Shown: piece by piece, positions 1-64,000 of the stretch
How positions within the stretch are numbered: position 1 is the stretch's first letter
How the letters are laid out: the number at the start of each line of letters is the position of its first letter
Assembly: GCA_049519175.1 (NCBI GenBank)
Contig: JBEKQZ010000002.1
Location: forward strand, 6,782-70,781
DNA length: 64,000 bases
Direction of reading: 5' to 3'
Origin: Candidatus Levyibacteriota bacterium
GTDB lineage: Bacteria > Patescibacteriota > Microgenomatia > Levybacterales > UBA12049
The notes under the pieces: model-generated
What the model was told of the DNA's origin: nothing
What the model saw: the letters and a program-made list of their open reading frames with translations, nothing else
Database searches by the model: none
Position numbers and translations under genes: made by a program

Positions 1-465
1 ATTGGAGGTTTTGAATCGGTTTCTGCAGTTTTTCTTCCTTCCGGCGGAGTCAAAACAATATAACGGGCCATTTGTTCTCCTAGCTCGCCCATATCAACGC
101 GCACTTCTTGTTGATTAGTCATAAATTGCTCAGCAAGCTCATCTCTTGCGTGTCCAGCTTCTATGATTCTCCCTCTTTCGCTTTTTGGGGTTTGCTTTAT
201 TTGCTCCACTAACTCTCTTCGCGTTCTTCTTAGAGCATCTGGACGAGGTGAACCCAAGGTATTTTCACCCACAGCGGATTGATCATTTTTTATGGCAAGC
301 GTAGACTCACCGTGACGTTTTATTCTGCTTCTAGCGGATAACGCACGCCTTGCTTCTAAAATCCGTCTAACTCCAAAAAAATCGGAGCCTTCAGGATATT
401 GCGGAAATGGCCCTTTCTTAGCCGCTTCGCTTGGAGGTTTTATTTCAACTGGTCCTTCTGGCATA
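1..465 (-). CDS. hypothetical protein, N-terminal ~155 aa; the ORF runs off the window start
   Basis: My own translation of the minus strand from the ATG at 463-465 (MPEGPVEIKPPSEAAKKGPF...) shows no stop before position 1. The RBS is weak. It is absent from the ORF track only because it is truncated. Confidence 0.3.
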
Positions 466-503
466 ACTTAAGCCAATTATATCATTTTTTCCTCCTGAAG
501 CTA

Positions 504-1247
504 TTATTTGAAAGGTTTAAACTCCTGGCCGCCCATTTTGTAGTTATAGAACTTTTTGTAGATTGGGCCCTTAAAGATGAAGTGCAGCGCCGCGTAAATA
601 TTAAAATAAAAATATCCCAAAACACCGTCTTTTTCAACTCTTCTTAGGGAAAAATACATTTTAACTTTTCCGTCATGCTTAATTTTTAATTTATGCTTTG
701 CGGCAACTTCAAAAAAATATTGGTCCTCAAACGTAAACACCGTTTGATTATATCCCCCGGTTCTTAAGAAAGCTTCTTTGGTAACCAAATTTCCCGGTCC
801 GTTACCAAACGGTTTGCCCAAAGATGACGACGCTGCGCAAGCAAAGTTGATAATGGAGAAATAAACATTCCAAAGCCAATTTACGGCAATCGGAATAGAC
901 GTCGGTATCAGTAAATCCGCCTTTGTTTCCTCCATCTCTAGAAAACAAGACCTAACAAAGTCGTCTTTAACAGTAAAATCGGCATCCATAAAAGCAATGC
1001 AGTCCCCTCTTACATTATTTGCCCCAACGTTTCTTTGATACGCGACATTTCTTTTTTCTGCCTCTATTACTCTTAAATTTAATTTATTTTTAAAACTATT
1101 GGCTATCTTAACCGTGCTGTCTTCGGATTTTCCATCCACGACAATTACTTCGAAGTTTTTTTCGGTTTGGTTTACAAGTGAATTAAGAAGCAGCGGTAGA
1201 TATTTTTCTTCATTTAAAGCCGGAATAACTATCGACAGCAATTTCAC
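504..1247 (-). CDS. glycosyltransferase family 2 (dolichyl-phosphate mannosyltransferase-like)
   Basis: The N-terminus SIVIPALNEEKYLP...EVIVVDGKSEDST and the DAD motif (FMDADF) are typical of GT-A fold GT2 enzymes. Confidence 0.8.
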   Translation of the reverse strand: MKLLSIVIPALNEEKYLPLLLNSLVNQTEKNFEVIVVDGKSEDSTVKIANSFKNKLNLRVIEAEKRNVAYQRNVGANNVRGDCIAFMDADFTVKDDFVRSCFLEMEETKADLLIPTSIPIAVNWLWNVYFSIINFACAASSSLGKPFGNGPGNLVTKEAFLRTGGYNQTVFTFEDQYFFEVAAKHKLKIKHDGKVKMYFSLRRVEKDGVLGYFYFNIYAALHFIFKGPIYKKFYNYKMGGQEFKPFK

Positions 1248-1322
1248 CTTAAATCTATTCTAACAATAACCAAATTGCTTTACAATTGGCGAATAAAGAC
1301 TTTCTCTTGTATAATAACGTAT

Positions 1323-2009
1323 ATGAAAATCTCTGTTATTATACCTGCCTACAATGAGGAAAAAAGGATTGAAACGTGTCTTAAAAATATTGTTACCCAG
1401 ATTGAAAAACCGTTCGAAGTGATCGTGGTGGATAATAACTGCACAGACAAAACCGCAGAAATCGCCAGAAAGTTTGGCGCAAAAATTGTTAAAGAAAAGG
1501 AGCAAGGAACAAGGTCGGCAAGGGACGCTGGGTTCAACGCCGCTAAGGGAGACATAATTGCCAGAACCGACGCCGATACATTGGTTCCATTAGATTGGAC
1601 TAGGAAAATCAGAGAGTCTTTCGAGCAGGATGATGCCTTACTTGGGCTTTCCGGACCTGGACGATACTATGACATTCCTTCGTTTATCCAGTATAAAAAT
1701 TGGATATCTTCCATGGCGCCGCAATTCCTAAGATTTTTCATGAAGCATGACGGGCTGCTCGGATTTAATTTGGCGATTAGAAGAGAAACTTGGAACTTAG
1801 TAAAAAAGGAGGTGTGTTTAGACGATAAAAATATCCACGAAGACGGCGATTTAGCAATCCATATCGCAAGGCATGGGAAGGTCAAACTGGATCGCTCGAT
1901 GGTTGCGCGCACTTCCCTAAGGCAGCTAAAAAAAATCGAAAAACTTTATGATTATTTAATTAGGAGAAGTTTCCAAACAGTTTCCCGGAAACGCCATCCA
2001 AGAAATTAA
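1323..2009 (+). CDS. glycosyltransferase family 2
   Basis: The ORF begins at 1275, but the canonical GT2 N-terminus MKISVIIPAYNEE starts at the internal Met at 1323. It has EVIVVDNNCTDKT and a DxD motif (RTDADT). A TATAAT lies at 1309-1314. Confidence 0.8.
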   Translation: MKISVIIPAYNEEKRIETCLKNIVTQIEKPFEVIVVDNNCTDKTAEIARKFGAKIVKEKEQGTRSARDAGFNAAKGDIIARTDADTLVPLDWTRKIRESFEQDDALLGLSGPGRYYDIPSFIQYKNWISSMAPQFLRFFMKHDGLLGFNLAIRRETWNLVKKEVCLDDKNIHEDGDLAIHIARHGKVKLDRSMVARTSLRQLKKIEKLYDYLIRRSFQTVSRKRHPRN

Positions 2010-2431
2010 AGATTTTTCTTAAACTTATCTATCGCACCGTAAATCATTTCAGAAAACCTTTTCTCGAAAATCTTGTTGAACATCGGCCCGAATATGGGTC
2101 CGTAGCTGTAGGTAATTAAGCCTTTGATATAAGTTTTTTTATCTTTTTCTTCAAAGTCAACTGTTTCCCTGATTCCGCCTATCAATGGCAGCGGACAATA
2201 AAACTCGAGCGTTTTTTCTTTTTCAAACTTGGTCACTTGATGTAAAACCAGTGCGGGAAAATAAACAACCGTCGCCAAATCAAACCACCTATAGCCCAAT
2301 TTCATTTCGCCTTTGTAAAAAACCGCGTGGACGAATTTAAAATATTTGGGATAATTTTCGGGATTAATAAATAATTGCCAGACCTTTTCCACGGGCAAAT
2401 CGACTGTAGCTTCAATGTTTATCTGTTTCAT
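2006..2431 (-). CDS. hypothetical protein, SRPBCC/Bet v1-like fold candidate
   Basis: 141-aa ORF with a mixed alpha/beta pattern and no catalytic motif I recognise. The assignment is weak. Confidence 0.45.
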   Translation of the reverse strand: MKQINIEATVDLPVEKVWQLFINPENYPKYFKFVHAVFYKGEMKLGYRWFDLATVVYFPALVLHQVTKFEKEKTLEFYCPLPLIGGIRETVDFEEKDKKTYIKGLITYSYGPIFGPMFNKIFEKRFSEMIYGAIDKFKKNL

Positions 2432-2649
2432 TAGCTGATTATAACAGGTTCATTTTAAGATTCCAGTTCCAGCCACCAAAAAATCACCCCGTAGGTGGTT
2501 TTTAAATGAAAAGTACTTTTTAACCAAAAAGTGGTAGGAAAAGCGAATGGAGATATTTTACAAGCGCCATTCACGCTTGGTGTTACGAGTTCGTTAGCAG
2601 TCATGAAAAATCATTTTACTAACTTCGCCGTTCTTCTCCTACTCCTACT

Positions 2650-2675
2650 TTTAAAATAGGGACGCGCCCTATTTA
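2650..2675 (-). terminator. hairpin (AATAGGG-cgcgt-CCCTATT) followed by a U-rich tract immediately 3' of the 16S rRNA
   Basis: Perfect 7-bp inverted repeat at 2653-2671. On the minus strand it is followed by TTTTAAAAG. The 16S is not followed by a 23S gene, so a terminator or processing stem here is plausible. Confidence 0.3.
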
Positions 2676-2726
2676 ATTTTAGAAAGGAGGTGATCCATCC
2701 CCACCTTCGGGTAGGGATACCTTGTT

Positions 2727-2937
2727 CATATTGTTCCACCTATTACTAGGGGTATGGACTATATCTTCATCCTTAAAAAATGACTTTTAAGGCGTCAACG
2801 TTTAGTCTCTACGGGGTCAATCCGTTAAAAACGGACGACTTCCCTCGGTATTGTCCCTTGATAATTATATCAAGTAGGAGTTCACCGATACAGTTGAGGT
2901 TTTCTATGCCGTTACCGACATAGGTCGCAACATTTAT
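2727..2937 (-). other. 16S rRNA intron 1 (~211 nt, no ORF) inserted between ...AAGTCGTA and ACAAGGTA... (E. coli ~1506 region)
   Basis: Conserved flanks ccttgtt|...|acgactt on the plus strand. The intervening 211 nt have no rRNA counterpart. Confidence 0.6.
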
Positions 2938-3024
2938 ACGACTTAAGCCTTATCGCCGATCTTTATCTCTCCCGACAGAATCGAAATTCGATAATTACCG
3001 ACTTTACTGCCTTGACGGGCGGAT

Positions 3025-3870
3025 TGGGATAAATGAAAGTTTTTTCCCGTTCCCACCCGGCGAGCGGATTTCCCGCACCGGGCGAGCCCTAATGATGCAT
3101 AGATAATTTTAATTGTCTGATTATATCTATTCCCTTTTGATTAAAATGATCTTTATTAATAATCATTTTAGTGACTTGAGAAAAAATCTCAAAATCACGT
3201 TGTTTTTTTGGGCTTTGAAGAGAATGTTTATTAAAAAAGTCAATCAATTTTAACTTATCTGTATTTGAATTTACTTCAAACCTATAACAAGATGAATGAT
3301 TTTTTCTTGTTTCTTTTTGAAAGTAAATAAAACCGAATTTTAAAAAATCTTTAATTTTCTCTAAAACTAGAAGATCATCTTCACGTAGTTTTATATAAAA
3401 ATGAGATTTTGCCCTTATATGAGCATTTGGATTCTTAGTTTTATCTCTTTCAGTAAGATTGACATAAAAACATCCTTCTCCGTCAGTTAATCCAACAATA
3501 TAATTTGCATCTATCATTAGGTTGTTTCCTTCATCACCGCAGCGGTAATAATTTTACTTTAGAGTAAAATGTTCTACTTGTCAATGATTACTATGAAAAC
3601 AGCTGACTTCTCTTAAAGCAAATGCTTTCTATCCTTAAGAGATCTCCCAAGGTCACTTACGAAACATTTCCAAACATCCTAACTAGATTTTTTCATAGTT
3701 CTTCTCCTAGACACACCGTTAGGATCGAACATCTATTTTTTTGTTAGGCTGCCTTTTGCTTCAGGCCCTCCAGGACATCTGTCACCAGTATTGTCCCTGC
3801 CATATCTTTTTAGCTACAAGAGTGGATTTTAACCACTTTGCTAAGTAAGCTGCTTGGCGCGCATTTATTC
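3025..3870 (-). mobile_element. 16S rRNA intron 2 (~846 nt) carrying a LAGLIDADG homing endonuclease gene; inserted between ACACA and CCGCCCGTC (E. coli ~1397)
   Basis: Plus strand gacgggcgg (3016-3024) and tgtgtacaag (3871-3880) are contiguous in every 16S rRNA but lie 846 nt apart here. The intervening sequence contains ORF 3089-3517. Confidence 0.75.
3089..3517 (-). CDS. LAGLIDADG-family homing endonuclease (intron-encoded)
   Basis: N-terminal motif IVGLTDGEGCFYV is a LAGLIDADG variant. The 142-aa basic protein lies wholly inside the 16S insertion. Confidence 0.8.
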   Translation of the reverse strand: MIDANYIVGLTDGEGCFYVNLTERDKTKNPNAHIRAKSHFYIKLREDDLLVLEKIKDFLKFGFIYFQKETRKNHSSCYRFEVNSNTDKLKLIDFFNKHSLQSPKKQRDFEIFSQVTKMIINKDHFNQKGIDIIRQLKLSMHH

Positions 3871-4170
3871 TGTGTACAAGACCCGAGAACGTATTCACCG
3901 CGGCTTGCTGATCCGCGATTACTACCGATTCCGACTTCATGAGGTCAGGTTGCAGACCTCAATCTGAACTGAGGCGAAATTTAAGGGATTCGCTTGCCAT
4001 TGCTGGCTTGCAGCCCGTTGTTTTTCGCCATTGTAGTGTGTGTGTAGCCCAGGGTATAAGGGCCGTGCTGACTTGACGTCTTCCGCTCCTTCCTTCCCAG
4101 TAAAACTGGGACCGTCTCCAATGAATATTCAACATTGGACGCGGGTTGCGCTCGTTTCCCCACTTAAGGG

Positions 4171-4214
<44 letters not shown>

Positions 4215-4322
4215 GTACCATCCTTGCGGATTTCTCTCCATTTCTGGAAAAATAAACGGTATCATGTCAAACCCTGGTGAGGTTTTTCGTTTTGTCTCGA
4301 ATTGAACCACACGCTCCACCGG

Positions 4323-4382
<60 letters not shown>

Positions 4383-5423
4383 TCTGCTTAACGTGTTAAC
4401 TTGCGCCTCATCGTTACCGAAAAAGCTAGCAGACATCGTTTACGGCTAGGACTACACAGGTATCTAATCTGTTTCGCTCCCCTAGCTTTCGTGCCTCAGC
4501 GTCAGGAAAATCCCAGATACTTGCCTTCGCCTTTGGTGTTCCAGTTAATATCAACGCATTTCACTGCTACATTAACTGTTCCAGTATCCCTGACAATCCT
4601 CAACATCGAAAGTATCATACCCACTCCCAAGGGTAAGCCTTGGTCTTTAAGGTATGACTTTTCGATGAGCCTACGCACACTTTACGCCCAATGAATCCGG
4701 ATAATGCTTGCATCCTACGTATTACCGAGACTTCTGGCACGTAGTTAGTAGATGCTTATTCTATAAACCGTGAAAGATTTATCAAAAGAAGTTTACGACC
4801 CTAAGGCCTTCTTCCTTCACGCGGCGTCGCTGCGTCAGACTTTCGTCCATTGCGCAATATTCCTAGTTGCTGCCATCCGTAGATGTACTGCCCGTATCTC
4901 AGTGCAGTTGTGGCTGATCGACCTCTCAGTCCAGCTACCCGTCATCGCCTTGGTGGGCTTTTACCCCGCCAACAAGCTGATAGGACGCAGGCTCATCCCT
5001 TGGCGCGAAGTTAATCGCTTTACAATAAATTGATTATGAACTATTACCCCAGCTTTCGCTGAGCTATGGTCCACCTAGGGGTAGATTCCTACGCGTTACT
5101 CACCCGTCTGCCATTTGGTCCTTGCGGACCCCATTCGACTTGCATGCCTAAGGCACGCCGCCAGCATTCATCCTGAACCAGGATCAAATTCTCAAAAAAA
5201 TTGTTCGGATTATCTTTAGGGAATTAATCCGAAAGAATTCCTACCACTTTTTGATCGAGAAGTTGTGACACTTCTTCACAAAAAGCTATCCTTTTCATTT
5301 TGTGCTGTACTTTTAAATTATCAAAGTGCAAAAACTTTTAAGAACCCCTATAAGACCAAAAATCCCGCCAAAGGCGGGGTGCAATCCCAAACTTATGGCG
5401 AAAGGTCTTACATATCTTTTACC

Positions 5424-5451
5424 ATTATAGATTAATTTTTAGCTTTGTCAA
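5424..5451 (-). promoter_or_regulatory. sigma70-like promoter for the 16S rRNA (TTGACA-N16-TATAAT on the minus strand)
   Basis: The reverse complement of 5424-5451 reads TTGACAaagctaaaaattaatcTATAAT, about 230 nt upstream of the mature 16S 5' end. Confidence 0.5.
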
Positions 5452-5473
5452 GGAGAAAAGGAAGAATTGAACT

Positions 5474-5929
5474 CTACTCGGTATTTGCTCTTTCGTCTGA
5501 AATGTCATGCCATAAATCAGGATCTATCTCGCCGTTTGCAACCGCCTCTTCGTCTCTAGCAGTATTGACCACTTCTTCGTCATCCAAAACTTCAACTCTT
5601 TCATCTTCCGCAGAAACTCCGCGCGGCGCGGGAAACGAAGCCTCAAAAACAACTTCTTCTGCCAACTCTGCCGCAGGGGCTAGTTTTAATTCTCTGTCAA
5701 TATCAAATTCTGCAGGAGCACCTTGATCCAATCTGCTTAAAGCACTTTCAACCATAAGACCAGGAAGAGCGTCGACAACATCGGCGATTCCCAAATCTAT
5801 TCCGCCAGCAGCCCAAAGCTCCTCAATTTCCAGTCTTCTTGTCAATCCCGTAGCTACCGGAAGTTCTCCTGTTAATTGCGCGCTAAACGGTACTTCTCTA
5901 CTTGGTCTAAAATCTGCTCTTTCTGTCAT
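5474..5929 (-). CDS. hypothetical acidic protein (151 aa)
   Basis: The ORF is D/E-rich. The overlapping plus ORF 5445-5726 is Ser-rich low complexity, so I prefer the minus ORF. There is no motif support. Confidence 0.35.
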   Translation of the reverse strand: MTERADFRPSREVPFSAQLTGELPVATGLTRRLEIEELWAAGGIDLGIADVVDALPGLMVESALSRLDQGAPAEFDIDRELKLAPAAELAEEVVFEASFPAPRGVSAEDERVEVLDDEEVVNTARDEEAVANGEIDPDLWHDISDERANTE

Positions 5930-5965
5930 AGGATGTTTCGTTTATATCACTGGGAAATTTGATTG

Positions 5966-6568
5966 TCAAACTTTTCCCAACAGCAACATGGTCCAGGCAA
6001 AAGGAAATCTTCTGGCGAGGATTTTGACTTTTGGACCGACGTTTTTCTTCACAAACTGTGGAAAGCTAAACATTGTCCAGTGGTTAATGTGTTCAATGTC
6101 GTTGCCAAATCTTGACCAATTCTTGCCCCGGACGAGCTGAGCCAACATAAAAAATGGTTCGTTGGGAACGGAAATAACCAAGTACTTTTTCGAAACCCTA
6201 ACCAGCTCTTTTAAAGCCTTCTCTGACTCTTCTAAGTGCTCTAGAACCTCCGTGCATAAGACTAAATCGAATGAATTAGCTTTATAAGGAAGCGCGTAAA
6301 TACTCCCTTGGGTTATTTTAATGTCGGGGTAAGTTTTTTTGCCCAAGAGAATCGCGTCTTTTGAATATTCCAGACCTTCCAGCTTCTTGCCAATCCCGTG
6401 TTCTTTTAGGCGGTTGAGAGTGAAACCTTCGCCACAACCAACATCCAGAATTGAATCCACCTTCTTTGAAGCCGTGAGGTTAACCAGCTGCCGAAAGAAA
6501 TTCCAGAGCAATAGTCTCTGAATCGGGTTTTTGCTGGTATGCTTTCTGTAATTATCGGTTGTATTCAT
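5966..6568 (-). CDS. class I SAM-dependent methyltransferase
   Basis: Motif I is ILDVGCGEGF, with a downstream acidic residue and a DLVLCTEVLEHL motif II/III pattern. Confidence 0.8.
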   Translation of the reverse strand: MNTTDNYRKHTSKNPIQRLLLWNFFRQLVNLTASKKVDSILDVGCGEGFTLNRLKEHGIGKKLEGLEYSKDAILLGKKTYPDIKITQGSIYALPYKANSFDLVLCTEVLEHLEESEKALKELVRVSKKYLVISVPNEPFFMLAQLVRGKNWSRFGNDIEHINHWTMFSFPQFVKKNVGPKVKILARRFPFAWTMLLLGKV

Positions 6569-7099
6569 TTATAAATTCCTCGCTGCGTAATAAATAACTA
6601 TACCAAGTGAAACTATAACATTCAAGCTTTTGTTTACGCCCCACATCGGAATTTCGGCGATTTGGTCGGAAGCTTTTAAAGTTTCGCGTGAACAGCCGTC
6701 GGTTTCGTTGCCAACCACAAACGCCAGCGGCAATTTGTAGTCAATTTCCGTATAGGGAACGCTTTTTTTATCCTGCTCAATCGCAATTATTTGAACATCT
6801 TTAATCTTTAATCTTAAATCTTTAATCGCTTCTACTGCAGTCTCTGCATACTTCCACTTGACCCATTCGGTGGTATTAATCGAAGCTTTTTTAATCCGCG
6901 TATTTGGCGGCGTTTCCGTTACTCCGCACAGATAAATCTTTTTTACGCCCAGCGCATCCGCCAAACGAAAAATTCCGCCGGTGTTATAAGTATCTAGAAT
7001 ATTATCGAGAATAAAATAAATCTCCCGTCTTTTAATTTTTGCCAGCTCTTCTTTTGTCGGCTCGCTGACTCGAAGTTCTGCCGCCTTTAGTTTTATCAT
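6569..7099 (-). CDS. SpoU/TrmH-family RNA 2'-O-methyltransferase
   Basis: The SPOUT motifs are FVVGNETDGCS and IPMWGVNKSLNVIVSLGIVIY, with an NTGGIFR motif. Its stop abuts the next start (6568/6569). Confidence 0.8.
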   Translation of the reverse strand: MIKLKAAELRVSEPTKEELAKIKRREIYFILDNILDTYNTGGIFRLADALGVKKIYLCGVTETPPNTRIKKASINTTEWVKWKYAETAVEAIKDLRLKIKDVQIIAIEQDKKSVPYTEIDYKLPLAFVVGNETDGCSRETLKASDQIAEIPMWGVNKSLNVIVSLGIVIYYAARNL

Positions 7100-7164
7100 T
7101 GTCGTATTATACTAAAATTGAAAGCCAATTAGAAATTTCAACCTAGAACCTGTATAATACCGCC

Positions 7165-8742
7165 ATGCTTTCAGATACCGAGCCTTTTTCACATCTTGCC
7201 ACAGCACTACTTAAAACCTTTGAGCCGAAAGCGGCTTACGACACCGGAAATAAGATTTCCGTCAATATTTTGGTTTCCAAAGTCGCCTCCTACTACGAAA
7301 AACTAAGAACCGCCATGGACTACGGCGGCGAAGAAACAATTTTACGAAGGACCATCGAAAGGACTTTAAAACGAATGTTGTTCTTGGAAGCCGAACCAAA
7401 CTCTATTGCTAAGGATCTTGTGCGGGAACTTATTTGGGCAGGTTATTTTGCCGATGCCACCGTCCCCGAGTCAATTGTCGCTAAAGTCGCTTCCTCAATT
7501 ACACTTTATTTGAGATTAAAAAATGACATTTTGGCACAAAAACTGCTGCCAAAAGTCGACATTTATAGCTATATTGTGCAACTTTTGTCCTGCGAAATCG
7601 ACTCGATTCTTTTGCCAAATCATGAAAAAGAGGCGTTGTGTAATTTTATGTTCCATATTCTTAAAGATTCGGTCGAAATTACCGACGACTCGGTGCAAAC
7701 TAAAGACGTCCAGGTGTTTATTGCCGTTCGGAAAAATTTTGCCCGCGACGATTTGGCTTTTTTAAGATACCGGCTGTTTTTGCAGATTTTTGGCCGGCTG
7801 ACGGAAGAAAATTTTGCTAAAGTTGTCGGTGGTTTTGTTGACGGCTATAAGGAAATCGAATACGAGTTGCAATACCCTAGGAAAGACCGCATTTTTAACC
7901 ACGTCAAAAAGAAAACCCCACCATTTTTAATTCTTTACGATCTACTGCTTAGGGAGCATACGACCATCAAAACTTTAGTCAAAGACCCGGAGAAATTCAA
8001 AGCACAGGTGTTTGCGATTTGCGAAACCCGCTATAAAAGCATAGGCAAGAAAATCCGCACCGCCATTATCCGTAGCTTTATTTTTATTCTTTTTACCAAA
8101 GCTTTCGTGGCACTGTTTATCGAGGGCACTTTTGAAAGACTTTTCTACGGACAGGTTCAATGGATGTCAATTGGACTAAATACCGTTGTCCCACCGCTTT
8201 TGATGATTGTCTCCGGGCTTTTGATTAAAACGCCAAACGCGCAAAATTCCAACCGCATTTATCTGGATATCCGCGAATTGCTGTTTACCGAAAATCCCCA
8301 AATAATTCCGACGCTACAGCTGAAACTAAAAAAAGACAGCGGTCACGCGGTTAAAGATTACGTCTTTTCAATTCTCTGGTTTTTGAGTATCGGCTTAGTT
8401 TTCGGACTGATTATCTGGGGACTCACGCTTTTGCATTTTAATCCTTTAAGTCAAATTATTTTCCTTTTCTTCGTGGCGATTGTTTCTTTTTTGGCCTACC
8501 GCATTTATCAAACCGCCAACATTTATTCCGTCATTTCCAAAACCAGCCTGTTTGGGCCGGTTTTTGACTTTTTCTTTGTGCCGATTGTGCGCGTCGGGCG
8601 AAGATTAACCGAGGGCTTTTCGCAAATCAATTTCATTTTGCTGTTTATTGACTTTCTAATTGAAGCCCCGTTTAAAGGACTGTTCGGATTTTTCGAACAA
8701 TGGTTTCTATTTTTAGCCAACAAGCGAGAGGAACTAGAATAG
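7165..8742 (+). CDS. hypothetical membrane protein (525 aa; soluble N-domain, ~6 TM helices C-terminal)
   Basis: Long ORF with C-terminal hydrophobic segments and no recognisable catalytic motif. Confidence 0.6.
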   Translation: MLSDTEPFSHLATALLKTFEPKAAYDTGNKISVNILVSKVASYYEKLRTAMDYGGEETILRRTIERTLKRMLFLEAEPNSIAKDLVRELIWAGYFADATVPESIVAKVASSITLYLRLKNDILAQKLLPKVDIYSYIVQLLSCEIDSILLPNHEKEALCNFMFHILKDSVEITDDSVQTKDVQVFIAVRKNFARDDLAFLRYRLFLQIFGRLTEENFAKVVGGFVDGYKEIEYELQYPRKDRIFNHVKKKTPPFLILYDLLLREHTTIKTLVKDPEKFKAQVFAICETRYKSIGKKIRTAIIRSFIFILFTKAFVALFIEGTFERLFYGQVQWMSIGLNTVVPPLLMIVSGLLIKTPNAQNSNRIYLDIRELLFTENPQIIPTLQLKLKKDSGHAVKDYVFSILWFLSIGLVFGLIIWGLTLLHFNPLSQIIFLFFVAIVSFLAYRIYQTANIYSVISKTSLFGPVFDFFFVPIVRVGRRLTEGFSQINFILLFIDFLIEAPFKGLFGFFEQWFLFLANKREELE

Positions 8743-8769
8743 TTATTCTTCTGTAAGGCTTGACAAGAA

Positions 8770-9249
8770 TTGGCCTTAGTGAATTATAATAAGGATTACA
8801 TGACCGCAACCGGACACGCCCTAGTAGGCACAGTTATCGCCGCCAAAGTTGGCAACCCCGCCCTCGCCATTCCCGTTGCCCTTGCTTCACATTTTTTATG
8901 TGACGCACTTCCCCACTGGGACACGGGCTACGCCAGAGAAAAGAAGAGCAAAGCTAGATTTGTCACGGAAAGCGCCATTGATGTCCTTTTGGGTTTTGTT
9001 TTAGCTTATCTTTTGATAGTGCTGTTTTTCCCCTCAACCAGTCTTTTCTACGCGTTTTTGATAATTATCGTGGCCCAGTTGCCAGACTGGCTAACCGCGC
9101 CTTATCTTTTCTTAGACTGGAACTTTCCGCCATTTACTTGGATCTATGAATGTCAGAAAAAATTTGATTCTTCAATCGGTCTTCCCTGGGGAGCTATAAA
9201 TCAGGTAGTCGCAGTCGTCGCCCTCGTTTTTCTCGCCAAAGTTTTCTAA
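8770..9249 (+). CDS. hypothetical polytopic membrane protein (possible membrane-bound metal-dependent hydrolase-like)
   Basis: Four hydrophobic helices and conserved His/Asp (HFLCDALPHWD). The assignment is weak. Confidence 0.5.
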   Translation: MALVNYNKDYMTATGHALVGTVIAAKVGNPALAIPVALASHFLCDALPHWDTGYAREKKSKARFVTESAIDVLLGFVLAYLLIVLFFPSTSLFYAFLIIIVAQLPDWLTAPYLFLDWNFPPFTWIYECQKKFDSSIGLPWGAINQVVAVVALVFLAKVF

Positions 9250-9257
9250 AAATTAAT

Positions 9258-9968
9258 TCAAGCAACAGGAGTTTCAGGAGAGTCTTCCGAAGTAGGTTTA
9301 TTCCTTGCTTCATCCATCGGATAGAGTTTAACCCTACCGCTTAACCAGCCATCTAATTCAGACATCTCGTAATCGTATTTTAATGGAGCAAGTTGGTCAA
9401 GACTATCAACGCTAACCTTTTGCAAGTGTACTTTCGAACCAATATTGGTTATACGTAGATAATCTTCTAAAGATGCTCCTGTTAATTCTACATAGCCTAA
9501 GTTTAATAAAGCGCTTGCCACAGGCGAATCTTCTAAGCGCCCCGAAACTTGTTGCCCTTCTTTGATTTCGTGCGTCTGCGGATCGATAAATTGACAAAAC
9601 GAAATATCAACCAGAAACTTTTTTCCTCCGACAGTAACTATATTAAATCCGTGCCCAAATGAATCAATATTTCTACCCCCTAAGCTTTCGTGGACATCCA
9701 TTGCCTGATATGATTTTGCGTCAAAACCTTTATTTTCGGCTGCTCTTTTAACCAGGTCAACTGCCAAATTACAAACTCCCTTTCTACCGCCGGCTACTCT
9801 TGGATCACCCGCTTTATCAAAAACTCTATCGACCTCCTGAATTATTTCCCCGATGGGCGCTTCCGGCGATTGAACCCCCTCATGTTTAGCTGAAAAACCT
9901 GGAGGAGCATCTAAAAGAACATCTACCATAACACTATTGACGCTAACATTCTTCTTAACTGATGTCAA
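9258..9968 (-). CDS. hypothetical protein (236 aa), translationally coupled to topA
   Basis: Its start overlaps the topA stop in an ATGA arrangement (9965-9968). No motif recognised. Confidence 0.55.
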   Translation of the reverse strand: MTSVKKNVSVNSVMVDVLLDAPPGFSAKHEGVQSPEAPIGEIIQEVDRVFDKAGDPRVAGGRKGVCNLAVDLVKRAAENKGFDAKSYQAMDVHESLGGRNIDSFGHGFNIVTVGGKKFLVDISFCQFIDPQTHEIKEGQQVSGRLEDSPVASALLNLGYVELTGASLEDYLRITNIGSKVHLQKVSVDSLDQLAPLKYDYEMSELDGWLSGRVKLYPMDEARNKPTSEDSPETPVA

Positions 9969-12046
9969 GATTTTTGCGAAGCTTTATTTTCCAAAGAGGG
10001 TTCTTCTGTTTTTTTCGGCATAGCTTCTTCTGCATTTTCTGCTTTGGGATTTTTGATTCCTTCCAAATTCCAACTGGCAAAGTCGCATTTTGGGTAATTC
10101 GAACAACCATAGAAACGGCGGCCTTTCTTGGTCTTTTTGAATATAATTTTTCCTCCATCTTTCGGACAGATTAAATTGGTTTCTTGTACCAAAGGTTTTG
10201 TAAATTTACAGTTGGGAAAGTTTTCGCAAGCCATAAATTTTCCGAACCGGCCAATTCTGATAATTAAATGTCCCCCGTCTTGCGGGCAAATCTCAGCGGT
10301 TTTTTCAACTTCAATTTTTACTCTTGCCGCTTCCCCTACTTTTTCCAGAGTTTTTGAAAAAGGGTCATAAAATTCTTTGATTACTGGCGGCCATTTCTTT
10401 TTACCATCGGCTATTTCATCCAACTCGTCTTCCATTTGCGCGGTGAAAGGAATATCGTCGATCGTTGAAAAGTTAGCGACTAAAAAGTCGTTAACCGCAA
10501 AACCAACGCTGGTCGGTAAAAATTTTCCTTCGTTTCTTTCAATATATTGCCTGCTCTCAATGGTAGAAATAATCGTCGCGTAAGTCGACGGCCTGCCAAT
10601 TCCTTCTTCTTCTAAAGCTTTTATAATCGACGCGTCGTTGTAGCGCGGCGGCGGCATGGTTTCGTGCGCTTCCGACAACGAGCTGATGTATGACAATTCC
10701 TCACCGACCACAAAATCGGGCAACTTATTATCGTTTAGCGCCAACGGATTTACTTTAAGAAACCCATCAAATACCAAAATCGATCCATTGGCTTTTAAAG
10801 TGTAATTTGAATTCGAAGCATCAACTAGAACAACCGTCGACTGCGTTATAGCATCGGCCATCTGCGCTGCCACTGCTCTTCGCCAAATAATTTCATATAG
10901 CTTTGCAAACTGCGCCCCTAACTTTTCACTGATGACTGCCACTTGAGTATTTACACTGGTTGGTCTAATCGCCTCATGCGCTTCCTGCGCCAGCTTTTGT
11001 TTTGCTTTGTAGAATCTTGGCTTGTCAGGAATATATCTTCCACCGTAACTTTTTTCAACAAAATTTCTGATTGACGTTACCGCCGAAGTCGCCATCGAAA
11101 CCGAATCGGTTCTGTGGTAAGTAATAAAACCTTCTTCGTAGAGTTTTTGTGCCAAACTCATTGTCCTTTTGCCCGACAGTCCCATTCTTCTGGCTGCGTC
11201 CTGCTGAAGAGTGGAGGTAGTGTATGGCGGCGGAGGCGTGCGGCGCATTTCTTTTTTGGTGACATCCGAAACTTTAAATTCTTTGGTTTTTAAATCGGTT
11301 TCAATCGTTTTTGCTTTTTCCTCCGTGTCAATGCTAGTTTTGGCAAAAGTGTATTCCCCATCGTATAATTTGAGCTTTTCCGAAACCTCAATTTTCTCAC
11401 CATTAACTTCAATCAGCTCAAAAACTGTCTCGCCCGAATCTTTTTTAAGAGTGGCCGTAATCGTGTAGTATGGCTCTTTTCTAAACTTCTCAATTTCTCT
11501 TTCTCTCTCCACAATTAACCTTAGCGCCACTGACTGCACACGCCCGGCCGACAAGCCGCGGCGTACTTTTCGCCATAAAATTGGCGACAGTTTATAACCG
11601 ACTAACCTATCCAACACTCTCCGGGCAGTTTGTGCGTCAACCAAATTTTCATCAATCTCCCTTGGTGTTTTTAGCGCTTCCTCGATCGCTTCTTTAGTAA
11701 TTTCGTGGAAAGCAATCCGCTGGAATGTTTGCTTTTTGAGTTTTGCGTCTTTACTTAACAATTCTTTGACATGAGCAGCGATAGCTTCTCCTTCACGGTC
11801 AGGGTCAGTCGCCAGAATTATTTTCCCGGCAGCTTTGGCAGCAGATTTTAACTCGGAAATAATTTTTTTCTTATCCGCCATTACTTGATAATCGGGCGCG
11901 AAGTCTTTTTCCAAATCAATACCCAACGTCGATTTTGGCAAATCCATAATGTGCCCCATCGAAGCTAATATTTCATAGCCGTCTCCAAGAAATCTCGAAA
12001 TGGTTCGTGCTTTCGTCGGGCTTTCTACCACTACTAAAGTCTTCAT
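9965..12046 (-). CDS. topA: DNA topoisomerase I
   Basis: TOPRIM N-terminus MKTLVVVESPTKARTI, an active-site Tyr region, and C-terminal Cys4 zinc ribbons (CPQDGG...CENFPNC; CPKDGG...CSNYPKC). Confidence 0.95.
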   Translation of the reverse strand: MKTLVVVESPTKARTISRFLGDGYEILASMGHIMDLPKSTLGIDLEKDFAPDYQVMADKKKIISELKSAAKAAGKIILATDPDREGEAIAAHVKELLSKDAKLKKQTFQRIAFHEITKEAIEEALKTPREIDENLVDAQTARRVLDRLVGYKLSPILWRKVRRGLSAGRVQSVALRLIVEREREIEKFRKEPYYTITATLKKDSGETVFELIEVNGEKIEVSEKLKLYDGEYTFAKTSIDTEEKAKTIETDLKTKEFKVSDVTKKEMRRTPPPPYTTSTLQQDAARRMGLSGKRTMSLAQKLYEEGFITYHRTDSVSMATSAVTSIRNFVEKSYGGRYIPDKPRFYKAKQKLAQEAHEAIRPTSVNTQVAVISEKLGAQFAKLYEIIWRRAVAAQMADAITQSTVVLVDASNSNYTLKANGSILVFDGFLKVNPLALNDNKLPDFVVGEELSYISSLSEAHETMPPPRYNDASIIKALEEEGIGRPSTYATIISTIESRQYIERNEGKFLPTSVGFAVNDFLVANFSTIDDIPFTAQMEDELDEIADGKKKWPPVIKEFYDPFSKTLEKVGEAARVKIEVEKTAEICPQDGGHLIIRIGRFGKFMACENFPNCKFTKPLVQETNLICPKDGGKIIFKKTKKGRRFYGCSNYPKCDFASWNLEGIKNPKAENAEEAMPKKTEEPSLENKASQKS

Positions 12047-12217
12047 ATCCCAAAATTGTAGCTTAAATTATACAGTAGGTGTCAAGAGGCAAGTTGGAAA
12101 AGGCCGTCGGAATTTTTGCTAATTCCGTTCCTCCATAAATTTATGGTGTCTGATTTATAGCTTCTGCACAAACTTTCCTTGACAACTTATAGTTTTATAT
12201 GCTATCCTTCTCACGCT

Positions 12218-12637
12218 ATGACAGAGCTAGAAGGAAGAAGCGAATTTAAACCAGTTTATGAAGTTATTCCCCCCTTAGTATTGCATCTTAATCAACTTGT
12301 AAATTTAGTTGCTGTCGAGAAAGCATTAAGAGATCCTGACACAGAAGATCCTAACAAAAAACGTTATACGCCTAAATATATCATCAGAATTAACCCCACT
12401 TACACCTTAGACCCCTCAGTGGATAAACCACTCATGACACAAGATTTCAAGGGAACCGAACGAGACTTTACCATCGCTCGCAGATGGATCGAAACAGCAC
12501 TTATAACGGGGATTCCCGATGCACTACGAATAGATTTAAGTAACGTAACAACCAACCTGTCATTAATAAAACAGGCTTTGCTAAAAGTTCATAAGGAAGG
12601 ACACACGGTTCGGTTATCTTCTAAACCAGCTGTCTAG
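12218..12637 (+). CDS. hypothetical protein
   Basis: The track ORF starts at TTG 12179. The first ATG is at 12218 (MTELEGR...). Its 3' end overlaps convergent mrdA by 24 nt. There is no motif. Confidence 0.3.
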   Translation: MTELEGRSEFKPVYEVIPPLVLHLNQLVNLVAVEKALRDPDTEDPNKKRYTPKYIIRINPTYTLDPSVDKPLMTQDFKGTERDFTIARRWIETALITGIPDALRIDLSNVTTNLSLIKQALLKVHKEGHTVRLSSKPAV

Positions 12638-14389
12638 GATTTGCTTGGCGATTGGGCCGGCGACATTACTTCCTTCCCCGCTATTTTCCGAAAGCACTGT
12701 GACTACAATTTGCGGCTTGTAAGCCGGCGCAAACAGTGTAATCCAGGCGTGTGCTAAAGTATCGTTTCCGCCGTTTTCCGCCGTTCCGGTTTTACAAGCC
12801 AAAACTACGTGGCGCATGTCGGCGGAGCCGGAAGCCGGATCAACGCCTAAAATGTTTTTGCCGTCAATCGGCAGTTTGGCGTTTTTGATTTCGTAATTAA
12901 ACAGCGGCCAGGCCACCCCGCCGGGGCTGCACGCCTCCACCATTCCCTCTTTAATCAAATCCGAAGAATGCGCGTCCAAAAGATTGGAGCTGGTAATCTG
13001 CGCTGGTTGGTTCATTAGCAAATGTGGGCGGTATAAATTGCCATTGTTGGCAATCGCTTGTGTCCAGGCATTAACTTGCAGCGGCGTCGTCAGTAAATAT
13101 CCCTGTCCGATTCCGTAATGATAAGTATCGCCTAAATACCACTGTTCACCGATATTTTTTAATTTCCATTCCTCGGTCGGCACCAAGCCTGCTTGCTCGC
13201 CTTCCAAATCAATTCCTAATTTTTGGCCCAAGCCAAACAGTTTGGCCGTCGCCGAAACCTGGTCAACGCCCACTTTTGCCGCCAATTTATAAAAGAAAAT
13301 ATCGTTTGAACGCTGAATGCCCTTAACAATATTTACCTGCCCGTCGGTGCCGCCATAATCGGTATAATACCAGTTGGAAAAAGAAAAATCGCCGACTTTT
13401 AAAATTCCCGTGTCGTCGATTTGCCAATTTTCATCAATGATTTTATTTTTGAGTGCCGCCGACGCCACAATTAGTTTAAAAGTTGAACCGGGCGGATAAA
13501 CTCCGCCGATTGCCCGGTCCAAAAGCGGCTGATTTTGCGAATCCGAAAGCACATCCGAAACGGTTAAATAGGCGCTGTCGCTGGCAATTTTGTAACCCTG
13601 CCCCATCGTAAACATATTCGGGTCAAATGAGGGTTTGGAAACCAACGCTAAAATTTCGCCTTGCGGCGTAGAAACTATCGCCGCGCCTTTTTTCACACTG
13701 GCCATAGCAGCAAAAACCGCTTCCTGAAGTTTGGAGTCCAGCGTTAAAGTGATATTTTGCCCGGCAATTGGGTCCTGTTGGCCAAGCTTTCTGGTTAAAT
13801 TGCCCCGGGCGTCGACTTCGAACAATTCTTTTCCGTCCACCCCCCGAAGTTTCGGCTCATATTGCTGTTCAATACCGCTTCGTCCAACAATGTCGCCCGA
13901 ACTGTAATCCGAGAACAACGGATTTGCTAGCTCGTCTTGGGAAATTTGCCCGACATAGCCCAAAACGTGGGCAAAAGCATCTTTGTAAGGATAATTACGT
14001 AAGCTGTCAACTTCCAAATCGTTTTTGCCAGCGGCAATTAAATTAAGCGCCTGGTCCTGTGGAATTAATACCGTTTTGCCGTTGACATTTTCCCTAAATC
14101 CGGGCACATTATAAACCAACGGAGTGCCGTTTCGGTCAAAGATGATGCCCCGCGGCGCGTGAATTGTCACTGTTTTTGTCCGATTGCTGTCGGAAAGGTA
14201 TCTATAATAGTATCCCTGAATTATCTGTAAGAAAAACAGCCGAACAAAAATTACGGCAAAGAGAATTATGGCAAAAGCAGGCAGGAAAAAATTCCGAGCC
14301 GAATGATTTTCTCCCTCATAATCCCAATTCTTTCTTTTACTACTGTCTTTAAAAATATAATCGCCGAAGGCGACTCCGGGCTTTACCAT
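12614..14389 (-). CDS. mrdA: penicillin-binding protein 2 (peptidoglycan D,D-transpeptidase)
   Basis: N-terminal TM, SxxK (GSTFK), SxN (RSNDIFF) and KTG (KTGTAE) motifs. It follows mreD as in canonical mreBCD-mrdA operons. Confidence 0.9.
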   Translation of the reverse strand: MVKPGVAFGDYIFKDSSKRKNWDYEGENHSARNFFLPAFAIILFAVIFVRLFFLQIIQGYYYRYLSDSNRTKTVTIHAPRGIIFDRNGTPLVYNVPGFRENVNGKTVLIPQDQALNLIAAGKNDLEVDSLRNYPYKDAFAHVLGYVGQISQDELANPLFSDYSSGDIVGRSGIEQQYEPKLRGVDGKELFEVDARGNLTRKLGQQDPIAGQNITLTLDSKLQEAVFAAMASVKKGAAIVSTPQGEILALVSKPSFDPNMFTMGQGYKIASDSAYLTVSDVLSDSQNQPLLDRAIGGVYPPGSTFKLIVASAALKNKIIDENWQIDDTGILKVGDFSFSNWYYTDYGGTDGQVNIVKGIQRSNDIFFYKLAAKVGVDQVSATAKLFGLGQKLGIDLEGEQAGLVPTEEWKLKNIGEQWYLGDTYHYGIGQGYLLTTPLQVNAWTQAIANNGNLYRPHLLMNQPAQITSSNLLDAHSSDLIKEGMVEACSPGGVAWPLFNYEIKNAKLPIDGKNILGVDPASGSADMRHVVLACKTGTAENGGNDTLAHAWITLFAPAYKPQIVVTVLSENSGEGSNVAGPIAKQILDSWFRR

Positions 14390-14394
14390 AATCG

Positions 14395-14814
14395 TTAAGA
14401 GCTAGCAACTGATGACCGTGGTAGTCTTTGCATTATTTTGAATAGTAATAACCCGATAATAACACTTAGAATTGACTCTAAAATAATCGAGCGCGTGTAT
14501 CCTTGCAAAAATAAGAATAGCAAGCTACCTAAAAATGACGCGATAAGCATAAAATAGCCGGTGGTGATTTCAAATTTACTTTGGTACAAAAGCACCAAAA
14601 ATAAAAATAGTACTAAAAAAGCACTCGTTACGCCAAGCGTCTTGAATGATAATAAGTCAAACAGCAACCCGAAAATAAATGCCAGCACAAACAACCAATT
14701 TTCCCTAAGTATCACCATTAAGCAAAGCAAAACCAAAAAAATTAAAGGGAGAGTAGTCAAGCTTGCTTCTAAAACTAACGCTAACGATAAAAGAATAACT
14801 GCCAGAAATTTCAT
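14395..14814 (-). CDS. mreD: rod shape-determining protein MreD
   Basis: 139-aa polytopic membrane protein immediately downstream of mreC, overlapping it by 4 nt. Confidence 0.7.
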   Translation of the reverse strand: MKFLAVILLSLALVLEASLTTLPLIFLVLLCLMVILRENWLFVLAFIFGLLFDLLSFKTLGVTSAFLVLFLFLVLLYQSKFEITTGYFMLIASFLGSLLFLFLQGYTRSIILESILSVIIGLLLFKIMQRLPRSSVASS

Positions 14815-15611
14815 TGGTAATTAACGACGACAAAAACAGTTTTTAAATTATTAAAATCGATCAAAGGCTGGATGTCCGCTTTTTGAAATAAATCACTTGG
14901 GTTTTTGCTGATAGAAATTATTTTCCCCACCGTTAAGTCAGGCGGAAAACCGTTGTTTTGTAGATTAATGTCTCCTGCGGTTACCACCAAATCATCTTTT
15001 TTGAGGCTGTCCGACAAAATAACGTTGTCCAAAATTACCTCATTGCCGCCTTGACCTTTAATCACGCCTTGTGCTTTCGTTTCCAAGGTTTCGGCAATAA
15101 ATTGCGACGAAGGGTTTGTCAAAAGCATAACGCTGGATAAATTGGCGCTTACTTGCGTTATTTTGCCAACCAGATTATTTTCGTAAACCACCGCGTCACC
15201 ATTCTTGACACTATCATTTGTCCCTCGGTTAAGAATTAAGATTTCGGGAACGGAAAGCCCTGGCACAAATCCAGGCGCGCCGACCACATCCGCCGGCAAC
15301 AAGTTGGGACTTTTCGGATTGGCGGTCTGAAACTGGTCTCTTAAAGCTTTATTGTCACCGATTAATTTATTTTGGTCGATTAGCTGCTTTGCTAAAGTCA
15401 AATTTTCTGCTTTGAGGGACTGGATTTGGGCATTTTGCCCAAAACCCGTCACTTTTGTAAAAGCTTGATAAGTTATCGACTGCACCGGCGAAAAAATGTC
15501 TTTGAAAAATGCATCGAGTGGATTTAAAAGGCCGATTTTCGAAGCTCCGATTAGCAAAAGTGAAAGAGCGAAGAAAACTAAAAAATAGGAAGTAAAACTA
15601 CTTTTGCGCAT
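14811..15611 (-). CDS. mreC: rod shape-determining protein MreC
   Basis: N-terminal TM, a coiled-coil (QIQSLKAENLTLAKQLIDQNKL), and a C-terminal beta domain typical of MreC. Confidence 0.85.
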   Translation of the reverse strand: MRKSSFTSYFLVFFALSLLLIGASKIGLLNPLDAFFKDIFSPVQSITYQAFTKVTGFGQNAQIQSLKAENLTLAKQLIDQNKLIGDNKALRDQFQTANPKSPNLLPADVVGAPGFVPGLSVPEILILNRGTNDSVKNGDAVVYENNLVGKITQVSANLSSVMLLTNPSSQFIAETLETKAQGVIKGQGGNEVILDNVILSDSLKKDDLVVTAGDINLQNNGFPPDLTVGKIISISKNPSDLFQKADIQPLIDFNNLKTVFVVVNYQ

Positions 15612-15649
15612 GCAACCATTTTAAACTTTTTGCTAAAAGTATACAAGAT

Positions 15650-15964
15650 TTAGGAGGATTCGTAGGGCTCAAGCCACATATTAGTCTTTAAAGTTGGAGT
15701 CGCGGTTGGCTTAATTCCTAAACTTACAAGCGGCAAAGGGACGTCACGCTTTACGGGAGTGGCAATTTCAAAATCCGCAAAATCTATACCGTATTTATTT
15801 AAACGGTATGGAGGTCTTGCTACGGTTACCAGTTCACGACGGTATATTTCTCCCTCCGGAGTAGCACTAACTAACCAAAATACAGCGCCCTTCTTAACTT
15901 CGCCGTTTTGCATAACCCTTCTAGGGCTTTCTTCTTGAGATGCATCTGTTTGCTCTGTTTTCAT
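15650..15964 (-). CDS. hypothetical protein (104 aa)
   Basis: Lies between the inserted cassettes and mreC. No motif. Confidence 0.45.
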   Translation of the reverse strand: MKTEQTDASQEESPRRVMQNGEVKKGAVFWLVSATPEGEIYRRELVTVARPPYRLNKYGIDFADFEIATPVKRDVPLPLVSLGIKPTATPTLKTNMWLEPYESS

Positions 15965-16023
15965 GATGGAATTTTAATTGAAGAAGCAAATTAAGTCTGT
16001 AAGCGAAATTACTCGAAGAATAG

Positions 16024-16326
16024 TCAAGCAGTTTCCTTATTAATTGCTTTCGGACGGATAAAATGTAAACCGGCCAATGCTTCAGGAGCTAATTTTAATT
16101 CGGGTTGACCATTAAAGGGCTTTTCTCCGTCAGAATAATCAATTTTCAATCTTATTCCTCGCTCATTAATATCCAGAACCGTCACCGGCCACCAAGGAGG
16201 TTCGTCAATATCCGGATTGCCGGACATAACGAGCAGATAACTTCCCCCTTGGGTGAGCCTTTTAAAAGCAATTTCTTCACCCATACCTTGACGGTATCTT
16301 TTTTGACCTTCAGATTCTAACCGCAT
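16024..16326 (-). CDS. hypothetical protein (100 aa)
   Basis: No motif. Confidence 0.45.
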   Translation of the reverse strand: MRLESEGQKRYRQGMGEEIAFKRLTQGGSYLLVMSGNPDIDEPPWWPVTVLDINERGIRLKIDYSDGEKPFNGQPELKLAPEALAGLHFIRPKAINKETA

Positions 16327-16375
16327 AAGGTATTTATTATAGCTGAAACTTAGTTATTCGTCAAACTATGGGTTT

Positions 16376-16400
16376 TTATTTGAGGCCGCCGATGACTTTA
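16376..16400 (-). repeat. direct repeat DR3: a non-coding remnant encoding ...LIKVIGGLK*, a duplicate of the mreB 3' terminus
   Basis: The minus-strand sequence aaagtcatcggcggcctcaaataa (KVIGGLK*) is preceded by an in-frame stop. 19 of 24 nt match the real mreB end at 17547-17570, and 16 of 18 match the Ndt-like gene end. Confidence 0.65.
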
Positions 16401-16401
16401 A

Positions 16402-16836
16402 TTAGCTATTGATGACTTCTTTTAACTCTATATTCTCCTTATCGTATTCAAATCTAATTCTCCATTTGTCAAAAAATCCATCTTGACCTAATATTCCGTA
16501 TGGTAAAGATTTCATTTCGTAACTAAATCCAATATAGGCTTTGTGCTCTATTCCGCCAATTTTGAACGATACGTTATGAAAGTATGCTTTTTGTGCTTCT
16601 CCCGAAGTGCCGTGGAATGTTAGCTCGTCTCCTTTGGTAACATCAAACCCCAACCTTTCCCCTATTTCTCCATGGAATACACAAAAATCTGCTCCGGAAT
16701 CTATTAAAACAAGATAGCTAAAATTTCCCTTCTTTGTTTCAAAGTCAATTTGGATGATTGGTCTTAGTGATGATTTTCGTTTAAAGTTTGGGTTTTCTTT
16801 GGGATTAAGGGGAAACTTACGATATCTAAAATTCAT
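16402..16836 (-). CDS. retropepsin-like aspartic protease (clan AA, DSG active site)
   Basis: LVLIDSGADFCVF carries the D-S/T-G-A signature, and the ~140-aa size fits single-domain bacterial retropepsin-like proteins. Confidence 0.7.
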   Translation of the reverse strand: MNFRYRKFPLNPKENPNFKRKSSLRPIIQIDFETKKGNFSYLVLIDSGADFCVFHGEIGERLGFDVTKGDELTFHGTSGEAQKAYFHNVSFKIGGIEHKAYIGFSYEMKSLPYGILGQDGFFDKWRIRFEYDKENIELKEVINS

Positions 16837-17030
16837 AAGATGTATGCACCGTAGTTTTTGGGGGCGCGAGTAACAATTGGATTAGAAATGCCTTTTTCAA
16901 TTGCTTTGTCCATAACATTATTGAAATTTTTGCCGGAGGCAACAACTTTTAGGTCATTTGGAGATAATACAACCCACTCATCAGAATACTTTTGTAATTT
17001 ACTTGATAGATCATTTAGTCTTGCTTTCAT
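16833..17030 (-). CDS. small hypothetical protein (65 aa), translationally coupled to the retropepsin-like protease
   Basis: The stop and start overlap in ATGA at 16833-16836. The protein is basic and has no motif I recognise. Confidence 0.5.
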   Translation of the reverse strand: MKARLNDLSSKLQKYSDEWVVLSPNDLKVVASGKNFNNVMDKAIEKGISNPIVTRAPKNYGAYIL

Positions 17031-17069
17031 AAATTTATGATATCACTTTTTAGATTAAAAACCAAATTT

Positions 17070-17090
17070 TTACTTGAGGCCGCCGGATTT
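17070..17090 (-). repeat. direct repeat DR2 (forms the last codons ...SGGLK* of the Ndt-like gene)
   Basis: ttacttgaggccgccggattt matches DR3 at 15 of 16 positions in its 5' part. Confidence 0.6.
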
Positions 17091-17546
17091 AGTTTTCAAT
17101 TTTGAGAAATAATTAAGATCCCCTTTTAAAAAGACAGGATTAATGCCAAAAATTTCCTCTTTGATTGGTAAATCAGCGGCGATGTCGTTGAGAATAAAAA
17201 TTGGCTTTTTGAAAAAATACGCCAAGGTAATTTCCATTAAAGTATTTCCGCCGATGTAGCCTTTGACGCCATTTTTGGCAAAATTTGTGACTAAAATTGC
17301 ATCCCCTTTGATAATTTTTTGAAAATGTTTATCTATCAAGGCTCTTTTTTTATGGTAATCCCCGGGATTTTTATACCATGTCTTGTGCGCGGCGACATCA
17401 AAATTATTATTTCGCTTCATCACTTTGGCAGTGGATGGCAAAATAACCTTGTAGCCAAGTTTTTTGAGCATTATTTGAATTGGAAAAAGGTCTTTATAGA
17501 ATGAGGCGCTGGAGCAGATAACAATGGTTTTTATCTTTTTCATCAA
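17070..17546 (-). CDS. nucleoside 2-deoxyribosyltransferase-like (Ndt/Rcl/DNPH1 fold) protein
   Basis: GYIGGNTLMEITLAYFFKKPIFIL matches the Ndt-family G-x-x-x-E-x-G-x-A-x-x-x-KP catalytic-Glu motif. The Rossmann-like N-terminus is KTIVICSS. It abuts the mreB stop with 0 nt spacing. Confidence 0.55.
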   Translation of the reverse strand: MMKKIKTIVICSSASFYKDLFPIQIMLKKLGYKVILPSTAKVMKRNNNFDVAAHKTWYKNPGDYHKKRALIDKHFQKIIKGDAILVTNFAKNGVKGYIGGNTLMEITLAYFFKKPIFILNDIAADLPIKEEIFGINPVFLKGDLNYFSKLKTKSGGLK

Positions 17547-17570
17547 TTACTTTAATCCGCCGATGACTTT
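17547..17570 (-). repeat. direct repeat DR1 = the genuine 3' end of mreB (…KVIGGLK*)
   Basis: ttactttaatccgccgatgacttt. The core ccgccgatgacttt is shared with DR3. Confidence 0.6.
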
Positions 17571-18638
17571 GACCCGTTGCAACAGCGAATCCTCTTCCAA
17601 CACTTTTCCGGTGCCGCGGACGACCGAAGTCGTTGGGTCTTCCGAGCGGATAACCGGTAAATGCGTTCTTTCCACGATTAAATTATCAAAACCCGGCAGC
17701 TGCGAACCCCCACCGGTTAGTAAAATGCCGTGCGTTAAAATATCGCTGGTTAATTCCGGCGGCGCGTCTTCCAAAACAGCGGCGATGGCATCAATAATTT
17801 GCGTTAATACCGGCGACAAAGCCTCTCTAACTTCCACTTCGGAAATCCTTAAACTTTTTGGCAAGCCTGTTTCAATATCGCGGCCCCTGATAATAGCTAC
17901 CTTTTCCTCGTCTTTTGGCTTATCGCTTGTGATTTGGGATTTGTGATTTGGAGCTTTCGCATAAGCACTACCGATTCTAATTTTTAAATCTTCTGCCGTC
18001 GCTTCACCAATCAACAACCCATGCCTTAACCTTATGTAATGAATAATTGCCGCATCCATCTCGTCTCCCGCCACTCTTAAGGATTTAGAAACGACAATTC
18101 CGCCCAACGAAATAACGGCAATTTCGGTGGTTCCGCCGCCGATGTCCACCACCATAATTCCGGTTGGGGCAAACACCGAGATATTTTCGCCGATGGCCGC
18201 CGCCATCGGCTCTTCAATTAAATAAGCCTGCCTGGCCCCGGCCGACAGTGCGGCTTCCCAAACCGCCCGTCTTTCTACCTCGGTCACTGAAGATGGAATA
18301 CCGATGACAACGCGCGGCCTTGAAAAATTGGCCGACAAAGGACTGTCCACTTCGTGCACTTTTTTAATGTAATGGGAAATCATCGCTAGCGTCGCGTCAA
18401 AATCGGAAATTACTCCGCCGCGAAGCGGCCTGACGGTGATAATCGAAGCCGGCGTTTTACCAATCATTTTTTTTGCTTCCGCCCCTATTGCAATTACTTT
18501 TTTAGTTTTTTTGTGCATCGCCACCACCGACGGTTCGCGGATAACAATCCCTTTGCCCCGGACAAAAACGAGCGTGTTGGCGGTGCCTAAATCAATACCA
18601 ATGTCATGGGAAAATAAAGAGAATATCTTATTAAACAT
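17547..18638 (-). CDS. mreB: rod shape-determining protein MreB (actin homologue)
   Basis: The phosphate-1 motif IGIDLGTANTLV and the actin-fold motifs DIGGGTTEIAV and LTGGGS are present. Confidence 0.95.
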   Translation of the reverse strand: MFNKIFSLFSHDIGIDLGTANTLVFVRGKGIVIREPSVVAMHKKTKKVIAIGAEAKKMIGKTPASIITVRPLRGGVISDFDATLAMISHYIKKVHEVDSPLSANFSRPRVVIGIPSSVTEVERRAVWEAALSAGARQAYLIEEPMAAAIGENISVFAPTGIMVVDIGGGTTEIAVISLGGIVVSKSLRVAGDEMDAAIIHYIRLRHGLLIGEATAEDLKIRIGSAYAKAPNHKSQITSDKPKDEEKVAIIRGRDIETGLPKSLRISEVEVREALSPVLTQIIDAIAAVLEDAPPELTSDILTHGILLTGGGSQLPGFDNLIVERTHLPVIRSEDPTTSVVRGTGKVLEEDSLLQRVKVIGGLK

Positions 18639-18641
18639 AAC

Positions 18642-18748
18642 TTAGAATTCCTAATTTAAAATTTCTAATTTCTAATCAAATCCAAATGTTCTAATTTTAA
18701 AATTTAGGCATTGAAACATTCATTAAAAATTAAAAATCGAGAATTTCC
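18642..18748. repeat. AT-rich intergenic repeat family 3 (TTTCTAATTTCTAATCAAATCCAAATGT...AAAATTAAAAATCG)
   Basis: The near-identical block recurs at 52892-52975 and 61661-61705, and as a reverse complement at 36185-36228. Confidence 0.45.
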
Positions 18749-18811
18749 TTTCCATAATAGCATCTTGCTCAAAGTTTGCCAATATGCTAGGATTACTTGT
18801 AATTACCACCA

Positions 18812-21313
18812 ATGAGATTATTTAATTTTTGCAACAAAGTCATCGAGTATTCATTTTACTTTCTTTTCTTTCTAATTCCTCTTGCTTTTACCAGTGACAC
18901 CTCGGAGCTATTTGAATTTAACAAACTTTGGCTCACTTTTATTATTACTATTATTATTGGTCTGGCCTGGGCTACTAAGATGATTATCCGCAAAGAGTTC
19001 AAAATCCAGCGCACGCCTTTGGATATTCCCATCGTGCTTTTCTTGATTTCGGAAATTATCTCAAGTTTTCTCTCTTTGGATATGCACGTTTCGCTGTGGG
19101 GCTATTATTCCCGCTTTAACGGTGGACTGTTCTCGATTTTTGCCTACGTTTTTCTCTACTACGCTTTCGTTTCCAATTTGAAGGATGAGGCAAAAGAGGA
19201 AAAGAAAAGTTTTGAATTTAAAAAAGTTTATTTATTTTTAGTCGCTATCGCGGTTTTTATCATCGGGCTGTTGGTTTCTTCACAGATCAAAAATCCGGAT
19301 TTGGCAGGAGTTCCCTACCAGGCAATGGCAACTTTAGTCACGGTTATGGCGTCGTTTGCGGTGTTTATGCTGGCCGCGCCGCTTGGAATTTTAAGACGTT
19401 CTCTTTACGCCGTTTTAACTTCCTGTCTGTTGGTAGTTTTGTGGGGATTGCCATCACATTTCGGCTACGACCCAACCTGTCTTTTGTTCCGAGGCACTCT
19501 TGATGTTTCCTGCTGGACTAGTGACTTCCAACCAAAAATCCGCATTTTCTCCACCCTTGGCCAGCCCGACTGGATGGGTGCCTATGTCGCCGCGCTTTTG
19601 CCTTTAATTGCCGCTTTGTTTATTAATTCCCTAAACGACGTTAAGCTGACTTTCAATAGAACATTTTCCTTTTTCAGAACTCACAGTTTTTGGTTGGGTG
19701 TTTCGCTGTTTGCGTTTTTTGCCGCCACTTATGTTGCTTTGATGTATACTCAGTCGCGCTCGGCGATTTTGGCGGTTTGGGCAATTTTGCCGTTATTCAT
19801 ACTCATCTATGGCTGGTTTTATCTTAAACCAAAATTTGACCGCAAAAAATTAAGTTTGAATTTTAAAGTGGCGGTGCTAATTTTCTTATCTGTCGGTATT
19901 ATTCCATTCCTCTTTGGCCAACCTTTTACACAATTAACTAAACTGACGTTGCCCGGCATCGTTGCGGAGATTACCGCCAAACTTACTCCGCCGTCCAAAA
20001 CTACTGTCAAAGCCGCGCCGGCACCTGCGCCGTCGCCGGTTTCCACCGGTGAGCTGGGCGGCACGGATTCCAGCAAAATCAGGCTTTTGGTTTGGAAAGG
20101 CGCCATTGACATTTGGTTGCATAATCCAATTTTTGGCTCTGGTCTGGAAACTTTTGCCTTTGCCTATTATCAATATCGTCCGGCGGCCCACAATATGACT
20201 TCGGAAGCACAATTTCTTTACAACAAGGCACACAATGAGTACTTGAATTATTTAGCTACCACCGGAACCGTCGGTATTGTCACTTATCTTTTAATGATTG
20301 GCGGATTTCTGTTTATTTCTCTTCAGACTCTATTTAAGCGCAGAAAAAACCTGACAGGAGAAGATTTGCTCGCTTTATCACTTTTGGCCGGATACGGAGC
20401 AATTCTTGCGACTAACTTTTTTGGCTTTTCGGTTGTGATGGTTAACATTTTATTTTACCTTTTCCCCGCTTTTGTCTTTATCCTTCTAGGTAAAATCAGT
20501 TATGACAAAGCCCTTTCTTTTTCTTTAACCAAGAAAGAAAACTATGATTTTAACCTTATACAAAAGATTCTAATAGCGGCCTCTATTTTACTTTGTGCAT
20601 ACTTAATTTATACACTTGTTACTTACTGGAATGCCGACCGCGATTATTATTATGGACTCGGTTATGACAACCCCAGTATTGCTGCTTACGATAAAGCTTA
20701 TCCTTTCTTAAAACAGGCGGTTGCCCAAAGACCAAGCGAACCGACTTTTCTTGATGAATTCGCCTATAATAACGCCGTTTTGGGAGCATCATTTTTACAA
20801 GAAGCCGGACAGCCAAATCAACAGAACCAATCCCAAAACTTGCAAATCGCCCAGCAATTAATCAATACCGCTATCGCCGACACCAACCAAGTGACTATGG
20901 AACATCCTAATGACGTTGTTTTCTGGAAAACCAAAGTTCGGATTTTTTATACTCTCTCGCAAGTTAATCCTGCCTATTTTCCGCAGGCGCTTGCGGCAGT
21001 TAAAAAAGCTGCCCAACTAGCTCCGACCGACGCCGTTGTTTCCTATAATCTAGGCATTATTTATGGGCAAAATGGTGATTTTAAAGACGCCGTCGCCACT
21101 TTGCAAAACACGATTAAATTAAAACCGGACTATAACGAAGCCTATTACGCCTTGGGAATTTTCTATCATCAGCTAGCAATTGATAAAAACGGCAAAGTTG
21201 TCAACCAAAATTACAACCAAAAAGCCATTGCCGAAATGAAACTCCTGATTAAGTATTTCGGGCCAAACCAACAAGCGTCCGAAGCCATCAAAACCTGGGG
21301 CGGAGGAAAATAG
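18812..21313 (+). CDS. O-antigen ligase (Wzy_C) family polytopic membrane protein with a C-terminal TPR-repeat domain
   Basis: It has more than 10 TM helices and the Wzy_C-like motif KAHNEYLNYLATTGTVGIVTYLLM. A Pro/Ala-rich linker (AAPAPAPSPVS) and C-terminal TPR repeats (AYYALGIFYHQ) follow. Confidence 0.7.
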   Translation: MRLFNFCNKVIEYSFYFLFFLIPLAFTSDTSELFEFNKLWLTFIITIIIGLAWATKMIIRKEFKIQRTPLDIPIVLFLISEIISSFLSLDMHVSLWGYYSRFNGGLFSIFAYVFLYYAFVSNLKDEAKEEKKSFEFKKVYLFLVAIAVFIIGLLVSSQIKNPDLAGVPYQAMATLVTVMASFAVFMLAAPLGILRRSLYAVLTSCLLVVLWGLPSHFGYDPTCLLFRGTLDVSCWTSDFQPKIRIFSTLGQPDWMGAYVAALLPLIAALFINSLNDVKLTFNRTFSFFRTHSFWLGVSLFAFFAATYVALMYTQSRSAILAVWAILPLFILIYGWFYLKPKFDRKKLSLNFKVAVLIFLSVGIIPFLFGQPFTQLTKLTLPGIVAEITAKLTPPSKTTVKAAPAPAPSPVSTGELGGTDSSKIRLLVWKGAIDIWLHNPIFGSGLETFAFAYYQYRPAAHNMTSEAQFLYNKAHNEYLNYLATTGTVGIVTYLLMIGGFLFISLQTLFKRRKNLTGEDLLALSLLAGYGAILATNFFGFSVVMVNILFYLFPAFVFILLGKISYDKALSFSLTKKENYDFNLIQKILIAASILLCAYLIYTLVTYWNADRDYYYGLGYDNPSIAAYDKAYPFLKQAVAQRPSEPTFLDEFAYNNAVLGASFLQEAGQPNQQNQSQNLQIAQQLINTAIADTNQVTMEHPNDVVFWKTKVRIFYTLSQVNPAYFPQALAAVKKAAQLAPTDAVVSYNLGIIYGQNGDFKDAVATLQNTIKLKPDYNEAYYALGIFYHQLAIDKNGKVVNQNYNQKAIAEMKLLIKYFGPNQQASEAIKTWGGGK

Positions 21314-21363
21314 TATTTTCCGAGCCCGCTTGCAAACCCGCAGGTTTGACAAGGGAGGGGAAA

Positions 21364-21400
21364 ATAAACCTCCGATTAGAAAAAAGTGAGGCTATCGTGT
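21364..21400 (+). promoter_or_regulatory. def-fmt promoter candidate with an extended -10 (TGTATAAT)
   Basis: TTAGAA-N18-TGTATAAT ends 13 nt before the def ATG. Confidence 0.4.
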
Positions 21401-21412
21401 ATAATCTAAAAC

Positions 21413-21955
21413 ATGTTAGCAATCGTCAATGCTCCCAACCCTGCTCTGTCCCAAAAAGCCAAGCCGGTTGCCAAGGTCGACCAAACAATTTTGAATTTGG
21501 TTAGACAGATGGAAGAAGCGTTAGATGTCGCTATCGACCCGATTGGTGTAGGACTGGCCGCTCCCCAAGTCGGCAGAAATCTGGCGATTTTTGTAATAAA
21601 ACCCTCGCCAAAGTCTAAGCTGCAGGCCTTTATTAACCCCAAAATTACTAAGATTGAAAATCAAACAGTCGGCAAAACTAAGGGTAAATCAAAAAAGCTG
21701 GAAGGTTGTCTATCACTTAAGGATATTTGGGGTGAAGTAGAAAGAGCCAAAGCGGTTTGGCTGGAATATACGGATGAAACCGGAAAAACGCACCACAAAA
21801 AATTTACAGGTTTTATTGCTACCATTATTCAACACGAGGTTGACCACTTAAACGGGGTTTTATTCCCCAAAAGAGTTTTGGAACAAAAAGGCACGCTTTA
21901 CGAATCAAAGAAAAATTCTAAAGGCGAAGACATATTTGAGGAACTTACAATCTAG
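21413..21955 (+). CDS. def: peptide deformylase
   Basis: GVGLAAPQVG, EGCLSL and HEVDHLNG metal-binding motifs. Confidence 0.95.
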   Translation: MLAIVNAPNPALSQKAKPVAKVDQTILNLVRQMEEALDVAIDPIGVGLAAPQVGRNLAIFVIKPSPKSKLQAFINPKITKIENQTVGKTKGKSKKLEGCLSLKDIWGEVERAKAVWLEYTDETGKTHHKKFTGFIATIIQHEVDHLNGVLFPKRVLEQKGTLYESKKNSKGEDIFEELTI

Positions 21956-21987
21956 AATATTGACCACTGATTGTTTATAATTGACTA

Positions 21988-22806
21988 ATGAAAATTGTCT
22001 TTTTCGGCAATACTAAACACTCATTGATTGGCGCAAAAATTCTTCATAAAGAACTTGCGTTGTCTTTGGTTGTAACAATTCCCAATAGTCCTTTAGAAAA
22101 ATTTGCCAGTGAAGAAAATATTCCCTGCTTGCTTGTAACCAAATTGAACGACGAGGAAATTGCGAAAATTGCGGCTGTTGAACCAGATTTTCTGGTAGTT
22201 GAAGATTACGGTTTAATTCTACCAACTAAACTGCTTGAGCTACCAACATATGCCAGCTTAAATATTCACCATTCGCTTCTGCCAAAATATCGAGGACCAT
22301 CACCTGCTCCGGCGGCAATTTTAAATGGCGATAAAATTTCTGGAGTTTCGATAATAAAAATGAGCGCCAAAGTTGACGCCGGAGATATCTTTGCACAAAC
22401 AGAATATGTTTTAAAATCAAATGAAACAACTGATTCCCTACTGAACGAGTTAAATTTATTGGGCGGAGAATTGGCGGTTTTAGTAATTAACAACATTTTA
22501 CAAAACAGGGCAAAAGCAATTCCACAAGACGAAAGCAAAGCTACTTTTACCAAATATATGCAAAAATCCGACGGTTTTATCGACTTATCAAATATTGAAA
22601 TTGAAGAAATTGATAGAAAGATAAGAGCTTATTTCCCCTGGCCGGGAGTCTGGAGCAAGGTGGCTTTGAACGGAGATGAACAGAAAATCGTTAAGTTTTT
22701 GCCAAATAAACTGATTCAAGTGGAAGGAAAAAAAGAAATGAGCTATAAAGATTTTTTAAACGGCTATCCAAACACCGACAAAAACCTGATTGAGTTTCTA
22801 AAATAA
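21988..22806 (+). CDS. fmt: methionyl-tRNA formyltransferase
   Basis: The N-terminus is MKIVFFGN, with the formyltransferase motifs NIHHSLLPKYRG and KVDAGDI. Confidence 0.95.
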   Translation: MKIVFFGNTKHSLIGAKILHKELALSLVVTIPNSPLEKFASEENIPCLLVTKLNDEEIAKIAAVEPDFLVVEDYGLILPTKLLELPTYASLNIHHSLLPKYRGPSPAPAAILNGDKISGVSIIKMSAKVDAGDIFAQTEYVLKSNETTDSLLNELNLLGGELAVLVINNILQNRAKAIPQDESKATFTKYMQKSDGFIDLSNIEIEEIDRKIRAYFPWPGVWSKVALNGDEQKIVKFLPNKLIQVEGKKEMSYKDFLNGYPNTDKNLIEFLK

Positions 22807-22810
22807 CAGA

Positions 22811-22911
22811 GGGGTGGTGCGACTGGAAGGGCTCCCGACAGCGTGGATCGCATTCGCCGCGAAGCAAGACCGCGAGAACCCTGGCGGGAATGAAATCGAC
22901 GACAGGACCCC
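22811..22911 (+). ncRNA. structured repeat family 1, copy A (GGGGUGGUGCGA...GGAAGGGCUCCCGACAGCG...CUGGCGGGA...GACAGGACCCC)
   Basis: It shares conserved blocks with copies at 48194-48285 and 53914-54004. It sits in the convergent gap between fmt and rpmB. Its P2 and P4 regions diverge more than the other two copies. Confidence 0.55.
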
Positions 22912-22917
22912 GAGAGG

Positions 22918-23160
22918 TTAAGCTGCGGCTACGACTGGAGTGACTTCTGGAGCAATATCTATAGATTTGATATTAGCAGTTGCGCCTTTAAATTTTCGCA
23001 CGCACTTGGTGCAAAGTCTGACTTTCTTGGCTGTTCCGCCGACAATAATCCGAGCGCTGTGCAAGTTCGGTTTAAAGATTTTTCTGGTTCGGTTTTTGGC
23101 ATGGGAAACGTTGTGTCCATACATTACTCCCTTGCCGCAATTAAAACATATCGCTGCCAT
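22918..23160 (-). CDS. rpmB: 50S ribosomal protein L28
   Basis: C..CGK...G.NVSHAKNRTRKIFKPNLHS matches the L28 signature. 80 aa. Confidence 0.85.
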   Translation of the reverse strand: MAAICFNCGKGVMYGHNVSHAKNRTRKIFKPNLHSARIIVGGTAKKVRLCTKCVRKFKGATANIKSIDIAPEVTPVVAAA

Positions 23161-23208
23161 AGATAATTTCCTAGGTTAATAGTATACTAAAAAATAGGAA
23201 ATTTTACA

Positions 23209-23856
23209 ATGGACTTACTGTTAGGACTAGTTACTTTAATAATTTTGGTCTACTCGGCGATTTTGCATGAAATCGCCCACGGCTTTGTGGCGGAAAGATT
23301 AGGTGACCCGACCGCCCGGCTGATGGGCAGGCTGACTTTGAACCCAAAAAGCCACATTGATCCGTTTATGAGCATTTTGGTTCCGCTACTGCTGATTATT
23401 TCCGGCTCGCCGGTCATTTTCGGCGCCGCCAAACCGGTGCCTGTTGACCCGTTTAATTTCCGCGAGCCCAAAAAAGATATGGCTTTAGTTTCGCTGGCCG
23501 GTCCGGGCACCAATTTATTGATTGCACTTGTTTTTTCGCTAATCTGTCATTTGCTTTTCCCCGGACTTTCTTTTGACGTCATCAGAAGCGGCGGCATAAT
23601 CGGTTTTCTCTTGGGAACGGTTGTCTATATCAACTTGCTGCTGGCGATTTTTAATTTAATTCCAATTCCCCCACTCGACGGTTCAAAAATTTTTGCACTG
23701 ATACTTCCCGACCGCGAAGCAGCAGTTTATTTATCTATCGGCACGTTCGGAATTTTGATTATCTTTTTACTGCTGGTTTTCCCCATCGGCGGCCTTTCTT
23801 TAGGAGACTTGATGTCGAATTTACTTAACTTCTCCTTGCGGTTGCTGGGGCTGTGA
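23209..23856 (+). CDS. site-2 protease (peptidase M50) family membrane metalloprotease
   Basis: HEIAHG is the HExxH zinc motif inside a TM helix. The second motif is NLIPIPPLDGSKI. Confidence 0.8.
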   Translation: MDLLLGLVTLIILVYSAILHEIAHGFVAERLGDPTARLMGRLTLNPKSHIDPFMSILVPLLLIISGSPVIFGAAKPVPVDPFNFREPKKDMALVSLAGPGTNLLIALVFSLICHLLFPGLSFDVIRSGGIIGFLLGTVVYINLLLAIFNLIPIPPLDGSKIFALILPDREAAVYLSIGTFGILIIFLLLVFPIGGLSLGDLMSNLLNFSLRLLGL

Positions 23857-24546
23857 TAGAACACTTCTAACTCTTTCCCATCTACTTGGTTTGGCTGACT
23901 GTAGTTTTGTTTCCGGAATCGTTTGGACTTCTACCGGTGGTTGCTCGGTCGTAATCGGTCCATCCGCTTTAATAAAAGAGGCAACTGTATCTTGAAGTAT
24001 TTTATCTTCCGGCAACAATTTTATATCCGTCACATCTCTTACGGGTATTGGTTTCCCGATATCTCCCCTGTTAATTCCGAACGTTGGACCAACCCCTAGC
24101 GAGCCTGCTCCGACAATTCCTACTGCCTGCGTTCTATTTTTTTCATCACAAAAGATGAAAGTCTTTCCCGCGCCGACGTGAAACTCAAAATTTTCTACTG
24201 AAAAAGGCCAAGGTAAGATATCTTCTGGATGGGCCGCATGATAATCATTCGCCTTGAAAACATCCGGAGCATGCGAGCCAGAGCGATATTTTTCACCTAT
24301 AACCTCTGATCCGGGCCCAAAAGCATCTCCGTCAGACATTTTGGCCGGACGGATAAGTCCCCTTCTTTCCAAAACCACGTCAAGCATATGGTTTGTACCT
24401 TCGATGTAAGCCACAACTTCACGGTCTCTTTCTGGTGCTTTTACTTCTTTTGGATGTTTGTTGATATCTTGAGGTCTAAGACCTAAAGCTATGTCTGCCT
24501 TCGTCAGCTGTCTTGGTGATGACCCGGCCGGTTTAGTTTCTGCCAT
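23821..24546 (-). CDS. hypothetical protein (241 aa)
   Basis: The ORF overlaps the M50 gene 3' end by 36 nt, convergently. No motif. Confidence 0.5.
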   Translation of the reverse strand: MAETKPAGSSPRQLTKADIALGLRPQDINKHPKEVKAPERDREVVAYIEGTNHMLDVVLERRGLIRPAKMSDGDAFGPGSEVIGEKYRSGSHAPDVFKANDYHAAHPEDILPWPFSVENFEFHVGAGKTFIFCDEKNRTQAVGIVGAGSLGVGPTFGINRGDIGKPIPVRDVTDIKLLPEDKILQDTVASFIKADGPITTEQPPVEVQTIPETKLQSAKPSRWERVRSVLSQPQQPQGEVK

Positions 24547-24641
24547 AGCACTATCTTAAACAAATCTTATAGCTAATGTCAATTAGCAGGCTACTGTTCA
24601 TGCTCGCTACGTTAACGAGCGACTGCGAGCTGAACGCGTAG

Positions 24642-24712
24642 CAGGCCAGGAGGGAATCGAACCCCCAACAGAGGTTTTGGAGACCTCAGTTATGCCATTT
24701 AACTACTGGCCT
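24642..24712 (-). tRNA. tRNA-Trp (anticodon CCA)
   Basis: Reverse complement AGGCCAGTAGTTAAATGGCATAACTGAGGTCTCCAAAACCTCTGTTGGGGGTTCGATTCCCTCCTGGCCTG. The 7-bp acceptor is AGGCCAG/CTGGCCT, the anticodon loop is CUCCAAA, the T-loop is TTCGATT, and the discriminator is G. Confidence 0.9.
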
Positions 24713-24761
24713 ATGCTGCTATTATACTGGGAATAAAAGAATCTATCAATCGCGGAGAGAA

Positions 24762-24938
24762 CTATTTTAACTTTTCGTTTTCTTTGTGGTCGGTAACTTT
24801 TCTGCAGTGCTTGCAATATTTCTTTAATAATAACTTTTCCTCCGTATTAAGCTTATTTCTGGTCGTGACATAATTCCTGTTTTTGCAAACAGTGCAAACA
24901 AGACCTAAAGTTACCCTGTGTTCTCCCTTTTTTGCCAT
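24762..24938 (-). CDS. rpmG: 50S ribosomal protein L33 (58 aa; below the ORF-track length cut-off)
   Basis: My own translation is MAKKGEHRVTLGLVCTVCKNRNYVTTRNKLNTEEKLLLKKYCKHCRKVTDHKENEKLK*. It has the Cys4 zinc-ribbon pattern of L33. Position between tRNA-Thr and tRNA-Trp matches the common tuf-rpmG-trpT-secE arrangement. Confidence 0.85.
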   Translation of the reverse strand: MAKKGEHRVTLGLVCTVCKNRNYVTTRNKLNTEEKLLLKKYCKHCRKVTDHKENEKLK

Positions 24939-24986
24939 AATCGCTATCTTAGCAGAAACTCCTCTGAATTTGAAGAGCTAATATTG

Positions 24987-25058
24987 AGCCGGCTGTGGGA
25001 ATCGAACCCACGATCTAGTCATTACCAATGACTTGCTCTGCCACTGAGCCAAGCCGGC
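24987..25058 (-). tRNA. tRNA-Thr (anticodon GGU)
   Basis: Reverse complement GCCGGCTTGGCTCAGTGGCAGAGCAAGTCATTGGTAATGACTTAGATCGTGGGTTCGATTCCCACAGCCGGCT. The arms are canonical and the anticodon loop is AUUGGUAA. Confidence 0.9.
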
Positions 25059-25073
25059 CCGTCCCACGGTCAG

Positions 25074-25157
25074 TGCTGGGTGAGGGACTCGAACCCCCGC
25101 AGACCTTACGGTCATCTGGTCTACAGCCAGAGGCGATTGCCGCTACGCGAACCCAGC
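25074..25157 (-). tRNA. tRNA-Tyr (anticodon GUA), class II with a long variable arm
   Basis: Acceptor GCTGGGT/ACCCAGC, anticodon loop CUGUAGA, and a 15-nt variable arm TGACCGTAAGGTCTG. Confidence 0.9.
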
Positions 25158-25197
25158 AAGCCTACTAATTCTACACAATTTATGACTAAAAGTGAAG

Positions 25198-25971
25198 TTA
25201 ATTCTCCCAAAAATCAATAAGAGGTTTATAATTAGCTTCAATTTCTTTATATTCAACTTTAGATAATATTTCAAGTTTTATCTTGGGAAATTTCTTCCGG
25301 AATAATTTATCTCTTTCCAAAGAATAGTTATTCATAAAATTTTTTACTTCTATATACAAATCTTCAATCGGTAAATAAAAATCGGGTCTGTAAGTGTGTT
25401 GCCCAAGATCAAAAATCTTAGGCCCGTATTGCCACGTAACTCCTACTAAATTAAAAACGCGTGCGATATTGGCTTCCCAAGTACTATAAAAGCATATGCT
25501 TGAGTTTATATCGAGCCTTATGCCGGGTTTGCCTTTAGAGGCTTTTGGAGAGGTAGTTAATCTCCCAATTGTATATATTGCACATTTATTGCTGCAATAT
25601 TTTCTTTTAGAAGCAACGTAGGGTAGAATTGTAAATTCCTTTTTGCAACATAGGCAAACTTTTGTAATTCGTTTAACTTTTTTCAATCCCTTGAGCGGAC
25701 TATGAAAGCCTTGCAAAGCTAAAGAAATCTTTCTTTTTGTTTCTTCTGTTTGAAGCCGTTTCGCATTATTAAAAGAGGTGGCGCAGTTTTTGCTACAAAA
25801 TATTTTGGGGTCGCGTGGTTTAACCCAAAACGAGTTCGGACAGTTACCGTTCTTGCAATTTCTAGTCTCAAAGGGCTTTATTTTCTTGGCATATATTCCT
25901 TTTCGCCAATTAGTTTTGCTTATTGCTGACTGTTTTTGCCTGTATCTTAAGTCTGAATAGAAAGAATGCAT
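25198..25971 (-). CDS. homing-endonuclease-like protein: tandem Cys-rich zinc ribbons + NUMOD3-like motif + C-terminal PD-(D/E)XK (Vsr/DUF559-like) nuclease domain
   Basis: Two zinc ribbons: CKNGNCPNSF...CSKNCATSF, and CLCCKKEF...CSNKCAIY. ETKRKISLALQG resembles NUMOD3. The C-terminus YRPDFYLPIEDLYIEVK carries a PD...(D/E)xK motif. The gene sits between tRNA-Thr(UGU) and tRNA-Tyr. Confidence 0.6.
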   Translation of the reverse strand: MHSFYSDLRYRQKQSAISKTNWRKGIYAKKIKPFETRNCKNGNCPNSFWVKPRDPKIFCSKNCATSFNNAKRLQTEETKRKISLALQGFHSPLKGLKKVKRITKVCLCCKKEFTILPYVASKRKYCSNKCAIYTIGRLTTSPKASKGKPGIRLDINSSICFYSTWEANIARVFNLVGVTWQYGPKIFDLGQHTYRPDFYLPIEDLYIEVKNFMNNYSLERDKLFRKKFPKIKLEILSKVEYKEIEANYKPLIDFWEN

Positions 25972-25990
25972 ATACCACTAGCTCAAAATG

Positions 25991-26062
25991 AGCCGATGGG
26001 GAATCTTGCAATCCCGACCCATGCTTTACAAAAGCATTGCTCTACTTCTGAGCTACATCGGC
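25991..26062 (-). tRNA. tRNA-Thr (anticodon UGU) with a non-canonical T-loop, possibly a pseudo-tRNA
   Basis: Reverse complement GCCGATGTAGCTCAGAAGTAGAGCAATGCTTTTGTAAAGCATGGGTCGGGATTGCAAGATTCCCCATCGGCT. The acceptor, D and anticodon arms are good (loop UUUGUAA). The T-loop is UGCAAGA (G at position 55) and the D-loop lacks GG. Confidence 0.5.
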
Positions 26063-26396
26063 TGACGCTTTGATTTTATCAAAAACAGTACGAAGAAGAA
26101 AGCCCTCGGGGGCAAAAAGCAGAAATTACGATAAATTCGTCCTCGGTATCGAGATAAATTGATGTTTCCCCGAACTTATAAGCGGGTGGGCTCAATCTGT
26201 TCCACACGAGAACATGATAATTCGCCCTGTCTTCCGAAAATCGGAATACCCCAAGCTCAGTGAACCTGTAGAGGAAAATCTTACCAACTACCTCAAATAC
26301 CAAAGAACATATTTAGTATAAAGTGAACTTTCCACGCTGTCAACTTGACAATGGGTGTATAATCAAAAACTTTCTGTGTTATAATCGTCTTGCAAA

Positions 26397-27848
26397 ATGC
26401 TTGAGAGAGAAGATTTCTCCAACTTTGCCCGCGATAACCGCTTCGCACGGGAAGCTCCAAGGGAACTAAATGAAAAATGCGCAGTTTTCGGCATTATTAA
26501 TAAAGACGCAGCAATGCTGACCAACATGGGACTGTTTGCCCTCCAGCACCGTGGACAGGAAAGTTCGGGAATTTCCGTTTCGGATGGCGATGAAATCAAA
26601 ACGCGTAAAGCAGGTGGGTTGGTTGCTCAAGTCTATAGCGAACAAGATTTGGCAAGGCTTGAAGGTTCAATGGCCGTCGGACACAACCGCTACGGCACTT
26701 CCACAAAAGAAACTGCCGAGAAACACGCTCAACCCGTTCTTAATGACTCTCAAACTTTAGCTTTAGTTCATAATGGCAACCTGCCCGATACAACCAAATT
26801 GGAAGCATTTTTAAGCGAACAAGGCATTTCTCCCGACAGACTAAATGATAGCGAAATGATGCACGCGGCAATCGCCTATTTTGTTGACAGAGGAGCAACT
26901 TTAGAAAATGCAGTTTACGACGCTGTTCCATATTTTACCGGCTCTTTTTCTTTTTTGGCGATGGATAAGGAAAAAATTGTGGCTGTCCGCGACCAGCGCG
27001 GTATCCGGCCGCTTTCGATTGGACTGCTAAACGGCGGCTATATTTTTTCTTCGGAAACTTGCGCCATTGACATGCTGGGCGCCAAATACGTTCGCGATGT
27101 TGCTCCCGGAGAAATGGTTATCGCTCCCAAAGACGGCGGATTATTTTCAACCAATTTTGCAAAGGGAGAACAAAGACTGGACATTTTTGAATTTGTTTAT
27201 TTTTCCAGACCCGACAGTTATCTTTTAGGACAAAATGTCGACATAGTAAGAGAAAAGTTTGGCGAAACCCTATGGGAAGAAAACCACGTTAGAGGCGATA
27301 TTGTTGTTTCCGTTCTTGATTCCGGCACGCCGGCCGCCCAAGGATATGCGGCTGCGTCAGGTATTCCCTACAGAGATGGTCTTGTGAAAACCCGTTATGC
27401 GCCCCGGACTTTTATTCAACCCGGACAAGACCAACGCGTGCAAGCAGTCAGGATGAAACTTAATCCATTAAAAGAGGTTATCAAAGATAAAAGTTTAATC
27501 GTTGTCGATGACTCAATCGTCCGGGGCACAACGGCTCGGGCAATCGTCGCGCTTTTACGCCAAGCCGGCGCAAGAGAAGTGCATATGATGATTACTTCCC
27601 CACCGGTAAAATTTCCCGATTTTTATGGCATCGACACACCCAGACAAAGCGATTTAATTGCCGCTCAAAGAAGCATCGATGAAGTTCGCCGCTTTATTGG
27701 CGCCGATTCGCTTAACTATCTATCTTATGACGGAATGATTAAAGCCACAGGAATTCCCGAAGAGCGCTTCTCTACTGCTTGCTTTACAGGCATTTACCCA
27801 ATCGACATCGGCAAAAGAAAACAAGAAATTAGTTTCCATCCTCAATAA
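26397..27848 (+). CDS. purF: amidophosphoribosyltransferase
   Basis: Ntn-amidotransferase N-terminus with the catalytic Cys in EKCAVFGI after a propeptide. Also LQHRGQESSGI and the PRTase motif VVDDSIVRGTT. Confidence 0.9.
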   Translation: MLEREDFSNFARDNRFAREAPRELNEKCAVFGIINKDAAMLTNMGLFALQHRGQESSGISVSDGDEIKTRKAGGLVAQVYSEQDLARLEGSMAVGHNRYGTSTKETAEKHAQPVLNDSQTLALVHNGNLPDTTKLEAFLSEQGISPDRLNDSEMMHAAIAYFVDRGATLENAVYDAVPYFTGSFSFLAMDKEKIVAVRDQRGIRPLSIGLLNGGYIFSSETCAIDMLGAKYVRDVAPGEMVIAPKDGGLFSTNFAKGEQRLDIFEFVYFSRPDSYLLGQNVDIVREKFGETLWEENHVRGDIVVSVLDSGTPAAQGYAAASGIPYRDGLVKTRYAPRTFIQPGQDQRVQAVRMKLNPLKEVIKDKSLIVVDDSIVRGTTARAIVALLRQAGAREVHMMITSPPVKFPDFYGIDTPRQSDLIAAQRSIDEVRRFIGADSLNYLSYDGMIKATGIPEERFSTACFTGIYPIDIGKRKQEISFHPQ

Positions 27849-27897
27849 TTTTTGCCGCAAACTTTCTTTTCTTTTGCAAAAGTTCTAAACTAGTATT

Positions 27898-28710
27898 ATG
27901 GCTGTTCGGCATTATCACCACCATTATCATTTTAGCTATTTGACTTCCAAAAAACGCCATTTTTCTTCGACTTTAATCGTCATCGCGGTTTTGACGTTGA
28001 TACTACTGGTTTTGTTCCATTACGTCACGCCCCAGCGTGCTTTGAACTTAAATCAGCTCTCCCCAACGATTATTCTTTTAGCTTCATTTAACACTCTTTT
28101 CCGGTTGTTAGTGGCTTACGCTTTATCTTTAGTTTTATCTCTTCCGATTGCGCTTTTAATTACCAAAAGTGAACGGATAGAACGGATTCTGCTGCCGATT
28201 ACCGACATTCTTCAATCGGTGCCGGTGCTAGCTTTTTTCCCAATTATCGTTTTGGTGTTTATTAAACTAAACGCCAGCGAAGGCGCAGTTATTTTTATTT
28301 TGTTTATGGCAATGCTCTGGAATTTGGTTTTTTCGATGATTGGCGGTTTAAAAACCATTCCCAAAGACATTCTGGACGCCGCCACCATTTTTAAAATTAA
28401 AGGTTTAATGAAACTGCGATACGTCACCATTCCGGCCATTTTTCCGTTTATTATTACCGGTTCGCTGTTGGCTTGGGCGCAGGGCTGGAGCCTTTTGATT
28501 GTCGCCGAAGCTCTGCATACCTATATTCCCGGCGGCGTAATGAATAATGACCCGTTAGGCTTGGGCAGTTTATTGGTAAACGCTTTTTATCAGGGACAAA
28601 ATTCCGTTTTTCTGGGCGCTTTGATTACGATGATTATTTTGATTACCTTGATTAATTTTTTTGTCTGGCAAAAACTGCTGCGTCTGGCGGAAAGGTTTAA
28701 ATTTGACTAA
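27898..28710 (+). CDS. ABC transporter permease (NitT/TauT/SsuC-like family)
   Basis: Six TM segments and an EAA-like loop (ILDAATIFKIKGLMKLRYVTIPAI). Confidence 0.8.
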   Translation: MAVRHYHHHYHFSYLTSKKRHFSSTLIVIAVLTLILLVLFHYVTPQRALNLNQLSPTIILLASFNTLFRLLVAYALSLVLSLPIALLITKSERIERILLPITDILQSVPVLAFFPIIVLVFIKLNASEGAVIFILFMAMLWNLVFSMIGGLKTIPKDILDAATIFKIKGLMKLRYVTIPAIFPFIITGSLLAWAQGWSLLIVAEALHTYIPGGVMNNDPLGLGSLLVNAFYQGQNSVFLGALITMIILITLINFFVWQKLLRLAERFKFD

Positions 28711-29413
28711 AATTATTGATTTTAAAAGTGTAACGCGCGCTTACGAAACGGCCAAAGTCACCGCCATTTCGGATGTTAGTTTTACGGTTGATGAAGGCGA
28801 ATTCTTTTGTCTGGTTGGCCCCTCAGGCTGCGGCAAATCGACGACATTGAGGCTAATCGGCGGCATTGAACCGGCAACTTCGGGGACAATGGAAAAGCCA
28901 AGCGAAGTCTCAATGGTCTTTCAATCCGGCGCGCTTTTGCCCTGGATGAGCGTTGAAGAAAATGTTTCGTTTGTTAATAAAGTCCGTAATATGTCACAAA
29001 TGAAAATTGATGAGCAAACCACCAAATATCTAAAAATGGTGGATTTGGAAGCTTTCCGTTTTAGATACCCAAGAGAACTTTCCGGTGGGCAAAGACAAAG
29101 AGTTGGTATTGCCCGAGCCTTAGCGGTTGAGCCGAAAGTACTCCTTCTTGATGAGCCGTTTTCGGCGTTAGATCCGGTGACGACTGACGAATTACACGAG
29201 TGTCTATTAAAAGTCTGGCAGGAGACAAAAAAGACCATCGTGATGGTTTCCCATTCCATTGAAGAAGCGCTCTTCTTGTCCGACAGAATTGCAGTGATGA
29301 AACAAGGCGGCATTAAAGAAATCTTGGCAGTGGACCTAAAACGCCCGCGAAACGAAGGGGCAAAAGACTTTTTACAACTCTTAGATAAAATAAAATCCCT
29401 CCTCGAAAATTGA
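28661..29413 (+). CDS. ABC transporter ATP-binding protein (NitT/TauT family)
   Basis: Walker A GPSGCGKST, ABC signature LSGGQRQRV, Walker B LLLDEPFSALD. The real start may be the TTG at 28703 overlapping the permease stop, rather than the ATG at 28661. Confidence 0.85.
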   Translation: MSGKNCCVWRKGLNLTKIIDFKSVTRAYETAKVTAISDVSFTVDEGEFFCLVGPSGCGKSTTLRLIGGIEPATSGTMEKPSEVSMVFQSGALLPWMSVEENVSFVNKVRNMSQMKIDEQTTKYLKMVDLEAFRFRYPRELSGGQRQRVGIARALAVEPKVLLLDEPFSALDPVTTDELHECLLKVWQETKKTIVMVSHSIEEALFLSDRIAVMKQGGIKEILAVDLKRPRNEGAKDFLQLLDKIKSLLEN

Positions 29414-29454
29414 TTAATATAGGACTTTTTGTTATAATTATCCCGCCTAAGAAT

Positions 29455-29877
29455 ATGAATATAGCAGAAACGCAATGTCAAAAATGTCCGGTCAGACAAG
29501 ACTGTGCGGAAGAACTACAGACAATGCCTGACGAAGATAAAACAGTTAGGGCACAAACTTGTCCGCCTCAAACCAAAACAGTTAGACTTTACAAAGGATA
29601 TGCTCAAAACGAAATTTCTTTTAAAGACGCGTTAAGCGGATTATCAAATATTAGACAGGACGTTTACGTTAGATACCATTGCCCTCTTGGCGAGCGAAGA
29701 CTATTTGTTGATACGCTAGAAAAACTGATTACTCCGCGACGAGACCAATTGGTTATTTTTCCTCCAACTCCATTAGTCGATGTTTATGTAAAAGGAGAGA
29801 TCCAATCAGCTAATGCCACTCGCCAAGAGATGCGAAGGTTTGCTAGAGAAAGAAGAACACACGGGAGCGGGCGCTAG
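29455..29877 (+). CDS. hypothetical Cys-containing protein
   Basis: The track ORF starts at 29410, but the likely start is the Met at 29455 (MNIAETQCQKCPV). No motif. Confidence 0.4.
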   Translation: MNIAETQCQKCPVRQDCAEELQTMPDEDKTVRAQTCPPQTKTVRLYKGYAQNEISFKDALSGLSNIRQDVYVRYHCPLGERRLFVDTLEKLITPRRDQLVIFPPTPLVDVYVKGEIQSANATRQEMRRFARERRTHGSGR

Positions 29878-30509
29878 AATAAAAATAAAGTTGAGAATAA
29901 ACCCATTGCCAAACCTAACAGCGAACCCCCGATAACGTCCGACAGCCAGTGCTCTCCCAGATAAATTCGCGAAGTAAACATTGCCACATCAAAAACAATC
30001 ACCAACAGATAAATTAAATTCCGGCTCTCTTTGGAAAGCTTTTTGGAATAATGTGTTAGTAACAAGATAATAATTGAAATAAACATCGTTCTGGCTAAAT
30101 GTCCCGACGGATAAGAAGACCCCGGCTGGATATACGACGACGGAAAAACAAACCCTAAATCGTATTTAAAAAACAAAAACGGCGGCCCCGGATGGGATAC
30201 AAAGGCTTTACTACAAAACTCAATCAAATGAATTAAGCCAAAAAAGAAAAGAACAAAAATAAACCTCAATTTCTTAATAAATACCCAAAAAATAAGCAAT
30301 ATTACACTTACAATTTCTAGACTTCCGACGAGACTCAACAGTGAAAACGGAGTCGTAAAAATCTCCGGGATCTTATTTTGCAAACGGGATGTTGTATCAA
30401 AATCTAGCTGGGTAAAAATATTCCCGCGAACAAAATATGAGAATATAATAAAGATTATAAAAATAGCTATTCCACACCAGAAGACGGACAGACGGCGGTT
30501 TTTCATCAC
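29874..30509 (-). CDS. PAP2-superfamily membrane phosphatase (undecaprenyl/phosphatidate phosphatase-like)
   Basis: PAP2 motifs YPSGH and GEHWLSDVIGG. Six TM helices. Confidence 0.75.
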   Translation of the reverse strand: MMKNRRLSVFWCGIAIFIIFIIFSYFVRGNIFTQLDFDTTSRLQNKIPEIFTTPFSLLSLVGSLEIVSVILLIFWVFIKKLRFIFVLFFFGLIHLIEFCSKAFVSHPGPPFLFFKYDLGFVFPSSYIQPGSSYPSGHLARTMFISIIILLLTHYSKKLSKESRNLIYLLVIVFDVAMFTSRIYLGEHWLSDVIGGSLLGLAMGLFSTLFLF

Positions 30510-31387
30510 TCTAGATTTAGTTCCTTTAAAAACTGTTTCAGTTCCCCACCAATGTCGGGATGTTTTAATCCTAGTTCAATTGCAGTCTTCATATACTCTA
30601 GCTTATTCCCCGTATCGTAATATTTAGCATTTTCAATTTCAACTGCGAAAACTGGCACTCCTTTATTTTTTAGGATGTTGATAGCATCGGTTAACCAAAT
30701 TTCTCCACCTTTACCAGGATTTAAATTTTTTAATGCTTCAAAAATTTCCGGCGGCAAAATATATCCCCCATGAGTAGCTAAATTTGAAGGCGCTTCGTCC
30801 GGCTCCGGCTTTTCGACAATAGCATTGATTTTATAAACATTTCCTTCAACCTTTGTGACATCGGCAATTCCATACCTTTTTAGATCTTCTTTCTTTTTGA
30901 TCCGCACCCCCGAAATTACAATGCCACCATATTTTTCGTAAACATCCACCATCTGCTTAAGTCTTGGCGGCGTGGAATAAATAAATTCATCTCCCCACAA
31001 AACTGCAAACGCTTCGTCTTCAATTGCCGGCTCGGCCGACAAAATTGGGGTTCCGTTACCATAAGGGCCTTTTTGCCGAATGTAAATAAAGTTGGCCATT
31101 TCCGAAAGCCTGGTGATTTGTTCAACGAAATTTGTTTTTCCGCTCTCCACTAAATTTCTTAAAAGTTCGGCGTTAGGAACATCAAAATGATCCTCAATCG
31201 CCCGCTTTGCCGAACCGGTAACTATAATAACGTCGCGGATTCCCGAGTCAACTGCTTCCTCAACCACATATTGAATAACCGGCTTATCGACAATCGGCAA
31301 CATTTCCTTGGGCATGGCTTTGGTCTGGGGCAAAAAGCGGGTTCCGAAGCCTGCCGCGGGAATTACCACTTTTCTAATTTTCTTCAT
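30506..31387 (-). CDS. galU: UTP--glucose-1-phosphate uridylyltransferase
   Basis: The N-terminus KVVIPAAGFGTRFLPQTKAMPKEMLPIVDKP is diagnostic of GalU. Confidence 0.9.
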   Translation of the reverse strand: MKKIRKVVIPAAGFGTRFLPQTKAMPKEMLPIVDKPVIQYVVEEAVDSGIRDVIIVTGSAKRAIEDHFDVPNAELLRNLVESGKTNFVEQITRLSEMANFIYIRQKGPYGNGTPILSAEPAIEDEAFAVLWGDEFIYSTPPRLKQMVDVYEKYGGIVISGVRIKKKEDLKRYGIADVTKVEGNVYKINAIVEKPEPDEAPSNLATHGGYILPPEIFEALKNLNPGKGGEIWLTDAINILKNKGVPVFAVEIENAKYYDTGNKLEYMKTAIELGLKHPDIGGELKQFLKELNLE

Positions 31388-31433
31388 GCGTATATTTGAT
31401 TGTAAAGCCTGCGCCTCTCCCTGTCAACTTCTA

Positions 31434-31462
31434 CTTTACATGCTACTAAATTTCTGTTAAAA
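31434..31462 (+). promoter_or_regulatory. secE-nusG-rplKA promoter candidate (TTTACA-N17-TAAAAT with a TG extension)
   Basis: TTTACAtgctactaaatttctgtTAAAAT lies ~48 nt upstream of secE. Confidence 0.5.
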
Positions 31463-31509
31463 TGTTGACAAATCCCATAAACTCTTTGTTAGGTTAGGGA
31501 TTTTAATTT

Positions 31510-31698
31510 ATGGCGACTACACCAGTAGTTTTCTTAAAAGAAGTTCGGGATGAACTTAGAAAAGTGGTTTGGCCCACCCGGGACGAAGTAATCAGACTAA
31601 CGGGCGTAGTTATTCTAATCAGCGTTGGCGTCGGACTCTTTTTGGGCGCGGTCGACTTTATTTTGACAAAACTAGTCGGACTGTTAATCACCAGATAA
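31510..31698 (+). CDS. secE: preprotein translocase subunit SecE
   Basis: 62 aa, one TM helix, and the EVRDELRKVVWPTRDE motif. It lies upstream of nusG. Confidence 0.9.
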   Translation: MATTPVVFLKEVRDELRKVVWPTRDEVIRLTGVVILISVGVGLFLGAVDFILTKLVGLLITR

Positions 31699-31701
31699 AC
31701 T

Positions 31702-32520
31702 ATGGACGATACAAATAAAACACCAGCAGAAAAAGTGGAAGAAACCGCAAAAACGGAAGAAATACCAGTTGCTGAACAACCGGTTGCGGAAGCTCCCGCG
31801 GTGAAGGAAAAAGTTGAGCCTGAACCAGCTGCCGCAGAAACTCCAGTTGAAGAGAAATTGATTGAAGCTCCTAACGAACCTGAAATCGAAACTAAAGAAG
31901 GAGAGGGCGAGGTTGCTCCCGCCGAAGAAGTAGTTTTACAAGAAACTGAGCCAAAAGAAACAAAAGCCGCAACGAATGAACCCAAATCCCCTAGCGATCT
32001 AGCGAAATGGTATATTGTGCATACTTACTCCGGTCACGAAAATAAAGTTTCCAAATCTTTAAAGCAAAGAATTGAGTCGATGGGATTTGAAAACCGCATT
32101 TTCGACATTATTGTTCCGGTCAGAGATACAGTTAAAGTTTCGCAAGGCAAAAAAGAAAACGTCAAAGAAAAAATTTTCCCCGGCTACGTTCTGGTGAAAA
32201 TGATTCTGGACGACGAATCGTGGCTGTTGGTTAGAACCACTCAGGGCGTGACCGCTTTTATCGGCGCCGGCAACAAACCAACCCCGATTTCCGACAAAGA
32301 AGTCGCGGCGATTCAGAAGTTTATGGCCACCGAAGAGCCGCTATACAAAACCGCTTTTGTCACCGGCGAAGCAGTTAAGATTACCGACGGGCCGTTTACC
32401 GATTTTCTTGGCACTATCGACAACATCGACGAAGCCAAAGGTAAACTCAAGGTTTTAGTGAGTATTTTCGGACGCGAAACACCGGTTGAACTAGACTTTT
32501 TACAGGTCAGCAAACTCTAA
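31702..32520 (+). CDS. nusG: transcription termination/antitermination factor NusG with a ~95-aa acidic N-terminal extension
   Basis: NGN domain KWYIVHTYSGHENKV and a KOW motif (GEAVKITDGPFTDFLGTI). The extension is E/P-rich. Confidence 0.9.
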   Translation: MDDTNKTPAEKVEETAKTEEIPVAEQPVAEAPAVKEKVEPEPAAAETPVEEKLIEAPNEPEIETKEGEGEVAPAEEVVLQETEPKETKAATNEPKSPSDLAKWYIVHTYSGHENKVSKSLKQRIESMGFENRIFDIIVPVRDTVKVSQGKKENVKEKIFPGYVLVKMILDDESWLLVRTTQGVTAFIGAGNKPTPISDKEVAAIQKFMATEEPLYKTAFVTGEAVKITDGPFTDFLGTIDNIDEAKGKLKVLVSIFGRETPVELDFLQVSKL

Positions 32521-32624
32521 AATGGTTCTTTCCAAATTTCGCAGAAATTTGAGAGGAGAAATTTGCCGAAAAGCCGAAATTCGAACAAAGTGAGAATGCA
32601 AGCGCTAGGCAATATTTTGACGAT

Positions 32625-33047
32625 ATGGCCAAAAAAATTAAAACATTAATTAAAATCAATATTCCCGCGGGAGCGGCCACGCCTGCGCCACCGGTTGGCA
32701 CGGCGCTTGGTCCGCACGGGCTGCCGATTATGGAATTCGTCAAGGCGTTTAACGACCGCACTGCCGATCAAAAAGGCACCATTGTACCGGCTGTGATTAC
32801 TGTTTACGAAGACCGCACTTTTTCGTTTATCGTTAAAAAGTCACCGATTGCCGAAATGATTAAGAAAATAATGAATTTAGAAAAAGGTTCGGGCAAACCG
32901 GGCAATGAATCGGCCGGAACGCTGACAAAAGCGCAAGCCGAGCAAATTGCCAAAGACAAATTGGAAGACTTGAACACCGATGAAGTCAGTCAGGCAGTAA
33001 AAATTGTGGAAGGAGTTGCCCGTTCAATGGGCATTAAGGTAGCGTAA
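32625..33047 (+). CDS. rplK: 50S ribosomal protein L11
   Basis: PAGAATPAPPVGTALGPHG and the conserved L11 N-terminus. Confidence 0.95.
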   Translation: MAKKIKTLIKINIPAGAATPAPPVGTALGPHGLPIMEFVKAFNDRTADQKGTIVPAVITVYEDRTFSFIVKKSPIAEMIKKIMNLEKGSGKPGNESAGTLTKAQAEQIAKDKLEDLNTDEVSQAVKIVEGVARSMGIKVA

Positions 33048-33048
33048 T

Positions 33049-33861
33049 ATGGGAAAGATTAGAGTTAAAACTTTCGGCGACGAAGAGTTAGAACAAAAAC
33101 AACAGGCAAAAGCCCAAAAACGCAAAGAGGCCAAAAAAGCCGCTAAAGGCGTGGTGGCTGAACCAAAGGTTGAAGAAGTTGAAAAGAAAGTTGAGGAAGA
33201 AATCAAAGCTGAAGAAGCGCCAAAAGAAGAACGGAAAATCGTGGCAGAACCCCGCAAAAAACAAAAAGAACAAGCTGCTTTCCGTTCCCAGAAATATCAG
33301 GCGCTTTCCGGTCAGTTTGACAGAATTAAAACTTATTCCATTAAAGAAGCTTTGGAGCTTTTGGAAAAGCTACAACGCAAATCCTTTGACGAAACAGTCG
33401 AATTGCATTTAAACACGCTTACAAGCGGTATTTCCGGACAGATAACGCTCCCCCACGGCACCGGCAAAACCACCCAGGTTGCCATTACCACCGACACCTT
33501 AATTGCCGAAGTGGAAAAAGGGATTATCAATTTTGATGTTTTGGTGGCCGAACCGGCGATGATGGCAAAATTAGCCAAAGTCGCCAAGGTTTTGGGACCA
33601 AGAGGTTTAATGCCAAATCCGAAAAACGGCACTATTACGCCAAAGCCGGAAGAAGTCGCCAAAAAATACGCCGGCGGACAAATTAACTTTAAAACCGAGG
33701 CTAAAGCGCCGATTATGCACTTAACCGTCGGCAAAATGTCGTTTGGCCCGGAAAAACTGTCGGAAAACATTGAAGCTTTAATCGCCGCTGTCAAAAAACC
33801 TAACATCGTCAACGCCACTTTGAAATCAACGATGTCCCCGGGTCTAAAAATACGCATCTAA
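33049..33861 (+). CDS. rplA: 50S ribosomal protein L1 with a Lys/Glu-rich N-terminal extension
   Basis: L1 core VELHLNTL...PHGTGKT...GPRGLMPNPKNGT. The N-terminal ~60 aa are KE-rich. Confidence 0.9.
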   Translation: MGKIRVKTFGDEELEQKQQAKAQKRKEAKKAAKGVVAEPKVEEVEKKVEEEIKAEEAPKEERKIVAEPRKKQKEQAAFRSQKYQALSGQFDRIKTYSIKEALELLEKLQRKSFDETVELHLNTLTSGISGQITLPHGTGKTTQVAITTDTLIAEVEKGIINFDVLVAEPAMMAKLAKVAKVLGPRGLMPNPKNGTITPKPEEVAKKYAGGQINFKTEAKAPIMHLTVGKMSFGPEKLSENIEALIAAVKKPNIVNATLKSTMSPGLKIRI

Positions 33862-33871
33862 TCTCGGCCTA

Positions 33872-33900
33872 TTGACAAAAAGGGTACTCCGCAGTAGAAT
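33872..33900 (+). promoter_or_regulatory. sigma70-like promoter (TTGACA-N17-TAGAAT) driving the inserted hypothetical genes
   Basis: TTGACAaaaagggtactccgcagTAGAAT lies 10 nt upstream of the ATG at 33910. Confidence 0.5.
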
Positions 33901-33909
33901 CTCTCCAAT

Positions 33910-34515
33910 ATGCCAAGTTCCCTAGCGGAAACAGAAGCAGTAACGGCATTAGGAGGATACCATGCCACTCGCCACGATGACAGCCCGCAACCGCCACCTC
34001 AAGGAGAAATTAGCTTTGGCTTTGCTCCAACACCTGTTGCTAAACCGGAAACTTTACCGTTTTCAGAAACTGAAATTGTAGTCCAAAATCAGATTAGGAC
34101 AGCGATAACCGGTTTAAGGACCGGCTTACCTTCGGGTCTCCGCTTTCCAGGCTGCGTTTTTTGCTATACAGGCGAGAGAACTACAGGCGAGCATCGGCAA
34201 CCGGGTGAGAGAATAGCAATTGTAGATAACGCCGGCAAAATGGTGATGATGGAAGCTTTTGAACAGAATTGTTGGGGAGAATGGGACCTTGATACTGCTA
34301 AGACTGTGCCTACGACAGGCATGGACGTCCGTTGTTATGCTATCGAGCTTATGACTATAATAGCTGATAGGTTTAAAAAGGTAAAGTTACCGATAGCCAA
34401 AGACAGGAAAACTCTAAAAGCGGTAAAGCGAGATTTAAGAACAATCACAGAAGCTAAACAAGCTATTTCAGATTTGCTAGCCAGACCTGTTCAATCCGAT
34501 GATTTCGCCGCGTAA
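33910..34515 (+). CDS. hypothetical protein (201 aa) inserted between rplA and rplJ
   Basis: No motif. It has its own promoter. Confidence 0.5.
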   Translation: MPSSLAETEAVTALGGYHATRHDDSPQPPPQGEISFGFAPTPVAKPETLPFSETEIVVQNQIRTAITGLRTGLPSGLRFPGCVFCYTGERTTGEHRQPGERIAIVDNAGKMVMMEAFEQNCWGEWDLDTAKTVPTTGMDVRCYAIELMTIIADRFKKVKLPIAKDRKTLKAVKRDLRTITEAKQAISDLLARPVQSDDFAA

Positions 34516-34555
34516 AATTTGACAAATTCCCCTTTTTGCCCTATTATCCGAAGCT

Positions 34556-34777
34556 ATGGAAAGAGGACTTGGTTTTGGCAGACTTATTGAACAAACAGCT
34601 AATAAGTTAACTCATCTTAGCTCACGAGAGAAAAATAACTTGGGCGAAGGTCTTTTGGCAGTTGCCGCTTTTATTCTCGTGTGCTCGACTGCTGGATTTG
34701 GCAATTTAGGCGGATACGTAGCGCTTGGAACAGCAGCTTTGACCGCTGTCGCCGGAGCAGCAGTAAGACTTAGATGA
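34556..34777 (+). CDS. small hypothetical membrane protein (73 aa)
   Basis: One or two hydrophobic helices with a Gly/Ala-rich zipper (GAAVRLR). Confidence 0.35.
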   Translation: MERGLGFGRLIEQTANKLTHLSSREKNNLGEGLLAVAAFILVCSTAGFGNLGGYVALGTAALTAVAGAAVRLR

Positions 34778-34819
34778 TTTCTTGACACCTAAATCAATAT
34801 AGGATATAATTCTTTTCTT

Positions 34820-35026
34820 ATGGCAACGTCACCCGAAAACCGACCTTATGGCTTAATGGATAATACGGCTGCCTTTCTGTCTGCCTTAATAACTCCATTC
34901 ATAGCTATTTATATTGCTTACTACGATACTAAAATCGCTTTATTAAGTTTAGCTGCCGGAGAAATCGCCGCAAGGACAATTTATGTCGTAGGAAAAAATC
35001 GACACAAAAACGCTTCCCACTCTTAA
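34820..35026 (+). CDS. small hypothetical membrane protein (68 aa)
   Basis: Hydrophobic core FLSALITPFIAIYIAYY. Confidence 0.35.
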   Translation: MATSPENRPYGLMDNTAAFLSALITPFIAIYIAYYDTKIALLSLAAGEIAARTIYVVGKNRHKNASHS

Positions 35027-35033
35027 TTCCCGA

Positions 35034-35987
35034 ATGGCCCTTCTGCCTAAATTTATGCACGAAAAACCACAGCCAAACCCAAATCCCAGCCGGATTGATA
35101 AAGCGGTTGGAAATATTTTATATGAAGCCGCAACAGCTGTTGCTCAGTGGAAAATAATTGACCCCAACCACTATCTGGATATGGCGATTGATGTTTTATA
35201 TCCATGGCCGAAAGATTTAAAAACGCCCGGCGGAGTAATAATCGGCATAAATCATACCAGCATGAAAGACGCGATAATTGGAGCAAGAATTATAAGCGAA
35301 AAACTAACTAATCCTAACCGTGGTATGGGAGTTGTCACTGTAAAATATTTTGACGAAACCAGAAAGGATTTCCGCTTTGGCAAGGCTTTCGCATGGGCAA
35401 CTTCTAAAATACAAGTTGGTGTCGGTTTCGAATTAACACATGTTGTGCGACCGGGAGAAGAAAGTGCATATTACGCAATGCCCGAACATGCCGCAATTAT
35501 TGATAACAAAACACCGGATGAGTTTAATTTTGCTTCCAACATGAAAGCTGTAAGAAGAATTAGAAAAGGCACAGTAGAGGTTATTGCTCCGGAGACAACC
35601 AGAAGCGCCACCGGGGAGCTTGCTAAAACCAGTGAGATAGATGCGATGCTACGATTATCGGGAGACAAAAGTGTTTTTCTGCCACTTGGACTGGTTCCTG
35701 TCCCTCATGAAAAAGGAATCATTGGCGAAATTAAACGTCTTTTAACAAAAGTCGAAGTAAGAGTTGGCAGACCGATGACATATCAAGAATTAGTGGACGA
35801 AACAGAAACTAACAATGCATACCTTGCACCTTTACTTGTCAAAATAAACGCCGGAAGGGATGAAGAACATCAGCTTACACCATTAACCGTTAGCGACACG
35901 ATGATGTTGCAGATTGCTAAATTGCTTCCGGAAAATTACCGGGGATATTACAAAAAATACGTAAGTCTCTTAAAAGAGATTAACTAA
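35034..35987 (+). CDS. hypothetical protein with a PlsC-like acyltransferase HX4D motif (GINHTSMKD)
   Basis: NHTSMKD resembles the NHxSxxD motif of lysophospholipid acyltransferases. Otherwise unassigned. Confidence 0.45.
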   Translation: MALLPKFMHEKPQPNPNPSRIDKAVGNILYEAATAVAQWKIIDPNHYLDMAIDVLYPWPKDLKTPGGVIIGINHTSMKDAIIGARIISEKLTNPNRGMGVVTVKYFDETRKDFRFGKAFAWATSKIQVGVGFELTHVVRPGEESAYYAMPEHAAIIDNKTPDEFNFASNMKAVRRIRKGTVEVIAPETTRSATGELAKTSEIDAMLRLSGDKSVFLPLGLVPVPHEKGIIGEIKRLLTKVEVRVGRPMTYQELVDETETNNAYLAPLLVKINAGRDEEHQLTPLTVSDTMMLQIAKLLPENYRGYYKKYVSLLKEIN

Positions 35988-35991
35988 CCCT

Positions 35992-36020
35992 TGACGCAAG
36001 TGAATTCTTCTGGTAAACTA
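35992..36020 (+). promoter_or_regulatory. rplJL promoter candidate (TTGACG-N17-TAAACT)
   Basis: Lies ~210 nt upstream of rplJ, consistent with a long L10 leader. Confidence 0.35.
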
Positions 36021-36146
36021 CTAAAACCTAAGACAGCGGGTTGAGCAAAGCAAAATCCTGAGCGAATAACGAAGGACAAACTTTAATCTATAAATCCCAC
36101 CGAGGCAACATTAGTATTTAGAATCAAGTATCTAGTATTAAGTATT

Positions 36147-36168
36147 GCGCTCGGATGAGCGCTTTTTT
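36147..36168 (+). terminator. leader hairpin + U6 (GCGCUCGGAUGAGCGC-UUUUUU): candidate attenuator in the rplJ (L10) leader
   Basis: Perfect 6-bp stem with a GGAU loop followed by TTTTTT, 60 nt upstream of the rplJ start. This is analogous to the L10 leader attenuator known in other bacteria. Confidence 0.5.
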
Positions 36169-36228
36169 AATGTTTGAAAATTAAATCATTCATTAGAAAT
36201 TAGGAATTAAAAATTAGAAATTAAACTT

Positions 36229-36927
36229 ATGGACACAAAAGTTACAGCTAACAGACAAAAGAAAATCGCCATCGTTGCCGGACTAAACGAAAAAATCGCC
36301 CGTTCTAAAGCGATTATTTTTACCAATTTTGAAAAAGTCACCCACAAACAACTCGAAACTCTAAAAAAAGCCATCAAACCAATGGAAGCCGAATACGTCG
36401 TTGCCAAAAACTCTTTGATTTTAAGAGCTTTGGAAGAAAATAAGATTAAATTAGAAGGCGAAAATCCGCTCGTTGGCCCAACCGGCACGCTTTTACTTTA
36501 CGGAGATGTTGTCTCTCCATTAAAGCAATTGGCCAAAACCATTAAGGAATTGGGATTATTGAACGTTAAATTAGGGATTATGGAGAATAAATTTTTAACC
36601 GGAGAGCAGGTTCTAAAGATTTCCGCTCTTCCCACGCGAGATGTTTTACTGGCGCAAATCGCGGCCGGACTATTGTCCCCAATTTCGGGATTGCACCGCG
36701 CTTTAAATTGGAATTTGCAGAAATTAGTGATGACTTTGGGCGCAGTGGCTAAGAATAAACCCGCCGTTGCAGTTGTCGAAAAGAAAATTGAAGAAGTGAA
36801 AGCAGAAATGCCGGCAAGTGAACCGGAAACAATTTTGGCTGAAACTGCAGAAGAAAAAGCCGCAGAAGAACCAGCTCAAACAGAAGAAGTTAAAGAAGAA
36901 GTGAAAAGCGAAGGGGGTGAGAATTGA
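36229..36927 (+). CDS. rplJ: 50S ribosomal protein L10 with an acidic C-terminal extension
   Basis: L10 core ([35 protein letters not shown]...). It overlaps rplL by 4 nt. Confidence 0.9.
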
Positions 36928-37319
36928 TGGCAAAAATATCGCAGGAAGATTTATTAAAAACAGTTGAAGAAATGTCAGTTCTCGAACTCTCTGAATTCGT
37001 TAAGAAATTGGAAGAAAAATTCGGAGTTAGTGCCGCCGCAATGGCAGTTGCCCAACCGGCAGCAACAGGCGCTCCCGCAGAAGCCGGAGAGCCAGTTGAA
37101 GAACAAACCGTTTTTAATGTTGTAATTGCCAACGGAGGAGCAACTAAAATCGCAGTTATTAAAGCTTTAAGAGAATTAGTTCCAACTTTGGGACTCTCGG
37201 AAGCCAAAGGACTGGTCGACAGCGCTCCAAAGGAAGTAATGACAGCGGTCAACAAGAAAACAGCAGAAGAAGCTAAAGAAAAATTAACAGCAGCGGGCGC
37301 CACCGTTGAATTAAAATAG
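36924..37319 (+). CDS. rplL: 50S ribosomal protein L7/L12
   Basis: N-terminal dimerisation helix, an Ala/Pro hinge, and the C-terminal domain [24 protein letters not shown]. Confidence 0.95.
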
Positions 37320-37343
37320 TTTCACTCTATTTTCTACAATTTT

Positions 37344-37383
37344 CCCCTCTCACAATAATTGTGAGGGGGATTTTTGTATTTTT
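37344..37383 (+). terminator. rho-independent terminator after rplL (CCCCUCUCACA-auaau-UGUGAGGGGG + U-tract)
   Basis: 10-11 bp GC-rich stem followed by atttttgtattttt. Confidence 0.7.
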
Positions 37384-37452
37384 GAACAAAATTGCCTCTT
37401 GACAATTATGTTATACTTTGTTACTTTATAGCTACTTACTTAGCATATTGAT

Positions 37453-37662
37453 ATGGCAGAACAACAACTTTCAATTAACAACCTACCCGACCTATTAACC
37501 GTTAGGGAAGTTGCGCAAATTTTAAGAGTCTCCCCTCTCACCATTAAACGCTGGGGCAAAAGAGGCAAACTTCCGGCCATCAGAATTAACAGTCGCGGCG
37601 ATCGAAGATACAAAAAAGAAGCCGTCCTCTGGCTCCTCGGCATCCAAGCAAAAGAAGAGTAA
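37453..37662 (+). CDS. excisionase/MerR-superfamily helix-turn-helix DNA-binding protein (69 aa)
   Basis: LLTVREVAQILRVSPLTIKRWGKRGKLPAIRIN is a winged-HTH excisionase-family pattern. A paralogue lies at 47913. Confidence 0.7.
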   Translation: MAEQQLSINNLPDLLTVREVAQILRVSPLTIKRWGKRGKLPAIRINSRGDRRYKKEAVLWLLGIQAKEE

Positions 37663-37663
37663 A

Positions 37664-38755
37664 TTAATGCTTCTTCCCATTAATTGAAGGAATTAGTTGC
37701 CCAACAGATTCTCCAGTATGAATTCTTAGCATCGCTTCTGCAAACATATCCACTATTGAAACAATTTTTATACGTGGGTGATTAACTACTGCCGGAGGTT
37801 GCTTTATGGAATCCGTAATAATTATTTGGTCTATCGGCGATTCGTCTATTTTTTGTAAGGCGGGAACACCATACTTATCAGTTGAAAATATCCCGTGAGC
37901 AGCGGCCACAAAAATTCTTTTTGCGCCACACGCCTTTACCGCTTTCGCTACGTCGACTATGGTACCAGCAGTATCGATTACGTCTTCTGCTATAAACGCA
38001 TCCTTACCCTCTAAATCTCCTACCACTCTTAGAACTTCAACTTCATTTGCTCTTGGTCGAATCTTATAGGCTACCGCAATATTGCTGTTGCCGACCGTTA
38101 AATTTTGGAAGGCCACTGCTCTTTTTACTCCTCCTGCATCTGCAGCAACAAACACCAAATCCTCAAGCCCCATTTTTTCGACTTCCTCTAAAATTACCGG
38201 GCGGGCATAAATGTTATCCCAAGGAATATCAACCATCCCTACCGTTTGTTCCGCATGAAGGTCCATCGTAAGAATTCTATTGGCGCCTGCTAACTGGATT
38301 TCTTTGGCTGCCAGAGCCGCAGCAATGGTAACCCTGGATTTATTTTTTTGATCTCCTCTCCCATACCCGAAATACGGAATAACAGCATTTACCTCATCTG
38401 CGGATGACAACTTTGCAACATTTACCATATGACATACTTCTTGCAATGAATCATTCACGGAGCCAATTATATGCCCCTCCTCATCGATAATACGCGACGT
38501 AGGTTGAACAACATACACATTTTTTCGTCTTAAATTATGTGATGCTTCTGCGTTAATTTCTCCATCGGCAAATAACGTTACAGGCTCGTCAACCATAAGC
38601 CCAAGTCTGTCGCCTATCTTTCTTGCTAATTCGGGGTTTGATCTACCAGTTAGAATCTCTAAAGATTCTGTCTTTAAAACTGCTTCGATTGCAGGTCTGG
38701 AACGAAGCGTCTCTACAGTCCAAATTCTCGATGATGGGCGTCGTCTTTCAGGCAT
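37664..38755 (-). CDS. prs: ribose-phosphate pyrophosphokinase (PRPP synthetase) with an N-terminal extension
   Basis: Motifs RSNPELARKIGDRLG, FADGEI, DLHAEQ...DIPWDN and the PRPP-binding loop DVIDTAGT. Confidence 0.9.
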   Translation of the reverse strand: MPERRRPSSRIWTVETLRSRPAIEAVLKTESLEILTGRSNPELARKIGDRLGLMVDEPVTLFADGEINAEASHNLRRKNVYVVQPTSRIIDEEGHIIGSVNDSLQEVCHMVNVAKLSSADEVNAVIPYFGYGRGDQKNKSRVTIAAALAAKEIQLAGANRILTMDLHAEQTVGMVDIPWDNIYARPVILEEVEKMGLEDLVFVAADAGGVKRAVAFQNLTVGNSNIAVAYKIRPRANEVEVLRVVGDLEGKDAFIAEDVIDTAGTIVDVAKAVKACGAKRIFVAAAHGIFSTDKYGVPALQKIDESPIDQIIITDSIKQPPAVVNHPRIKIVSIVDMFAEAMLRIHTGESVGQLIPSINGKKH

Positions 38756-38766
38756 TTTGTCTCGGG

Positions 38767-38795
38767 CAAGGCATAACCATATTACAGAAACAAAA
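38767..38795 (-). promoter_or_regulatory. prs promoter candidate (TTGACA-N17-TAATAT, minus strand)
   Basis: The reverse complement reads TTGACAacatttttttgtttctgTAATAT, ending ~10 nt before the prs start. Confidence 0.45.
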
Positions 38796-38821
38796 AAATG
38801 TTGTCAATTAGGAAAATGGGG

Positions 38822-39583
38822 CTATTTGACAAAATCTGTGCCGAGGATTACCAGAATATCCGCGCCGGAGTTTACTTCGCCTGCCGGAACCGCAGTTGCC
38901 ACGTTACCGCCCAAAAGCTTGGCAATTTGCGCCGCAACTGCTGCATTACTGCCGCTTAAATCAATCACTTGGGTTTTGGAATAGTTGCCTTTGGCGTCGC
39001 CTTTTTCGGTAATCGAAGCGTTGGACATTCCTTGCGTAATGGTAGCGTCGGCTTTAGCCGCCAAACCCGCAGTCGTCGTCCCATTATAAATTGCGACTGT
39101 GACGGTTGCCGGAGTCGGTGTTGGCGTCGCGACAGCCGCGTTTGTCGCGGGCGACGGATTGGCAACCGGCGCACTTGAACCCAAATTAACTGGCGCTACC
39201 TGGATAATTTTGTTAATACTTTCCCGGTAGAGAATTGCTTCCTTGGCCCCAGTAAAAATTAGCACCTTGTCGCCATTTTTGGCATTGGCAAAAAATGCCT
39301 GACCCGCCAGCTTGGTAATATCCGAAACCGTGGCAATCTTCGGCGTTTCATTGGTCGGCAGTTCAATCAGCTTACCGACTTTATCAACCAAAGCTTTGAC
39401 TGTTGCATCCGCTGAAGTGTTGGGATTTTGCAAGAGCATTTGTTCCTGCTTATATTGGTTGTAATAATAGTAGGTAGGAATGGCGGCGACAATCAAAACA
39501 ACAATCACCACGATTAACCAGAGACTTTTATTGGCTTTGAGTTTGCTCAATTGCTTTGAGTTTTTCGGAGCAGGGTTTTTCAT
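38822..39583 (-). CDS. LytR_C (LytR/CpsA/Psr C-terminal)-domain membrane-anchored protein
   Basis: N-terminal TM. VTVAIYNGTTTAGLAAKADATI plus a second degenerate copy resemble LytR_C repeats. An ATPTPTPATV linker joins them. Confidence 0.55.
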   Translation of the reverse strand: MKNPAPKNSKQLSKLKANKSLWLIVVIVVLIVAAIPTYYYYNQYKQEQMLLQNPNTSADATVKALVDKVGKLIELPTNETPKIATVSDITKLAGQAFFANAKNGDKVLIFTGAKEAILYRESINKIIQVAPVNLGSSAPVANPSPATNAAVATPTPTPATVTVAIYNGTTTAGLAAKADATITQGMSNASITEKGDAKGNYSKTQVIDLSGSNAAVAAQIAKLLGGNVATAVPAGEVNSGADILVILGTDFVK

Positions 39584-39807
39584 CTACAGTTAGCATAGAG
39601 AGTTTCCCAACTTCTTGTCAAGCAGAGTATATTAATTTGATGCTAGACGATGGAAACTAGATGCTGGATTTTGAGATTAGAGAATAGAAGCTAGAAAAAT
39701 AATTATCAAACTTCCATCATCCAACTTCAAGTTCTAACTTCGAGAATCTATTGTCTAACATCAAGCGTTGAACCTAGACTGATTTTGTTGTAAAGTTAAT
39801 GTAGGTA

Positions 39808-42600
39808 ATGAATAAAAAAATAATCTTTCTGTCCTTATTTTTTTTACTGGCCGGCTGCCTTTGGAAAATCCCGCAGGCTAAGGCGTCAACTTTTACCGAC
39901 GGCTACATCCGGCTTGACAATCAAACCGCCAACGCTCCCCTCTCCGGCACAATTTGCGCCCAACCATCGTCCGCCGGCGCCGGAACAGAAGCCAAAATCA
40001 GCGTTGCTTTTCCCAGCGACTTTTCTATTTCGGCCAACACGAGCAACTGGACGACCAACGTCAGTGGTCTTCCTGACGGCGCGACCAGTTGGCCAAGCAT
40101 TGGGAGTTCGGCTACCAGCGTATCCGGTCAAACAGTCACGTTTGCCAGCGGCGATTTAACCGCCGACACACTTTACTGTTTTAATTTTACCGGCAGTTCG
40201 TCCACCACAGGAGCGGCTGGAACCAACAAAACCGGCACACTCACCAGTAAAAATGCTTCCAACGCGACCATTGATCAGACGACTTATTATCTGGCAATCC
40301 TGAATAACAACCAAATTGAGGTAACAGCGACGGTTCCGCCGAATGCCACTTATCTGCCAGTTTCGCTTAAATCGACTAACACCGGCAGCAGTTTTCCGCA
40401 AAATACCGTTTTAAACTACAAAATTAATTACGGGCTTTTAAGTATCGGAGCTTTTCCGTTAACCATTCAGGCACAGTGGAACCAAGGAACAATCGCCGGC
40501 AGTCCGGCACCTTCGGTGGACATCGTCAATTATGTCGTCGGCAGCGCTACTAACGGTTACGGCGGAACCGCACCGGTCGTTGACACGGTAGACGGAACAG
40601 TTACCTGGACTTTTACCTCTTTTCCGGGCAACACCACTAACCAAACCGTCGGTTTCCAACTTGAAACTAATAATTCTTATACCGGAAACAGCTCGGTCAG
40701 TTTTACTGTCGCCGCCAGAGCAATGTCTTTGTCCACCGTGACGCCTGATCAAACTGTCACCCAAGATTATTTGTATAGCGGTTCGCTGGCGCCAACACCG
40801 ACACCAACACAAGCGCCGACGCTGACGCCAACGGTTACCGTTACTCCAACTCCGACGCCAACACTCACACCTCAATCTTTTGCGTTTGGCAACGTCAATG
40901 TTTACGCAGTAACGCAATCCCAAGCGCAAATTCGGGTTGTTACCACCCGTAACGCCACTTCGACGATTACTTACGGCACTTCCGCTTCCAAATTAACCCA
41001 AAGTGTTTCTAGCACGACGCCTTTAACCGACGCTGTGCTGACTTTGCCAAATCTGACGCCGGATACGACTTATTATTTTAAGACCACCGCCACCGACAGC
41101 TACGGAAACTTAATTAAGTCGGATATTTTTACCCTTAAAACCGCTGTTGTCTCCGAAGTGGTGCTCGTTGACCCGCAAAGCGTGATTGTCACCAGTAACA
41201 GTAACGTTTTAGTCAATCCTGAAGCGCAAAAAGCCAGCGGGCAACCACAGAAGATTGCGATTGTTGTTCCTCTCTCAACCGATTTTGAAATCCAATTCTC
41301 GCTGGCCAAGCAAATTCCGGTCAAAAGTATTCAGGCAATTGTCAGAAATAAAAATGTCTTGGGCGCTAATACTTTTTCGGTTCCGGTCGCCGAAGCGGCT
41401 TCAAACTATGTTGATTTGGTCGAAACCCAACCGGGAGTTTATACCGGCAGATTAAAGAGCTTGCCCAGTCCCGGTTTTTACGAAATTTATGCGCGCATCG
41501 TCGATTATAATGGTAATATCTACGAGCAGAAAATTTCGGATTTGACTGTCACTTCCCACTTTATGGTCTACGACAAAAGCAATAATCAAGGAGTCGATAA
41601 CGCTAAAGTTTTGCTTTACCTATATAATCCAATAGCCAAAATCTATGACCTAATTTCTCCACTAATCCTGCCGATTCCAAATCCGGCCTATTCCTTAAGC
41701 GACGGCACGGTGCAAATAGTTTTTTCTCCGGCTAAATATAAAGCTGAAGTCTCCGCCATTGGCTATAAGCCGCAAACGATAGAGTTTGAAATTAATCCCC
41801 AGTCAATTTATTATCCGACTGTCTATCTTCAGCCCGAGCCGTTTAATCTAGTCAATTTTGTGCAATACCTCGGTAAAAACTTTACGGATCTCATCTCCTT
41901 AAACCAGCAATACTTAAGCGAAATTTCCGCTTCGAGCAGACTGTTCGTTGTTTTGGAAAGCCTGACGCTTTTGGTGTTTGTCGGTCTAACCTTTTTCTCT
42001 TTTTCCGCCAGAACTCATATTCCCATTCTTTATTTACCTTACTTTTTCATTCACAAGCTAAGACAGCTTTTCTGGAAAAATAATTCTTTGCTTATCGGCA
42101 AAGTTGTCGACACGGTTACACAAAATCCGATTTCCAGAGCAAGAGTAAACCTTATTGATGCCAAGAAAAATAAATTGCTGGCAGAACTAAAAACCAACCG
42201 CCTGGGTGAATTTTATTATAAAAGCGCTAATTTCGAGCATTTGCAGATTACGGTGACAAAAAAAGGCTTCCTCCCCACTCCGACCATGAACTTTATTAAA
42301 GAAAATTTGCAAAAGATGCCACTCGTTTTAAGCGTCGTTAGGGATGAGTCGTACTTGCGGTCGGTGTCGGAACTTATAATTTTAGTCTTGGAAAATGTGA
42401 TTGGTGCTCTCTTAGAGTTTCTGCTTGTTTTTACGATCATTCTTGAACTCTACTTTATTCCCCCGCTTGGCATTTTGCGGATCTTACCATTCTTGTTTTT
42501 GTCTATTTTGAACGTGACACTTCTGATTTTTTACCTTTATAAACCGCGTCACCTGATTTTGAATGCCCCCTCGATTAAACACGGCTTTACGGCTGCTTAG
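39808..42600 (+). CDS. large secreted/membrane-anchored surface protein (930 aa): paralogous N-terminal domain, Thr/Pro linker, carboxypeptidase-regulatory-like domain, C-terminal TM helices
   Basis: It has a signal peptide. The N-terminal ~130 aa (YIRLDNQTANAPLSGTICAQP...TLYCFNFTGSSSTTGAAGT) are clearly homologous to the N-terminus of the 50100 gene product. The linker is TPTPTQAPTLTPTVTVTPTPTPTLTP. The CarboxypepD_reg-like segment is GKVVDTVTQNPISRARVNLID...LGEFYY. Three or four C-terminal TM segments follow. Confidence 0.7.
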   Translation: MNKKIIFLSLFFLLAGCLWKIPQAKASTFTDGYIRLDNQTANAPLSGTICAQPSSAGAGTEAKISVAFPSDFSISANTSNWTTNVSGLPDGATSWPSIGSSATSVSGQTVTFASGDLTADTLYCFNFTGSSSTTGAAGTNKTGTLTSKNASNATIDQTTYYLAILNNNQIEVTATVPPNATYLPVSLKSTNTGSSFPQNTVLNYKINYGLLSIGAFPLTIQAQWNQGTIAGSPAPSVDIVNYVVGSATNGYGGTAPVVDTVDGTVTWTFTSFPGNTTNQTVGFQLETNNSYTGNSSVSFTVAARAMSLSTVTPDQTVTQDYLYSGSLAPTPTPTQAPTLTPTVTVTPTPTPTLTPQSFAFGNVNVYAVTQSQAQIRVVTTRNATSTITYGTSASKLTQSVSSTTPLTDAVLTLPNLTPDTTYYFKTTATDSYGNLIKSDIFTLKTAVVSEVVLVDPQSVIVTSNSNVLVNPEAQKASGQPQKIAIVVPLSTDFEIQFSLAKQIPVKSIQAIVRNKNVLGANTFSVPVAEAASNYVDLVETQPGVYTGRLKSLPSPGFYEIYARIVDYNGNIYEQKISDLTVTSHFMVYDKSNNQGVDNAKVLLYLYNPIAKIYDLISPLILPIPNPAYSLSDGTVQIVFSPAKYKAEVSAIGYKPQTIEFEINPQSIYYPTVYLQPEPFNLVNFVQYLGKNFTDLISLNQQYLSEISASSRLFVVLESLTLLVFVGLTFFSFSARTHIPILYLPYFFIHKLRQLFWKNNSLLIGKVVDTVTQNPISRARVNLIDAKKNKLLAELKTNRLGEFYYKSANFEHLQITVTKKGFLPTPTMNFIKENLQKMPLVLSVVRDESYLRSVSELIILVLENVIGALLEFLLVFTIILELYFIPPLGILRILPFLFLSILNVTLLIFYLYKPRHLILNAPSIKHGFTAA

Positions 42601-42626
42601 CCGCTTTTGCCTGAGGACCATTGGAG

Positions 42627-43622
42627 TCAGTGATACATTACAATAGCGTCTTTATAGATTTTGTCGGAAATTTGCTCAATGGTTTTTGATAAGTCATTAA
42701 AGTCCGGCCCTTTGGTCATAATACACAACAGATATGGACGCTTTGGGTAATAAATTATGCCGCAGTCATGCAGCTGGTGAATTCCGTTGCCCACTTCTCT
42801 TTCACCAAACTTATGCGCAATTGGGATATTTTTGGGCAAATCATCCACCAATCCCTGTTTAAATTCCGCTTGCGCTAAAAGTTCGAGCGCTTGCTCGGAA
42901 TAATCTTTATTTAAATAAGTGGCATAATATAAAACCCTAAACAGCGTTGAATATTCAGACACGTCCATAAAATCATCAGGAGTCGAATTGGTGGCGGTGG
43001 TAATACCCAAATCAAGCGTTACCTGATTAATCTTGCGGCTATCGATGTTATTTTCCAAAAGCGCCAAGGCTGCGTTATCGGAGCCGATAATCATACTTTC
43101 GATTAGCTGCTCAACCGTATAGGTTTGCCCTAAAACAAGCGGATGGCTCGGCGGATAATTTTGCGCGATTACTCCGGAAGGCTCTGCGCTATATTTTATT
43201 TTTTGCTCAAGAATTGCCGGAGCTTCTTCTGCTTCTTTGTAATAAGCCATCATTACCGGCACTTTTAAGAGACTCGACGGCGCAAAAACATCGTGCTCAT
43301 TAATGCCAAACCACGATCCGTTATTCAAGTCACGGTAATAAACCGACACGCTGGTCACCGAATTATTGGTGGTTAATTGATTAATGTAAGTGCTAATGCT
43401 ACTTTTTAATTTGGACAGTTCTTTGGTATCATAGCTTTCACCCGTATTGCATTCGTACAACGGATTAATGAACTGATAACCGCCGGCGTGGAATTCTGAT
43501 GGAATATTTGCAAGATCAGGAAATTGACCGGGCAGTAAATAGCCGATAAAACCGCCAACCGCTAGTCCGAGGATTAAAAATGCCAGACAAAAATAAAACC
43601 ATTTATTTCGGAGAATAAACAT
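42627..43622 (-). CDS. class A beta-lactamase-fold serine hydrolase, membrane-anchored
   Basis: SxxK (APSSLLK), SDN (GSDNAA), and a KTG-like triad HKFG. N-terminal TM. Confidence 0.55.
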   Translation of the reverse strand: MFILRNKWFYFCLAFLILGLAVGGFIGYLLPGQFPDLANIPSEFHAGGYQFINPLYECNTGESYDTKELSKLKSSISTYINQLTTNNSVTSVSVYYRDLNNGSWFGINEHDVFAPSSLLKVPVMMAYYKEAEEAPAILEQKIKYSAEPSGVIAQNYPPSHPLVLGQTYTVEQLIESMIIGSDNAALALLENNIDSRKINQVTLDLGITTATNSTPDDFMDVSEYSTLFRVLYYATYLNKDYSEQALELLAQAEFKQGLVDDLPKNIPIAHKFGEREVGNGIHQLHDCGIIYYPKRPYLLCIMTKGPDFNDLSKTIEQISDKIYKDAIVMYH

Positions 43623-43663
43623 AAATTAAATAGTATCGTAAAGAAAAAACTATTGCAAGAGGC

Positions 43664-46600
43664 TTATTGCGTTGGAGTTGGCGTGATGTTTAGTTGATTA
43701 ATGATTGATTGAAACGCCGCCGAGTCGGTCGCGGTTGGAATTGGCGTGACGTCCAAATTAAGCCCCGAAGTTTGCGCATCCCGCACTGATAATGCTACCC
43801 AGGAGAAACTAATATCTTCCGGCGCCGGTTTATTTAGCTTGATGACAAAACCTGTCGTGGTTCTTTGCGTAACCACGTAGGAAATATTATTATTAAGAAT
43901 TGTATCTTCCAGAGTTTGCTGCGTGGCGCTGTCCCCTGTTTTGTCCATAGCAATGCTGGCGGTGACCACCGGCGTGTTCACATATTCCTGATTGAAATTA
44001 ACTTGCACGCTGTCCAAGCCCTGTTGGATAACCGCAAATCCGGCGGTATCATTATTAAAGGTCGGCGTGGAATCAAAACGGACATTGCCTTTGAAAACCA
44101 CGTCCTGAATAAAGTAAGCAAACTGCGAAACCAAAAGGTTTTGGGTGGTAAGATTATTTAGAACATTCAACGCTCCCTGAATAAGGCCGTTGCCCCCAAC
44201 ATTTAGGTCGGCCGAAATAGTGGCTAAGCCGTCGACATTAAGACTGGTAAGAGTAAGCACTGTTGGAAGCTGTGCCGAACCGGTGGCCAGTTCCGCGCTC
44301 CCCGTCGCGTCCGCCAAAACCGCCGTGTTGTCATTAAGCGGTAGGGTCTGATCGGTGGGAATTTCCAATCCCCCGACTATTTCGTCGGCAATTAGCTTTT
44401 CGACGTGCAAAGTTCCGCTGATGGTGGCATCGCCGGTGTTCAAGCTATTTGAAGTTAATTGTCCGCTGAAACTGGCGTTCCCCTGATTATCAATGGTAGC
44501 AACCGCCAAACCCGAAGCTGAATTGCTATTCAAAACGGACAGCTGATTGCTATTTAGCTTTAAAGCGACATTTGCATTATCGTCTATTGGAACAATCAGA
44601 CTCGTCTGCAAAGTATTAACTGTTGCTAGCGGCGAAATTATAGTTTGACCGTTAGAAAGTGCAAATTGTGAATTCGAAATAGCGCTGGTAACAATACCGG
44701 TAATATAGTCTCTGACATTTTGTCCATTGATGGTGATATTTTCGCTGGCAACGCTTAAAGCATTAGTGGTAATTTGCCCGGCGTTGACAAATCCTACCCG
44801 CAAATTGGCAATCGCCGCGTCGGAAAATTCTCCGACTCGGGCAATCGGATTTCCTAAAGCATCATTTAGCGTAAAGTAATGCGGAATTGTGTAGTTGGTG
44901 TTGCTCGCGGTCTGGTCAACCAGATTCAAATTTCCGCTTGAAGTTAGATAAACCTGCGGATCATACCAAGTGGGATTGACATAAACCTCTATTTCTCCGC
45001 TGGTTCCAGCGTCAACCGCCATTCCGATTACCGGTCCGGCTTTAGTGGCTTTGACGGCAACTCCGGATGTGCTTGAATAAGTTAGATAGTCTCCTGGATT
45101 GATAGCGCCGTTTTGCGAATTTATCTCGGTCCTTAGCTGTCCTAGTAAACCGACGGTTACATAATCAGGGTCATCTTCGTGAGAATCATTTCCTAAAACA
45201 ATGTAAGAATTAGAAATAACGCCGAGTATTTGAGTATTATTGTTGTCGCATTTTATAACTCCACCATTTGTATCAATGCAAACCAAATCTCCCGGATTCA
45301 ACACGTCATTTGCATTTGCTTTTTTAAACCATTCGGCATAATCCCCGCCCGTTGAGCTAAGAGTTACACTGCTTCCGGTGCCCAGAATTTTTCCGATTAT
45401 TGTTCCGTTTCCGGTGGCAAAGTTAATATATCTGTCTGCAGAACCGGGTAATGCTCCGTTATTTGTCCCTAGTCTTAGCGATAAAGCAGTATGACAAGTT
45501 GAGTTGGTACAAGCGGCGTTGCCGGTATTTGGAAAGGCATTCCAAATTTGTGCCGAAGCCGTTGAAGAGCTGGAGCCAATCACCTGAAATTTAATGTTTC
45601 CCGAAGTGGATGCTGAAGCACCAAGCAGTAATTGGTTAGCACCTATGGATACTGTAGATGCCAATCCCGCGAAATTCAAAGTTCCGGTTAATCCGGTATT
45701 GAATAACGCTAACGTTCCTGAGGTTTGGTTTGTAGCAAGGGTTGTACCATTTAGCGTTATTGTTGCCGAAGAAGCTCCTAGAGTTAAGGCTGTTGCCGCC
45801 CCACCATAAGTTATTGTTGTCGGAGTCCCAAATTCCGTCAGCGTTGTAGCAGTTGTGTTTAGTGTATAGCTTGCCCCGGTATTCGGATTTAAACTCAAAG
45901 AGGTTGACGAAGTTAAAGTAGATAGCGAATTAGCCGTTATCGACGCACCGCTCGCGGTAATATTTCCGGTGTTACCTACCGTAAACATAGTCCAGCCGGA
46001 AGCGGAAGCGGTGAACAAATCGCCTACGCCATTATTATTAGCAACCAAAGCGGCAAAGGAAGTTCTACCCGAGACCGAAGCCGCCGGAACGGTTCCGTTC
46101 ATTGCCCGCACATCTAATGTGCTAGCGGGAGTAGTGGTGCCGATACCGACATAACCGGTATTATCCCGGACGGTCATGGCCGTTCCCCAAGTATTGAGTC
46201 CGGATTTATAACCAAAGTTTAAAGTGCCGTTGCCCGGTTCAATGGTGGAGCTGGTAGCTCCTCCAAGGACTAGTGTTGCCGACAAAGAGGCACTGCCGGT
46301 GGGAGCTCCCATGTTTAAGGTAGTAGCAGCTCCACCATAAGTTATTGTTGTCGGAGTCCCAAATTCCGTCAGCGTTGTAGCAGTTGTGTTTAGTGTATAG
46401 CTTGCCCCGGTATTCGGATTTAAACTCAAAGAGGTTGACGAAGTTAAAGTAGATAGCGAATTAGCCGTTATCGACGCACCGCTCATAGTTAGAGTGCTGG
46501 CTATGGTTAGCGCTCCGCCTGAACTCAAAGTATTACTTGAAGAAAAGAATTGGATGTTGCCGGTTGAACCGGAGTTAAGGGTTAAAGTATTTGAGCCGGT

Positions 46601-47806
46601 GTTGGCGAATGACGGATTTGTCCCAAGGTTAATTGTTGCAGCATTAAGATTGATTACTCCTCCGGTGCCATTGTTTGGGGAAAGTGTAATATTGCCGGTG
46701 GTATTACCACCAATGGCTAAGAGTTGATTGTTGGTAGATTGAATTGCACTGGCTGCAAATGCACCGATAGTCAAGCTTCCCGCAACGGAAGCGCTGCCGC
46801 CGTAGCCGTTATTGGGCATTAATACCAATTGCCCGCTGAACGAAGCCTGGGTTTGGTGAGTTGAAGAAGCAAGCCCGGTAAAAGCAAAAACTGCTGACGC
46901 GGTTGATTGTCCACCAATTAAAAGATCCGCGGTTGAATTAATTGGGGTTATATATCCGCCACCGGTGGTTCCATAACCATTAACTAAATTCCAATAGTTG
47001 GTTCCAGTTCCGCCGGTTCCGCAACTTCCCCAAGCTGCAGTAGCGCCACCGACTAGACAATGTGAAGAATCGGAGGTTGTCCCTCCAAGTGAAATTCCTC
47101 CGGACGCAAGAGTAATTCCAGCAAAAGACGGATTAGAACTTAAAACTAAAGTTGTGCCTGTTCCGGTCGTGCTGTTTCCCAATGCTGTTACGGTTCCCGA
47201 GGTTGGCAAAGTAAGCGTGGTTGTTCCTGAAGTTGAAAACGTCAAATTTTGTGTACCCAGATCAACCGTAATTGGGCTTGTCCCGCTCGTTCCAATTCTA
47301 AGCGTTGCAGAAGTAGAACCGGCGGTGCCCGTAGCCGAGTCTTGAACCGTTAAGCCCGCTACCTGCTGGGCGTTAAAGGCAAACGGCACCGCTGTCATTT
47401 GAATTCTCGGCGTCATTTCCGAATCGCTTACCGGTGAAGTAACTTGAATGCCCAAATAAAGTCCATCCCAGTTAAAATTAAAGCTCGTTGGAATTGATGT
47501 TACTGAACCCAACGCCACCCGGAAAATTCCGTCGGTGGTAGTTACTGTTTGCGTTTCCGTCCACAGCGCTGTTCCGCCGCTGGAAACGTTATACAGGCTA
47601 AACACCACTGTGTAGCTTCCGTTGGAAACGTTTAATCCGGTGCTTCCGGCCACGTTGCTGACTAACCTACCTTGAAAGTTGATGGTGCGGTTAATCCCTG
47701 TTGCAGCTAAAACCGGCTTTGTGAAAACCGCAGAGAAGCTTAGCGAAAAAGAGGCTATTGCTAAAATGACTAAAAGTTGTTTAAAATTGAAATGGACAGT
47801 CAACAT
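43664..47806 (-). CDS. giant secreted Gly/Thr/Ser-rich repeat protein (1380 aa); putative adhesin or fibre-like surface protein
   Basis: It has a signal peptide and long low-complexity beta-rich repeats. A ~177-aa unit is duplicated internally. A central domain (GDYAEWF...PGDLVCID) is reminiscent of fibre/tail-fibre-like proteins, but that comparison is weak. Confidence 0.7.
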   Translation of the reverse strand: MLTVHFNFKQLLVILAIASFSLSFSAVFTKPVLAATGINRTINFQGRLVSNVAGSTGLNVSNGSYTVVFSLYNVSSGGTALWTETQTVTTTDGIFRVALGSVTSIPTSFNFNWDGLYLGIQVTSPVSDSEMTPRIQMTAVPFAFNAQQVAGLTVQDSATGTAGSTSATLRIGTSGTSPITVDLGTQNLTFSTSGTTTLTLPTSGTVTALGNSTTGTGTTLVLSSNPSFAGITLASGGISLGGTTSDSSHCLVGGATAAWGSCGTGGTGTNYWNLVNGYGTTGGGYITPINSTADLLIGGQSTASAVFAFTGLASSTHQTQASFSGQLVLMPNNGYGGSASVAGSLTIGAFAASAIQSTNNQLLAIGGNTTGNITLSPNNGTGGVINLNAATINLGTNPSFANTGSNTLTLNSGSTGNIQFFSSSNTLSSGGALTIASTLTMSGASITANSLSTLTSSTSLSLNPNTGASYTLNTTATTLTEFGTPTTITYGGAATTLNMGAPTGSASLSATLVLGGATSSTIEPGNGTLNFGYKSGLNTWGTAMTVRDNTGYVGIGTTTPASTLDVRAMNGTVPAASVSGRTSFAALVANNNGVGDLFTASASGWTMFTVGNTGNITASGASITANSLSTLTSSTSLSLNPNTGASYTLNTTATTLTEFGTPTTITYGGAATALTLGASSATITLNGTTLATNQTSGTLALFNTGLTGTLNFAGLASTVSIGANQLLLGASASTSGNIKFQVIGSSSSTASAQIWNAFPNTGNAACTNSTCHTALSLRLGTNNGALPGSADRYINFATGNGTIIGKILGTGSSVTLSSTGGDYAEWFKKANANDVLNPGDLVCIDTNGGVIKCDNNNTQILGVISNSYIVLGNDSHEDDPDYVTVGLLGQLRTEINSQNGAINPGDYLTYSSTSGVAVKATKAGPVIGMAVDAGTSGEIEVYVNPTWYDPQVYLTSSGNLNLVDQTASNTNYTIPHYFTLNDALGNPIARVGEFSDAAIANLRVGFVNAGQITTNALSVASENITINGQNVRDYITGIVTSAISNSQFALSNGQTIISPLATVNTLQTSLIVPIDDNANVALKLNSNQLSVLNSNSASGLAVATIDNQGNASFSGQLTSNSLNTGDATISGTLHVEKLIADEIVGGLEIPTDQTLPLNDNTAVLADATGSAELATGSAQLPTVLTLTSLNVDGLATISADLNVGGNGLIQGALNVLNNLTTQNLLVSQFAYFIQDVVFKGNVRFDSTPTFNNDTAGFAVIQQGLDSVQVNFNQEYVNTPVVTASIAMDKTGDSATQQTLEDTILNNNISYVVTQRTTTGFVIKLNKPAPEDISFSWVALSVRDAQTSGLNLDVTPIPTATDSAAFQSIINQLNITPTPTQ
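45800..45953. repeat. 154-bp perfect internal direct repeat, copy 1, inside the giant gene
   Basis: It is identical to 46331-46484. The flanks are diverged but alignable, so this is a 531-bp (177-codon) in-frame tandem duplication. Confidence 0.9.
46331..46484. repeat. 154-bp perfect internal direct repeat, copy 2
   Basis: See copy 1. Confidence 0.9.
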
Positions 47807-47864
47807 TTAATTAATATTACTACGTAATATTAATTACACCAAGTATACAGCCACGGGTCAAGTC

Positions 47865-47895
47865 TTGACAAAGCTTGTATACTTGTGCATATAAT
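47865..47895 (+). promoter_or_regulatory. promoter candidate (TTGACA ... TATAAT, spacer ~19)
   Basis: TTGACAaagcttgtatacttgtgcaTATAAT lies upstream of 47913. The spacer is long, so confidence is low. Confidence 0.3.
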
Positions 47896-47912
47896 TATAT
47901 ATAATTGCATAT

Positions 47913-48191
47913 ATGGAAAATCTTTTGAACATCCGACAAGTTGCTTTTATTTTAAAAGTTCATCCGTTAACCGTTCGCCGTTATATTAAGGACGGTCGCT
48001 TAAAAGCGGTTAGAGTTGGCGGCAACGTCCGGATTAAAGAATCGCAGTTGTTGGACTTTAATAAAGATTTCTCTTCTGCCCCATCGAAAAAGCAAGTTGT
48101 GAAAAATAGCCTTAAACCGGCCAAAGTCTTTACCTTGGATGATCCGATTTTTCGGTTGAGAGGCAAAGGCGCAAGTCTTACCCTAAGTTAA
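47913..48191 (+). CDS. excisionase-family HTH DNA-binding protein (92 aa)
   Basis: LLNIRQVAFILKVHPLTVRRYIKDGRLKAVRVGGNVRIKESQL is paralogous to the 37453 product. Confidence 0.7.
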   Translation: MENLLNIRQVAFILKVHPLTVRRYIKDGRLKAVRVGGNVRIKESQLLDFNKDFSSAPSKKQVVKNSLKPAKVFTLDDPIFRLRGKGASLTLS

Positions 48192-48193
48192 GA

Positions 48194-48285
48194 GGGGTGG
48201 TGCGATTGGAAGGGCTCCCGACAGCGCGCAAGCCAGTGAGTCGTGAGTGAGCACTGGCGGGAGGGAAAAATCGCGACAGGACCCC
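48194..48285 (+). ncRNA. structured repeat family 1, copy B
   Basis: GGGGUGGUGCGAUUGGAAGGGCUCCCGACAGCGCGCAAGCCAGUGAGUCGUGAGUGAGCACUGGCGGGAGGGAAAAAUCGCGACAGGACCCC. Four nested helices: P1 GGGGU/ACCCC, P2 GCGAUU/AAUCGC, P3 CUCCCG/CGGGAG, P4 CCAGUG/CACUGG. Confidence 0.6.
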
Positions 48286-48302
48286 ACCAAAGGGAATTAT
48301 TT

Positions 48303-48722
48303 ATGATTAGTAAGAAAGTTTACATTGAACCAAGCGGATTTTTTGCTTTTATTGACAGAGCCAATCCTAAGTATGAGCAAGCCGCGGCCTATTTTCGCTA
48401 TTTTGCGCAGGAAGGATACGCACTTTTCACAGATTACCAAACCATTACTGAAAGTTATAACCATATTTACCGGGAGATCAGCCCATCGTTGGCCAAAGAT
48501 TTTTTGCGCACGGTTTTTTTAAGCGACATCAACATTATCTATCCGGAAGAACGAGATATTAAGGCGGCTTTAAAAACGTTGGTGAACTTTCAATCGACAG
48601 AATTAACTTTCTCGAAAGCAATTAAAGCGGTTTTAGCCAACCGCAGAGGTATCGGGCAGGTTTTTACTTTTGAATATTTACATCCGTTGTTTGGCCAGAA
48701 CACATTTTATTTGCCAATCTAA
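48303..48722 (+). CDS. hypothetical protein, possible degenerate PIN-like domain (139 aa)
   Basis: The track ORF starts at 48243 inside the repeat, so the likely start is the Met at 48303 (MISKKVYIEPSGFFAFID...). Acidic residues are spaced like a PIN domain, but the first Asp is replaced by Glu. The call is weak. Confidence 0.4.
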   Translation: MISKKVYIEPSGFFAFIDRANPKYEQAAAYFRYFAQEGYALFTDYQTITESYNHIYREISPSLAKDFLRTVFLSDINIIYPEERDIKAALKTLVNFQSTELTFSKAIKAVLANRRGIGQVFTFEYLHPLFGQNTFYLPI

Positions 48723-48740
48723 AACAAGGATTAAGGATTA

Positions 48741-50036
48741 ATGATTAAAGAATTAAGAAAAATAACAAAAGGAGGCAATTCACTTTTAAACGAATCGAAA
48801 GTCGTCAAGATTAACGTTGATTTTATGTCTAAATTGCTAAAAAGACTTTCGTTAAGCGAGCAAAGGCTAGGTAATTCTTACCAAGAACTGAAGCGAGCGA
48901 CGTTTGAAAAGTGTGATTGCCGACTGTTGTTGAAAAGATTTTCGTTAGCAACGATATTATTTTCTATAGCAATTTTGAGCCTATTTTTTGCACCACGGGC
49001 GCTTGCCGGACCGACCAGCACCACCTACCAAGTGGTTGACTATGGTTTTGGCGCCGGCGGAATTGCTACTACTTCGGGCGCCAGCAACAAATATATGCTA
49101 CAAGGAATTGCCGGAGAATTGGAATTTGCCAGTCCGAGCTCTTCTAACTATATGGCTTGGCCGGGTTTAACTTATACCGAACAACCGGCTGTCCCGTCAG
49201 CGCCGACTTTTACCAACCCTTCCAACTACTATAACAAACTGCATATTACTATAAATCAAGGCAGTGAACTATCTGATACTGTATACGCCATTTCTATCTC
49301 AACTGATAATTTTGCTAGCAACATTAAATATGTTCAAGCCGACGAAACTGTCGCGTCGGTGGCAGTTTGGCAGTCTTACGGAACATCCGGCGGCTCCCCA
49401 ACTGCCTGGCACGGTTCCGACGGAATTGATATTATTGGTTTAACTCCCGGCACTACTTATTACGCCAGAATAGTTGCCGGACGAGGAACTTTTACGCAAG
49501 GCGTTCCCGGTCCGACGGTTTCGGCGGCCACTGTTAATCCAAAATTAACTTACTCTTTAACCACTACCCGTTTTAGCGCTCCACCTTATGTGGTTGTCAT
49601 TAATAATATTGACCCCGGCGGCGCGGTTAAAACTTCCGACGACCAAATTACCGCCAACATTTCCACCAACGGCGCTAATGGCGGATCAATTTTGGTTTCC
49701 AGCGCCAACGGAGCATTGGTTAGCACCAGCGTTCCGGGAAATCCGATTACCAGCGCCACCAACAATTTAGATAGCGTTTCACAAGGATATGGCGCACAAG
49801 GAGTAAGCGTTTCGCAAAGTTCCGGCGGACCACTGGCGCTAGTTTCACCATACAATACTACTACCGGCAATAATGTGGGAATTCTTGATACCAATAAACG
49901 GGTTTTTGCCAGCTCGACCGTTCCTGTTACCAACGGTTCGGCAACTTTTGTTTTAAAAGCTAAAGTCGCCGCCGGCTCCAGTCCGGCAACCGACTACACT
50001 GATAAATTAATTATTTTGGCCAACGGCGCATTTTAG
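48741..50036 (+). CDS. secreted surface protein, paralogue family A (C-terminal motif ...PATDYTDKLIILANGAF*)
   Basis: The signal-peptide-like segment is at aa ~66-88, so the start may be the downstream TTG at ~48927. An FN3-like strand is TPGTTYYARIVAGRG. The C-terminal 17 aa are nearly identical to the C-terminus of the next gene. Confidence 0.65.
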   Translation: MIKELRKITKGGNSLLNESKVVKINVDFMSKLLKRLSLSEQRLGNSYQELKRATFEKCDCRLLLKRFSLATILFSIAILSLFFAPRALAGPTSTTYQVVDYGFGAGGIATTSGASNKYMLQGIAGELEFASPSSSNYMAWPGLTYTEQPAVPSAPTFTNPSNYYNKLHITINQGSELSDTVYAISISTDNFASNIKYVQADETVASVAVWQSYGTSGGSPTAWHGSDGIDIIGLTPGTTYYARIVAGRGTFTQGVPGPTVSAATVNPKLTYSLTTTRFSAPPYVVVINNIDPGGAVKTSDDQITANISTNGANGGSILVSSANGALVSTSVPGNPITSATNNLDSVSQGYGAQGVSVSQSSGGPLALVSPYNTTTGNNVGILDTNKRVFASSTVPVTNGSATFVLKAKVAAGSSPATDYTDKLIILANGAF

Positions 50037-50099
50037 ATAAAATGGCCTATTGACAAAAGTTTTAAAAAATGTTTTGCTTAATTATAGCAATAACTATTT

Positions 50100-51224
50100 A
50101 TGGATTTATCCAAATTCAGAATAAATAAAGATCCTAAAGCTGCCTTAAGTATTCTTCTGCAGTTGTCTCTCCTTCTAGTCAGTGTTTCCTACGCTTTACT
50201 TTATCCGCCAAAAGCTAACGCGGCGACATTTGTCACGCTTAGACTAGACCGGCAATATGCCAGCGTAGCACTAGCCGGAGTAGCTTGTATTAAACCAACC
50301 GCCGCCAGTCAATCCGACACCAAAGTGATTATTACTTTTCCTTCAACTTTTACGCTTGATACAACAGTCGCCAATTGGTCGGTTGATACCACTGCCACCA
50401 ACTTACCTAGCACCACTACCGGCGATGCTTTTACCGCTACCGCTTGGACGGGCATTTCTGCCAAACCAATGCTGGTTGACAATTCCACCAAAGCCGCCAT
50501 TTTTACCAGCACCCAATTAACTTCATCTTCTAACTATTATTGTTTCCATTTTAACGGCGGCGCCAGTTCGAATGTCGGAGCGGCGGGCAATGACGAATAT
50601 GGATATATCCAAACCTGGAAATCACCTGGAGTAAATGTCGAAAACGATCAGTATGCGGTTTCTATTGTCAGCGGCACCAACGGTGAGCAAATCGAAATTA
50701 AAGCCACTGTCTCTGCCGCCTTTACTTTTTCTTTGTCCGGCGGAGCCGGAGCTGGAGCCACCGCTGCTGCATCATTACCGCTTGGTATTATTTCGGCCAG
50801 CACCGTCACGACAGCTCCGTATACTGCAACAGCCACTATTTCGACCAACGGCACGAACGGGTTCTTAGCTTGGATTAAAGACGGCAACGCTGCCTTATAT
50901 TCAAACACCACCGGGCAAAATATACCTACTGTAGCTTACAATGGCGGTTCGCCAACGACGCTTACAAACGGCAGTAACGGTTATGGTGTTTGGGCAGCCA
51001 CCGGAACAAATTCTCCAACTATTGCTACGATGTATAATACCGGGCAAACAGGAACATCAGTTGGCGCAATTAGTGATACTGCTTTTTCGCTGATTGCCAG
51101 TAAAACCGGCGCTTATTCGGGAGAGACATTTCTTTTTGGCGTCCGTGCTGCGCCTGCCTACACAATTACGCCTGCCACCGACTATACCGACGTTTTAACC
51201 GTCGTTGCATCCGGCTCTTTCTAA
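50100..51224 (+). CDS. secreted surface protein, paralogue family A (C-terminal ...PATDYTDVLTVVASGSF*); its N-domain is homologous to that of the 39808 product
   Basis: It has a signal peptide, the shared N-terminal domain, and the shared C-terminal beta-strand-like motif ending in Phe. Confidence 0.7.
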   Translation: MDLSKFRINKDPKAALSILLQLSLLLVSVSYALLYPPKANAATFVTLRLDRQYASVALAGVACIKPTAASQSDTKVIITFPSTFTLDTTVANWSVDTTATNLPSTTTGDAFTATAWTGISAKPMLVDNSTKAAIFTSTQLTSSSNYYCFHFNGGASSNVGAAGNDEYGYIQTWKSPGVNVENDQYAVSIVSGTNGEQIEIKATVSAAFTFSLSGGAGAGATAAASLPLGIISASTVTTAPYTATATISTNGTNGFLAWIKDGNAALYSNTTGQNIPTVAYNGGSPTTLTNGSNGYGVWAATGTNSPTIATMYNTGQTGTSVGAISDTAFSLIASKTGAYSGETFLFGVRAAPAYTITPATDYTDVLTVVASGSF

Positions 51225-52272
51225 CATGAACCATGGCAAAAAATTATTGCTTCTGCCAATACTCTTCGTTTTGGCGATTTTATTTTTGCCGGTAAAAACT
51301 TTTGCCCAAACCCCCGGCGGTTATGATGTCACAGTCTCCCCCATTTTCTTTGATTTATCTACCACTCCGGGGGGTAATGTGTCTGGCACCATTAAGATTA
51401 GAAACAATACCGCCTATCCTTTACCGCTTAAATTGGGAGTGCAAAGATTAACCGGAGATTTAAGTGGTAATTACAGTTTAAAAGCCGACAAGAATGATGA
51501 AACACTGTCCTGGGTTAGTTTCTCCCAGCCCACCTTTGTCGCCAACCCTCTGGAGTGGACCCAAATTCCCTTCACCATCAATGTTCCCAAAGATGTAGCT
51601 TATGGTTACTACTGGACCATTACCTTTGCCCAGGATACTACCAATCCTCTCTTCAAAAGCGGAGTCAGTTTAACCGGCGCCGCCGGAGTGCCAATCCTGT
51701 TGAACGTACTAAAGCCCGGGGAGAAAGCCGACGCCAAAATCACTCAATTTAGCGTCGGGCAATTTGTCAATGAATATTTGCCGATTAACTTTACGGTTAA
51801 AATTGAAAATTTAGGTAACATCCACGTTCAGCCCCACGGCAGCATTTTCATTAGTGACGGCCGTAACAAAGATTTGGCGGTTTTGGATGTCAATCCGGGG
51901 CTTGGCAACGTTATTCCGCAGTCTGCCCGGATTTTCAACGCTTCCTGGGACGACGGATTTTTAGAAATGGAGCCGGTCACGCAGTTTGGTCAGCCAAAAC
52001 TGGATAAAAACGGCAAACCGTTGGAGACTTTACAGATTAACTGGGATAAATTAACCGAGTTTAGAATCGGTCGCTACACCGCCAATCTGGTGATGGTTTA
52101 TGACAATGGCAAAGTCGATGTCCCGCTGGAATCAACCATTACTTTTTGGGTTTTGCCTTGGAAAGCGATGGGCGTAATTCTGATTTCGCTAATCGTGATT
52201 TTCCTGGTCGGCAGATTCTTGATTAGAACTTACATTAAACGCGAAATCGCCAAAAGAACCAGAGCCGCTTAG
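51205..52272 (+). CDS. secreted protein with a C-terminal TM anchor and basic tail, paralogue family B (DUF916/DUF3324-like architecture)
   Basis: It has a signal peptide and two beta-rich domains. The C-terminus VLPWKAMGVILISLIVIFLVGRFLIRTYIKREIAKRTRAA is a TM helix plus a Lys/Arg tail. The architecture is shared with 52945-53877. Confidence 0.7.
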   Translation: MHPALSNMNHGKKLLLLPILFVLAILFLPVKTFAQTPGGYDVTVSPIFFDLSTTPGGNVSGTIKIRNNTAYPLPLKLGVQRLTGDLSGNYSLKADKNDETLSWVSFSQPTFVANPLEWTQIPFTINVPKDVAYGYYWTITFAQDTTNPLFKSGVSLTGAAGVPILLNVLKPGEKADAKITQFSVGQFVNEYLPINFTVKIENLGNIHVQPHGSIFISDGRNKDLAVLDVNPGLGNVIPQSARIFNASWDDGFLEMEPVTQFGQPKLDKNGKPLETLQINWDKLTEFRIGRYTANLVMVYDNGKVDVPLESTITFWVLPWKAMGVILISLIVIFLVGRFLIRTYIKREIAKRTRAA

Positions 52273-52868
52273 TCCGCAAATTTAATTGTGGGAATTAATA
52301 AATTGAATAAATCGTTTTCCGCCTGCTGGTCCGGACTTTCGAAAACAAAAGTATAGATTTTTCCGTTGAGCAAAAAGAAAACCGTTTTTTCGTAGCCGGC
52401 TGTCATATCATATTTTGAGAACTCTAAACCCTGCTGGTTATCGACGGAGACTGTAGTTTGCGTGTAAGTGGTCGTATCTTCCCACCTTAAGCGTACACCG
52501 GAATAATCACTTAGTGTCTGCGCGCTGGGATAAGCTATCACTTCACTAAAAAAATGCGTGTGCGAATCGCTTAAATCAAAACCAAAATGTTCCAAATCAT
52601 TATACTGATACGGCTGTCCATTAGTGTATAAAATGAACGCTTTTGCCGCCTTCGGATAAAGAAACGACACGTATTTACCCTGGTGCAAGACGTTTCCGGT
52701 AATTACCGGCGCCGCTTTCAGCACCACTTGCCTGCCCAAAATATTTTCTAAAGCCTGTTGCTTTTGGGCCGCGGTTAACGTTGCCTGCGGGCGGTTAAGA
52801 ATAAGAAAAGCAGCTACAAACAGCCCGAGAATCACTAGGAGAAACACTGATAATATTATCTTCTTCAT
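52269..52868 (-). CDS. hypothetical membrane-anchored protein
   Basis: The track ORF extends to 52895, but the likely start is MKKIILSVFLLVILGLFVAAF at 52868. N-terminal TM. Confidence 0.5.
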   Translation of the reverse strand: MKKIILSVFLLVILGLFVAAFLILNRPQATLTAAQKQQALENILGRQVVLKAAPVITGNVLHQGKYVSFLYPKAAKAFILYTNGQPYQYNDLEHFGFDLSDSHTHFFSEVIAYPSAQTLSDYSGVRLRWEDTTTYTQTTVSVDNQQGLEFSKYDMTAGYEKTVFFLLNGKIYTFVFESPDQQAENDLFNLLIPTIKFAD

Positions 52869-52891
52869 GAATTTATGATACCATAAAATAG

Positions 52892-52975
52892 GCAAATTTC
52901 TAATTCTTAATTTTTAATTTCTAAACAAATCCAAATGTCAAAAAATGAAAATTAAAAATCGCAAATTAAAAATCG
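52892..52975. repeat. AT-rich intergenic repeat family 3 copy (includes a tandem AAATTAAAAATCGC x2)
   Basis: Matches 18642-18748. Confidence 0.45.
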
Positions 52976-53877
52976 CAGTATTCTTAATACTTACTACTGG
53001 CTACTTAGTACTTGCTACTGGCAAAGCGCTTGCCCAAACACAAAAAGGGATTACGGTTGAGCCCTCGATTATGCACATTGATCTTTCCACCGACCAGCCG
53101 GAATATGATTTAACCTATATCAACAGCACCAATTACGCCGTCGGGCTAACCATAAGCGTCCAGGATTTTTCGGCGCTTAGCGACACTTATCAAATTGATT
53201 ATCTTTCGCCTGCCGATGCCGCCAACTACAAATATTCGCTGTCATCTTGGCTGACATTTGAAAATAAAAATTTTGATTTAAATCCCGGCGAAAAAAAGAG
53301 CATCAAAGTTTACATCGATAAAACCAGAATCACCAAAGGCGGCCATTACGCCGCTATTTTGGCCGAAATCGGCGCCCCCAACGGCGGACAAAATTCTAAC
53401 GTCAAAGCGGTTCTTTCCAGCTTGTTGTTTGTGCGTGCCGACACCGGACAGGAAATTGAAGACGGCAAAATCGTCACTTTTGAGCCCAACCGCGACTGGC
53501 TGGAATTTCCGGACAGCTTTATCGTGCGTTTCCAAAACAACGGCAACGTCCACGTCATTCCTTATGGCTTGATTAAAATTTACGACCCGCTGAATAATCT
53601 TGTTACCCAGGGCACTTTTAATATGGACTCTTTGGACGCCTTGCCAGAAAGTATCCGCCGCTACGATACCGATATTGAAGTTTACCAAAAAGTGCTTCTG
53701 CCGGGAACTTACACGGCCAAAATTGCTCTGCATTTTGGCGACACCAACCGAAAAACTTCCGCCACGGTCCAGTTTTATTCCGAAGGAATGTTTGATTTCC
53801 CCAAAATCGGCCTGGGACTGATTATAATTTTGTTAGTGAGCCTTTACCTCCGCAAAAAACTGTCCAAAAAATCTTAA
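52945..53877 (+). CDS. secreted protein with a C-terminal TM anchor, paralogue family B
   Basis: It has a signal peptide. The C-terminus IGLGLIIILLVSLYLRKKLSKKS is a TM helix with a basic tail. The two-domain beta architecture matches the 51205 product. Confidence 0.7.
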   Translation: MKIKNRKLKIAVFLILTTGYLVLATGKALAQTQKGITVEPSIMHIDLSTDQPEYDLTYINSTNYAVGLTISVQDFSALSDTYQIDYLSPADAANYKYSLSSWLTFENKNFDLNPGEKKSIKVYIDKTRITKGGHYAAILAEIGAPNGGQNSNVKAVLSSLLFVRADTGQEIEDGKIVTFEPNRDWLEFPDSFIVRFQNNGNVHVIPYGLIKIYDPLNNLVTQGTFNMDSLDALPESIRRYDTDIEVYQKVLLPGTYTAKIALHFGDTNRKTSATVQFYSEGMFDFPKIGLGLIIILLVSLYLRKKLSKKS

Positions 53878-53885
53878 ACAAGCGC

Positions 53886-53909
53886 AGTGAGCTTGCAAAA
53901 TTTTCGCTG
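53886..53909 (+). repeat. partial copy (24 nt) of repeat family 2, abutting family 1 copy C
   Basis: agtgagcttgcaaaattttcgctg matches the 5' arm of the 157-nt elements at 56248 and 61727. Confidence 0.5.
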
Positions 53910-53913
53910 ATAA

Positions 53914-54004
53914 GGGGTGGCAGGAGTGGAAAGGCTCCCGACAGCGCGCAGATCAGTGAGTCGTGAATGAGCACTGGCGGGAGGGAAACTCCTGACAGGA
54001 CCCC
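53914..54004 (+). ncRNA. structured repeat family 1, copy C
   Basis: GGGGUGGCAGGAGUGGAAAGGCUCCCGACAGCGCGCAGAUCAGUGAGUCGUGAAUGAGCACUGGCGGGAGGGAAACUCCUGACAGGACCCC. P2 is CAGGAG/CUCCUG, a full compensatory change against copy B. Confidence 0.6.
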
Positions 54005-54068
54005 GAAATGATAACAAATTCCGTGAAAAGTTGCATTTCACAAAACTATATGAGTATGATATAGTTGG

Positions 54069-56213
54069 ATGAAAAATCACTGCCTTAGGTTGGCGCTTTT
54101 TGTAATTGTTGGGACAACTTTACTGTCTGTATTCTCAGCAAAAGCGCTGGCCAAAGATTCTTACGGCTTTACTTGGACCATTGCCGCTACTCCTTCCGCC
54201 GTAGTCGTTGACTCTGCTAACAATATTTATTACGCCGGCTATTTGGCGAGTGGCTCCGCCACGCAAATGAATCCCAATTTTAATCTTGGCGCCGGACAGA
54301 TAAGCGATTTAAAAACTGCCACTACCGGCGCTATCTTTTTGACCAAGATGAATCCGGATTTAACCTATAACACCAGCTATATTATTGAAGCCGACAATCC
54401 ATACGTTGTGAGCGGTCAAAACATTTCCGTAACGCTGACCAAAATTGCCACCGACAGCGCCAACAATGTCTATTTGCTGGGTACTTTTACCGGCAATGTC
54501 AATTTTAATCCGACCGGCAGCCTGGATTTCCATTCTTCAAAAGGACAAACTTGGTCCTTTTTGACGGAAATTACAGCCGGCGGACTTTATGGCGGCACTT
54601 ATTTGTGGGGAAACGGCAATATCACCGTCCGCGACCTGACTATTGATAAAGATAATAATCTCTTTTTGCTTGGGCAGGCCGTAAATAGTAGCGGCGGTCC
54701 GATTACGGTTAATTTAAATCCTGTGGGAGGCATAGATAATAAAACTGTCAATGCCGGCGACACCATGGGTTTCTACACTGAACTTGTGGCGGGAACTCCC
54801 AATGCTTACGGTTATTCGAGAACCTTTAAGAATACCAGCTCACAATATCTCGAAGTGGATCATATCGCTACGTCTTCGGCCGGCAAAATTTTTCTTTACG
54901 GTGTTTTTGCCGACACCATGAATTTTAACGGTTCCGGCGGAACCGACAATAAAACCTCTGACAATAGCTCCGATGATCTATATTTAAGTGAATACGATGC
55001 CAGCGGAAATTATGTCTTAACCTACATAATTGGAGGCACCGGTGATGAATCCGCCGAGAGTCTGGCGATAGATAATAACAGTAACGTTTATTATAGTGGC
55101 GGATTTAACAATACGGTCAATTTTGACCCGACCGGCGGAACCGATAGCCAAACCGCTACTCTTCCCGGCCAGCGCTTTTTGTCAAAATTAAACAGCGACG
55201 GAAGTTATGGTTGGACGCTTATTTGGAATTCAAATACTCTGGACATTAACAAAATTGCTTTTGACCAAAACAATTTGATGTATTTGGTTGGAATAAGCGC
55301 CGGAACCATTAACTATGACCCGATCGGCGCCACCGACAACCAAACCGGCTTTGGCGGCAACGATGCTTTTATGACGGTGATAAATCCGGACAAAACTTAT
55401 GACTACACTTACGTTTGGGGCGGAACCGATGACGAAAAAGCGCTGGACGGCTCTTTCGATTCTTTAAATAACTTTTATATTGCCGGCTCGACCCAAAGTC
55501 TAAGCGTCAATTTTGATCCGACCGGCCAAACCGATTTTCCGGTCACTTTTACGGGCGGCGAAAACGGTTATATCACTCAGTTTTCATCCACCCAACTGGT
55601 AGTAGCTCCTCCGACGAATAATTCCAACAACGCAGCGTCAGGACCGGGCCCGCAAGGCTTTAGCTGCACCAATCATGTTCCCGTGGCGCCGCAGATTTTC
55701 CAAATCTGGGCCACCCAAACTACGGCGACCATTTATTTTGTCCCCAGCGCCGACCCGCAGAATTCTTACACCATTAGCTACGGTCTCTATAGTGACGCAG
55801 GAATGTATAACGTTACCTTTAGCTGGTCTGATAAAAGCGGCGCGATTCCCTACACCATAAACGCACTTAGCGCCGGCACGCCCTATTACTTTAAAGTGCG
55901 CGCCAACAATGGTTGTATGCCGGGAGAATGGTCAAACACTCTAGCTCTTAGCACTGCCTATTCTGTTAATGGAGGAAGTAATGCTTATGCTCCAAGCGCT
56001 GTTTTGAGTAGTAACACCGCTGCCGGCGCCACAGGCGGCAGTTGCTCGCAATATACGGTTTTGCCTGGTGATTCGTTCTGGTCAATTGCCCAAAAACTTT
56101 TGGGCGCCGGCACCAAATACCTGCAGATTTGGAATGCTAATAAAACCGCTTTCCCCAGTCTCAATTATTCCTCTATTATCCGTTCGGGCTGGACTCTCTC
56201 CGTGGGCTGCTGA
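54069..56213 (+). CDS. secreted SBBP beta-propeller-repeat protein with an FN3-like domain and a C-terminal LysM domain
   Basis: It has a signal peptide. At least 6 repeats fit the pattern N.VY..G.F.GNVNFNPTG (SBBP-like). The FN3-like segment is PQIFQIWATQTTATIYF...YYFKVRANN. The C-terminal LysM is YTVLPGDSFWSIAQKLLG...WTLSV. Confidence 0.7.
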   Translation: MKNHCLRLALFVIVGTTLLSVFSAKALAKDSYGFTWTIAATPSAVVVDSANNIYYAGYLASGSATQMNPNFNLGAGQISDLKTATTGAIFLTKMNPDLTYNTSYIIEADNPYVVSGQNISVTLTKIATDSANNVYLLGTFTGNVNFNPTGSLDFHSSKGQTWSFLTEITAGGLYGGTYLWGNGNITVRDLTIDKDNNLFLLGQAVNSSGGPITVNLNPVGGIDNKTVNAGDTMGFYTELVAGTPNAYGYSRTFKNTSSQYLEVDHIATSSAGKIFLYGVFADTMNFNGSGGTDNKTSDNSSDDLYLSEYDASGNYVLTYIIGGTGDESAESLAIDNNSNVYYSGGFNNTVNFDPTGGTDSQTATLPGQRFLSKLNSDGSYGWTLIWNSNTLDINKIAFDQNNLMYLVGISAGTINYDPIGATDNQTGFGGNDAFMTVINPDKTYDYTYVWGGTDDEKALDGSFDSLNNFYIAGSTQSLSVNFDPTGQTDFPVTFTGGENGYITQFSSTQLVVAPPTNNSNNAASGPGPQGFSCTNHVPVAPQIFQIWATQTTATIYFVPSADPQNSYTISYGLYSDAGMYNVTFSWSDKSGAIPYTINALSAGTPYYFKVRANNGCMPGEWSNTLALSTAYSVNGGSNAYAPSAVLSSNTAAGATGGSCSQYTVLPGDSFWSIAQKLLGAGTKYLQIWNANKTAFPSLNYSSIIRSGWTLSVGC

Positions 56214-56247
56214 AGTTAACTGAGAGTAACAAACTGCCAACATGCAG

Positions 56248-56404
56248 CCGAATGCATGAAAACTTGAGCGAGCTTACAAAATTTTCGCTGCTTTCCTTAG
56301 AATTCATTAACGAGGAGCGTGCGATATTTTAGCATGAGCGGAAAGCGAGAAAATTTTCTGCAAGCGAGCGTCATTTGCAAAGTGTGATACCGACTGAAGA
56401 TAGT
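56248..56404. repeat. repeat family 2, 157-nt element with long internal inverted repeat arms (~31 nt each)
   Basis: ~85% identical to 61727-61883. The arms gagcgagcuuacaaaauuuucgcugcuuucc / ggaaagcgagaaaauuuucugcaagcgagcg can pair. It lies in the convergent gap between the SBBP gene and galT. Confidence 0.7.
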
Positions 56405-56417
56405 CCCCGAACTTAAA

Positions 56418-57293
56418 TCAGACCGCTCTTTTGTAGTTTGCCCTGTGGATCGTGCGGATTTTTTCTTCGTCGGGGCTTTCGAAATGTTCTTTGATAAAAG
56501 CGATCGTCTCTTTCGGGTCTTGTGTGTTGACCGAAACGCCCGTTCCAAGCTCAAACCCCCCCAGACTCTTGAGTCTTGGAATAATTCTTAAATACCAACC
56601 AAGGTTTGGCGAAATATAGAAATTGAACGGAAATTCGTGGTTGTGGCGCAAATCAAAAATCTGAATTAAGCGGTAAAGAATTTTTGCTAGGTCTTTGATT
56701 TCGGCGTCGGAAATTTGTGAGAAGAAAACATTTTGAGCCTTAGGAAGAATCCAAACTTCATCCGGCCATTCCGAAGAAACAGGACAAAAGATTTGAAAAT
56801 ACTCCGTTTCCTGACTCTCTTCTTCCGTTTTGGAAAAGCTAACCGGCGCGATTTCCAGCTTGACAAAGTCAGGAATGACAGCGAGTTGACTGTGCGGGTG
56901 TGGTAAACTCTCACCGCCGGCCTCGCCGTGGTTATGAAAAATGTAGACTTGACCTTTATCTTGATGTGTCTGAAAACGTTGGCGGTAAGTTTTTAGCACC
57001 AGCTCTGACTGCGAAAGAGGTAGCTCTTCGAAGTTTTTGTGGTGGTCCGGCGAGTGAATAATTACTTCATGAATCGGCGCAAATGGAAATTTATTGTCAA
57101 CTACTCTTACCAACCAGTTTCGATCGTTATTTTCTCCACCAATACGGTAAACTTCCTTATCTTTTAGCTCATTCCCCGGACAAAACGGACATCGCGGTTC
57201 TTCCCCTTTGGCAATATCCGGCCTATCGGCACGTCTTGGCGCCGAAATAATCCAACGTTTTGAAATTGGGTTTTCGACAAACTTAAAATCCAT
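56418..57293 (-). CDS. galT: galactose-1-phosphate uridylyltransferase (short HIT-family form)
   Basis: The zinc site is CPFCPGNE and the HIT-like active site is HPHSQL. Confidence 0.85.
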   Translation of the reverse strand: MDFKFVENPISKRWIISAPRRADRPDIAKGEEPRCPFCPGNELKDKEVYRIGGENNDRNWLVRVVDNKFPFAPIHEVIIHSPDHHKNFEELPLSQSELVLKTYRQRFQTHQDKGQVYIFHNHGEAGGESLPHPHSQLAVIPDFVKLEIAPVSFSKTEEESQETEYFQIFCPVSSEWPDEVWILPKAQNVFFSQISDAEIKDLAKILYRLIQIFDLRHNHEFPFNFYISPNLGWYLRIIPRLKSLGGFELGTGVSVNTQDPKETIAFIKEHFESPDEEKIRTIHRANYKRAV

Positions 57294-58213
57294 CTCTTTT
57301 AATTAAACAACAATTAGGAAACAACATGCAAGAAAAACAATTTAATTACCTCTTGATAATTCAGGACTAAGAGCATAAAATGGTTTTTAAGAGTAACCTA
57401 TAATTTATTACCAACAAACACTTTCTGAGTAGGTTTGCGAAGAATTGAGATTTTTAACTAATTGAGCGACAAGCGAAAATCGGCACAAATTGATACGAAA
57501 ATAAAACGAAACCACATCAAGAAGGCTACATTTACCCACCTTGATTATGAAAGCGAAGCAATTAAATACTAAAGGATAAATTTTGGCAGTTGAAAATGCT
57601 ACATGCTACGTATCGGAAATGAACATTTAGCACTATCAACGTTAGAAAATTAAAAATCTTTTGCTAACAAAGTGCTTACTTTACTTGTTAGAATTATTAA
57701 ATTCCATTCTAAAGCTTATGTTTGTGAAAATAAATTAATGACTACAGAAATTTCCTATTGCTTATTGCGGTAAATACTCGGTAAATTTTACTATTTAGCT
57801 TCAATTATACTAGAAAAATTTTAGAATGAGCATAATCTTGTTTTTTCACGAACTTTTCTAAGTCCACCAGTAAAGCTTTTTCAAGATAATTTACTGTGTA
57901 TCTACTCTGTTCTATATCATTCTATATATTTTACTATCTTTTGCTATTTTACGTTTTTAGCATTTGAATGAAAACATTTTCTATCGTTTTCTTTCAAATT
58001 AGAATATCTTATAATAATCGCTAGTATTTATTGACTATGGCATCGGATACAATTACCTCTATGTAGTTTTTCCTTGGACTTTTTGGATTAATTCCTTTAT
58101 ATAGTATCCACCTTGCCGCATTAGTAATGGAGTTTTAATTTAGATTTAATGAAAAGTTAATGAACGGTTCTTGTTTATTTATTTACTACCGTTATTGATA
58201 AAGTTCGGGAACT
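57294..58213. other. ~920-bp AT-rich region with no ORF of 60 aa or more on any strand
   Basis: There is a marked drop in GC relative to the flanks, no periodic repeats, and no rRNA/tRNA signatures. Confidence 0.5.
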
Positions 58214-58927
58214 TTAAGAGCTAAACTTTGCTTTTAAAACCAGGAAGATAAACTTTATTAAAGATAGTTGCCGCTTAATCCTCCAGGGTTGAACAATTAG
58301 TCTAAATAACCATTCCAACCCCAACTTTCTTAGAATCAGAGGCGCTCTAGTGACTTTGCCGCTTAAAAAATCAAAAGCGCCGCCTACTCCGACGACAACT
58401 TTTGCCGGGAGAGTATCTAAGTTGTCAGCGATCCAAATTTCCTGTTTTGGCGACCCAAAAGCCACAAAAAGAAGGTCTACTTTTTTATCTTTTAAGCCTT
58501 CCGACCATTCACTTGCAACCATGCCAACTTTTAAACCCGGGTACTTTTTCTTTAAGCACTCCACTGTTTTCTCTGCTACGCCAGGCCCGGCACCGAGAAA
58601 GCCCACCGTTATAGGCCGATCTGATACTTCCTTACAGAGGTTTTCCATTAGGTCAACTCCCTGAATTCTTTGCTCTAATGGTTTTCCGACTACTCGAGCT
58701 CCAATCATGATACCGATGCCGTCGGGTAAGGCTAATTTTGCCCCATTCAAGATGTCTCTATACTTAGCGTTACTGTTGGCAATGACCAAAAGTTCAGGGT
58801 TTGGAGTAACGATGTAGTATTTTTTCGTCTGTTGCCCTAGACCTGTAACAATAAACTCTAGGATTTCTTTCTCTGTTCCCTTTGTCAGCCCTACTCCGAG
58901 CAATGATATTTTCTCAAAATTCTTCAT
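58214..58927 (-). CDS. WecB/TagA/CpsF-family glycosyltransferase
   Basis: ISLLGVGLT...IVTPNPELL...ALPDGIGIM...FLGAGPGVAE...FVAFGSPKQEIWI is the TagA/WecG family pattern. The track ORF extends to 59032, but the family N-terminus points to the Met at 58927. Confidence 0.8.
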   Translation of the reverse strand: MKNFEKISLLGVGLTKGTEKEILEFIVTGLGQQTKKYYIVTPNPELLVIANSNAKYRDILNGAKLALPDGIGIMIGARVVGKPLEQRIQGVDLMENLCKEVSDRPITVGFLGAGPGVAEKTVECLKKKYPGLKVGMVASEWSEGLKDKKVDLLFVAFGSPKQEIWIADNLDTLPAKVVVGVGGAFDFLSGKVTRAPLILRKLGLEWLFRLIVQPWRIKRQLSLIKFIFLVLKAKFSS

Positions 58928-59160
58928 TTTGCTATAAGACTTTTTTCTGATTTTTGAAAACTGAAAAACGTCTTTTATGAGCATTTTTATTGTCCAGGAT
59001 TTCTTCCTTGACATTTCGCATGAGCATTCCAAACTTGCCCATTTTACAAAGAACTGTCAGTTTAAATACTATAATCCTTATTACTGTGAAAAATTTGTTT
59101 AAAAATGGCTTTCTTTTTAGTATTTATTGTTGTCTCTAAATTAATATAAGACATTATTAT

Positions 59161-60180
59161 TTATTTTTTGGCAATGCTTCTTTTATACAATTCTATATTC
59201 TCCAGCGCTACGCCGGTTCCCCGGACAACGCATAACAGCGCGTCTTCCGCCATATGGCACGGGACGCCGGTAACTTTGGTCATTAGTTTATCAAAATTGG
59301 TCAGAAGCGATGTGCCGCCCGACATCACCACGCCTTTGTCGATAATGTCGCTGGCCAATTCCGGCGGAGTTTGTTCCATGACGCCTTTGACCGCCGAAAT
59401 AATATCGATTAAAACCGGATAGATGGCTTCGTTAATTTGGCCTTCGTTTAACTCGACTGTCCGGGGCAAACCGGTAATCGAATCCCGGCCACGGATTTCC
59501 TTTTTGAGTTGATCGGAAACCTTTTTGTCGTCTAAATACGCGTTGGCCATCTCAATTTTAATTTCTTCGGCTGTGCGCTCCCCAATTAACAAATTAAACT
59601 TCTTCTTGATATAGTTAGCGATCGCCTCGTCAATTTTATTGCCACCGACGCGCACGGAATTGTGCACCACTACGCCGCCCAAGGAAATAACCGCCGCCTC
59701 GGTTGAACCACCGCCGATATCTACCACCATATGCCCTGCCGGTTGAGCAATCGGCACTTTTGCGCCAATGGCGGCGGCCAATGGCTCTTCGATTAGATAA
59801 GCCACTTTTGCCCCGGCTGCCATCGTCGCATCCAAAACTGCTCTTCTTTCTACCTGTGTCACGCCCGACGGAATACACACCATCACTTCGGGTTTAAAAA
59901 AACGCGACTTGCCGGCCGCTTTATCGATAAAATAAGACAGCATCGCTTCGGTAATGGTGTAATCGGCAATGACGCCGTCGCGAAGTGGCCTTAAAGCAAT
60001 GATATTCCCCGGAGTTCGCCCAAGCATTTCCTTGGCTTCTTTGCCGACGGCGACGACGCGGTTTTCTTCAACCGTGACTGCCACCACAGTTGGTTCGTTC
60101 AGAACAATTCCTTCTCCGGCTACATAAACCAGAGTATTAGCAGTCCCTAAGTCAATACCAATTCTCTTAGAGAATGCCAT
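59161..60180 (-). CDS. MreB-family actin homologue, second paralogue
   Basis: IGIDLGTANTLVYV, DIGGGSTEAAVISL and MSGGTS motifs. A strong SD (GGAGG) lies 8 nt upstream. Confidence 0.9.
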   Translation of the reverse strand: MAFSKRIGIDLGTANTLVYVAGEGIVLNEPTVVAVTVEENRVVAVGKEAKEMLGRTPGNIIALRPLRDGVIADYTITEAMLSYFIDKAAGKSRFFKPEVMVCIPSGVTQVERRAVLDATMAAGAKVAYLIEEPLAAAIGAKVPIAQPAGHMVVDIGGGSTEAAVISLGGVVVHNSVRVGGNKIDEAIANYIKKKFNLLIGERTAEEIKIEMANAYLDDKKVSDQLKKEIRGRDSITGLPRTVELNEGQINEAIYPVLIDIISAVKGVMEQTPPELASDIIDKGVVMSGGTSLLTNFDKLMTKVTGVPCHMAEDALLCVVRGTGVALENIELYKRSIAKK

Positions 60181-60414
60181 AGAACCTCCTTAAGCTATTT
60201 CCAGCTTGCCCCGCATGAATGCCCTTGCGATACGTGGATGTAAGCCACGAGAGCAAGAAAGTTTCGTGTGGGGTTCCCAAGTCTATACCGATGCGTTTTG
60301 AAAGCGCCATAAAAATTAAAACGCGCGAAAAAACCGTATCAAAATATATAGTTAATCTATCAAAATTTAACTACAGCTTCCGGCTTTTTTGATTATAGAA
60401 CTCCTTCATACTTC

Positions 60415-60444
60415 TTGCAAGAGCTACTTAGCAAGTTGTATAAT
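60415..60444 (+). promoter_or_regulatory. promoter TTGCAA-N18-TGTATAAT for the PEGA/TolB-like gene (near-leaderless)
   Basis: The -10 ends 12 nt before the ATG at 60457. Confidence 0.45.
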
Positions 60445-60456
60445 CCAAATTGCGCT

Positions 60457-61662
60457 ATGAAGAAATTAATCATTCCCATCTTAATCGTTTTGTTTTTACT
60501 GACAGGAACGGTCGTCGTCGTATTGCTTGGTCGGGGCTATGGTTTAAATCTTAATGGCAGCGGCCCAATTTTATCGGGAACCGGCCTGCTGGTAGCTACG
60601 AGCTCGCCTGACGGCGCGCAGGTGATTATTAACGGTCATTTGACCACCGCCACCGACAACACCATTAATCTCGTGCCGGGCAATTATGACGTTAAGATTT
60701 ACAAAGAGGGCTATTTCCCGTGGGAAAAAAATATTATTGTTAAAAAAGAAGTTGTCAGCAAGGCCGATGCTCTGCTTTTTCCAACCGCTCCACAGCTGGT
60801 CAGCATTACCAATGTCGGCGTTTTAAATCCGGTCATTGACCCAAGTCTTAGTAAAATTGCTTATGCCGTCGCCAGCCAATCGGCGGTCAAAAATGGCATT
60901 TATGTTTTGGATATGAGTGTTAGGCCGATTTTGACTTTGCAAAATGCTTCCTCGCAAATCGTTCAGGACGTCACCAATGATTTTTCGACTTCCACTTTCA
61001 CCTGGTCACCAGACAGCGTCCAAATTTTAGCCACTAGCAACAAAGGTGATACTGTTACCAAATATCTTTTGGATACGAATACGCTTAACCAAGATCCGCA
61101 AGACGTCACGGAAACTATCGACTCTGTCAACAACTCCTGGCAAAAGATGCAGTCTGATAAAGACACCGCTCAATTAAACAGTCTCCCTAAGGCTTTACGT
61201 ACAGTTGTCACCCAAAACTTTAATATCTTGCAATGGTCAGCCGACGAAACCAAAATTTTATATCAGGCGTCGCAGTCGGCCACAATTCCACTGATAATTA
61301 ACCCGCCATTGATTGGCACCGACTCGACACCTCAAGTCAGAAATATTAATAAAGGCGAAGTTTACGTTTACGATATTAAAGAAGACCGAAATTATTTGAT
61401 TTTATCCGCTCTGCCAACGCCTCAATTTGACAATGGCGAATTACCGATTATGTGGTATCCGGATTCCAAACATTTGGTTTATGTTCACGACGGCCGGATT
61501 GATATGATGGAATACGACGCAGGCAACCAAACCACGGTTTACGCCGGACCGTTTGTTGATGATTATGTTTTTCCGTGGCCAGACGCAACCCAATTGGTAA
61601 TTTTGACTAATCTTGGCAACCCCAATATCGTCCCAAATCTCTACACGATTGGCTTAAAGTAA
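60457..61662 (+). CDS. membrane-anchored PEGA-domain + TolB-like (PD40 beta-propeller) protein
   Basis: N-terminal TM. The PEGA motif is SSPDGAQVIINGHLTTATDNTINLVPGNYDVKIYKEGYFPWEKNI. PD40-like repeats follow (WSPDSVQILATS, WSADETKILY, WYPDSKHLVYVHDGRIDMMEYDAGN). The track ORF begins at TTG 60415. Confidence 0.6.
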   Translation: MKKLIIPILIVLFLLTGTVVVVLLGRGYGLNLNGSGPILSGTGLLVATSSPDGAQVIINGHLTTATDNTINLVPGNYDVKIYKEGYFPWEKNIIVKKEVVSKADALLFPTAPQLVSITNVGVLNPVIDPSLSKIAYAVASQSAVKNGIYVLDMSVRPILTLQNASSQIVQDVTNDFSTSTFTWSPDSVQILATSNKGDTVTKYLLDTNTLNQDPQDVTETIDSVNNSWQKMQSDKDTAQLNSLPKALRTVVTQNFNILQWSADETKILYQASQSATIPLIINPPLIGTDSTPQVRNINKGEVYVYDIKEDRNYLILSALPTPQFDNGELPIMWYPDSKHLVYVHDGRIDMMEYDAGNQTTVYAGPFVDDYVFPWPDATQLVILTNLGNPNIVPNLYTIGLK

Positions 61663-61726
61663 ATTTCTAATTTCTGATTCTTAATTTCTAATCAAAACTC
61701 AATTCTCTATTTTGCCAACACATAAG

Positions 61727-61883
61727 CCGAATGCCTGAAAACTTGAGTGAGCTTGCAAAATTTTGGATGCTTTCCTTCGAATTCCTTAACGAGGAACGTG
61801 CGTTATTTTAGTATGAGCGGAAAGCGAGAAAATTTTCTGCAAGAGAACGGAATCTGCAATACGTGTTTACCGACTGAAGCTAG
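61727..61883. repeat. repeat family 2, second full copy
   Basis: See 56248-56404. It lies in the convergent gap between the PEGA/TolB gene and the sortase gene, and is preceded by a family-3 AT-rich repeat at 61661-61705. Confidence 0.7.
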
Positions 61884-61894
61884 AATTGCATCAA

Positions 61895-62602
61895 TTATTT
61901 TGGTTGTGCAAACACCAATAATCTCTGCAGAGTAGTTCCTGGCGGCCAGCAGGTTTGCAAGATGAGTTGTTGTTTATCTTGATTTTGAGAATTGACCAAA
62001 TAAGATACATCCGACGGGCTGACGATTTTTGATCCAGTTACGATATAGTTGTAGCGCTTATTTTGGTAGAAAATGACTACTTCATCCCCTTTATTTAAGT
62101 CTTTGAGTAGGTAAAAAACGGCGTTGTAGCGTCCGACATCCCAAAAGTTATCGGTAGAATGCGCAAACAGATAAACATTGCCATTCATGCCCGGAAAAAC
62201 TGTTCCCGCGGCATGCGCAACGCCTTGCATTAGAATTGGCAAGAAGACATTTTGATTGCTAATATCCACGTTCGGAAACACCTTGGCGCTGGCACCAATT
62301 TTAGGAATTATGATCGAAAAATTAGGATCTTTGGGAACAAGCACCTGCTCTTGCGGACCGGCTAGCACATCGGCAAAACTGGCTGTTCCACCAGATAATT
62401 GTGTTGTTTGAGCTTGAGTTATTGGCAGTTGAGGAGTCTGACTGACAACATAATGCACTCCCCTCGCCTCAACTATATGGAAAGCTACTTCGTAATAAAT
62501 TGCCGGACCAAAAGTAGCTAAAATGCCGAAGATGGCAAACAGAACCAAAAAATTCCCAATGGTTCTAAGTATAAAAAACCTAAGCATTTCTTTTCTCGTC
62601 AT
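61895..62602 (-). CDS. sortase-family transpeptidase
   Basis: N-terminal TM, His in NVYLFAHST, the catalytic Cys in LILQTCWPPG (TLxTC-like), and a downstream Arg. Confidence 0.65.
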   Translation of the reverse strand: MTRKEMLRFFILRTIGNFLVLFAIFGILATFGPAIYYEVAFHIVEARGVHYVVSQTPQLPITQAQTTQLSGGTASFADVLAGPQEQVLVPKDPNFSIIIPKIGASAKVFPNVDISNQNVFLPILMQGVAHAAGTVFPGMNGNVYLFAHSTDNFWDVGRYNAVFYLLKDLNKGDEVVIFYQNKRYNYIVTGSKIVSPSDVSYLVNSQNQDKQQLILQTCWPPGTTLQRLLVFAQPK

Positions 62603-62632
62603 AAAAATAAAATATTATTGTTTACCAACAAG

Positions 62633-62704
62633 TGCCCTTGAGGGGAATTGAACCTCTATCTGCGCCTTAGGAGTGCGCTGCTCTATCCGTTGAGCTACAA
62701 GGGC
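62633..62704 (-). tRNA. tRNA-Arg (anticodon CCU)
   Basis: Reverse complement GCCCTTGTAGCTCAACGGATAGAGCAGCGCACTCCTAAGGCGCAGATAGAGGTTCAATTCCCCTCAAGGGCA. The acceptor is GCCCTTG/CAAGGGC and the anticodon loop is CUCCUAA. Confidence 0.85.
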
Positions 62705-62739
62705 TTTTTACTTACACAAGTTTATCCAAATTCATTAAC

Positions 62740-63369
62740 CTATGCAATAGCTAGAGCAAATGCTTTATTAATTCCTTTTACCTGCTTAAGCAGGTCTCCA
62801 CCTTTTAATACTCTCACTCTACACATTCCGTATTCCAATTTTCCCTTTTTTTTGCCGTGCAGCACATCAACATTTATAAATTTTTCTTTTTTTATGCCCA
62901 CTATTCGTGACCAAAAATTTAAACACCTATCTCTATCCAGATCCTCATATATTCTGATACTTATACGCAATCTGTCATTTTGAATATTAAAAACGTTTCT
63001 TAAAACATTTATAAATGATTTAATTAATTCTGGATCTGTGTTAGATAAACCGAAATCCTTTTTGCTTCCCTCACCCCAATATAATGCGCAGGCAAACAGC
63101 ATTTTTTCTTTTGAAGACAAGTTCTCTACAACCTTACGTCCGTCTAAAAATGCCTGCTTTTCTTTTAGTATTTTTCTGTATCTACTACCAACTCGTTTGG
63201 CTTCCCAAAGCTTTATAAATTCCGGTAAGATTTGTACATTTTTTATATATCTAAATACCGTAGTCTTCGGAACTTCTAACTCCCTGCTAATCTCAGGCAA
63301 GCTGTATCCTAAAGATCTTAAATTCTTAATTTTTAGCACTTTATCATTATCCAAAGCAGGTTTACCCAT
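62740..63369 (-). CDS. HTH-domain protein with a possible degenerate LAGLIDADG-like motif (putative free-standing homing-endonuclease-like gene between two tRNAs)
   Basis: The N-terminal HTH is LRSLGYSLPEISRELEVPKTTVFRYIKN. A central ALYWGEGSKKD resembles the intron HE motif GLTDGEGCF. The gene is flanked by tRNA-Arg and tRNA-Pro. Confidence 0.45.
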   Translation of the reverse strand: MGKPALDNDKVLKIKNLRSLGYSLPEISRELEVPKTTVFRYIKNVQILPEFIKLWEAKRVGSRYRKILKEKQAFLDGRKVVENLSSKEKMLFACALYWGEGSKKDFGLSNTDPELIKSFINVLRNVFNIQNDRLRISIRIYEDLDRDRCLNFWSRIVGIKKEKFINVDVLHGKKKGKLEYGMCRVRVLKGGDLLKQVKGINKAFALAIA

Positions 63370-63472
63370 AAACTCAGAATATAGTATTGGAATTAACTTG
63401 TCAATCTAAGAAGTGAACCTATTCCCAATTGCACTTTATCCATTATTAAATGATAAAATGGTTATTGTAAAA

Positions 63473-63544
63473 CGGAGTGTAGTGAATCGGCATCACGCTG
63501 CGTTCGGGACGCAGAAATAGAGGGTTCAATTCCCTCCACTCCGA
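63473..63544 (+). tRNA. tRNA-Pro (anticodon CGG)
   Basis: CGGAGTGTAGTGAATCGGCATCACGCTGCGTTCGGGACGCAGAAATAGAGGGTTCAATTCCCTCCACTCCGA. C1-G72, anticodon loop UUCGGGA (G37), and T-loop TTCAATT. Confidence 0.85.
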
Positions 63545-63594
63545 CAAGTTGTAATATCTTTCAAAACCTGTTTAAATAAATTAGAGGATAAATT

Positions 63595-64000
63595 ATGGCA
63601 GAAGGAAAAGGCGATGTCGTAAACCCGTTTCTTGTAGGTGAAGGAGGAATAGCACTTAGAAAACGCCTGCTTGGAGAGGACGCTGATGTTGAAGCTCCAA
63701 AAACTCCAGTGGAAAAACCTTCATCCCCAGAGACTCATCCCGCTTCAGAACTCTTAGTTGAAAAGTCTTTGGGTACCTCTCCCGTTCCGGGAATGTCGCC
63801 GAAAGAATTAGCCCGCAGGGCCCGTGAGCGCCAAGATCGTACGCTTGACCAAGACCTGGCAAAAATAAGAGAACCGAACCTGATCCAGAAAGTGATCGGC
63901 GGAGCTATTAGAAGTTTTCAGGAAAGAAGAAAGCTTATTAAAACAGTTGGCACAACTCCATCAGCCGAATTTACAACTATCCCTCCACTAGTAGAAACAG
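63595..64000 (+). CDS. hypothetical protein (partial; runs off the window end)
   Basis: ATG at 63595 with an upstream GAGGAT RBS. MAEGKGDVVNPFLVGEGG... stays open to the window end. Confidence 0.45.
   Translation, partial: MAEGKGDVVNPFLVGEGGIALRKRLLGEDADVEAPKTPVEKPSSPETHPASELLVEKSLGTSPVPGMSPKELARRARERQDRTLDQDLAKIREPNLIQKVIGGAIRSFQERRKLIKTVGTTPSAEFTTIPPLVET

Follow-up and report, generated by a model that had tools for sequence, protein, structure and literature searches.

A probable homing-type endonuclease gene directly 3' of tRNA-Thr(UGU) in a Levybacteria tRNA cluster

The tRNA cluster and its genes

The window, by which we mean the whole 64-kb stretch of DNA that was analysed, carries on its minus strand a cluster in the order tRNA-Thr(UGU), a 257-aa ORF, tRNA-Tyr, tRNA-Thr(GGU), rpmG and tRNA-Trp. 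This order, which had been proposed in an earlier note made from the letters of the sequence, is borne out by Rfam tRNA matches at 25991-26062, 25074-25157, 24987-25058 and 24642-24712 and by the reading of the ORFs. The features of the locus are listed below in the coordinates of the window.

24641-24712, minus strand: tRNA-Trp(CCA); Rfam and ARAGORN
24721-24749: promoter-like site ahead of tRNA-Trp; consensus match
24762-24938, minus strand: rpmG (ribosomal protein L33, 58 aa), whose counterparts in relatives carry Pfam Ribosomal_L33
24986-25058, minus strand: tRNA-Thr(GGU); Rfam and ARAGORN
25073-25157, minus strand: tRNA-Tyr(GUA), the downstream edge of the slot; Rfam and ARAGORN
25158-25990, no strand given: exchangeable cassette, the entire spacer from tRNA-Thr(UGU) to tRNA-Tyr, delimited by comparison with the related locus L089
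25198-25971, minus strand: putative endonuclease ORF, 257 aa, which begins 19 nt past the tRNA-Thr 3' end and ends 40 nt before tRNA-Tyr
25201-25503, minus strand: T7-endonuclease-I-like PD-(D/E)XK nuclease domain, residues 157-257; profile and fold searches
25504-25566, minus strand: basic linker TTSPKASKGKPGIR..D, residues 136-156, strongly conserved, with flexibility predicted
25582-25656, minus strand: zinc ribbon 2 (C106, C109, C126, C130); C106, C126 and C130 invariant and C109 at least 90% conserved in 108 homologues
25687-25755, minus strand: NUMOD3 DNA-binding motif, residues 73-95; Pfam PF07460, 21.2 bits against a cutoff of 20.4
25783-25857, minus strand: zinc ribbon 1 (C39, C44, C59, C63); four of four cysteines invariant in 108 homologues
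25991-26062, minus strand: tRNA-Thr(UGU); Rfam 53.5 bits, anticodon UGU by reading, missed by ARAGORN
26315-26343, minus strand: promoter-like site TTGACA-17-TATACT, 11 of 12 positions, about 250 nt upstream of tRNA-Thr(UGU); consensus match alone
31510-33861, plus strand: secE-nusG-rplK-rplA, context, divergent from and lying apart from rpmG and tRNA-Trp

The promoter-like site at 26315-26343 is a candidate start for a transcript of tRNA-Thr(UGU) and the ORF. Complete tRNA genes flank the ORF on both sides, and it lies outside any intron or intein; a group I intron in the slot can be excluded because a search for group I and group II introns gave no match in 24300-26500, even at E<=10.

The placing of secE-nusG-rplK-rplA on the opposite strand, as claimed in the earlier note, is correct, and this divergent arrangement is common to other Levybacteria loci. 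As an observation, the absence of tuf and tRNA-Gly from the cluster also stands: with E. coli EF-Tu as query, the window gave no EF-Tu-like match over its full length, and tuf was found near the cluster in none of 26 related loci. What does not stand is the view of the cluster as peculiarly rearranged by loss of tuf, as relatives across the Microgenomates likewise have the order Thr(UGU)-gene-Tyr-...-Thr(GGU)-rpmG-Trp with no tuf in it and, given the 26 related loci, the absence of tuf is normal for the clade. In the thrU-tyrU-glyT-thrT-tufB operon of E. coli a protein gene is co-transcribed with tRNAs. The locus resembles operons of this type in carrying tRNA-Thr(UGU), tRNA-Tyr and tRNA-Thr(GGU) in the same order on one strand and differs from them, here and in the related loci, in having rpmG and tRNA-Trp instead of tRNA-Gly and tuf. 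The view of the locus as what is left of a widespread neighbourhood, Thr-Tyr-(Gly)-Thr-(tuf)-rpmG-Trp, is supported.

The encoded protein and its known counterparts

The ORF is modular in the manner of a free-standing homing endonuclease, as had been surmised in the earlier note, with a NUMOD3 motif, zinc ribbons and intact catalytic residues. Both of the Cys4 ribbons read there are real features of the family, their eight cysteines being invariant or nearly so in the 108 homologues, and the NUMOD3-like motif scores above the Pfam cutoff. In the structure model, an AF2 monomer, the first ribbon consists of a beta-hairpin (residues 35-50) followed by a helix (61-70) and the second of a hairpin (102-115) and a helix (128-138). 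The linker that follows has seven residues that are invariant in the 108 homologues (G136, T139, T140, S141, A144, G150 and R152), and its pLDDT falls below 50 at residues 140-145.

In the nuclease domain, E166, D197, E208 and K210 are invariant in the same 108 homologues and align to the catalytic residues of T7 endonuclease I (1m0d). Profile searches of the PDB return Bax1 (9.5e-5) and T7 endonuclease I (2.2e-4), and the domain matches PHROG 9019, labelled "Holliday junction resolvase", at 4e-14. Foldseek finds T7 endonuclease I (1fzr, 2pfj and 1m0d) with probability 0.99-1.0 and I-Bth0305I with probability 1.0; its E-values are weak (~1e-2), the model being multi-domain and T7 endonuclease I a domain-swapped dimer, and we have therefore relied on the Foldseek probabilities and the HMM alignment. 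The PD-(D/E)XK assignment of the earlier note thus survives but its "Vsr-like" qualifier does not, since profile and fold searches place the domain with T7 endonuclease I and Bax1; the E-D-x-H-D motif (Vsr-like/EDxHD) is absent from the ORF by direct reading, the match being at the level of the fold alone. More broadly, the C-terminus matches phage endonuclease and "HJ resolvase" PHROGs, and the N-terminal module matches phage "HNH endonuclease" PHROGs. There was no GIY-YIG family among the Pfam or PHROG matches of the ORF and no match for it in the curated NCBIfam families or the PADLOC defence systems. Relatives of the protein are inconsistently labelled in the databases, as "HNH endonuclease", "Holliday junction resolvase" or "hypothetical".

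Among characterized enzymes, T7 endonuclease I (gp3; PF05367) shares with the ORF its fold, its E/D/E/K residues and the HTYxPDF and (I/V)E(V/T)K motifs, but it is a stand-alone, structure-specific junction resolvase of 149 aa, to which the ORF adds ~135 aa of zinc ribbons and NUMOD3. The C-terminus of the ORF is also shorter than that of T7 endonuclease I, and its Pfam PF05367 (Phage_endo_I) score of 17.5 bits lies below the gathering cutoff of 29.1; a few of its homologues carry a precomputed PF05367 match. I-Bth0305I resembles the ORF in its catalytic fold (TM 0.60 to target) and in being modular with separate DNA-binding regions, and differs in having the EDxHD motif, the sequence matches of the ORF going instead to T7 endonuclease I and Bax1. 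There is a precedent for the recruitment of a junction-resolvase core into a homing endonuclease in F-CphI, which is built on the T4 endonuclease VII resolvase motif (PMC6083498), although its catalytic fold is unrelated (Endo VII/HNH-like) and its gene is a cyanophage gene that adjoins an intron.

Occupants of the slot and the neighbouring tRNA

More than 390 full-length homologues of the ORF, 50-87% identical, were found in the Microgenomates. In all 18 of the loci of this EndoI-type family that were examined (among them L001, L004-L006 and L009-L021) the gene occupies exactly the slot between tRNA-Thr(UGU) and tRNA-Tyr; a contig scan by exact peptide words, which is unsuited to an estimate of prevalence, yielded 14 loci. 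Levy-, Ames-, Woese- and Daviesbacteria all carry the gene in this place, their proteins being 50-70% identical, and the claim that it was inserted as a recent event fails on these homologues, although none of them is a housekeeping gene. Identity in the nuclease half is 68% on average, and between distant genomes the protein as a whole matches def, fmt and M50 in conservation. Such conservation is unusually high for a selfish gene and would also fit a domesticated function. An empty site, with tRNA-Thr(UGU) directly before tRNA-Tyr, was not seen in the clade, and a metagenome scan for the odd D-arm described below yielded alternative occupants.

In a close relative of the window, L089, def is 73%, galU 88% and rplK 97% identical to the window genes and tRNA-Thr is 100% and tRNA-Tyr 97.6% identical, while the spacer between these two tRNA genes is unrelated (26% identity). 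Instead of the EndoI-type ORF, the slot of this genome encodes a PDDEXK_5 gene (E 1e-23), and PDDEXK_5 also occupies the slot in L146, L148 and L149. A zinc-ribbon-HNH family (1752 matches) holds it in L097, L151, L152 and L153, starting ~57 nt 3' of tRNA-Thr(UGU); the N-terminal 70 residues of this family are 44% identical to the 257-aa ORF, its members being chimeras that join the N-terminal module of the ORF to an HNH nuclease. In one locus only (L038) the occupant is a LAGLIDADG enzyme, and in L084/L118 it is a frameshifted, N-terminally deleted pseudogene copy. Related genomes are thus polymorphic for the occupant of a fixed site, and three families, each examined in several genomes, begin directly 3' of tRNA-Thr(UGU). 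Among these ultra-small bacteria at least four nuclease families hold the same spot, which makes it a landing site long contested rather than the scene of a recent accident that damaged the tRNA. The 257-aa ORF stands apart in composition as well, with 34.0% GC against 42.6% for the window, which places it in the lowest 2.8% of segments of the same size.

The gene may have moved horizontally, its history appearing to depart from that of its neighbours. Neighbour-joining trees of 10-18 taxa were compared for the gene and for its hosts; the gene tree groups L013, L020 and L016 with 100% bootstrap (with few taxa), whereas a tree of def, fmt and M50 from the same contigs places L020 with the clade of the window (100%) and L013 with that of L001 (100%). 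Pairwise identities of the ORF family and of the neighbouring genes are weakly correlated, at r=0.51 over a compressed range. Relatives of the ORF also exist in phages: two related IMG/VR contigs, which represent one phage lineage, encode a homologue of 295 aa within a tRNA array, immediately 3' of a tRNA-Thr(UGU) gene that belongs to the phage itself. Other relatives lie between tRNA genes (L057 and L145) or adjoin a capsid gene in cluster C mycobacteriophages.

The tRNA-Thr(UGU) gene itself is non-canonical, and the aberrant T-loop (UGCAAGA) and odd D-loop remarked on in the earlier note are there, with G19 kept. The D-loop reads AGAAGUA, with A18 in place of the expected G18, and the T-arm reads GGGAU-UGCAAGA-UUCCC, with a U53·U61 mismatch and G55 and with C56 kept. 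The gene thus departs from the canonical elongator-tRNA signature (G18-G19, T54-Psi55-C56, G53-C61) and replaces elbow nucleotides that nearly all tRNAs share; its cloverleaf and anticodon are otherwise intact and covarying. When tRNA-detection tools were run on the gene, as had been suggested, ARAGORN missed it and Rfam scored it above the gathering threshold of 29 bits. Because ARAGORN missed the gene here and in several relatives, the analysis relied on covariance searches with Rfam, and for the same reason genomes that carry the allele can seem to be without this tRNA. The non-canonical allele is present in 10 of 17 related loci and the odd tRNA is common to at least 16 loci, with compensatory changes in its stems: in 16 sequences 94.3% of cells are paired, 14 pairs have double changes, and none of 500 shuffles scored as high. 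The allele is found with EndoI-type, PDDEXK_5, LAGLIDADG and HNH occupants, and fully canonical tRNA-Thr(UGU) genes also adjoin homologues of the 257-aa ORF. The suggestion that insertion had damaged or remodelled the tRNA is therefore untenable, the allele being conserved, covarying and found with different occupants of the slot.

A probable homing site and the alternatives to it

We consider it probable that the ORF at 25198-25971 (minus strand) is a free-standing, site-specific homing-type endonuclease whose home lies directly 3' of tRNA-Thr(UGU), a long-lived hotspot. This reading gains support from the architecture of the protein, the fidelity of the family to its site, the cassette swap, the alternative occupants, the decayed copy, the phage homologue, the tree conflict and the low GC content. 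From the architecture of the protein we infer that the N-terminal half (a helix, the two Cys4 zinc ribbons and the NUMOD3 helix) would read DNA sequence and that the conserved, basic and flexible linker would join it to the T7-endonuclease-I-type PD-(D/E)XK domain, which, by analogy with T7 endonuclease I, is probably dimeric and would make a double-strand break. As the ATG follows the 3' end of the tRNA by only 19 nt, one transcript most likely covers both tRNA-Thr(UGU) and the gene, and tRNA processing would then free the mRNA. If homing is ongoing, the enzyme would cut tRNA-Thr(UGU) 3'-flank alleles that are without the cassette or that carry a rival cassette, and repair by recombination would then introduce a copy of the cassette, at times along with adjacent tRNA sequence.

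An alternative that we regard as unlikely is that of a domesticated host nuclease, in which an old homing endonuclease or T7-endonuclease-I-type resolvase, fused to DNA-binding modules, has taken on a cellular job (Holliday-junction resolution or repair) and is inherited vertically in the tRNA operon. The full-length family with its invariant catalytic residues, a conservation between distant genomes at least equal to that of def, fmt and M50, the want of any empty site in the clade and the positive correlation of its identity with that of its neighbours would all be expected of such a gene, and T7 endonuclease I is a junction resolvase, as is PHROG 9019 by its label. Against this, close relatives swap the gene in situ for unrelated, classical homing-endonuclease families, a decayed copy exists, the conflict with the tree of the flanking genes has 100% bootstrap (neighbour-joining, few taxa) and the GC content of the cassette is atypical; a general resolvase would not be expected to have N-terminal modules that read sequence, or to be tied strictly to one tRNA gene, as is also seen in a phage.

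It is very improbable that the ORF encodes an RNA-directed or tRNA-processing nuclease, even though PD-(D/E)XK folds include the tRNA-splicing endonuclease, the ORF lies between tRNA genes with which it is probably co-transcribed, and distant relatives also lie in tRNA arrays; its nearest relatives in structure and sequence (T7 endonuclease I, Bax1 and I-Bth0305I) are DNA enzymes, the occupants with which it interchanges are DNA homing endonucleases, and NUMOD3 and zinc ribbons serve phage homing endonucleases as DNA-binding modules. A recent insertion that displaced tuf from an ancestral thrU-tyrU-thrT-tuf-rpmG-trpT operon and damaged tRNA-Thr(UGU), to which the familiar gene order, the low-GC cassette and the non-canonical tRNA had lent some colour, is refuted by the comparative data, namely the same gene in the same place in four groups, the lack of tuf at all 26 related loci, and an odd tRNA that is conserved with covariation and kept with other occupants, canonical tRNAs adjoining the same gene.

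Homing endonucleases beside tRNA genes are already known from the T-even phages, and SegB of phages T4 and T6 comes closest to the ORF in function, each being a free-standing endonuclease gene between tRNA genes. SegB cleaves inside sequences that contain tRNAs, and its statistical co-localisation with tRNA genes is seen in phages (PMC13096335). SegB differs in its GIY-YIG catalytic domain, in being a phage and not a bacterial chromosomal gene, and in having no fixed linkage to one tRNA isotype, whereas the EndoI-type family and its rivals track tRNA-Thr(UGU). The I-Ssp6803I family (PF11645, PDDEXK_5), listed as a homing endonuclease (PMC3424549), belongs to the same superfamily as the ORF, is associated with tRNA genes and has members that alternate with it in the slot; these represent a different PD-(D/E)XK family, of ~125-135 aa and without zinc ribbons or NUMOD3, and I-Ssp6803I is intron-encoded whereas the genes in the slot are free-standing.

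The homing reading can be extended, tentatively, to the proposal that the 3' flank of tRNA-Thr(UGU) is a clade-wide, long-lived homing site of the Microgenomates/Patescibacteria, held by at least four nuclease families, of which the EndoI-type and HNH-type share an N-terminal targeting module. On this view, enzymes of the T7-endonuclease-I type would form a catalytic lineage of homing endonucleases that had gone unrecognised and whose association with tRNA-Thr(UGU) extends to the tRNA arrays of phages; gene conversion associated with repair would shuffle tRNA-Thr alleles between lineages, and the elbow allele (A18/G55, U53·U61) might perhaps be a cleavage-escape or nuclease-escape variant. In the literature searched there is no description of four nuclease families taking turns at one chromosomal site throughout a bacterial class; such a site, if the proposal is true, would offer a natural system in which to study how selfish nucleases compete for, and replace one another on, a target that is highly conserved. 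The homing reading also has to explain how an enzyme would leave its own genome uncut if its site is in a flanking tRNA gene. The idea of an "immunity", that A18/G55 tRNAs generally precede homing endonuclease genes, was not supported as a general rule: a Pfam search of 24 downstream ORFs gave no endonuclease enrichment 3' of such tRNAs outside the Microgenomates cases, and RtcB was found in 6 of the 24 ORFs.

A nuclease gene between two tRNA genes

The tRNA cluster of the window carries, between tRNA-Thr(UGU) and tRNA-Tyr, an ORF whose product is best read as a free-standing homing-type endonuclease and whose position, here called the slot, is best read as its homing site, the catalytic and homing steps being those that we infer.

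Features of the tRNA cluster and its surroundings (window positions)
26315-26343: promoter-like site, upstream of tRNA-Thr(UGU)
25991-26062, minus strand: tRNA-Thr(UGU), Rfam 53.5 bits, anticodon UGU
25198-25971, minus strand: ORF of 257 aa, between tRNA-Thr(UGU) and tRNA-Tyr
25074-25157, minus strand: tRNA-Tyr, called by Rfam and ARAGORN
24987-25058, minus strand: tRNA-Thr(GGU), called by Rfam and ARAGORN
24762-24938, minus strand: rpmG
about 24642-24712, minus strand: tRNA-Trp, called by Rfam and ARAGORN
31510-33861, plus strand (opposite the tRNA cluster): secE-nusG-rplK-rplA

Rfam and ORF calls bear out the minus-strand order of tRNA genes, ORF and rpmG described in the earlier note, with secE-nusG-rplKA on the other strand. 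The 3' end of tRNA-Thr lies 19 nt before the ORF start and the ORF stop 40 nt before tRNA-Tyr. At 34.0% GC the ORF ranks among the lowest 2.8% of windows of its size, and the 64 kb of the window hold neither a paralogue of it nor any EF-Tu-like sequence. Just 3' of tRNA-Trp there is a 241-aa ORF (23821-24546, minus strand) that shares 36 nt with the 3' end of the M50 peptidase gene and for which tblastn of the related loci gave no homologue.

A database protein identical to the slot ORF (Candidatus Levyibacteriota) is annotated as a "NUMOD3 domain-containing DNA-binding protein", and NUMOD3 is matched at residues 73-95 (Pfam, 21.2 bits against a cutoff of 20.4); Phage_endo_I falls below threshold on residues 157-235 (Pfam, 17.5 against 29.1), and no curated NCBIfam or PADLOC family was found. 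Among phage PHROGs, the N-terminal part matches the DNA-binding region of "HNH endonuclease" and the C-terminal part "Holliday junction resolvase" and "endonuclease" (4e-14). Across 108 aligned homologues, two Cys4 sets, a basic linker (TTSPKASKGKxGIRxD) and residues E166, D197, E208 and K210 show little or no variation; the profile of this alignment matches the nuclease domain of Bax1 (9.5e-5) and T7 endonuclease I (2.2e-4) with the motifs WE, HTYxPDF and (I/V)E(V/T)K in register. In an AlphaFold model (pLDDT 89.6), two ribbons, each a beta-hairpin plus a helix, are followed by a disordered linker and then by a nuclease domain of alpha/beta type. Foldseek matches the model best to T7 endonuclease I (probability 0.99-1.0) and, with probability 1.0, to the catalytic domain of I-Bth0305I, a homing endonuclease. 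Because of these profile matches, aligned motifs and Foldseek matches, the nuclease is T7-endonuclease-I-like (EndoI-type) and not Vsr-like, so that the zinc ribbons, NUMOD3 and PD-(D/E)XK nuclease proposed earlier stand and the Vsr-like assignment does not.

Conservation of the neighbourhood and turnover of the slot

More than 390 proteins match the ORF, the best 120 being almost all full-length (255-277 aa) at 50-87% identity, and the named hosts are Levy-, Ames-, Woese- and Daviesbacteria and other Microgenomates. Loci of the family were fetched from L001 (a complete 842-kb genome), L004-L006 and L009-L021 (13 GTDB species representatives), and in every one tRNA-Thr(UGU) lies within a few tens of bases before the gene and tRNA-Tyr after it; Thr(GGU), rpmG and Trp usually follow further along, sometimes with other genes intervening. 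So many matches, and homologues in the identical position in every fetched locus, contradict a recent insertion. Nor does any of 26 related loci contain tuf, and the divergent secE-nusG arrangement recurs in two species representatives (L009, L010) and in L089, a close relative of the window; the missing tuf and the rearrangement, first taken for a peculiarity of this genome, are therefore a trait of the clade. The wider family, with zinc ribbon(s) and an Endo-I-like domain, has 2101 representatives at E<=1e-10, of which the Microgenomates subfamily collapses to just a few 50% clusters.

The Thr(UGU)-gene-Tyr unit is unbroken in relatives with insertions elsewhere in the cluster. In several of the latter, inserted PGA_cap, glycosyltransferase and other unrelated genes separate tRNA-Tyr from tRNA-Thr(GGU), or tRNA-Thr(GGU) from rpmG (L001 6918-9133 and L004 6909-7787; also L015, L017 and L021). 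On an Amesbacteria contig (L003), a DUF3800-IX RNA (Rfam RF02968, 45.2 bits, 5623-5691) adjoins DUF3800 genes.

L089 is 68-97% identical to the window in def, fmt, M50, galU and rplK, 100% in tRNA-Thr(UGU) and 97.6% in tRNA-Tyr, and the 833-bp spacer of the window is unrelated to its counterpart there (26%), homology ending precisely at both tRNA ends. In L089 the spacer codes for a PDDEXK_5 protein of 135 aa (E 1e-23), from the I-Ssp6803I family; that family has at least 31 members, and the three examined besides L089 (L146, L148, L149) also occupy the Thr(UGU)-to-Tyr slot. Other occupants are a LAGLIDADG+HTH gene (L038) and a chimera (L097) with an HNH nuclease at the C-terminus and first 70 residues that are 44% identical to those of the window ORF (E 2e-12), an architecture with 1752 matches. 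Genes of this last type start 57 nt past tRNA-Thr(UGU) in 3/3 loci (L151-L153), from which it follows that the common anchor is the 3' flank of that tRNA, and the N-terminal module common to the EndoI and HNH types is likely the site reader. A decayed copy (L084/L118) lacks the first ~25 codons and has a stop and a frameshift after the first ribbon. In neighbour-joining trees of 10-18 taxa, the slot gene groups L013, L020 and L016 (100%), in apparent conflict with def+fmt+M50 of the same contigs, by which L020 joins the window clade (100%) but L013 the L001 clade (100%); pairwise identities are 54-72% for the slot gene and 33-88% for its neighbours (r=0.51). Within the same cluster, tRNA-Trp (window about 24642-24712) is 63% identical between the window and L089, against 97-100% for Thr(UGU), Tyr and Thr(GGU), and this divergence may be a second allele replacement.

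Two alleles of tRNA-Thr(UGU)

The tRNA-Thr(UGU) of the window has an odd elbow, with the D-loop AGAAGUA (A18 G19) and a T-arm of the type GGGAU-UGCRANA-UUCCC (U53.U61, G55, C56). This allele is present in 10/17 aligned loci, Ames- and Daviesbacteria among them, and in additional metagenome contigs. The cloverleaf of 16 odd-allele sequences is 94.3% paired, with both-side changes at 14 of 22 pairs and 53:61 as the sole consistently unpaired position; none of 500 shuffles of these 16 reached such pairing or covariation values, and slid controls collapse. ARAGORN, which called Tyr, Thr(GGU) and Trp, misses this gene, which scores above the Rfam gathering cutoff. The remaining 7/17 loci have GG and TTCRA, yet carry the same EndoI-type gene. 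Damage to the tRNA by the insertion, as first suggested, is thus contradicted both by the covariation and by these canonical neighbours, and comparative sequence evidence makes the odd form a functional allele.

Within the Levybacteria, L148, which is nearer the window than L010 is (galU 80% vs 54%), has a PDDEXK_5 gene beside a tRNA-Thr(UGU) that is canonical throughout (72.6 bits), and L089 has one beside the exact odd tRNA of the window, so all four combinations of allele and occupant exist. The alleles are distributed discordantly with host relatedness, the odd L017 and the canonical L021 being sisters in the M50 tree (98% support), which suggests recombination at the locus.

By direct reading, the "canonical" tRNA-Thr(UGU) of L001 (5870-5942), L004 (5882-5954) and L018 (5849-5921) has an 8-nt T-loop (TTCGATTT) and a 4-nt variable loop; its Rfam match is limited to model positions 1-70. 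That of L014 (3815-3899) is 85 nt long, its variable region having gained 13 nt that resemble a hairpin (GGCTTAACGCCAT).

Proposed homing, its precedents and related observations

Some relatives, phage ones among them, also lie beside tRNA genes. Two related IMG/VR contigs (L143, L144) have a 295-aa homologue directly 3' of the phage's own tRNA-Thr(UGU), within a tRNA array; other relatives lie between tRNA-Glu genes (L057) or between tRNA-Pro and tRNA-Glu (L145), and those of cluster C mycobacteriophages adjoin a capsid gene. Annotations there vary (HNH endonuclease, junction resolvase, hypothetical). In L143 (4018-4629) and L144 (4181-4750) an HNH endonuclease ORF also lies between tRNA-Met and tRNA-Thr(UGU), so that one tRNA is flanked by two different endonuclease genes.

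Cassette replacement, rival occupants, the decayed copy, the apparent tree conflict, the phage relatives and the low GC of the ORF all favour the homing endonuclease of the earlier note, but not a recent insertion, a loss of tuf or damage to the tRNA. The ribbons and NUMOD3 would bind sequence in or beside the gene for tRNA-Thr(UGU), cutting would fall to the tethered Endo-I-type domain, probably as a dimer, and repair off the cassette-bearing copy would install the gene. Since the 19-nt gap is too small for a promoter and a promoter-like site lies at 26315-26343, transcription probably starts upstream of tRNA-Thr(UGU); tRNA processing would then free the ORF mRNA, as it frees that of tufB in E. 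coli. That the EndoI-type subfamily has instead been domesticated we consider unlikely: the strong conservation of the Microgenomates subfamily and the missing empty sites (none was found) leave room for it, and a contest of several endonuclease families for one site could alone maintain selection on each.

The nearest working analogue of the ORF under this homing reading is SegB of T4/T6, a free-standing GIY-YIG endonuclease. Encoded in the phage tRNA cluster, SegB cleaves tRNA-containing DNA, and across phages it co-localises with tRNAs (PMC13096335). T7 endonuclease I, with which the ORF product shares its catalytic core, is listed solely as a resolvase in a PD-(D/E)XK census, the recognised homing enzymes belonging to PF11645 and the Vsr group (PMC3424549); F-CphI, an Endo VII resolvase core turned homing endonuclease, is a precedent for what we propose (PMC6083498). 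In Patescibacteria, tRNA genes are known to carry group I introns, most of which lack an endonuclease gene (PMC13011429), and rRNA genes to carry insertions with endonuclease genes (PMC11270868). The literature searches gave no description of the inter-tRNA slot or of the A18/G55 elbow variant.

At least 120 metagenome contigs (L023-L142, e.g., L030, L037, L052, L069, L092) match the odd tRNA in their D-arm pattern, most of them not Microgenomates and of 55-65% GC. In tRNAs with A18, G almost always occupies position 55 and C position 56, with the T-loops AGCGUUA, UGCAAAA, GGCAGAA and CGCGAUA. Outside Microgenomates the A18 genes are mostly tRNA-Ile(GAU)-like (T-loop AGCGUUA, C1-G72, encoded CCA) and sit within long tRNA arrays; the ORF directly downstream of an A18/G55 tRNA is RtcB in 6/24, not an endonuclease. 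A link to RtcB was already known for long tRNA arrays that have spread horizontally (PMC8421152).

The 16S rRNA gene of the window (2690-5199, minus strand) appears interrupted. The Rfam SSU model aligns to 3821-5199, but the conserved 3' end of 16S (GGATCACCTCCTTTCT) is found near position 2690, just after an intron of group I (RF00028 at 57.8 bits, 2736-2947). The insertion that this implies close to the 3' end would be ~1.1 kb long, and it contains no ORF of 150 aa or more.

What the first reader, a model, noticed from the sequence alone, without database searches (positions are those of the whole stretch)
45800..46484. Recent 531-bp in-frame tandem duplication (154 bp still 100% identical) inside the 1380-aa repeat-protein gene
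Two perfect 154-bp copies lie exactly 531 bp (177 codons) apart, with diverged but alignable flanks. They duplicate the segment …GASITANSLSTLTSSTSLSLNPNTGASYTLNTTATTLTEFGTPTTITYGGAAT…. Perfect identity over 154 bp inside a coding repeat implies either a very recent duplication or ongoing gene conversion. It also provides a substrate for copy-number (length) variation of a surface fibre, meaning possible antigenic or length phase variation. It is an assembly hazard as well.
Basis: seen in the sequence. Interest (0 to 1): 0.55.

Follow-up and report, generated by a model that had tools for sequence, protein, structure and literature searches.

The report
Perfect internal repeat in fibre gene
A giant surface-fibre gene of an uncultured Levybacteria-group bacterium holds two identical 153-base stretches flanking one protein module; they are best read as recent copy-correction of an old repeat, they break short-read assemblies, and some public contigs lack the 531 bases between them. 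This is an ordinary kind of feature for repeat-rich surface proteins.

Summary
The repeat is real. Two perfect 153-bp copies (not 154), at 45801-45953 and 46332-46484, lie 531 bp (177 codons) apart, in frame, inside the 1380-aa ORF 43664-47806 (-). That ORF is NCBI MGA2911617.1 from a Candidatus Levyibacteriota MAG.

It is not a 531-bp tandem duplication. The layout is R-X-R, and the 378-bp module X between the copies is single-copy. The flank on the gene's 5' side is non-homologous. The 3' flank is only anciently similar.

Comparison with a 56%-identical homologue shows that both junctions (R|X and R|Z) predate the split of the two lineages. Yet the R copies are near-identical within each genome. 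This points to gene conversion rather than a fresh duplication.

Patchy 98-100% DNA repeats recur in two homologues checked at DNA level. 20 of 122 family proteins carry exact internal repeats of 30 aa or more.

Four contigs from three independent assemblies end inside R. Two other contigs carry a precise 531-bp in-frame deletion (a 1203-aa protein). This is either a real length polymorphism or an assembly collapse; reads are needed to decide. The deletion cannot be reversed, so it is not phase variation.

The protein resembles a phage-type fibre (phi29 gp12 autochaperone-like and H-lectin-like folds). The finding is an ordinary kind in a new lineage.

The parts
43664..47806 (-). Gene for a 1380-aa secreted, fibre-like protein (NCBI MGA2911617.1, locus tag ABSE17_03210, Candidatus Levyibacteriota MAG). 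It has an N-terminal hydrophobic signal/anchor, a G/S/T/N-rich stalk, and C-terminal folded domains.
   Evidence: ORF and translation; exact match to cluster member P0121; composition.
46332..46484 (-). R copy A, the gene-proximal copy: 153 bp, aa 441-492.
45801..45953 (-). R copy B, the gene-distal copy: 153 bp, 100% identical to copy A, aa 618-669.
45954..46331 (-). Module X: 378 bp of single-copy sequence between the two R copies. It encodes the protein's only canonical family module (…GYVGIGTTTPASTLDV…ASVSGRTSFAALVANNNGVGDLFTASASGWTMFTVGNTGNITA). X plus one R copy is the 531 bp absent from the one-copy contigs.
   Evidence: Alignment; self-comparison; contigs L002 and L008; module seen repeated in homologues.
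45773..45800 (-). 28-nt extension on the 3' side of copy B, 82% identical to 46304-46331. This is the graded end of the identity tract.
   Evidence: Family D1, 181 nt at 95%; alignment.
46304..46331 (-). 28-nt extension on the 3' side of copy A, the partner of 45773-45800.
44960..45349 (-). Confidently modelled domain (aa ~820-949, containing GGDYAEWF). Its fold resembles the C-terminal autochaperone fragment of phage phi29 gp12.
   Evidence: AF2 pLDDT about 90 over model residues 61-190; Foldseek hits 3suc and 3gqh_A, E = 2e-5, TMt 0.57.
43793..44008 (-). C-terminal domain resembling an H-type lectin (aa 1267-1338).
   Evidence: Pfam PF09458, E = 0.0036, 17.8 bits, below the 24-bit cut-off; Foldseek hits to Helix agglutinins, E = 4e-3, TMt 0.53.

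Best explanation
The two 153-bp copies (R) are the ends of two old paralogous stalk segments in a modular surface-fibre gene. They have recently been made identical by intragenic gene conversion, that is, non-reciprocal homologous recombination.

The conversion tract stops sharply on the gene's 5' side, where homology ends: Y-type sequence lies upstream of copy A and X-type sequence upstream of copy B. It fades on the 3' side into the anciently related starts of modules X and Z.

The same direct repeat is a substrate for homologous recombination or replication slippage. Either would delete exactly 531 bp (one R plus X, 177 codons) in frame, giving a 1203-aa fibre that lacks module X.

Shown: the anatomy of the repeat; the synonymous-site identity; that both junctions are old; concerted similarity within genomes; recurrent patchy repeats in the family; contig breaks at R; and the existence of precise-deletion contigs.

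Inferred: the conversion mechanism itself; that the deletion contigs reflect real cells; and any effect on fibre length or binding.
For: (1) Identity is bimodal. It is 153/153 in R, 82% over the next 28 nt, and then near-random at DNA level. All 51 codons in R are identical, against 7 of 20 in the adjacent homologous flank and about 50% in orthologue comparisons.

(2) Test for concerted evolution against homologue P0002/L003. In the last 60 nt of R, paralogues match 56/60 (window) and 55/60 (L003), while orthologues match only 41-45/60. In the 66 nt just after the junction the pattern reverses: orthologues match 45/66 (X start) and 49/66 (Z start), while paralogues match 22-28/66. Both junctions therefore predate the lineage split, and R has been homogenised within each genome.

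(3) The same mosaic appears elsewhere in the family. L014 has three ~870-nt units that are 100% identical over 600-780 nt and 50-70% identical over the rest. L017 has dispersed repeats of 281-300 nt at 98-99%. 20 of 122 family proteins have exact internal repeats of 30 aa or more.

(4) The two-copy layout is independently assembled. L001 (JGI 3300044904) and L005 (JGI 3300051094) both carry X with R on each side, at 100% identity to the window.

(5) Deletion products exist. L002 (JGI 3300009760) and L008 (JGI 3300038423, whole gene, P0122 = window protein minus aa 442-618) join copy A's upstream flank to copy B's downstream flank through a single R.
Against: - No reads were available, so conversion was not observed directly.
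- The concerted-evolution test rests on one homologue with DNA and on short segments (60 and 66 nt).
- In this highly modular family, independent recombination that re-created similar junctions cannot be excluded.
- R also contains 36 aa that P0002, P0004 and P0011 lack, so part of R is lineage-specific. A recent partial re-duplication would look similar.
- Bubble-merging in short-read assemblers could have erased a few real differences between the copies, so the 100% figure may be slightly overstated.
- Both one-copy contigs are short (2.5 and 6.4 kb) and come from fragmentary assemblies. There, tip-clipping of the 378-bp loop could mimic a deletion.
Confidence: 0.6

Rival explanations
1. Recent partial, non-tandem duplication or module-shuffling event. 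A segment of about 180-290 bp ending at the TYGGAAT junction was newly copied and joined to the end of module X. This might have happened by deleting a second Y segment from a P0002-like Y-R-X-Y-R-Z ancestor that was itself recently duplicated. The copies have simply not had time to diverge.
For: - The 5' boundary is sharp, as expected of a non-homologous junction.
- The X|R junction (…GNITA|SGASITANSL…) is absent from P0002 and P0004, where X is followed by a Y segment.
- R contains 36 lineage-specific aa in both copies.
- The family shows frequent module duplication.
Against: - The 3' boundary is graded, not sharp.
- Both R|X and R|Z junctions are shared with a 56%-identical homologue, so two R-type segments already existed.
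- P0002's own two copies are also more alike (55/60) than the orthologues are. That is the expectation for repeated homogenisation rather than a single fresh event.
Confidence: 0.25
2. Assembly artefact. Either the two-copy layout (or the perfect identity) comes from short-read de Bruijn assembly, through a mis-resolved loop or merged bubbles, or the one-copy contigs are collapses and no biological length variation exists.
For: - R (153 bp) is longer than the largest usual k (127 or 141) and about the length of a read.
- Four contigs break inside R, retaining 79, 105, 127 and 141 nt of it.
- The one-copy contigs are short and come from samples whose other contigs from this locus are also short (L011, 2.6 kb).
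Against: - X is flanked by R on both sides in three assemblies from different samples (window, L001, L005), which requires two R copies in the genome.
- The 207-kb source contig reads through the region.
- A homologue on contigs with 'contig_N' names (assembler unknown to me) shows even longer perfect repeats.
- A collapse of a two-copy genome would lack read-pair support in a paired-end-aware assembler (inference).
Confidence: 0.1
3. The identity is kept by selection on the peptide, or by a diversity-generating retroelement or another programmed variation system that uses R as a template/variable repeat pair.
For: The gene encodes a surface protein of a CPR bacterium, a group in which programmed variation systems are known (my own knowledge).
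Against: - Synonymous sites are identical at all 51 codons, against about 35-50% elsewhere, which rules out peptide-level selection alone.
- The five mismatches just past R are of mixed types (A/G, T/G, T/A) and are not adenine-specific.
- No reverse transcriptase or mobile-element gene was found among the neighbours or the large ORFs of the window that I scanned.
Confidence: 0.02

Closest known systems
Periscope proteins: surface proteins such as Rib/Alpha C, SasG and Aap, whose highly identical tandem DNA repeats expand and contract (review PMC9704523)
   Same: - A secreted, fibre-like surface protein.
- DNA-level identity between internal repeats, beyond what the protein sequence would require.
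- Homologous recombination between repeats as the proposed route to shorter variants.
- The repeats confound short-read assembly.
   Different: - This is not an array. There are only two copies of a 153-bp block separated by a unique module, about 1.3 'units'.
- The change can only be a one-way loss of X, not expansion and contraction.
- Repeat-number variation is not proven here.
- No rod-like repeat fold could be modelled (pLDDT 52).
- Some family members (L014) do look more like a true array.
Concerted evolution by intragenic or interparalogue gene conversion, a general phenomenon in repeated coding modules (my own knowledge)
   Same: Paralogous segments are more alike within a genome than orthologous segments are between genomes, while the flanking junctions follow orthology. 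The identity tracts are patchy.
   Different: The evidence covers only one pair of lineages and short segments. No conversion event was observed directly.
Phage tail-fibre and tailspike proteins with a C-terminal intramolecular chaperone (phi29 gp12 appendage; Pfam PF11962 Peptidase_G2)
   Same: - A domain at aa ~820-949 matches the phi29 gp12 C-terminal fragment by fold (E = 2e-5, TMt 0.57).
- The C-terminal region matches lectin and receptor-binding folds of pyocin and tailspike tips.
- The protein has a long G/S/T/N-rich stalk.
   Different: - The gene is chromosomal, among housekeeping genes, and the product has an N-terminal signal/anchor.
- My hmmscan gave no PF11962 hit at E <= 1.
- No PHROG hit and no PDB sequence hit.
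- The gp12-like domain is internal, not terminal.
- Autocleavage is untested.

Membership tests
Simple recent tandem duplication of a 531-bp unit | The whole unit is present twice, head to tail, with roughly uniform identity. | tested here: not met
   Only 153 bp are identical. The 378 bp between the copies have no second copy, and the flanks on the gene's 5' side are unrelated.
Simple recent tandem duplication of a 531-bp unit | The layout is absent from diverged relatives, i.e. it is lineage-specific and young. | tested here: not met
   The R|X and R|Z junctions are both present in P0002/L003 (56% identity), with orthologous flanks (45/66 and 49/66 nt).
Gene conversion / concerted evolution of paralogous segments | Paralogues within a genome are more similar than orthologues between genomes, while the flanks follow orthology. 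| tested here: met
   56/60 and 55/60 within genomes against 41-45/60 between genomes. The pattern reverses in the flanks. Only one comparison lineage was available.
Gene conversion / concerted evolution of paralogous segments | Identity includes synonymous sites and has a mosaic, tract-like distribution. | tested here: met
   51/51 codons identical in R against 7/20 in the neighbouring flank. The same mosaic is seen in L014.
Periscope proteins | A stalk built from a tandem array of highly identical repeats. | tested here: not met
   There are two copies of a 51-aa block around a unique module. TRF and the repeat finder report no array.
Periscope proteins | Repeat number varies between closely related strains or within populations. 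| tested here: inconclusive
   Two-copy contigs (window, L001, L005) and one-copy contigs (L002, L008) exist at 99.98% identity or better. Assembly collapse cannot be excluded without reads.
Periscope proteins | Attached to the cell surface. | tested here: inconclusive
   An N-terminal hydrophobic signal/anchor is visible in the translation. No anchoring motif or domain was detected.
phi29 gp12-type fibre with intramolecular chaperone (PF11962) | Sequence match to PF11962 at or above Pfam's threshold. | tested here: not met
   hmmscan at E <= 1 returned only H_lectin. Only a 'faint' precomputed hit is on record.
phi29 gp12-type fibre with intramolecular chaperone (PF11962) | gp12 C-terminal autochaperone fold. 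| tested here: met
   Foldseek hits 3suc and 3gqh_A, E = 2e-5, TMt 0.57, on a pLDDT ~90 domain.
phi29 gp12-type fibre with intramolecular chaperone (PF11962) | Trimerisation and autoproteolytic release of the chaperone. | not testable with these tools
   This needs biochemistry.
H-type lectin domain (PF09458) | Pfam gathering score reached. | tested here: not met
   17.8 bits against a 24-bit cut-off. The fold-level resemblance is only E = 4e-3, TMt 0.53.
Diversity-generating retroelement target | A nearby reverse transcriptase and a template/variable repeat pair that differ at adenines. | tested here: not met
   There are no differences within R, and the flanking mismatches are of mixed type. 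No reverse transcriptase was found among the neighbours or large ORFs I scanned.

The most novel reading that the evidence does not exclude
Natural Levybacteria populations carry a real polymorphism in fibre length and module content, with 1380-aa and 1203-aa alleles. It would arise by recombination between repeats that gene conversion keeps identical. The whole family of giant Patescibacteria fibres would then diversify its stalk by this patchy conversion-and-deletion process. That would be a CPR counterpart of Periscope proteins, acting on a phage-fibre-like adhesin that may mediate attachment to host cells.
Probability: 0.3. Interest if true: 0.45.

Novelty: new member of a known kind. Interest (0 to 1): 0.28.

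Why it matters
In practical terms, the repeat is a proven break and collapse point for short-read assemblies of this organism. The gene's length in any MAG (1380 or 1203 aa) should not be trusted without read support.

In biological terms, it adds a CPR/Patescibacteria example to the well-known theme of surface proteins whose internal repeats are homogenised and recombine. If the deletion allele is real, it would show strain-level variation, in the environment, of a probable attachment fibre in a group whose host-interaction molecules are poorly known. It does not open a new mechanism.

Tried and rejected
- **Pattern scans.** An exact 45-nt pattern from R gave no hits in genome contigs or in metagenome contigs. 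Those collections evidently lack the relevant samples.
- **Search for relatives in species-representative genomes.** The search for related loci on genome contigs found only two distant partial matches (33-36% identity over the gp12-like domain), in a Planctomycetota MAG and an unnamed MAG. No orthologue was available there for counting units.
- **Exact look-ups.** Look-ups of the full protein, of P0121 and of the GTG-start 159-aa neighbour found nothing on record.
- **Structure of the repeat region.** The AlphaFold model of aa 300-800 had pLDDT 52.5 and pTM 0.28 and was not interpretable. I therefore cannot say whether R+X is a structural unit.
- **Database scans of the fibre protein.** PHROGs, NCBIfam and PDB sequence searches gave nothing.
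- **TRF.** It cannot see the repeat, because the period of 531 exceeds its 500 limit.
- **blastp self-hit.** It needed a masking workaround.
- **Readings rejected.** A DGR, peptide-level selection and chance are rejected (see the rival explanations).
- **Search not run.** I considered a protein search with module X to look for 'loop' contigs in the one-copy samples. Gene fragments cut at contig ends appear not to be in that collection: the L005 and L006 fragments were not returned. I therefore did not spend the search.
Full report
**1. The observation**

The repeat finder reports one strong direct-repeat family in 44000-49500: 181 nt at 95% identity with spacing 531. A base-by-base scan at offset 531 gives a single perfect run, 45801-45953 = 46332-46484. 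It is 153 bp long, and the neighbouring bases differ on both sides. So the run is 153 bp, not 154.

Both copies lie in the 1380-aa ORF 43664-47806 on the minus strand, at aa 441-492 and 618-669. They share the same codon phase, so the 531-bp offset equals 177 codons. No third copy exists in the window. TRF misses the repeat because its period limit is 500. The core observation is confirmed.

**2. Anatomy: R-X-R, not a tandem duplication**

I aligned the two putative 531-bp units. In gene orientation, identity starts abruptly at R and is perfect for 153 nt. It is then 82% for 28 nt and decays to near-random.

At protein level the repeated region is aa 439-531 against 616-712, at 71% identity over 97 aligned residues. 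Upstream of R the two contexts are unrelated (z = -0.5 against shuffles). Downstream they are weakly but significantly related (z = 4.4; 0 of 500 shuffles reach the score).

The 378 bp between the copies (module X, 45954-46331) has no second copy. A 531-bp tandem duplication would require two complete units, and that is not what is there.

Within R all 51 codons are identical. In the adjacent homologous flank only 7 of 20 identical amino acids share a codon. In conserved parts of an orthologue comparison the figure is 50%. The identity is therefore a recent DNA-level event and not peptide conservation.

**3. What the gene is**

The protein is identical to NCBI MGA2911617.1, a hypothetical protein of a Candidatus Levyibacteriota MAG (207-kb contig).

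The surrounding genes are chromosomal housekeeping genes:
- PRPP synthetase, LytR_C and a class-A beta-lactamase-family protein;
- ribosomal proteins L1, L10, L11 and L7/L12;
- topoisomerase I, PBP2 and two MreB paralogues.

No reverse transcriptase or mobile element was seen.

The N-terminus (MLTVHFNFKQLLVILAIASFSLSFSAVFTKPVLAA…) looks like a signal peptide or membrane anchor. Residues ~40-800 are G/S/T/N-rich and contain almost no charged residues.

Database searches say little. Pfam gives only a sub-threshold H_lectin hit at the C-terminus. PHROGs, NCBIfam and PDB sequence searches give nothing.

An AlphaFold model of aa 760-1380 has two confident domains. They match the phi29 gp12 C-terminal autochaperone fragment (E = 2e-5, TMt 0.57) and H-type lectins, pyocin-fibre tips and tailspike receptor-binding domains (E ~ 4e-3 to 1e-2). 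The model of the repeat region (aa 300-800) was not usable (pLDDT 52).

'Surface fibre' is therefore a reasonable description: a phage-fibre-like architecture in a cellular gene. It is not a demonstrated member of any curated family.

**4. Homologues and the age of the layout**

About 200 homologues were found, all unnamed or 'hypothetical', mostly from Patescibacteria and Levybacteria MAGs. The N-terminal ~160 aa and the C-terminal ~300 aa are conserved, while the stalk is a variable mosaic of modules. The syntenic orthologue in L004 (P0007, 1291 aa) lacks R altogether.

In P0002 (56% identity) the order is Y-R'-X-Y-R'-Z. In the window it is Y-R-X-R-Z. Both proteins have the same two junctions: …TPTTITYGGAAT|(T/I)LN(M/L)GAPTG… (R|X) and …TYGGA(A/T)T|ALTLG… (R|Z).

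The DNA comparison is decisive:

| Segment | Paralogues within a genome | Orthologues between genomes |
|---|---|---|
| Last 60 nt of R | 56/60 (window), 55/60 (L003) | 41-45/60 |
| 66 nt after the junction | 22-28/66 | 45/66 (X start), 49/66 (Z start) |

Hence both junctions existed before the two lineages split, and R has been homogenised separately in each genome. This is the classic signature of concerted evolution by gene conversion.

The sharp 5' edge of the tract coincides with the end of homology. The graded 3' edge runs into old homology.

A recent partial re-duplication remains possible. The X|R junction and 36 aa of R are lineage-specific. I rate this reading lower than conversion.

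**5. The family habit**

20 of 122 family proteins carry exact internal repeats of 30 aa or more, up to 273 aa.

- In L014 (P0024), three ~870-nt units are 100% identical over 600-780 nt but only 50-70% identical in the remaining part of the same units.
- L017 (P0026) has dispersed repeats of 281-300 nt at 98-99%.
- L003 has 198 nt at 88%.

The window's repeat is thus a modest example of a recurrent process in this family.

**6. Evidence from independent assemblies**

Exact-protein look-ups retrieved contigs of the same population from other samples.

| Contig | Source | What it shows |
|---|---|---|
| L001 | JGI 3300044904, 2.8 kb | Starts at 46410, inside copy A; runs through X and copy B at 100% identity |
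| L005 | JGI 3300051094, 52 kb | Starts at 46436, inside copy A; also runs through X and copy B |
| L009 | JGI 3300051094, 107.5 kb | Ends at 46358, having entered copy A by exactly 127 nt from the upstream side |
| L006 | ENA ERZ27250144, MEGAHIT 'k141' name, 51.8 kb | Starts at 45941, retaining exactly 141 nt of copy B |
| L002 | JGI 3300009760, 2.5 kb | Copy A's upstream flank joined through one R to copy B's downstream flank; 100% identical on both sides |
| L008 | JGI 3300038423, 6.4 kb | Whole gene plus both neighbours, with the same precise 531-bp deletion and one SNP in 4.1 kb; product P0122 (1203 aa) = window protein minus aa 442-618 |

Three conclusions follow.
- The assembly hazard is demonstrated by L001, L005, L009 and L006.
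- The two-copy layout is independently supported by L001 and L005. X flanked by R on both sides requires two R copies in the genome.
- A precise deletion form exists in public data.

Whether the deletion form is biological cannot be settled without reads. A paired-end-aware assembler should not jump from A-left to Z in a two-copy genome. However, both one-copy contigs come from fragmentary assemblies, in which a coverage gap in the 378-bp loop followed by tip clipping could produce exactly this collapse. I put the chance that the deletion allele is real at roughly 55%.

**7. Mechanism and consequences**

A 153-bp perfect direct repeat is well above the homology length that bacterial homologous recombination needs (established knowledge; not tested here). 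Recombination or slippage between the copies removes one R plus X, in frame.

X carries the protein's only copy of the canonical family module (…GYVGIGTTTP…LDV…SFAALVANNNGVGDLFTASASG…), which other members have in many copies. The deletion allele therefore loses a module rather than shortening a uniform array. It also cannot revert, because X is gone. This is at most a one-way length and content polymorphism, not phase variation.

**8. Comparison with known systems**

The closest concept is the Periscope protein class: surface stalks made of highly identical tandem repeats whose number varies by recombination (PMC9704523). This gene works in a similar way but fails the defining 'array' feature.

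The protein's C-terminal domains resemble phage fibre and tailspike modules by fold only.

A DGR, peptide-level selection and chance are rejected.

**9. Verdict**

It is wrong in calling the feature a recent 531-bp tandem duplication and in suggesting phase variation.

The best explanation is gene-conversion homogenisation of an old paralogous segment in a modular fibre gene (confidence ~0.6). This is an ordinary kind of feature in a little-studied lineage. Interest: 0.28.

Noticed in passing
window 47886-47913: A 10-nt unit, TGCATATAAT, is repeated 2.8 times in the short divergent intergenic region between the fibre gene start (47806, -) and the excisionase-like HTH gene (47913, +). It looks like reiterated -10-like boxes. 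A promoter-like site for the fibre gene lies at 47871-47842.
   Followed up: no
window 47913-52272 (+); syntenic in L004 5816-9895 and L009 1556-5915: A conserved gene cluster lies divergent from the fibre gene. It encodes a 92-aa excisionase-family HTH protein (TIGR01764, E = 3.6e-10) followed by four proteins of 159, 431, 374 and 355 aa with no Pfam or NCBIfam match. In the syntenic locus L004, one counterpart has a weak WxLIP_PGBD hit. The cluster may be a partner or assembly system for the fibre.
   Followed up: partly
P0002 (L003 696-6428), P0024 (L014 3001-9765), P0027: Some homologous fibres carry about 200 extra N-terminal residues with two integrase SAM-like domains (PF02899, PF13102, PF13495), followed by a hydrophobic segment and then the fibre. 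JGI consequently named one of them 'site-specific recombinase XerD'. This is an odd fusion of a DNA-binding-type domain to a surface fibre.
   Followed up: no
window 43598-43625: Public contigs L001 and L002, from different samples, both end within 30 bp of each other at the boundary between the fibre gene and the beta-lactamase-family gene. This may be a second assembly break point or a strain-variation boundary. No repeat was identified there.
   Followed up: no
window 44960-45349 (aa ~820-949 of the fibre): The phi29 gp12 autochaperone-like domain (GGDYAEWF motif, pLDDT ~90) sits in the middle of the protein, about 430 aa before the C-terminus, rather than at the end as in phage appendages. 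If it self-cleaves, the lectin-like C-terminal part would be released.
   Followed up: partly
window 17547-18638 (-) and 59161-60180 (-): Two full-length MreB/Mbl paralogues lie in one 64-kb stretch of a Levybacteria genome.
   Followed up: no
window 39808-42600 (+) and 54069-56213 (+): Other large, probably surface-exposed proteins lie close by. One is a 930-aa protein with a weak CarboxypepD_reg-like hit, conserved in synteny next to the fibre in L004 and L005. The other is a 714-aa protein with SBBP beta-propeller repeats, fn3 and LysM. The region seems enriched in envelope and surface genes.
   Followed up: no
L009 vs window 51596-54138; L011 vs window 47068-49651; L008 vs window 42803: Contigs of the same population from other samples differ from the window by a few SNPs: 5 in 7.8 kb, 7 plus one indel in 2.6 kb, and 1 in 4.1 kb. 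Closely related strains therefore co-occur across samples, which bears on whether the one-copy allele is strain-specific.
   Followed up: partly

Follow-up and report, generated by a model that had tools for sequence, protein, structure and literature searches.

A previously undescribed non-coding hairpin repeat family in intergenic spacers of Candidatus Levybacteria

A palindromic segment stands twice in the window, as we call the whole 64,000-nt stretch of a Candidatus Levybacteria (CPR) MAG that was analysed, and raises the question of what kind of element it is; an initial annotation had named a bidirectional terminator, a small RNA and a MITE-like element as candidates. Both copies were found where that annotation had placed them, on the + strand; two core patterns, 25 and 27 nt long, have exactly 2 matches apiece in the window against 0 expected from dinucleotide shuffles. 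The convergent flanks were also as described: copy A lies in a 204-nt gap between the stops of the SBBP/fn3/LysM gene (56213) and galT (56418), and copy B in a 232-nt gap between those of the gene annotated as PEGA/TolB (61662), whose sole domain match is PEGA, and the sortase gene (61895), preceded by an AT-rich AATTTCTAAT repeat (61662-61720). The features of the window are as follows.

56235..56405, + strand: copy A, whole segment shared by A and B; the hairpin unit with a window-type extension on its left and another on its right
56254..56385, + strand: copy A hairpin unit, family-conserved; covariance-model match, 117 bits
56266..56296, + strand: copy A left arm GAGCGAGCTTACAAAATTTTCGCTGCTTTCC, 31 nt; tandem-loop GA at 56270-71, AAAATTTT at 56278-85
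56297..56339, + strand: copy A apex, 43 nt; ~90% conserved inside subfamily 1, replaced in other subfamilies
56340..56370, + strand: copy A right arm GGAAAGCGAGAAAATTTTCTGCAAGCGAGCG, 31 nt; AAAATTTT at 56350-57, GA at 56366-67
61714..61885, + strand: copy B, whole segment shared by A and B; positional orthologue in L003
61733..61864, + strand: copy B hairpin unit; covariance-model match, 111 bits
61745-61775 and 61819-61849, + strand: copy B arms; AAAATTTT at 61757-64 and 61829-36
53880..53909, + strand: solo left arm AAGCGCAGTGAGCTTGCAAAATTTTCGCTG, 30 nt; includes the canonical family left terminus GCGCAGTGAG

The arm positions of copy B are those of copy A plus 5479. The two ~31-nt arms and ~44-nt loop of the initial annotation were recovered (31 nt each, with an apex of 43 nt), its length of 157 nt fell somewhat short of the shared segment of ~171 nt, and its identity of ~85% was roughly right: 140 of 172 columns are identical over the whole segment (56235-56405 against 61714-61885; 81%), and 88% across the hairpin unit. 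Over the coordinates of the annotation itself, the ungapped identity is 79% because of a 1-nt indel. The 24-nt fragment that it reported at 53886-53909 is real and does abut a family-1 repeat, and it is longer, 30 nt from 53880; it begins 3 nt past the stop of the 310-aa gene and breaks off right after AAAATTTTCG, where the family-1 repeat adjoins. One-sided truncation was seen repeatedly, with left arms alone surviving, broken right after AAAATTTTCG.

The ORFs predicted inside the copies (56297-56554, minus; 61747-61935, plus) had been taken for artefacts of the repeat, and this held: neither has a Pfam match, the copy-B ORF has no homologue in 5.8 billion proteins, and the only ATG-led frame common to the copies stops after 9-40 codons, at copy-specific places. 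A search of Rfam 15 gave nothing at gathering level in the window and, over the two copies, only chance matches of 12-13 bits (E>2).

The window copies are members of a previously undescribed ~125-base (120-130 nt) non-coding hairpin repeat family, which is restricted to the Candidatus Levybacteria lineage, intergenic and imperfectly palindromic. Thirteen full copies were found in 6 assemblies at 9 distinct sites, 11 of them outside the window in 5 other Levybacteria/Patescibacteria assemblies; each genome held 0-5 copies within a coverage of only 17-64 kb. The sites are listed below.

SBBP/galT gap: copy A, L028
PEGA/sortase gap: copy B, L003, L034
310-aa gene/SBBP gap: full copy in L028 (13482-13614); remnant in the window
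Upstream of the 310-aa gene: L026
Mur ligase-TGT gap: L043
trpS-ftsH gap: L010
rny-HU gap: L007
Upstream of tRNA-Leu: L001
tRNA-Arg leader and tRNA-Arg/tRNA-Pro spacer: L034

The copies thus adjoin unrelated genes, and the position downstream of surface-protein genes, which the initial annotation had emphasized, is incidental, other copies being next to galT, trpS, rny, a murein ligase gene and tRNAs. Most copies begin 0-15 nt from a stop codon.

When window copies A and B were folded singly (copy A: -32.3 kcal/mol on the + strand, -29.1 on the -), their stability was not significantly above that of shuffles (z ~ -1), so the case for structure rests on the comparison of the family. All 12 copies folded (all but L043) form a single long hairpin of the same architecture. 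Its base is an outer stem; next come a GGG/CCU stem in which a G·U is conserved, a tandem GA/GA loop and a stem of 5-7 bp; further towards the tip, AAAAUUUU pairs with AAAAUUUU, followed by a 7-bp stem and the apex. The arms, which pair across ~25-32 bp in 12 of 12 copies tested, are terminal inverted repeats. Compensatory changes on both sides were observed in 17 of 32 pairs, and 87% of cells were paired, values that 0 of 500 shuffles reached, versus 31-50% in slid controls; with a plain MAFFT alignment, 86% of cells were paired and 15 pairs had changes on both sides. The long imperfect hairpin of the initial annotation is thus a covarying structure, conserved at further loci and in further genomes. 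Taken by itself, the window might suggest a coincidental resemblance or a single local segmental duplication, since its 64 kb contain only two full copies, whose single-sequence folds are not significant; homologous copies at unrelated loci in five other assemblies, together with the covarying structure, refute this, and its probability is negligible.

The outermost stem covaries, its sequence differing copy by copy, which is unlike the usual protein-bound terminal inverted repeats and fits better with a selected RNA or single-stranded DNA hairpin. Between subfamilies, conservation of the apex sequence is lacking. In the 12 aligned copies (all but L043) both arms carry AAAATTTT with little or no variation, and the two occurrences stand 67-73 nt apart, usually 72, also in copies whose interior has been replaced; apart from AAAATTTT, the arms have no self-complementarity.

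The + strand folds better in 10 of 12 copies, with a mean gain of ~6 kcal/mol, and its conserved G·U and tandem G·A loop are lost on the opposite strand, where they become C·A and U·C/C·U. This would suit an independently transcribed small RNA gene family whose RNA is the window + strand, and so would the -10-like boxes upstream of several copies (e.g. TATAAT, L034b) and the situation of L001, L007, L010 and L043, in which the + version lies antisense to every neighbouring gene and a + RNA would therefore need its own promoter. Such a gene family is nevertheless quite improbable, as neither the position nor the sequence of any promoter is conserved, no consistent terminator follows the hairpin, Rfam gave no match, the apex, the only large unpaired part, varies between subfamilies, and canonical pairing overall is near-equal on the two strands (322 vs 315 of 376 cells). 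On the same points (promoter, Rfam, apex) the small-RNA role put forward by the initial annotation gains no support, though it retains a small probability.

The start of most copies close to a stop codon, together with the hairpin covariation, is also compatible with an RNA hairpin that serves the host in cis at the ends of genes, that is, an unconventional, possibly bidirectional terminator or a 3'-end/processing hairpin, which would protect or time the decay of flanking mRNAs or pre-tRNAs and would spread via recombination and not by its own mobility. A scan of 52500-63000 for a short GC-rich stem with a T-run revealed no terminator at either gap, so the convergent gaps of A and B are without a canonical one, and the element-free relative L019 has ordinary A-run/hairpin/T-run terminators in the same gaps. 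Like an intrinsic terminator, the hairpin stands right after a stop codon, and in some copies it is preceded by an A-run and followed by a T-run. The T-run follows the + version in 4 of 12 copies and the minus-strand version in 6 of 12, including A, B, L003 and L028g, in all four of which a minus-strand gene ends just upstream of the T-run-followed version. However, the T-run is inconsistent, half the copies or more lacking it on either strand, and the stem is ~50 bp with internal loops as opposed to 5-14 GC-rich pairs; a terminator needs neither the conserved AAAATTTT, nor the tandem GA, nor the constant 72-nt spacing. Moreover, copies separate genes that run in the same direction (trpS-ftsH, rny-HU, Mur ligase-TGT) and lie, past a TATAAT box, in the tRNA-Arg/tRNA-Pro leader or spacer, where termination would be harmful, and close relatives manage without the element in gaps of 3-13 nt. 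The bidirectional terminator of the initial annotation was therefore not upheld by the canonical signals, and we consider a host-serving hairpin in the wider sense unlikely.

Every strand-assignable copy is on the C-rich (lagging) strand, irrespective of which way the neighbouring genes run. For the window-syntenic copies and L010, the better-folding strand is the C-rich strand, and in both regions the leading strand, as judged by GC3 skew, is the opposite one; two copies 100 kb apart on one 262-kb contig are also co-oriented. This orientation, tied to the replication strand, and the near-invariant AAAATTTT pair, whose spacing is kept despite a replaced interior, would be in keeping with a DNA-level element read by a protein, with two direct AAAATTTTCG sites ~72 bp (~7 helical turns) apart in a palindrome: a nucleoid, partition or primosome-type site, or a single-stranded DNA hairpin for an HUH-type enzyme. 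We regard this as improbable. Many close relatives are without the element, which is hence not essential; the orientation is drawn from two to three independent chromosomal regions, with L007 ambiguous; the better-folding strand is on the leading-strand template, whereas the IS608 paradigm expects the lagging-strand template; and the loci covered showed no HUH gene.

At four orthologous sites the element is present in some species and missing from others, closer relatives included. The galT gap measures 204 nt with the element in the window, and 56 nt (L019) and 13 nt (L026) without it. The sortase/PEGA gap holds the element in the window and in L003, and is 121 nt (L019) and 3 nt (L026) without it; the PEGA of L019 is 93% identical to that of L003, versus 86% for that of the window, i.e. 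the nearer relative lacks the element. At the 3' site of the 310-aa gene, the distance from the stop codon to a conserved GTGAAAAGTTGCATTTCAC is 2-3 nt in L019, L026 and L032, and L028 carries an insert of ~140 nt. In the trpS-ftsH gap the element is present in L010 only, the site being empty in relatives with TrpS 81-93% identical. Some of the 'empty' sites hold other short repeats, versus which the filled sites are not simple insertions, so recombinational replacement of whole spacers is an alternative to transposition.

Copies of the same genome are more alike than positional orthologues: the hairpin identity is 88% for A-B, versus 82% for B and its positional orthologue in L003 and 58% for A-L028g. 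Elsewhere within a genome it is 79% for the two L028 copies and 70% for L034b-c, L034 holding two subfamilies. The B/L003 core is ~92% identical, the flanking genes are 79-80% identical (nucleotide) and the remaining spacer is unalignable; judged from this pair, the element changes more slowly than its flanking genes.

For a repeat that is dispersed, polymorphic by site, similar within genomes, covarying in its hairpin and devoid of coding potential, we favour, with slightly better than even confidence, a palindromic repeat of the ERIC/Correia/MITE-like type that is non-autonomous and has a hairpin maintained by selection. As with ERIC, Correia/NEMIS, RUP and MITE-like repeats, the family would be a non-autonomous mobile or copy-and-paste element, new copies of which would arise in short gene-end or leader spacers; copies would be gained and lost rapidly between related species, and similarity would be maintained inside a genome. 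Each resident copy is able to form one long hairpin, as RNA where the spacer is transcribed or as single-stranded DNA, and selection would keep the hairpin itself, beyond mere sequence. Movement, present or past, would presumably proceed via an enzyme encoded elsewhere, and the hairpin may be a substrate of that enzyme or of the host (e.g. RNase III or 3' end protection).

The copies resemble MITEs in being non-coding and below 500 bp, in having palindromic terminal inverted repeats and in being dispersed with insertion polymorphism (9 sites, 6 assemblies). On the other hand, the flanks that the initial annotation had proposed to inspect showed no target-site duplication at 12 copies (all but L043), nor did the filled/empty comparisons (L028 vs L032, L010 vs L039), which argues against a classical cut-and-paste DDE transposase; a strict MITE assignment accordingly fails on this one defining feature. 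Among the 50 window ORFs (Pfam scan) and the genes tabulated for the other loci there was no transposase, parental or other, no RAYT and no TnpB-like gene, and no longer element with matching ends was found in these, in a plasmid collection or in viral contigs. It is possible, though doubtful, that the family represents a new type of CPR hairpin-borne mobile element, moved single-stranded (replication-fork single-stranded DNA or an RNA copy) by some enzyme that has so far not been associated with the family. If true, single-strand movement would account for the absent target duplications, a hairpin under selection in which the G·U, the tandem G·A and AAAATTTT are conserved, the strict co-orientation on the C-rich strand regardless of neighbouring gene direction, and the recurrent left-arm-only remnants broken after AAAATTTTCG.

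Set against known systems, the family differs from integron attC sites, which have R''/R' core sites (RYYYAAC...GTTRRRY) at their ends, cassette arrays and an IntI nearby and which were rejected: its ends are GCGGGGAG...GACCTCAGC and its neighbours are housekeeping genes in conserved synteny. With PATEs (IS200/IS605-derived) it shares the lack of a target-site duplication, a strand-specific orientation relative to replication and the need for DNA hairpins; however, PATEs have small subterminal hairpins at both ends and are inserted on the 3' side of a fixed target of 4-5 nt, whereas the Levybacteria element is a single hairpin throughout with its better-folding strand on the leading-strand template, and no conserved flanking tetranucleotide was found in the inspected copy flanks. 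REPINs (REP doublets; RAYT = Y1 HUH transposase) are likewise dispersed hairpin repeats forming within-genome families, with compensatory stem changes and no target duplication, but the Levybacteria arms are not REP-type palindromes with a conserved 5' tetranucleotide, and the copy number appears low.

Closer parallels are offered by the Correia/NEMIS elements found in Neisseria (100-155 bp, with terminal inverted repeats of 26 bp), which are also small non-coding palindromic repeats near gene ends. The TA duplication, IHF site and outward promoters are Correia features; the Levybacteria flanks are not TA...TA, the sequence is unrelated and no consistent promoter was found. Neisseria transcripts of these repeats form hairpins cleaved by RNase III, a plausible mode of action for the Levybacteria family too. 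ERIC/IRU elements (~127 nt), like the Levybacteria copies, are imperfect palindromes that can form one long hairpin, are non-coding and lie in short transcribed spacers beside gene ends, in either orientation relative to genes; their copy number varies among related species and orthologous sites are polymorphic. No transposase is known for either. The family described here belongs to a CPR phylum, has the conserved AAAATTTT pair and the tandem GA loop, and its strand-assignable copies, unlike ERICs, all occupy the same chromosomal strand; a blastn search of 5,426 E. coli genomes gave no match. With its size, single long hairpin, non-coding nature, gene-end spacers and site polymorphism all ERIC-like, the family appears by this comparison to resemble most the small palindromic repeats (ERIC, Correia, MITE-like) of other bacteria.

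The family-2 palindromic repeat was found in the window as two related copies, as the initial annotation had proposed, copy A in the galT gap and copy B in the sortase/PEGA gap, both on the same strand. Identity was 81% over 172 aligned columns and 88% over the central hairpin unit, and core patterns of 25-27 nt occurred exactly twice in the window against 0 expected in shuffles. The proposed ~31-nt hairpin-forming arms were substantiated both by the inverted repeats of each copy and by covariation in the family, and the 24-nt fragment marked at 53886-53909 proved to be genuine and to extend over 53880-53909, abutting family 1, a separate repeat of the same window.

Family-2 features of the window
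56235-56405, + strand: copy A, shared segment, between the stop codons of the SBBP/fn3/LysM gene and galT
56266-56296 and 56340-56370, + strand: arms of copy A, inverted repeats of 31 nt each flanking a 43-nt apex
61714-61885, + strand: copy B, shared segment, between the PEGA-domain gene and the sortase gene
Offset +5479 from copy A, + strand: arms of copy B, inverted repeats of 31 nt each around a 43-nt apex
53880-53909: solo left arm, 3 nt past the stop of the 310-aa gene, ending just after AAAATTTTCGCTG and followed by family 1

A Pfam scan of the ORFs inside copies A and B gave no match, the 62-aa ORF of copy B had no homologue among 5.8 billion proteins, and the sole ATG-led frame common to the copies (MSGK[R/L]EN...) stopped after 9-40 codons at a varying position (9 codons in L010, the copy downstream of trpS). 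A protein-coding reading was therefore rejected, and the suspicion that the internal ORFs were artefacts of the repeat held.

The window originates from a Candidatus Levybacteria (CPR/Patescibacteria) MAG. Related DNA was gathered by pattern scans and locus look-ups, and copies were then found with a profile and with R1, a covariance model of the family-2 hairpin. No copy beyond A and B was detected in the 64-kb window, and 11 further full copies were obtained from loci of related assemblies.

Full family-2 copies outside the window
L001, peat metagenome contig: flanked by a Pro-rich ORF and tRNA-Leu
L003, SMAG_U14563: at the site syntenic with copy B in the sortase/PEGA gap, the proteins on either side sharing 83-86% identity
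L007, SMAG_U14562: downstream of rny, ahead of HU
L010, SMAG_U14562: downstream of trpS, ahead of ftsH
L028, JGI contig, first copy: 13 nt past the galT stop
L028, JGI contig, second copy: in the spacer from the 310-aa gene stop to the SBBP promoter
L026, ENA contig_29557, 262 kb: upstream of the 310-aa gene
L043, same ENA contig_29557: flanked by a Mur ligase gene and TGT
L034, ENA contig, first copy: after PEGA
L034, ENA contig, second copy: tRNA-Arg leader
L034, ENA contig, third copy: filling the tRNA-Arg/tRNA-Pro spacer

Partial copies were also observed, one truncated copy in L034 and solo left arms in L041 and L043. An exact 22-mer scan of the genome contig collection gave no match, a scan of metagenome contigs with the same 22-mer returned one locus, and a structural-pattern scan returned three true copies along with seven chance matches. 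Three IMG/VR viral contigs (L012 1887-1955, L013 1701-1769, L014 8228-8296) were set aside as chance structural-pattern matches, unrelated to the Levybacteria repeat; a conserved segment of ~200 nt is common to the three. Two terminus patterns had no match in viral contigs, blastn revealed no family-2 match in plasmids and E. coli genomes, and Rfam gave none for the whole window at gathering level or for copies A and B at E<=10. In L034 (2343-2741 and ~2900-3640) the order was copy c, tRNA-Arg(CCT), TATAAT, copy b and tRNA-Pro(CGG), all on one strand, and the sortase gene between PEGA and these tRNAs was apparently decayed, with no gene call.

The comparison confirmed the repeat itself, but the unit conserved between genomes was ~120-130 nt, not the 157 nt first described, or 171 nt. 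The extra 30-40 nt per side common to A and B were window-lineage-specific, and L003 and, in the orthologous gap, L034 also had the left one. One long hairpin architecture was obtained in 12 of 12 folded copies (all but L043).

Family-2 hairpin, from base to apex
Outer stem of 4-8 bp, variable in sequence yet complementary (TTTGC/GCAAA, AAAATTGC/GCAATTTT, GCTTGC/GCAAGC, AAGCGC/GCGCTT)
2-nt bulge on the 3' side
Stem of 3 bp, GGG/CCU, in which one G·U is conserved
Symmetric GA/GA internal loop
5-7-bp stem (GCTTAC/GTAAGC, GATAC/GTGTC, GATACG/CGTATC, GGAAT/GTTCC)
AAAAUUUU paired with AAAAUUUU, then an internal loop
7-bp stem GCUUUCC/GGAAAGC (in L028 GCUUUCA/UGGAAGC), then the apex

In a model-guided alignment, standard pairs occupied 87% of cells and 17 of 32 pairs carried changes on both sides, values reached by none of 500 shuffles; pairing fell to 31-50% when the partners were slid by 1-3 columns, and a plain MAFFT alignment gave nearly the same covariation result. 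The spacing of the two AAAATTTT motifs was 67-73 nt, mostly 72, also in subfamilies with a different interior. The hairpins of copies A and B ranked weakest within the family (z ~-1 vs -2 to -5 for most others), which is why single-sequence folding of the window had been unconvincing. Assignment to 6S, retron, attC, riboswitch or T-box was rejected on anatomical grounds: there were several subfamilies, the neighbour genes belonged to no fixed class, neither an RT nor an integrase lay close by, and attC cores were absent. Internal promoters were likewise rejected as a family feature, because TTGCAA/TTACAA-N17-18-TAGAAT (+) or TGcTAAAAT (-) occurred only in some subfamily-1 copies; these motifs were not conserved in L028, L034 and L026. 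That the repeat is an independent sRNA gene is very improbable, the promoters it would need not being conserved.

As to the strand, canonical pairing was near equal (322 vs 315 of 376 cells) and the wobble evidence was mixed (25 G·U on + vs 18 on -). Only + carried the conserved G·U and tandem G·A, which become C·A and pyrimidine mismatches on the - strand, and its fold was the more stable one in 10 of the 12 copies, with a mean difference of ~6 kcal/mol. The window + strand is favoured by these conserved features and by the folding energies. Both orientations relative to genes were seen; in most copies the + version ran in the direction of an adjacent gene or tRNA, and in L001, L007, L010 and L043 it was antisense to every neighbour.

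A terminator or stabiliser hairpin serving only the host would suit the siting of family-2 copies beside stop codons and the absence of any other terminator from both window gaps; this explanation is nevertheless unlikely, as copies also occur within co-directional units and tRNA leaders, T-runs are inconsistent and the element is absent from many relatives. Orthologous spacers differed sharply among related species. With the element, the galT gap measured 204 nt in the window and 259 nt in L028, where the copy was divergent; without it, 56 nt in L019 (an ordinary terminator hairpin), 13 nt in L026 and 160 nt in L032. The element filled the sortase/PEGA gap of L003, of L034 and of the window and was missing from that of L019 (121 nt) and L026 (3 nt), and the PEGA protein of L003 was 93% identical to that of L019, where the element is absent, vs 86% to that of the window, where it is present. 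Only 2-3 nt separated the 310-aa gene stop from the conserved palindromic promoter element in L019, L026 and L032, a site with a ~140-nt insert in L028 and the truncated arm in the window. The trpS-ftsH gap contained the element in L010 only and measured 28-90 nt without it in relatives whose TrpS was 81-93% identical.

Copies within a genome were more alike than positional orthologues: identities were 88% for A and B, 79% for the two L028 copies and 70% for the two L034 tRNA copies, compared with 82% for B and L003 and 58% for A and the L028 galT-gap copy. The core of B and L003 was ~92% identical vs 79-80% (nucleotide) for the flanking genes, and the remaining spacer was unalignable. No direct repeats flanking the copies, and no conserved short target or flanking tetranucleotide before the element, were found; no transposase-like gene appeared among 50 window ORFs searched against Pfam (five large ORFs left out) or among the genes tabulated for the retrieved loci.

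All four truncated copies were left arms, broken 2-5 nt past AAAATTTT, and the joined sequence differed each time.

Truncated left arms and the sequence joined to them
Window 53880-53909: family 1
L034 11230-11284: other material
L041 8775-8810: AT-rich repeat
L043 8005-8030: a full family-2 copy directly

The same Levybacteria spacers also contained three or more further families of short repeats. Family 1 (window 22808-22921, 48191-48300 and 53911-54014) resembled a nested structured RNA, with helices GGGGUGG...GGACCCC and GGCUCCCGACAGCG...CUGGCGGGAG around a variable, seemingly covarying hairpin, and Rfam returned nothing for it at E<=10. The family-1 copy at 53911 stands in place of most of a family-2 copy. 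An AT-rich repeat (AATTTCTAATTTCTAATCAAA...) lay in gene-end spacers of the window (18646-18704, 52895-52953 and 61662-61720, inverted at 36189-36229), one copy immediately left of copy B, and in L035 (10976-11060), L032 (~10880-10905) and L041 (~8745-8775). It also occupied sites empty of family 2, the L035 trpS-ftsH gap and the L032 galT gap, and seems to form a second repeat family that colonises spacers. A near-identical terminator-like hairpin with its flanks (AAAAGTTTTTGGGCGTCTTTTCC(G/A)AAAAAGACGC) was shared by the sortase/PEGA gap of L019 (~5490-5540) and the galT gap of L034 (~11060-11110), which suggests that terminators of ordinary appearance, too, belong to the dispersed repeats of the Levybacteria lineage.

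Several neighbouring features were recorded as well. Between sortase and PEGA, L028 (5253-5744) and L032 (5237-5758) carried an extra 163-173-aa ORF without a Pfam match, where other loci had the repeat or nothing. Strongly conserved upstream of the SBBP/LysM surface-protein gene in all relatives (window ~54022-54065 and orthologous sites of L019, L026, L028, L032 and L034) was a palindrome, GTGAAAAGTTGCATTTCAC, with TATGAGTATGATATAG after it; the two probably constitute a promoter plus operator. A group I intron with a LAGLIDADG endonuclease ORF, presumably located within the 23S gene, was seen 3' of a short (1379-nt) 16S rRNA gene (window 2736-2947, 3089-3517 and 3821-5199, all - strand); rRNA-gene group I introns with such ORFs are typical of CPR genomes. 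Two MreB paralogues (17547-18638 and 59161-60180, both - strand) accounted for the detected repeat families D4, D6 and D9.

In window-syntenic copies (7 sites, 5 genomes), the better-folding strand was always the C-rich strand, regardless of which way the neighbour genes ran, and the same held for the trpS copy, L010. GC3 skew placed the leading strand opposite to the better-folding strand in both regions (-0.18 for + genes vs +0.03 for - genes in the window; +0.05 to +0.07 vs -0.14 to -0.24 in the trpS region). On the 262-kb contig of L026 and L043, trpS and galT were co-oriented 100 kb apart and both family-2 copies were on the same strand; the orientation of L007 was ambiguous. This C-rich-strand orientation, drawn from few independent regions, may reflect replication-coupled insertion or selection, and such polarity, if genome-wide, would indicate a replication-coupled mechanism. 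The orientation of the copies and the invariant, phased AAAATTTTCG pair would also suit a DNA-level element read by protein and tied to replication, which we regard as rather improbable as the explanation of the family. The readings are compatible, as a repeat spreading via a DNA mechanism can, once resident, act as an RNA hairpin.

Taken together, the scatter of copies over unrelated loci, their rapid gain and loss at orthologous sites, genome-specific subfamilies, absence of coding and selected hairpin lead us to lean, somewhat beyond an even chance, towards a small palindromic intergenic repeat of the ERIC, Correia/NEMIS, RUP, MITE-like kind. The MITE-like role was thus the best supported of the three offered by the initial annotation, but family 2 is not a strict MITE, because no target-site duplication was seen and no parent element turned up among the scanned window ORFs and retrieved loci. 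The genomes of CPR/Patescibacteria are small and streamlined, repeats and mobile DNA are considered scarce in them, and no description of small palindromic repeat families in these genomes was found in a literature search. Family 2 provides evidence of fast turnover of Levybacteria intergenic spacers, a strain or species typing marker and a handle on repeat spread in organisms with few transposases, and its copies are candidate RNA hairpins that may shape the fate of mRNA and pre-tRNA. The family is new but of a known bacterial repeat type, in a phylum without such repeats described in the literature searched; homologous to none of ERIC, Correia/NEMIS and RUP, it matches the known pattern of these and of MITE-like elements.
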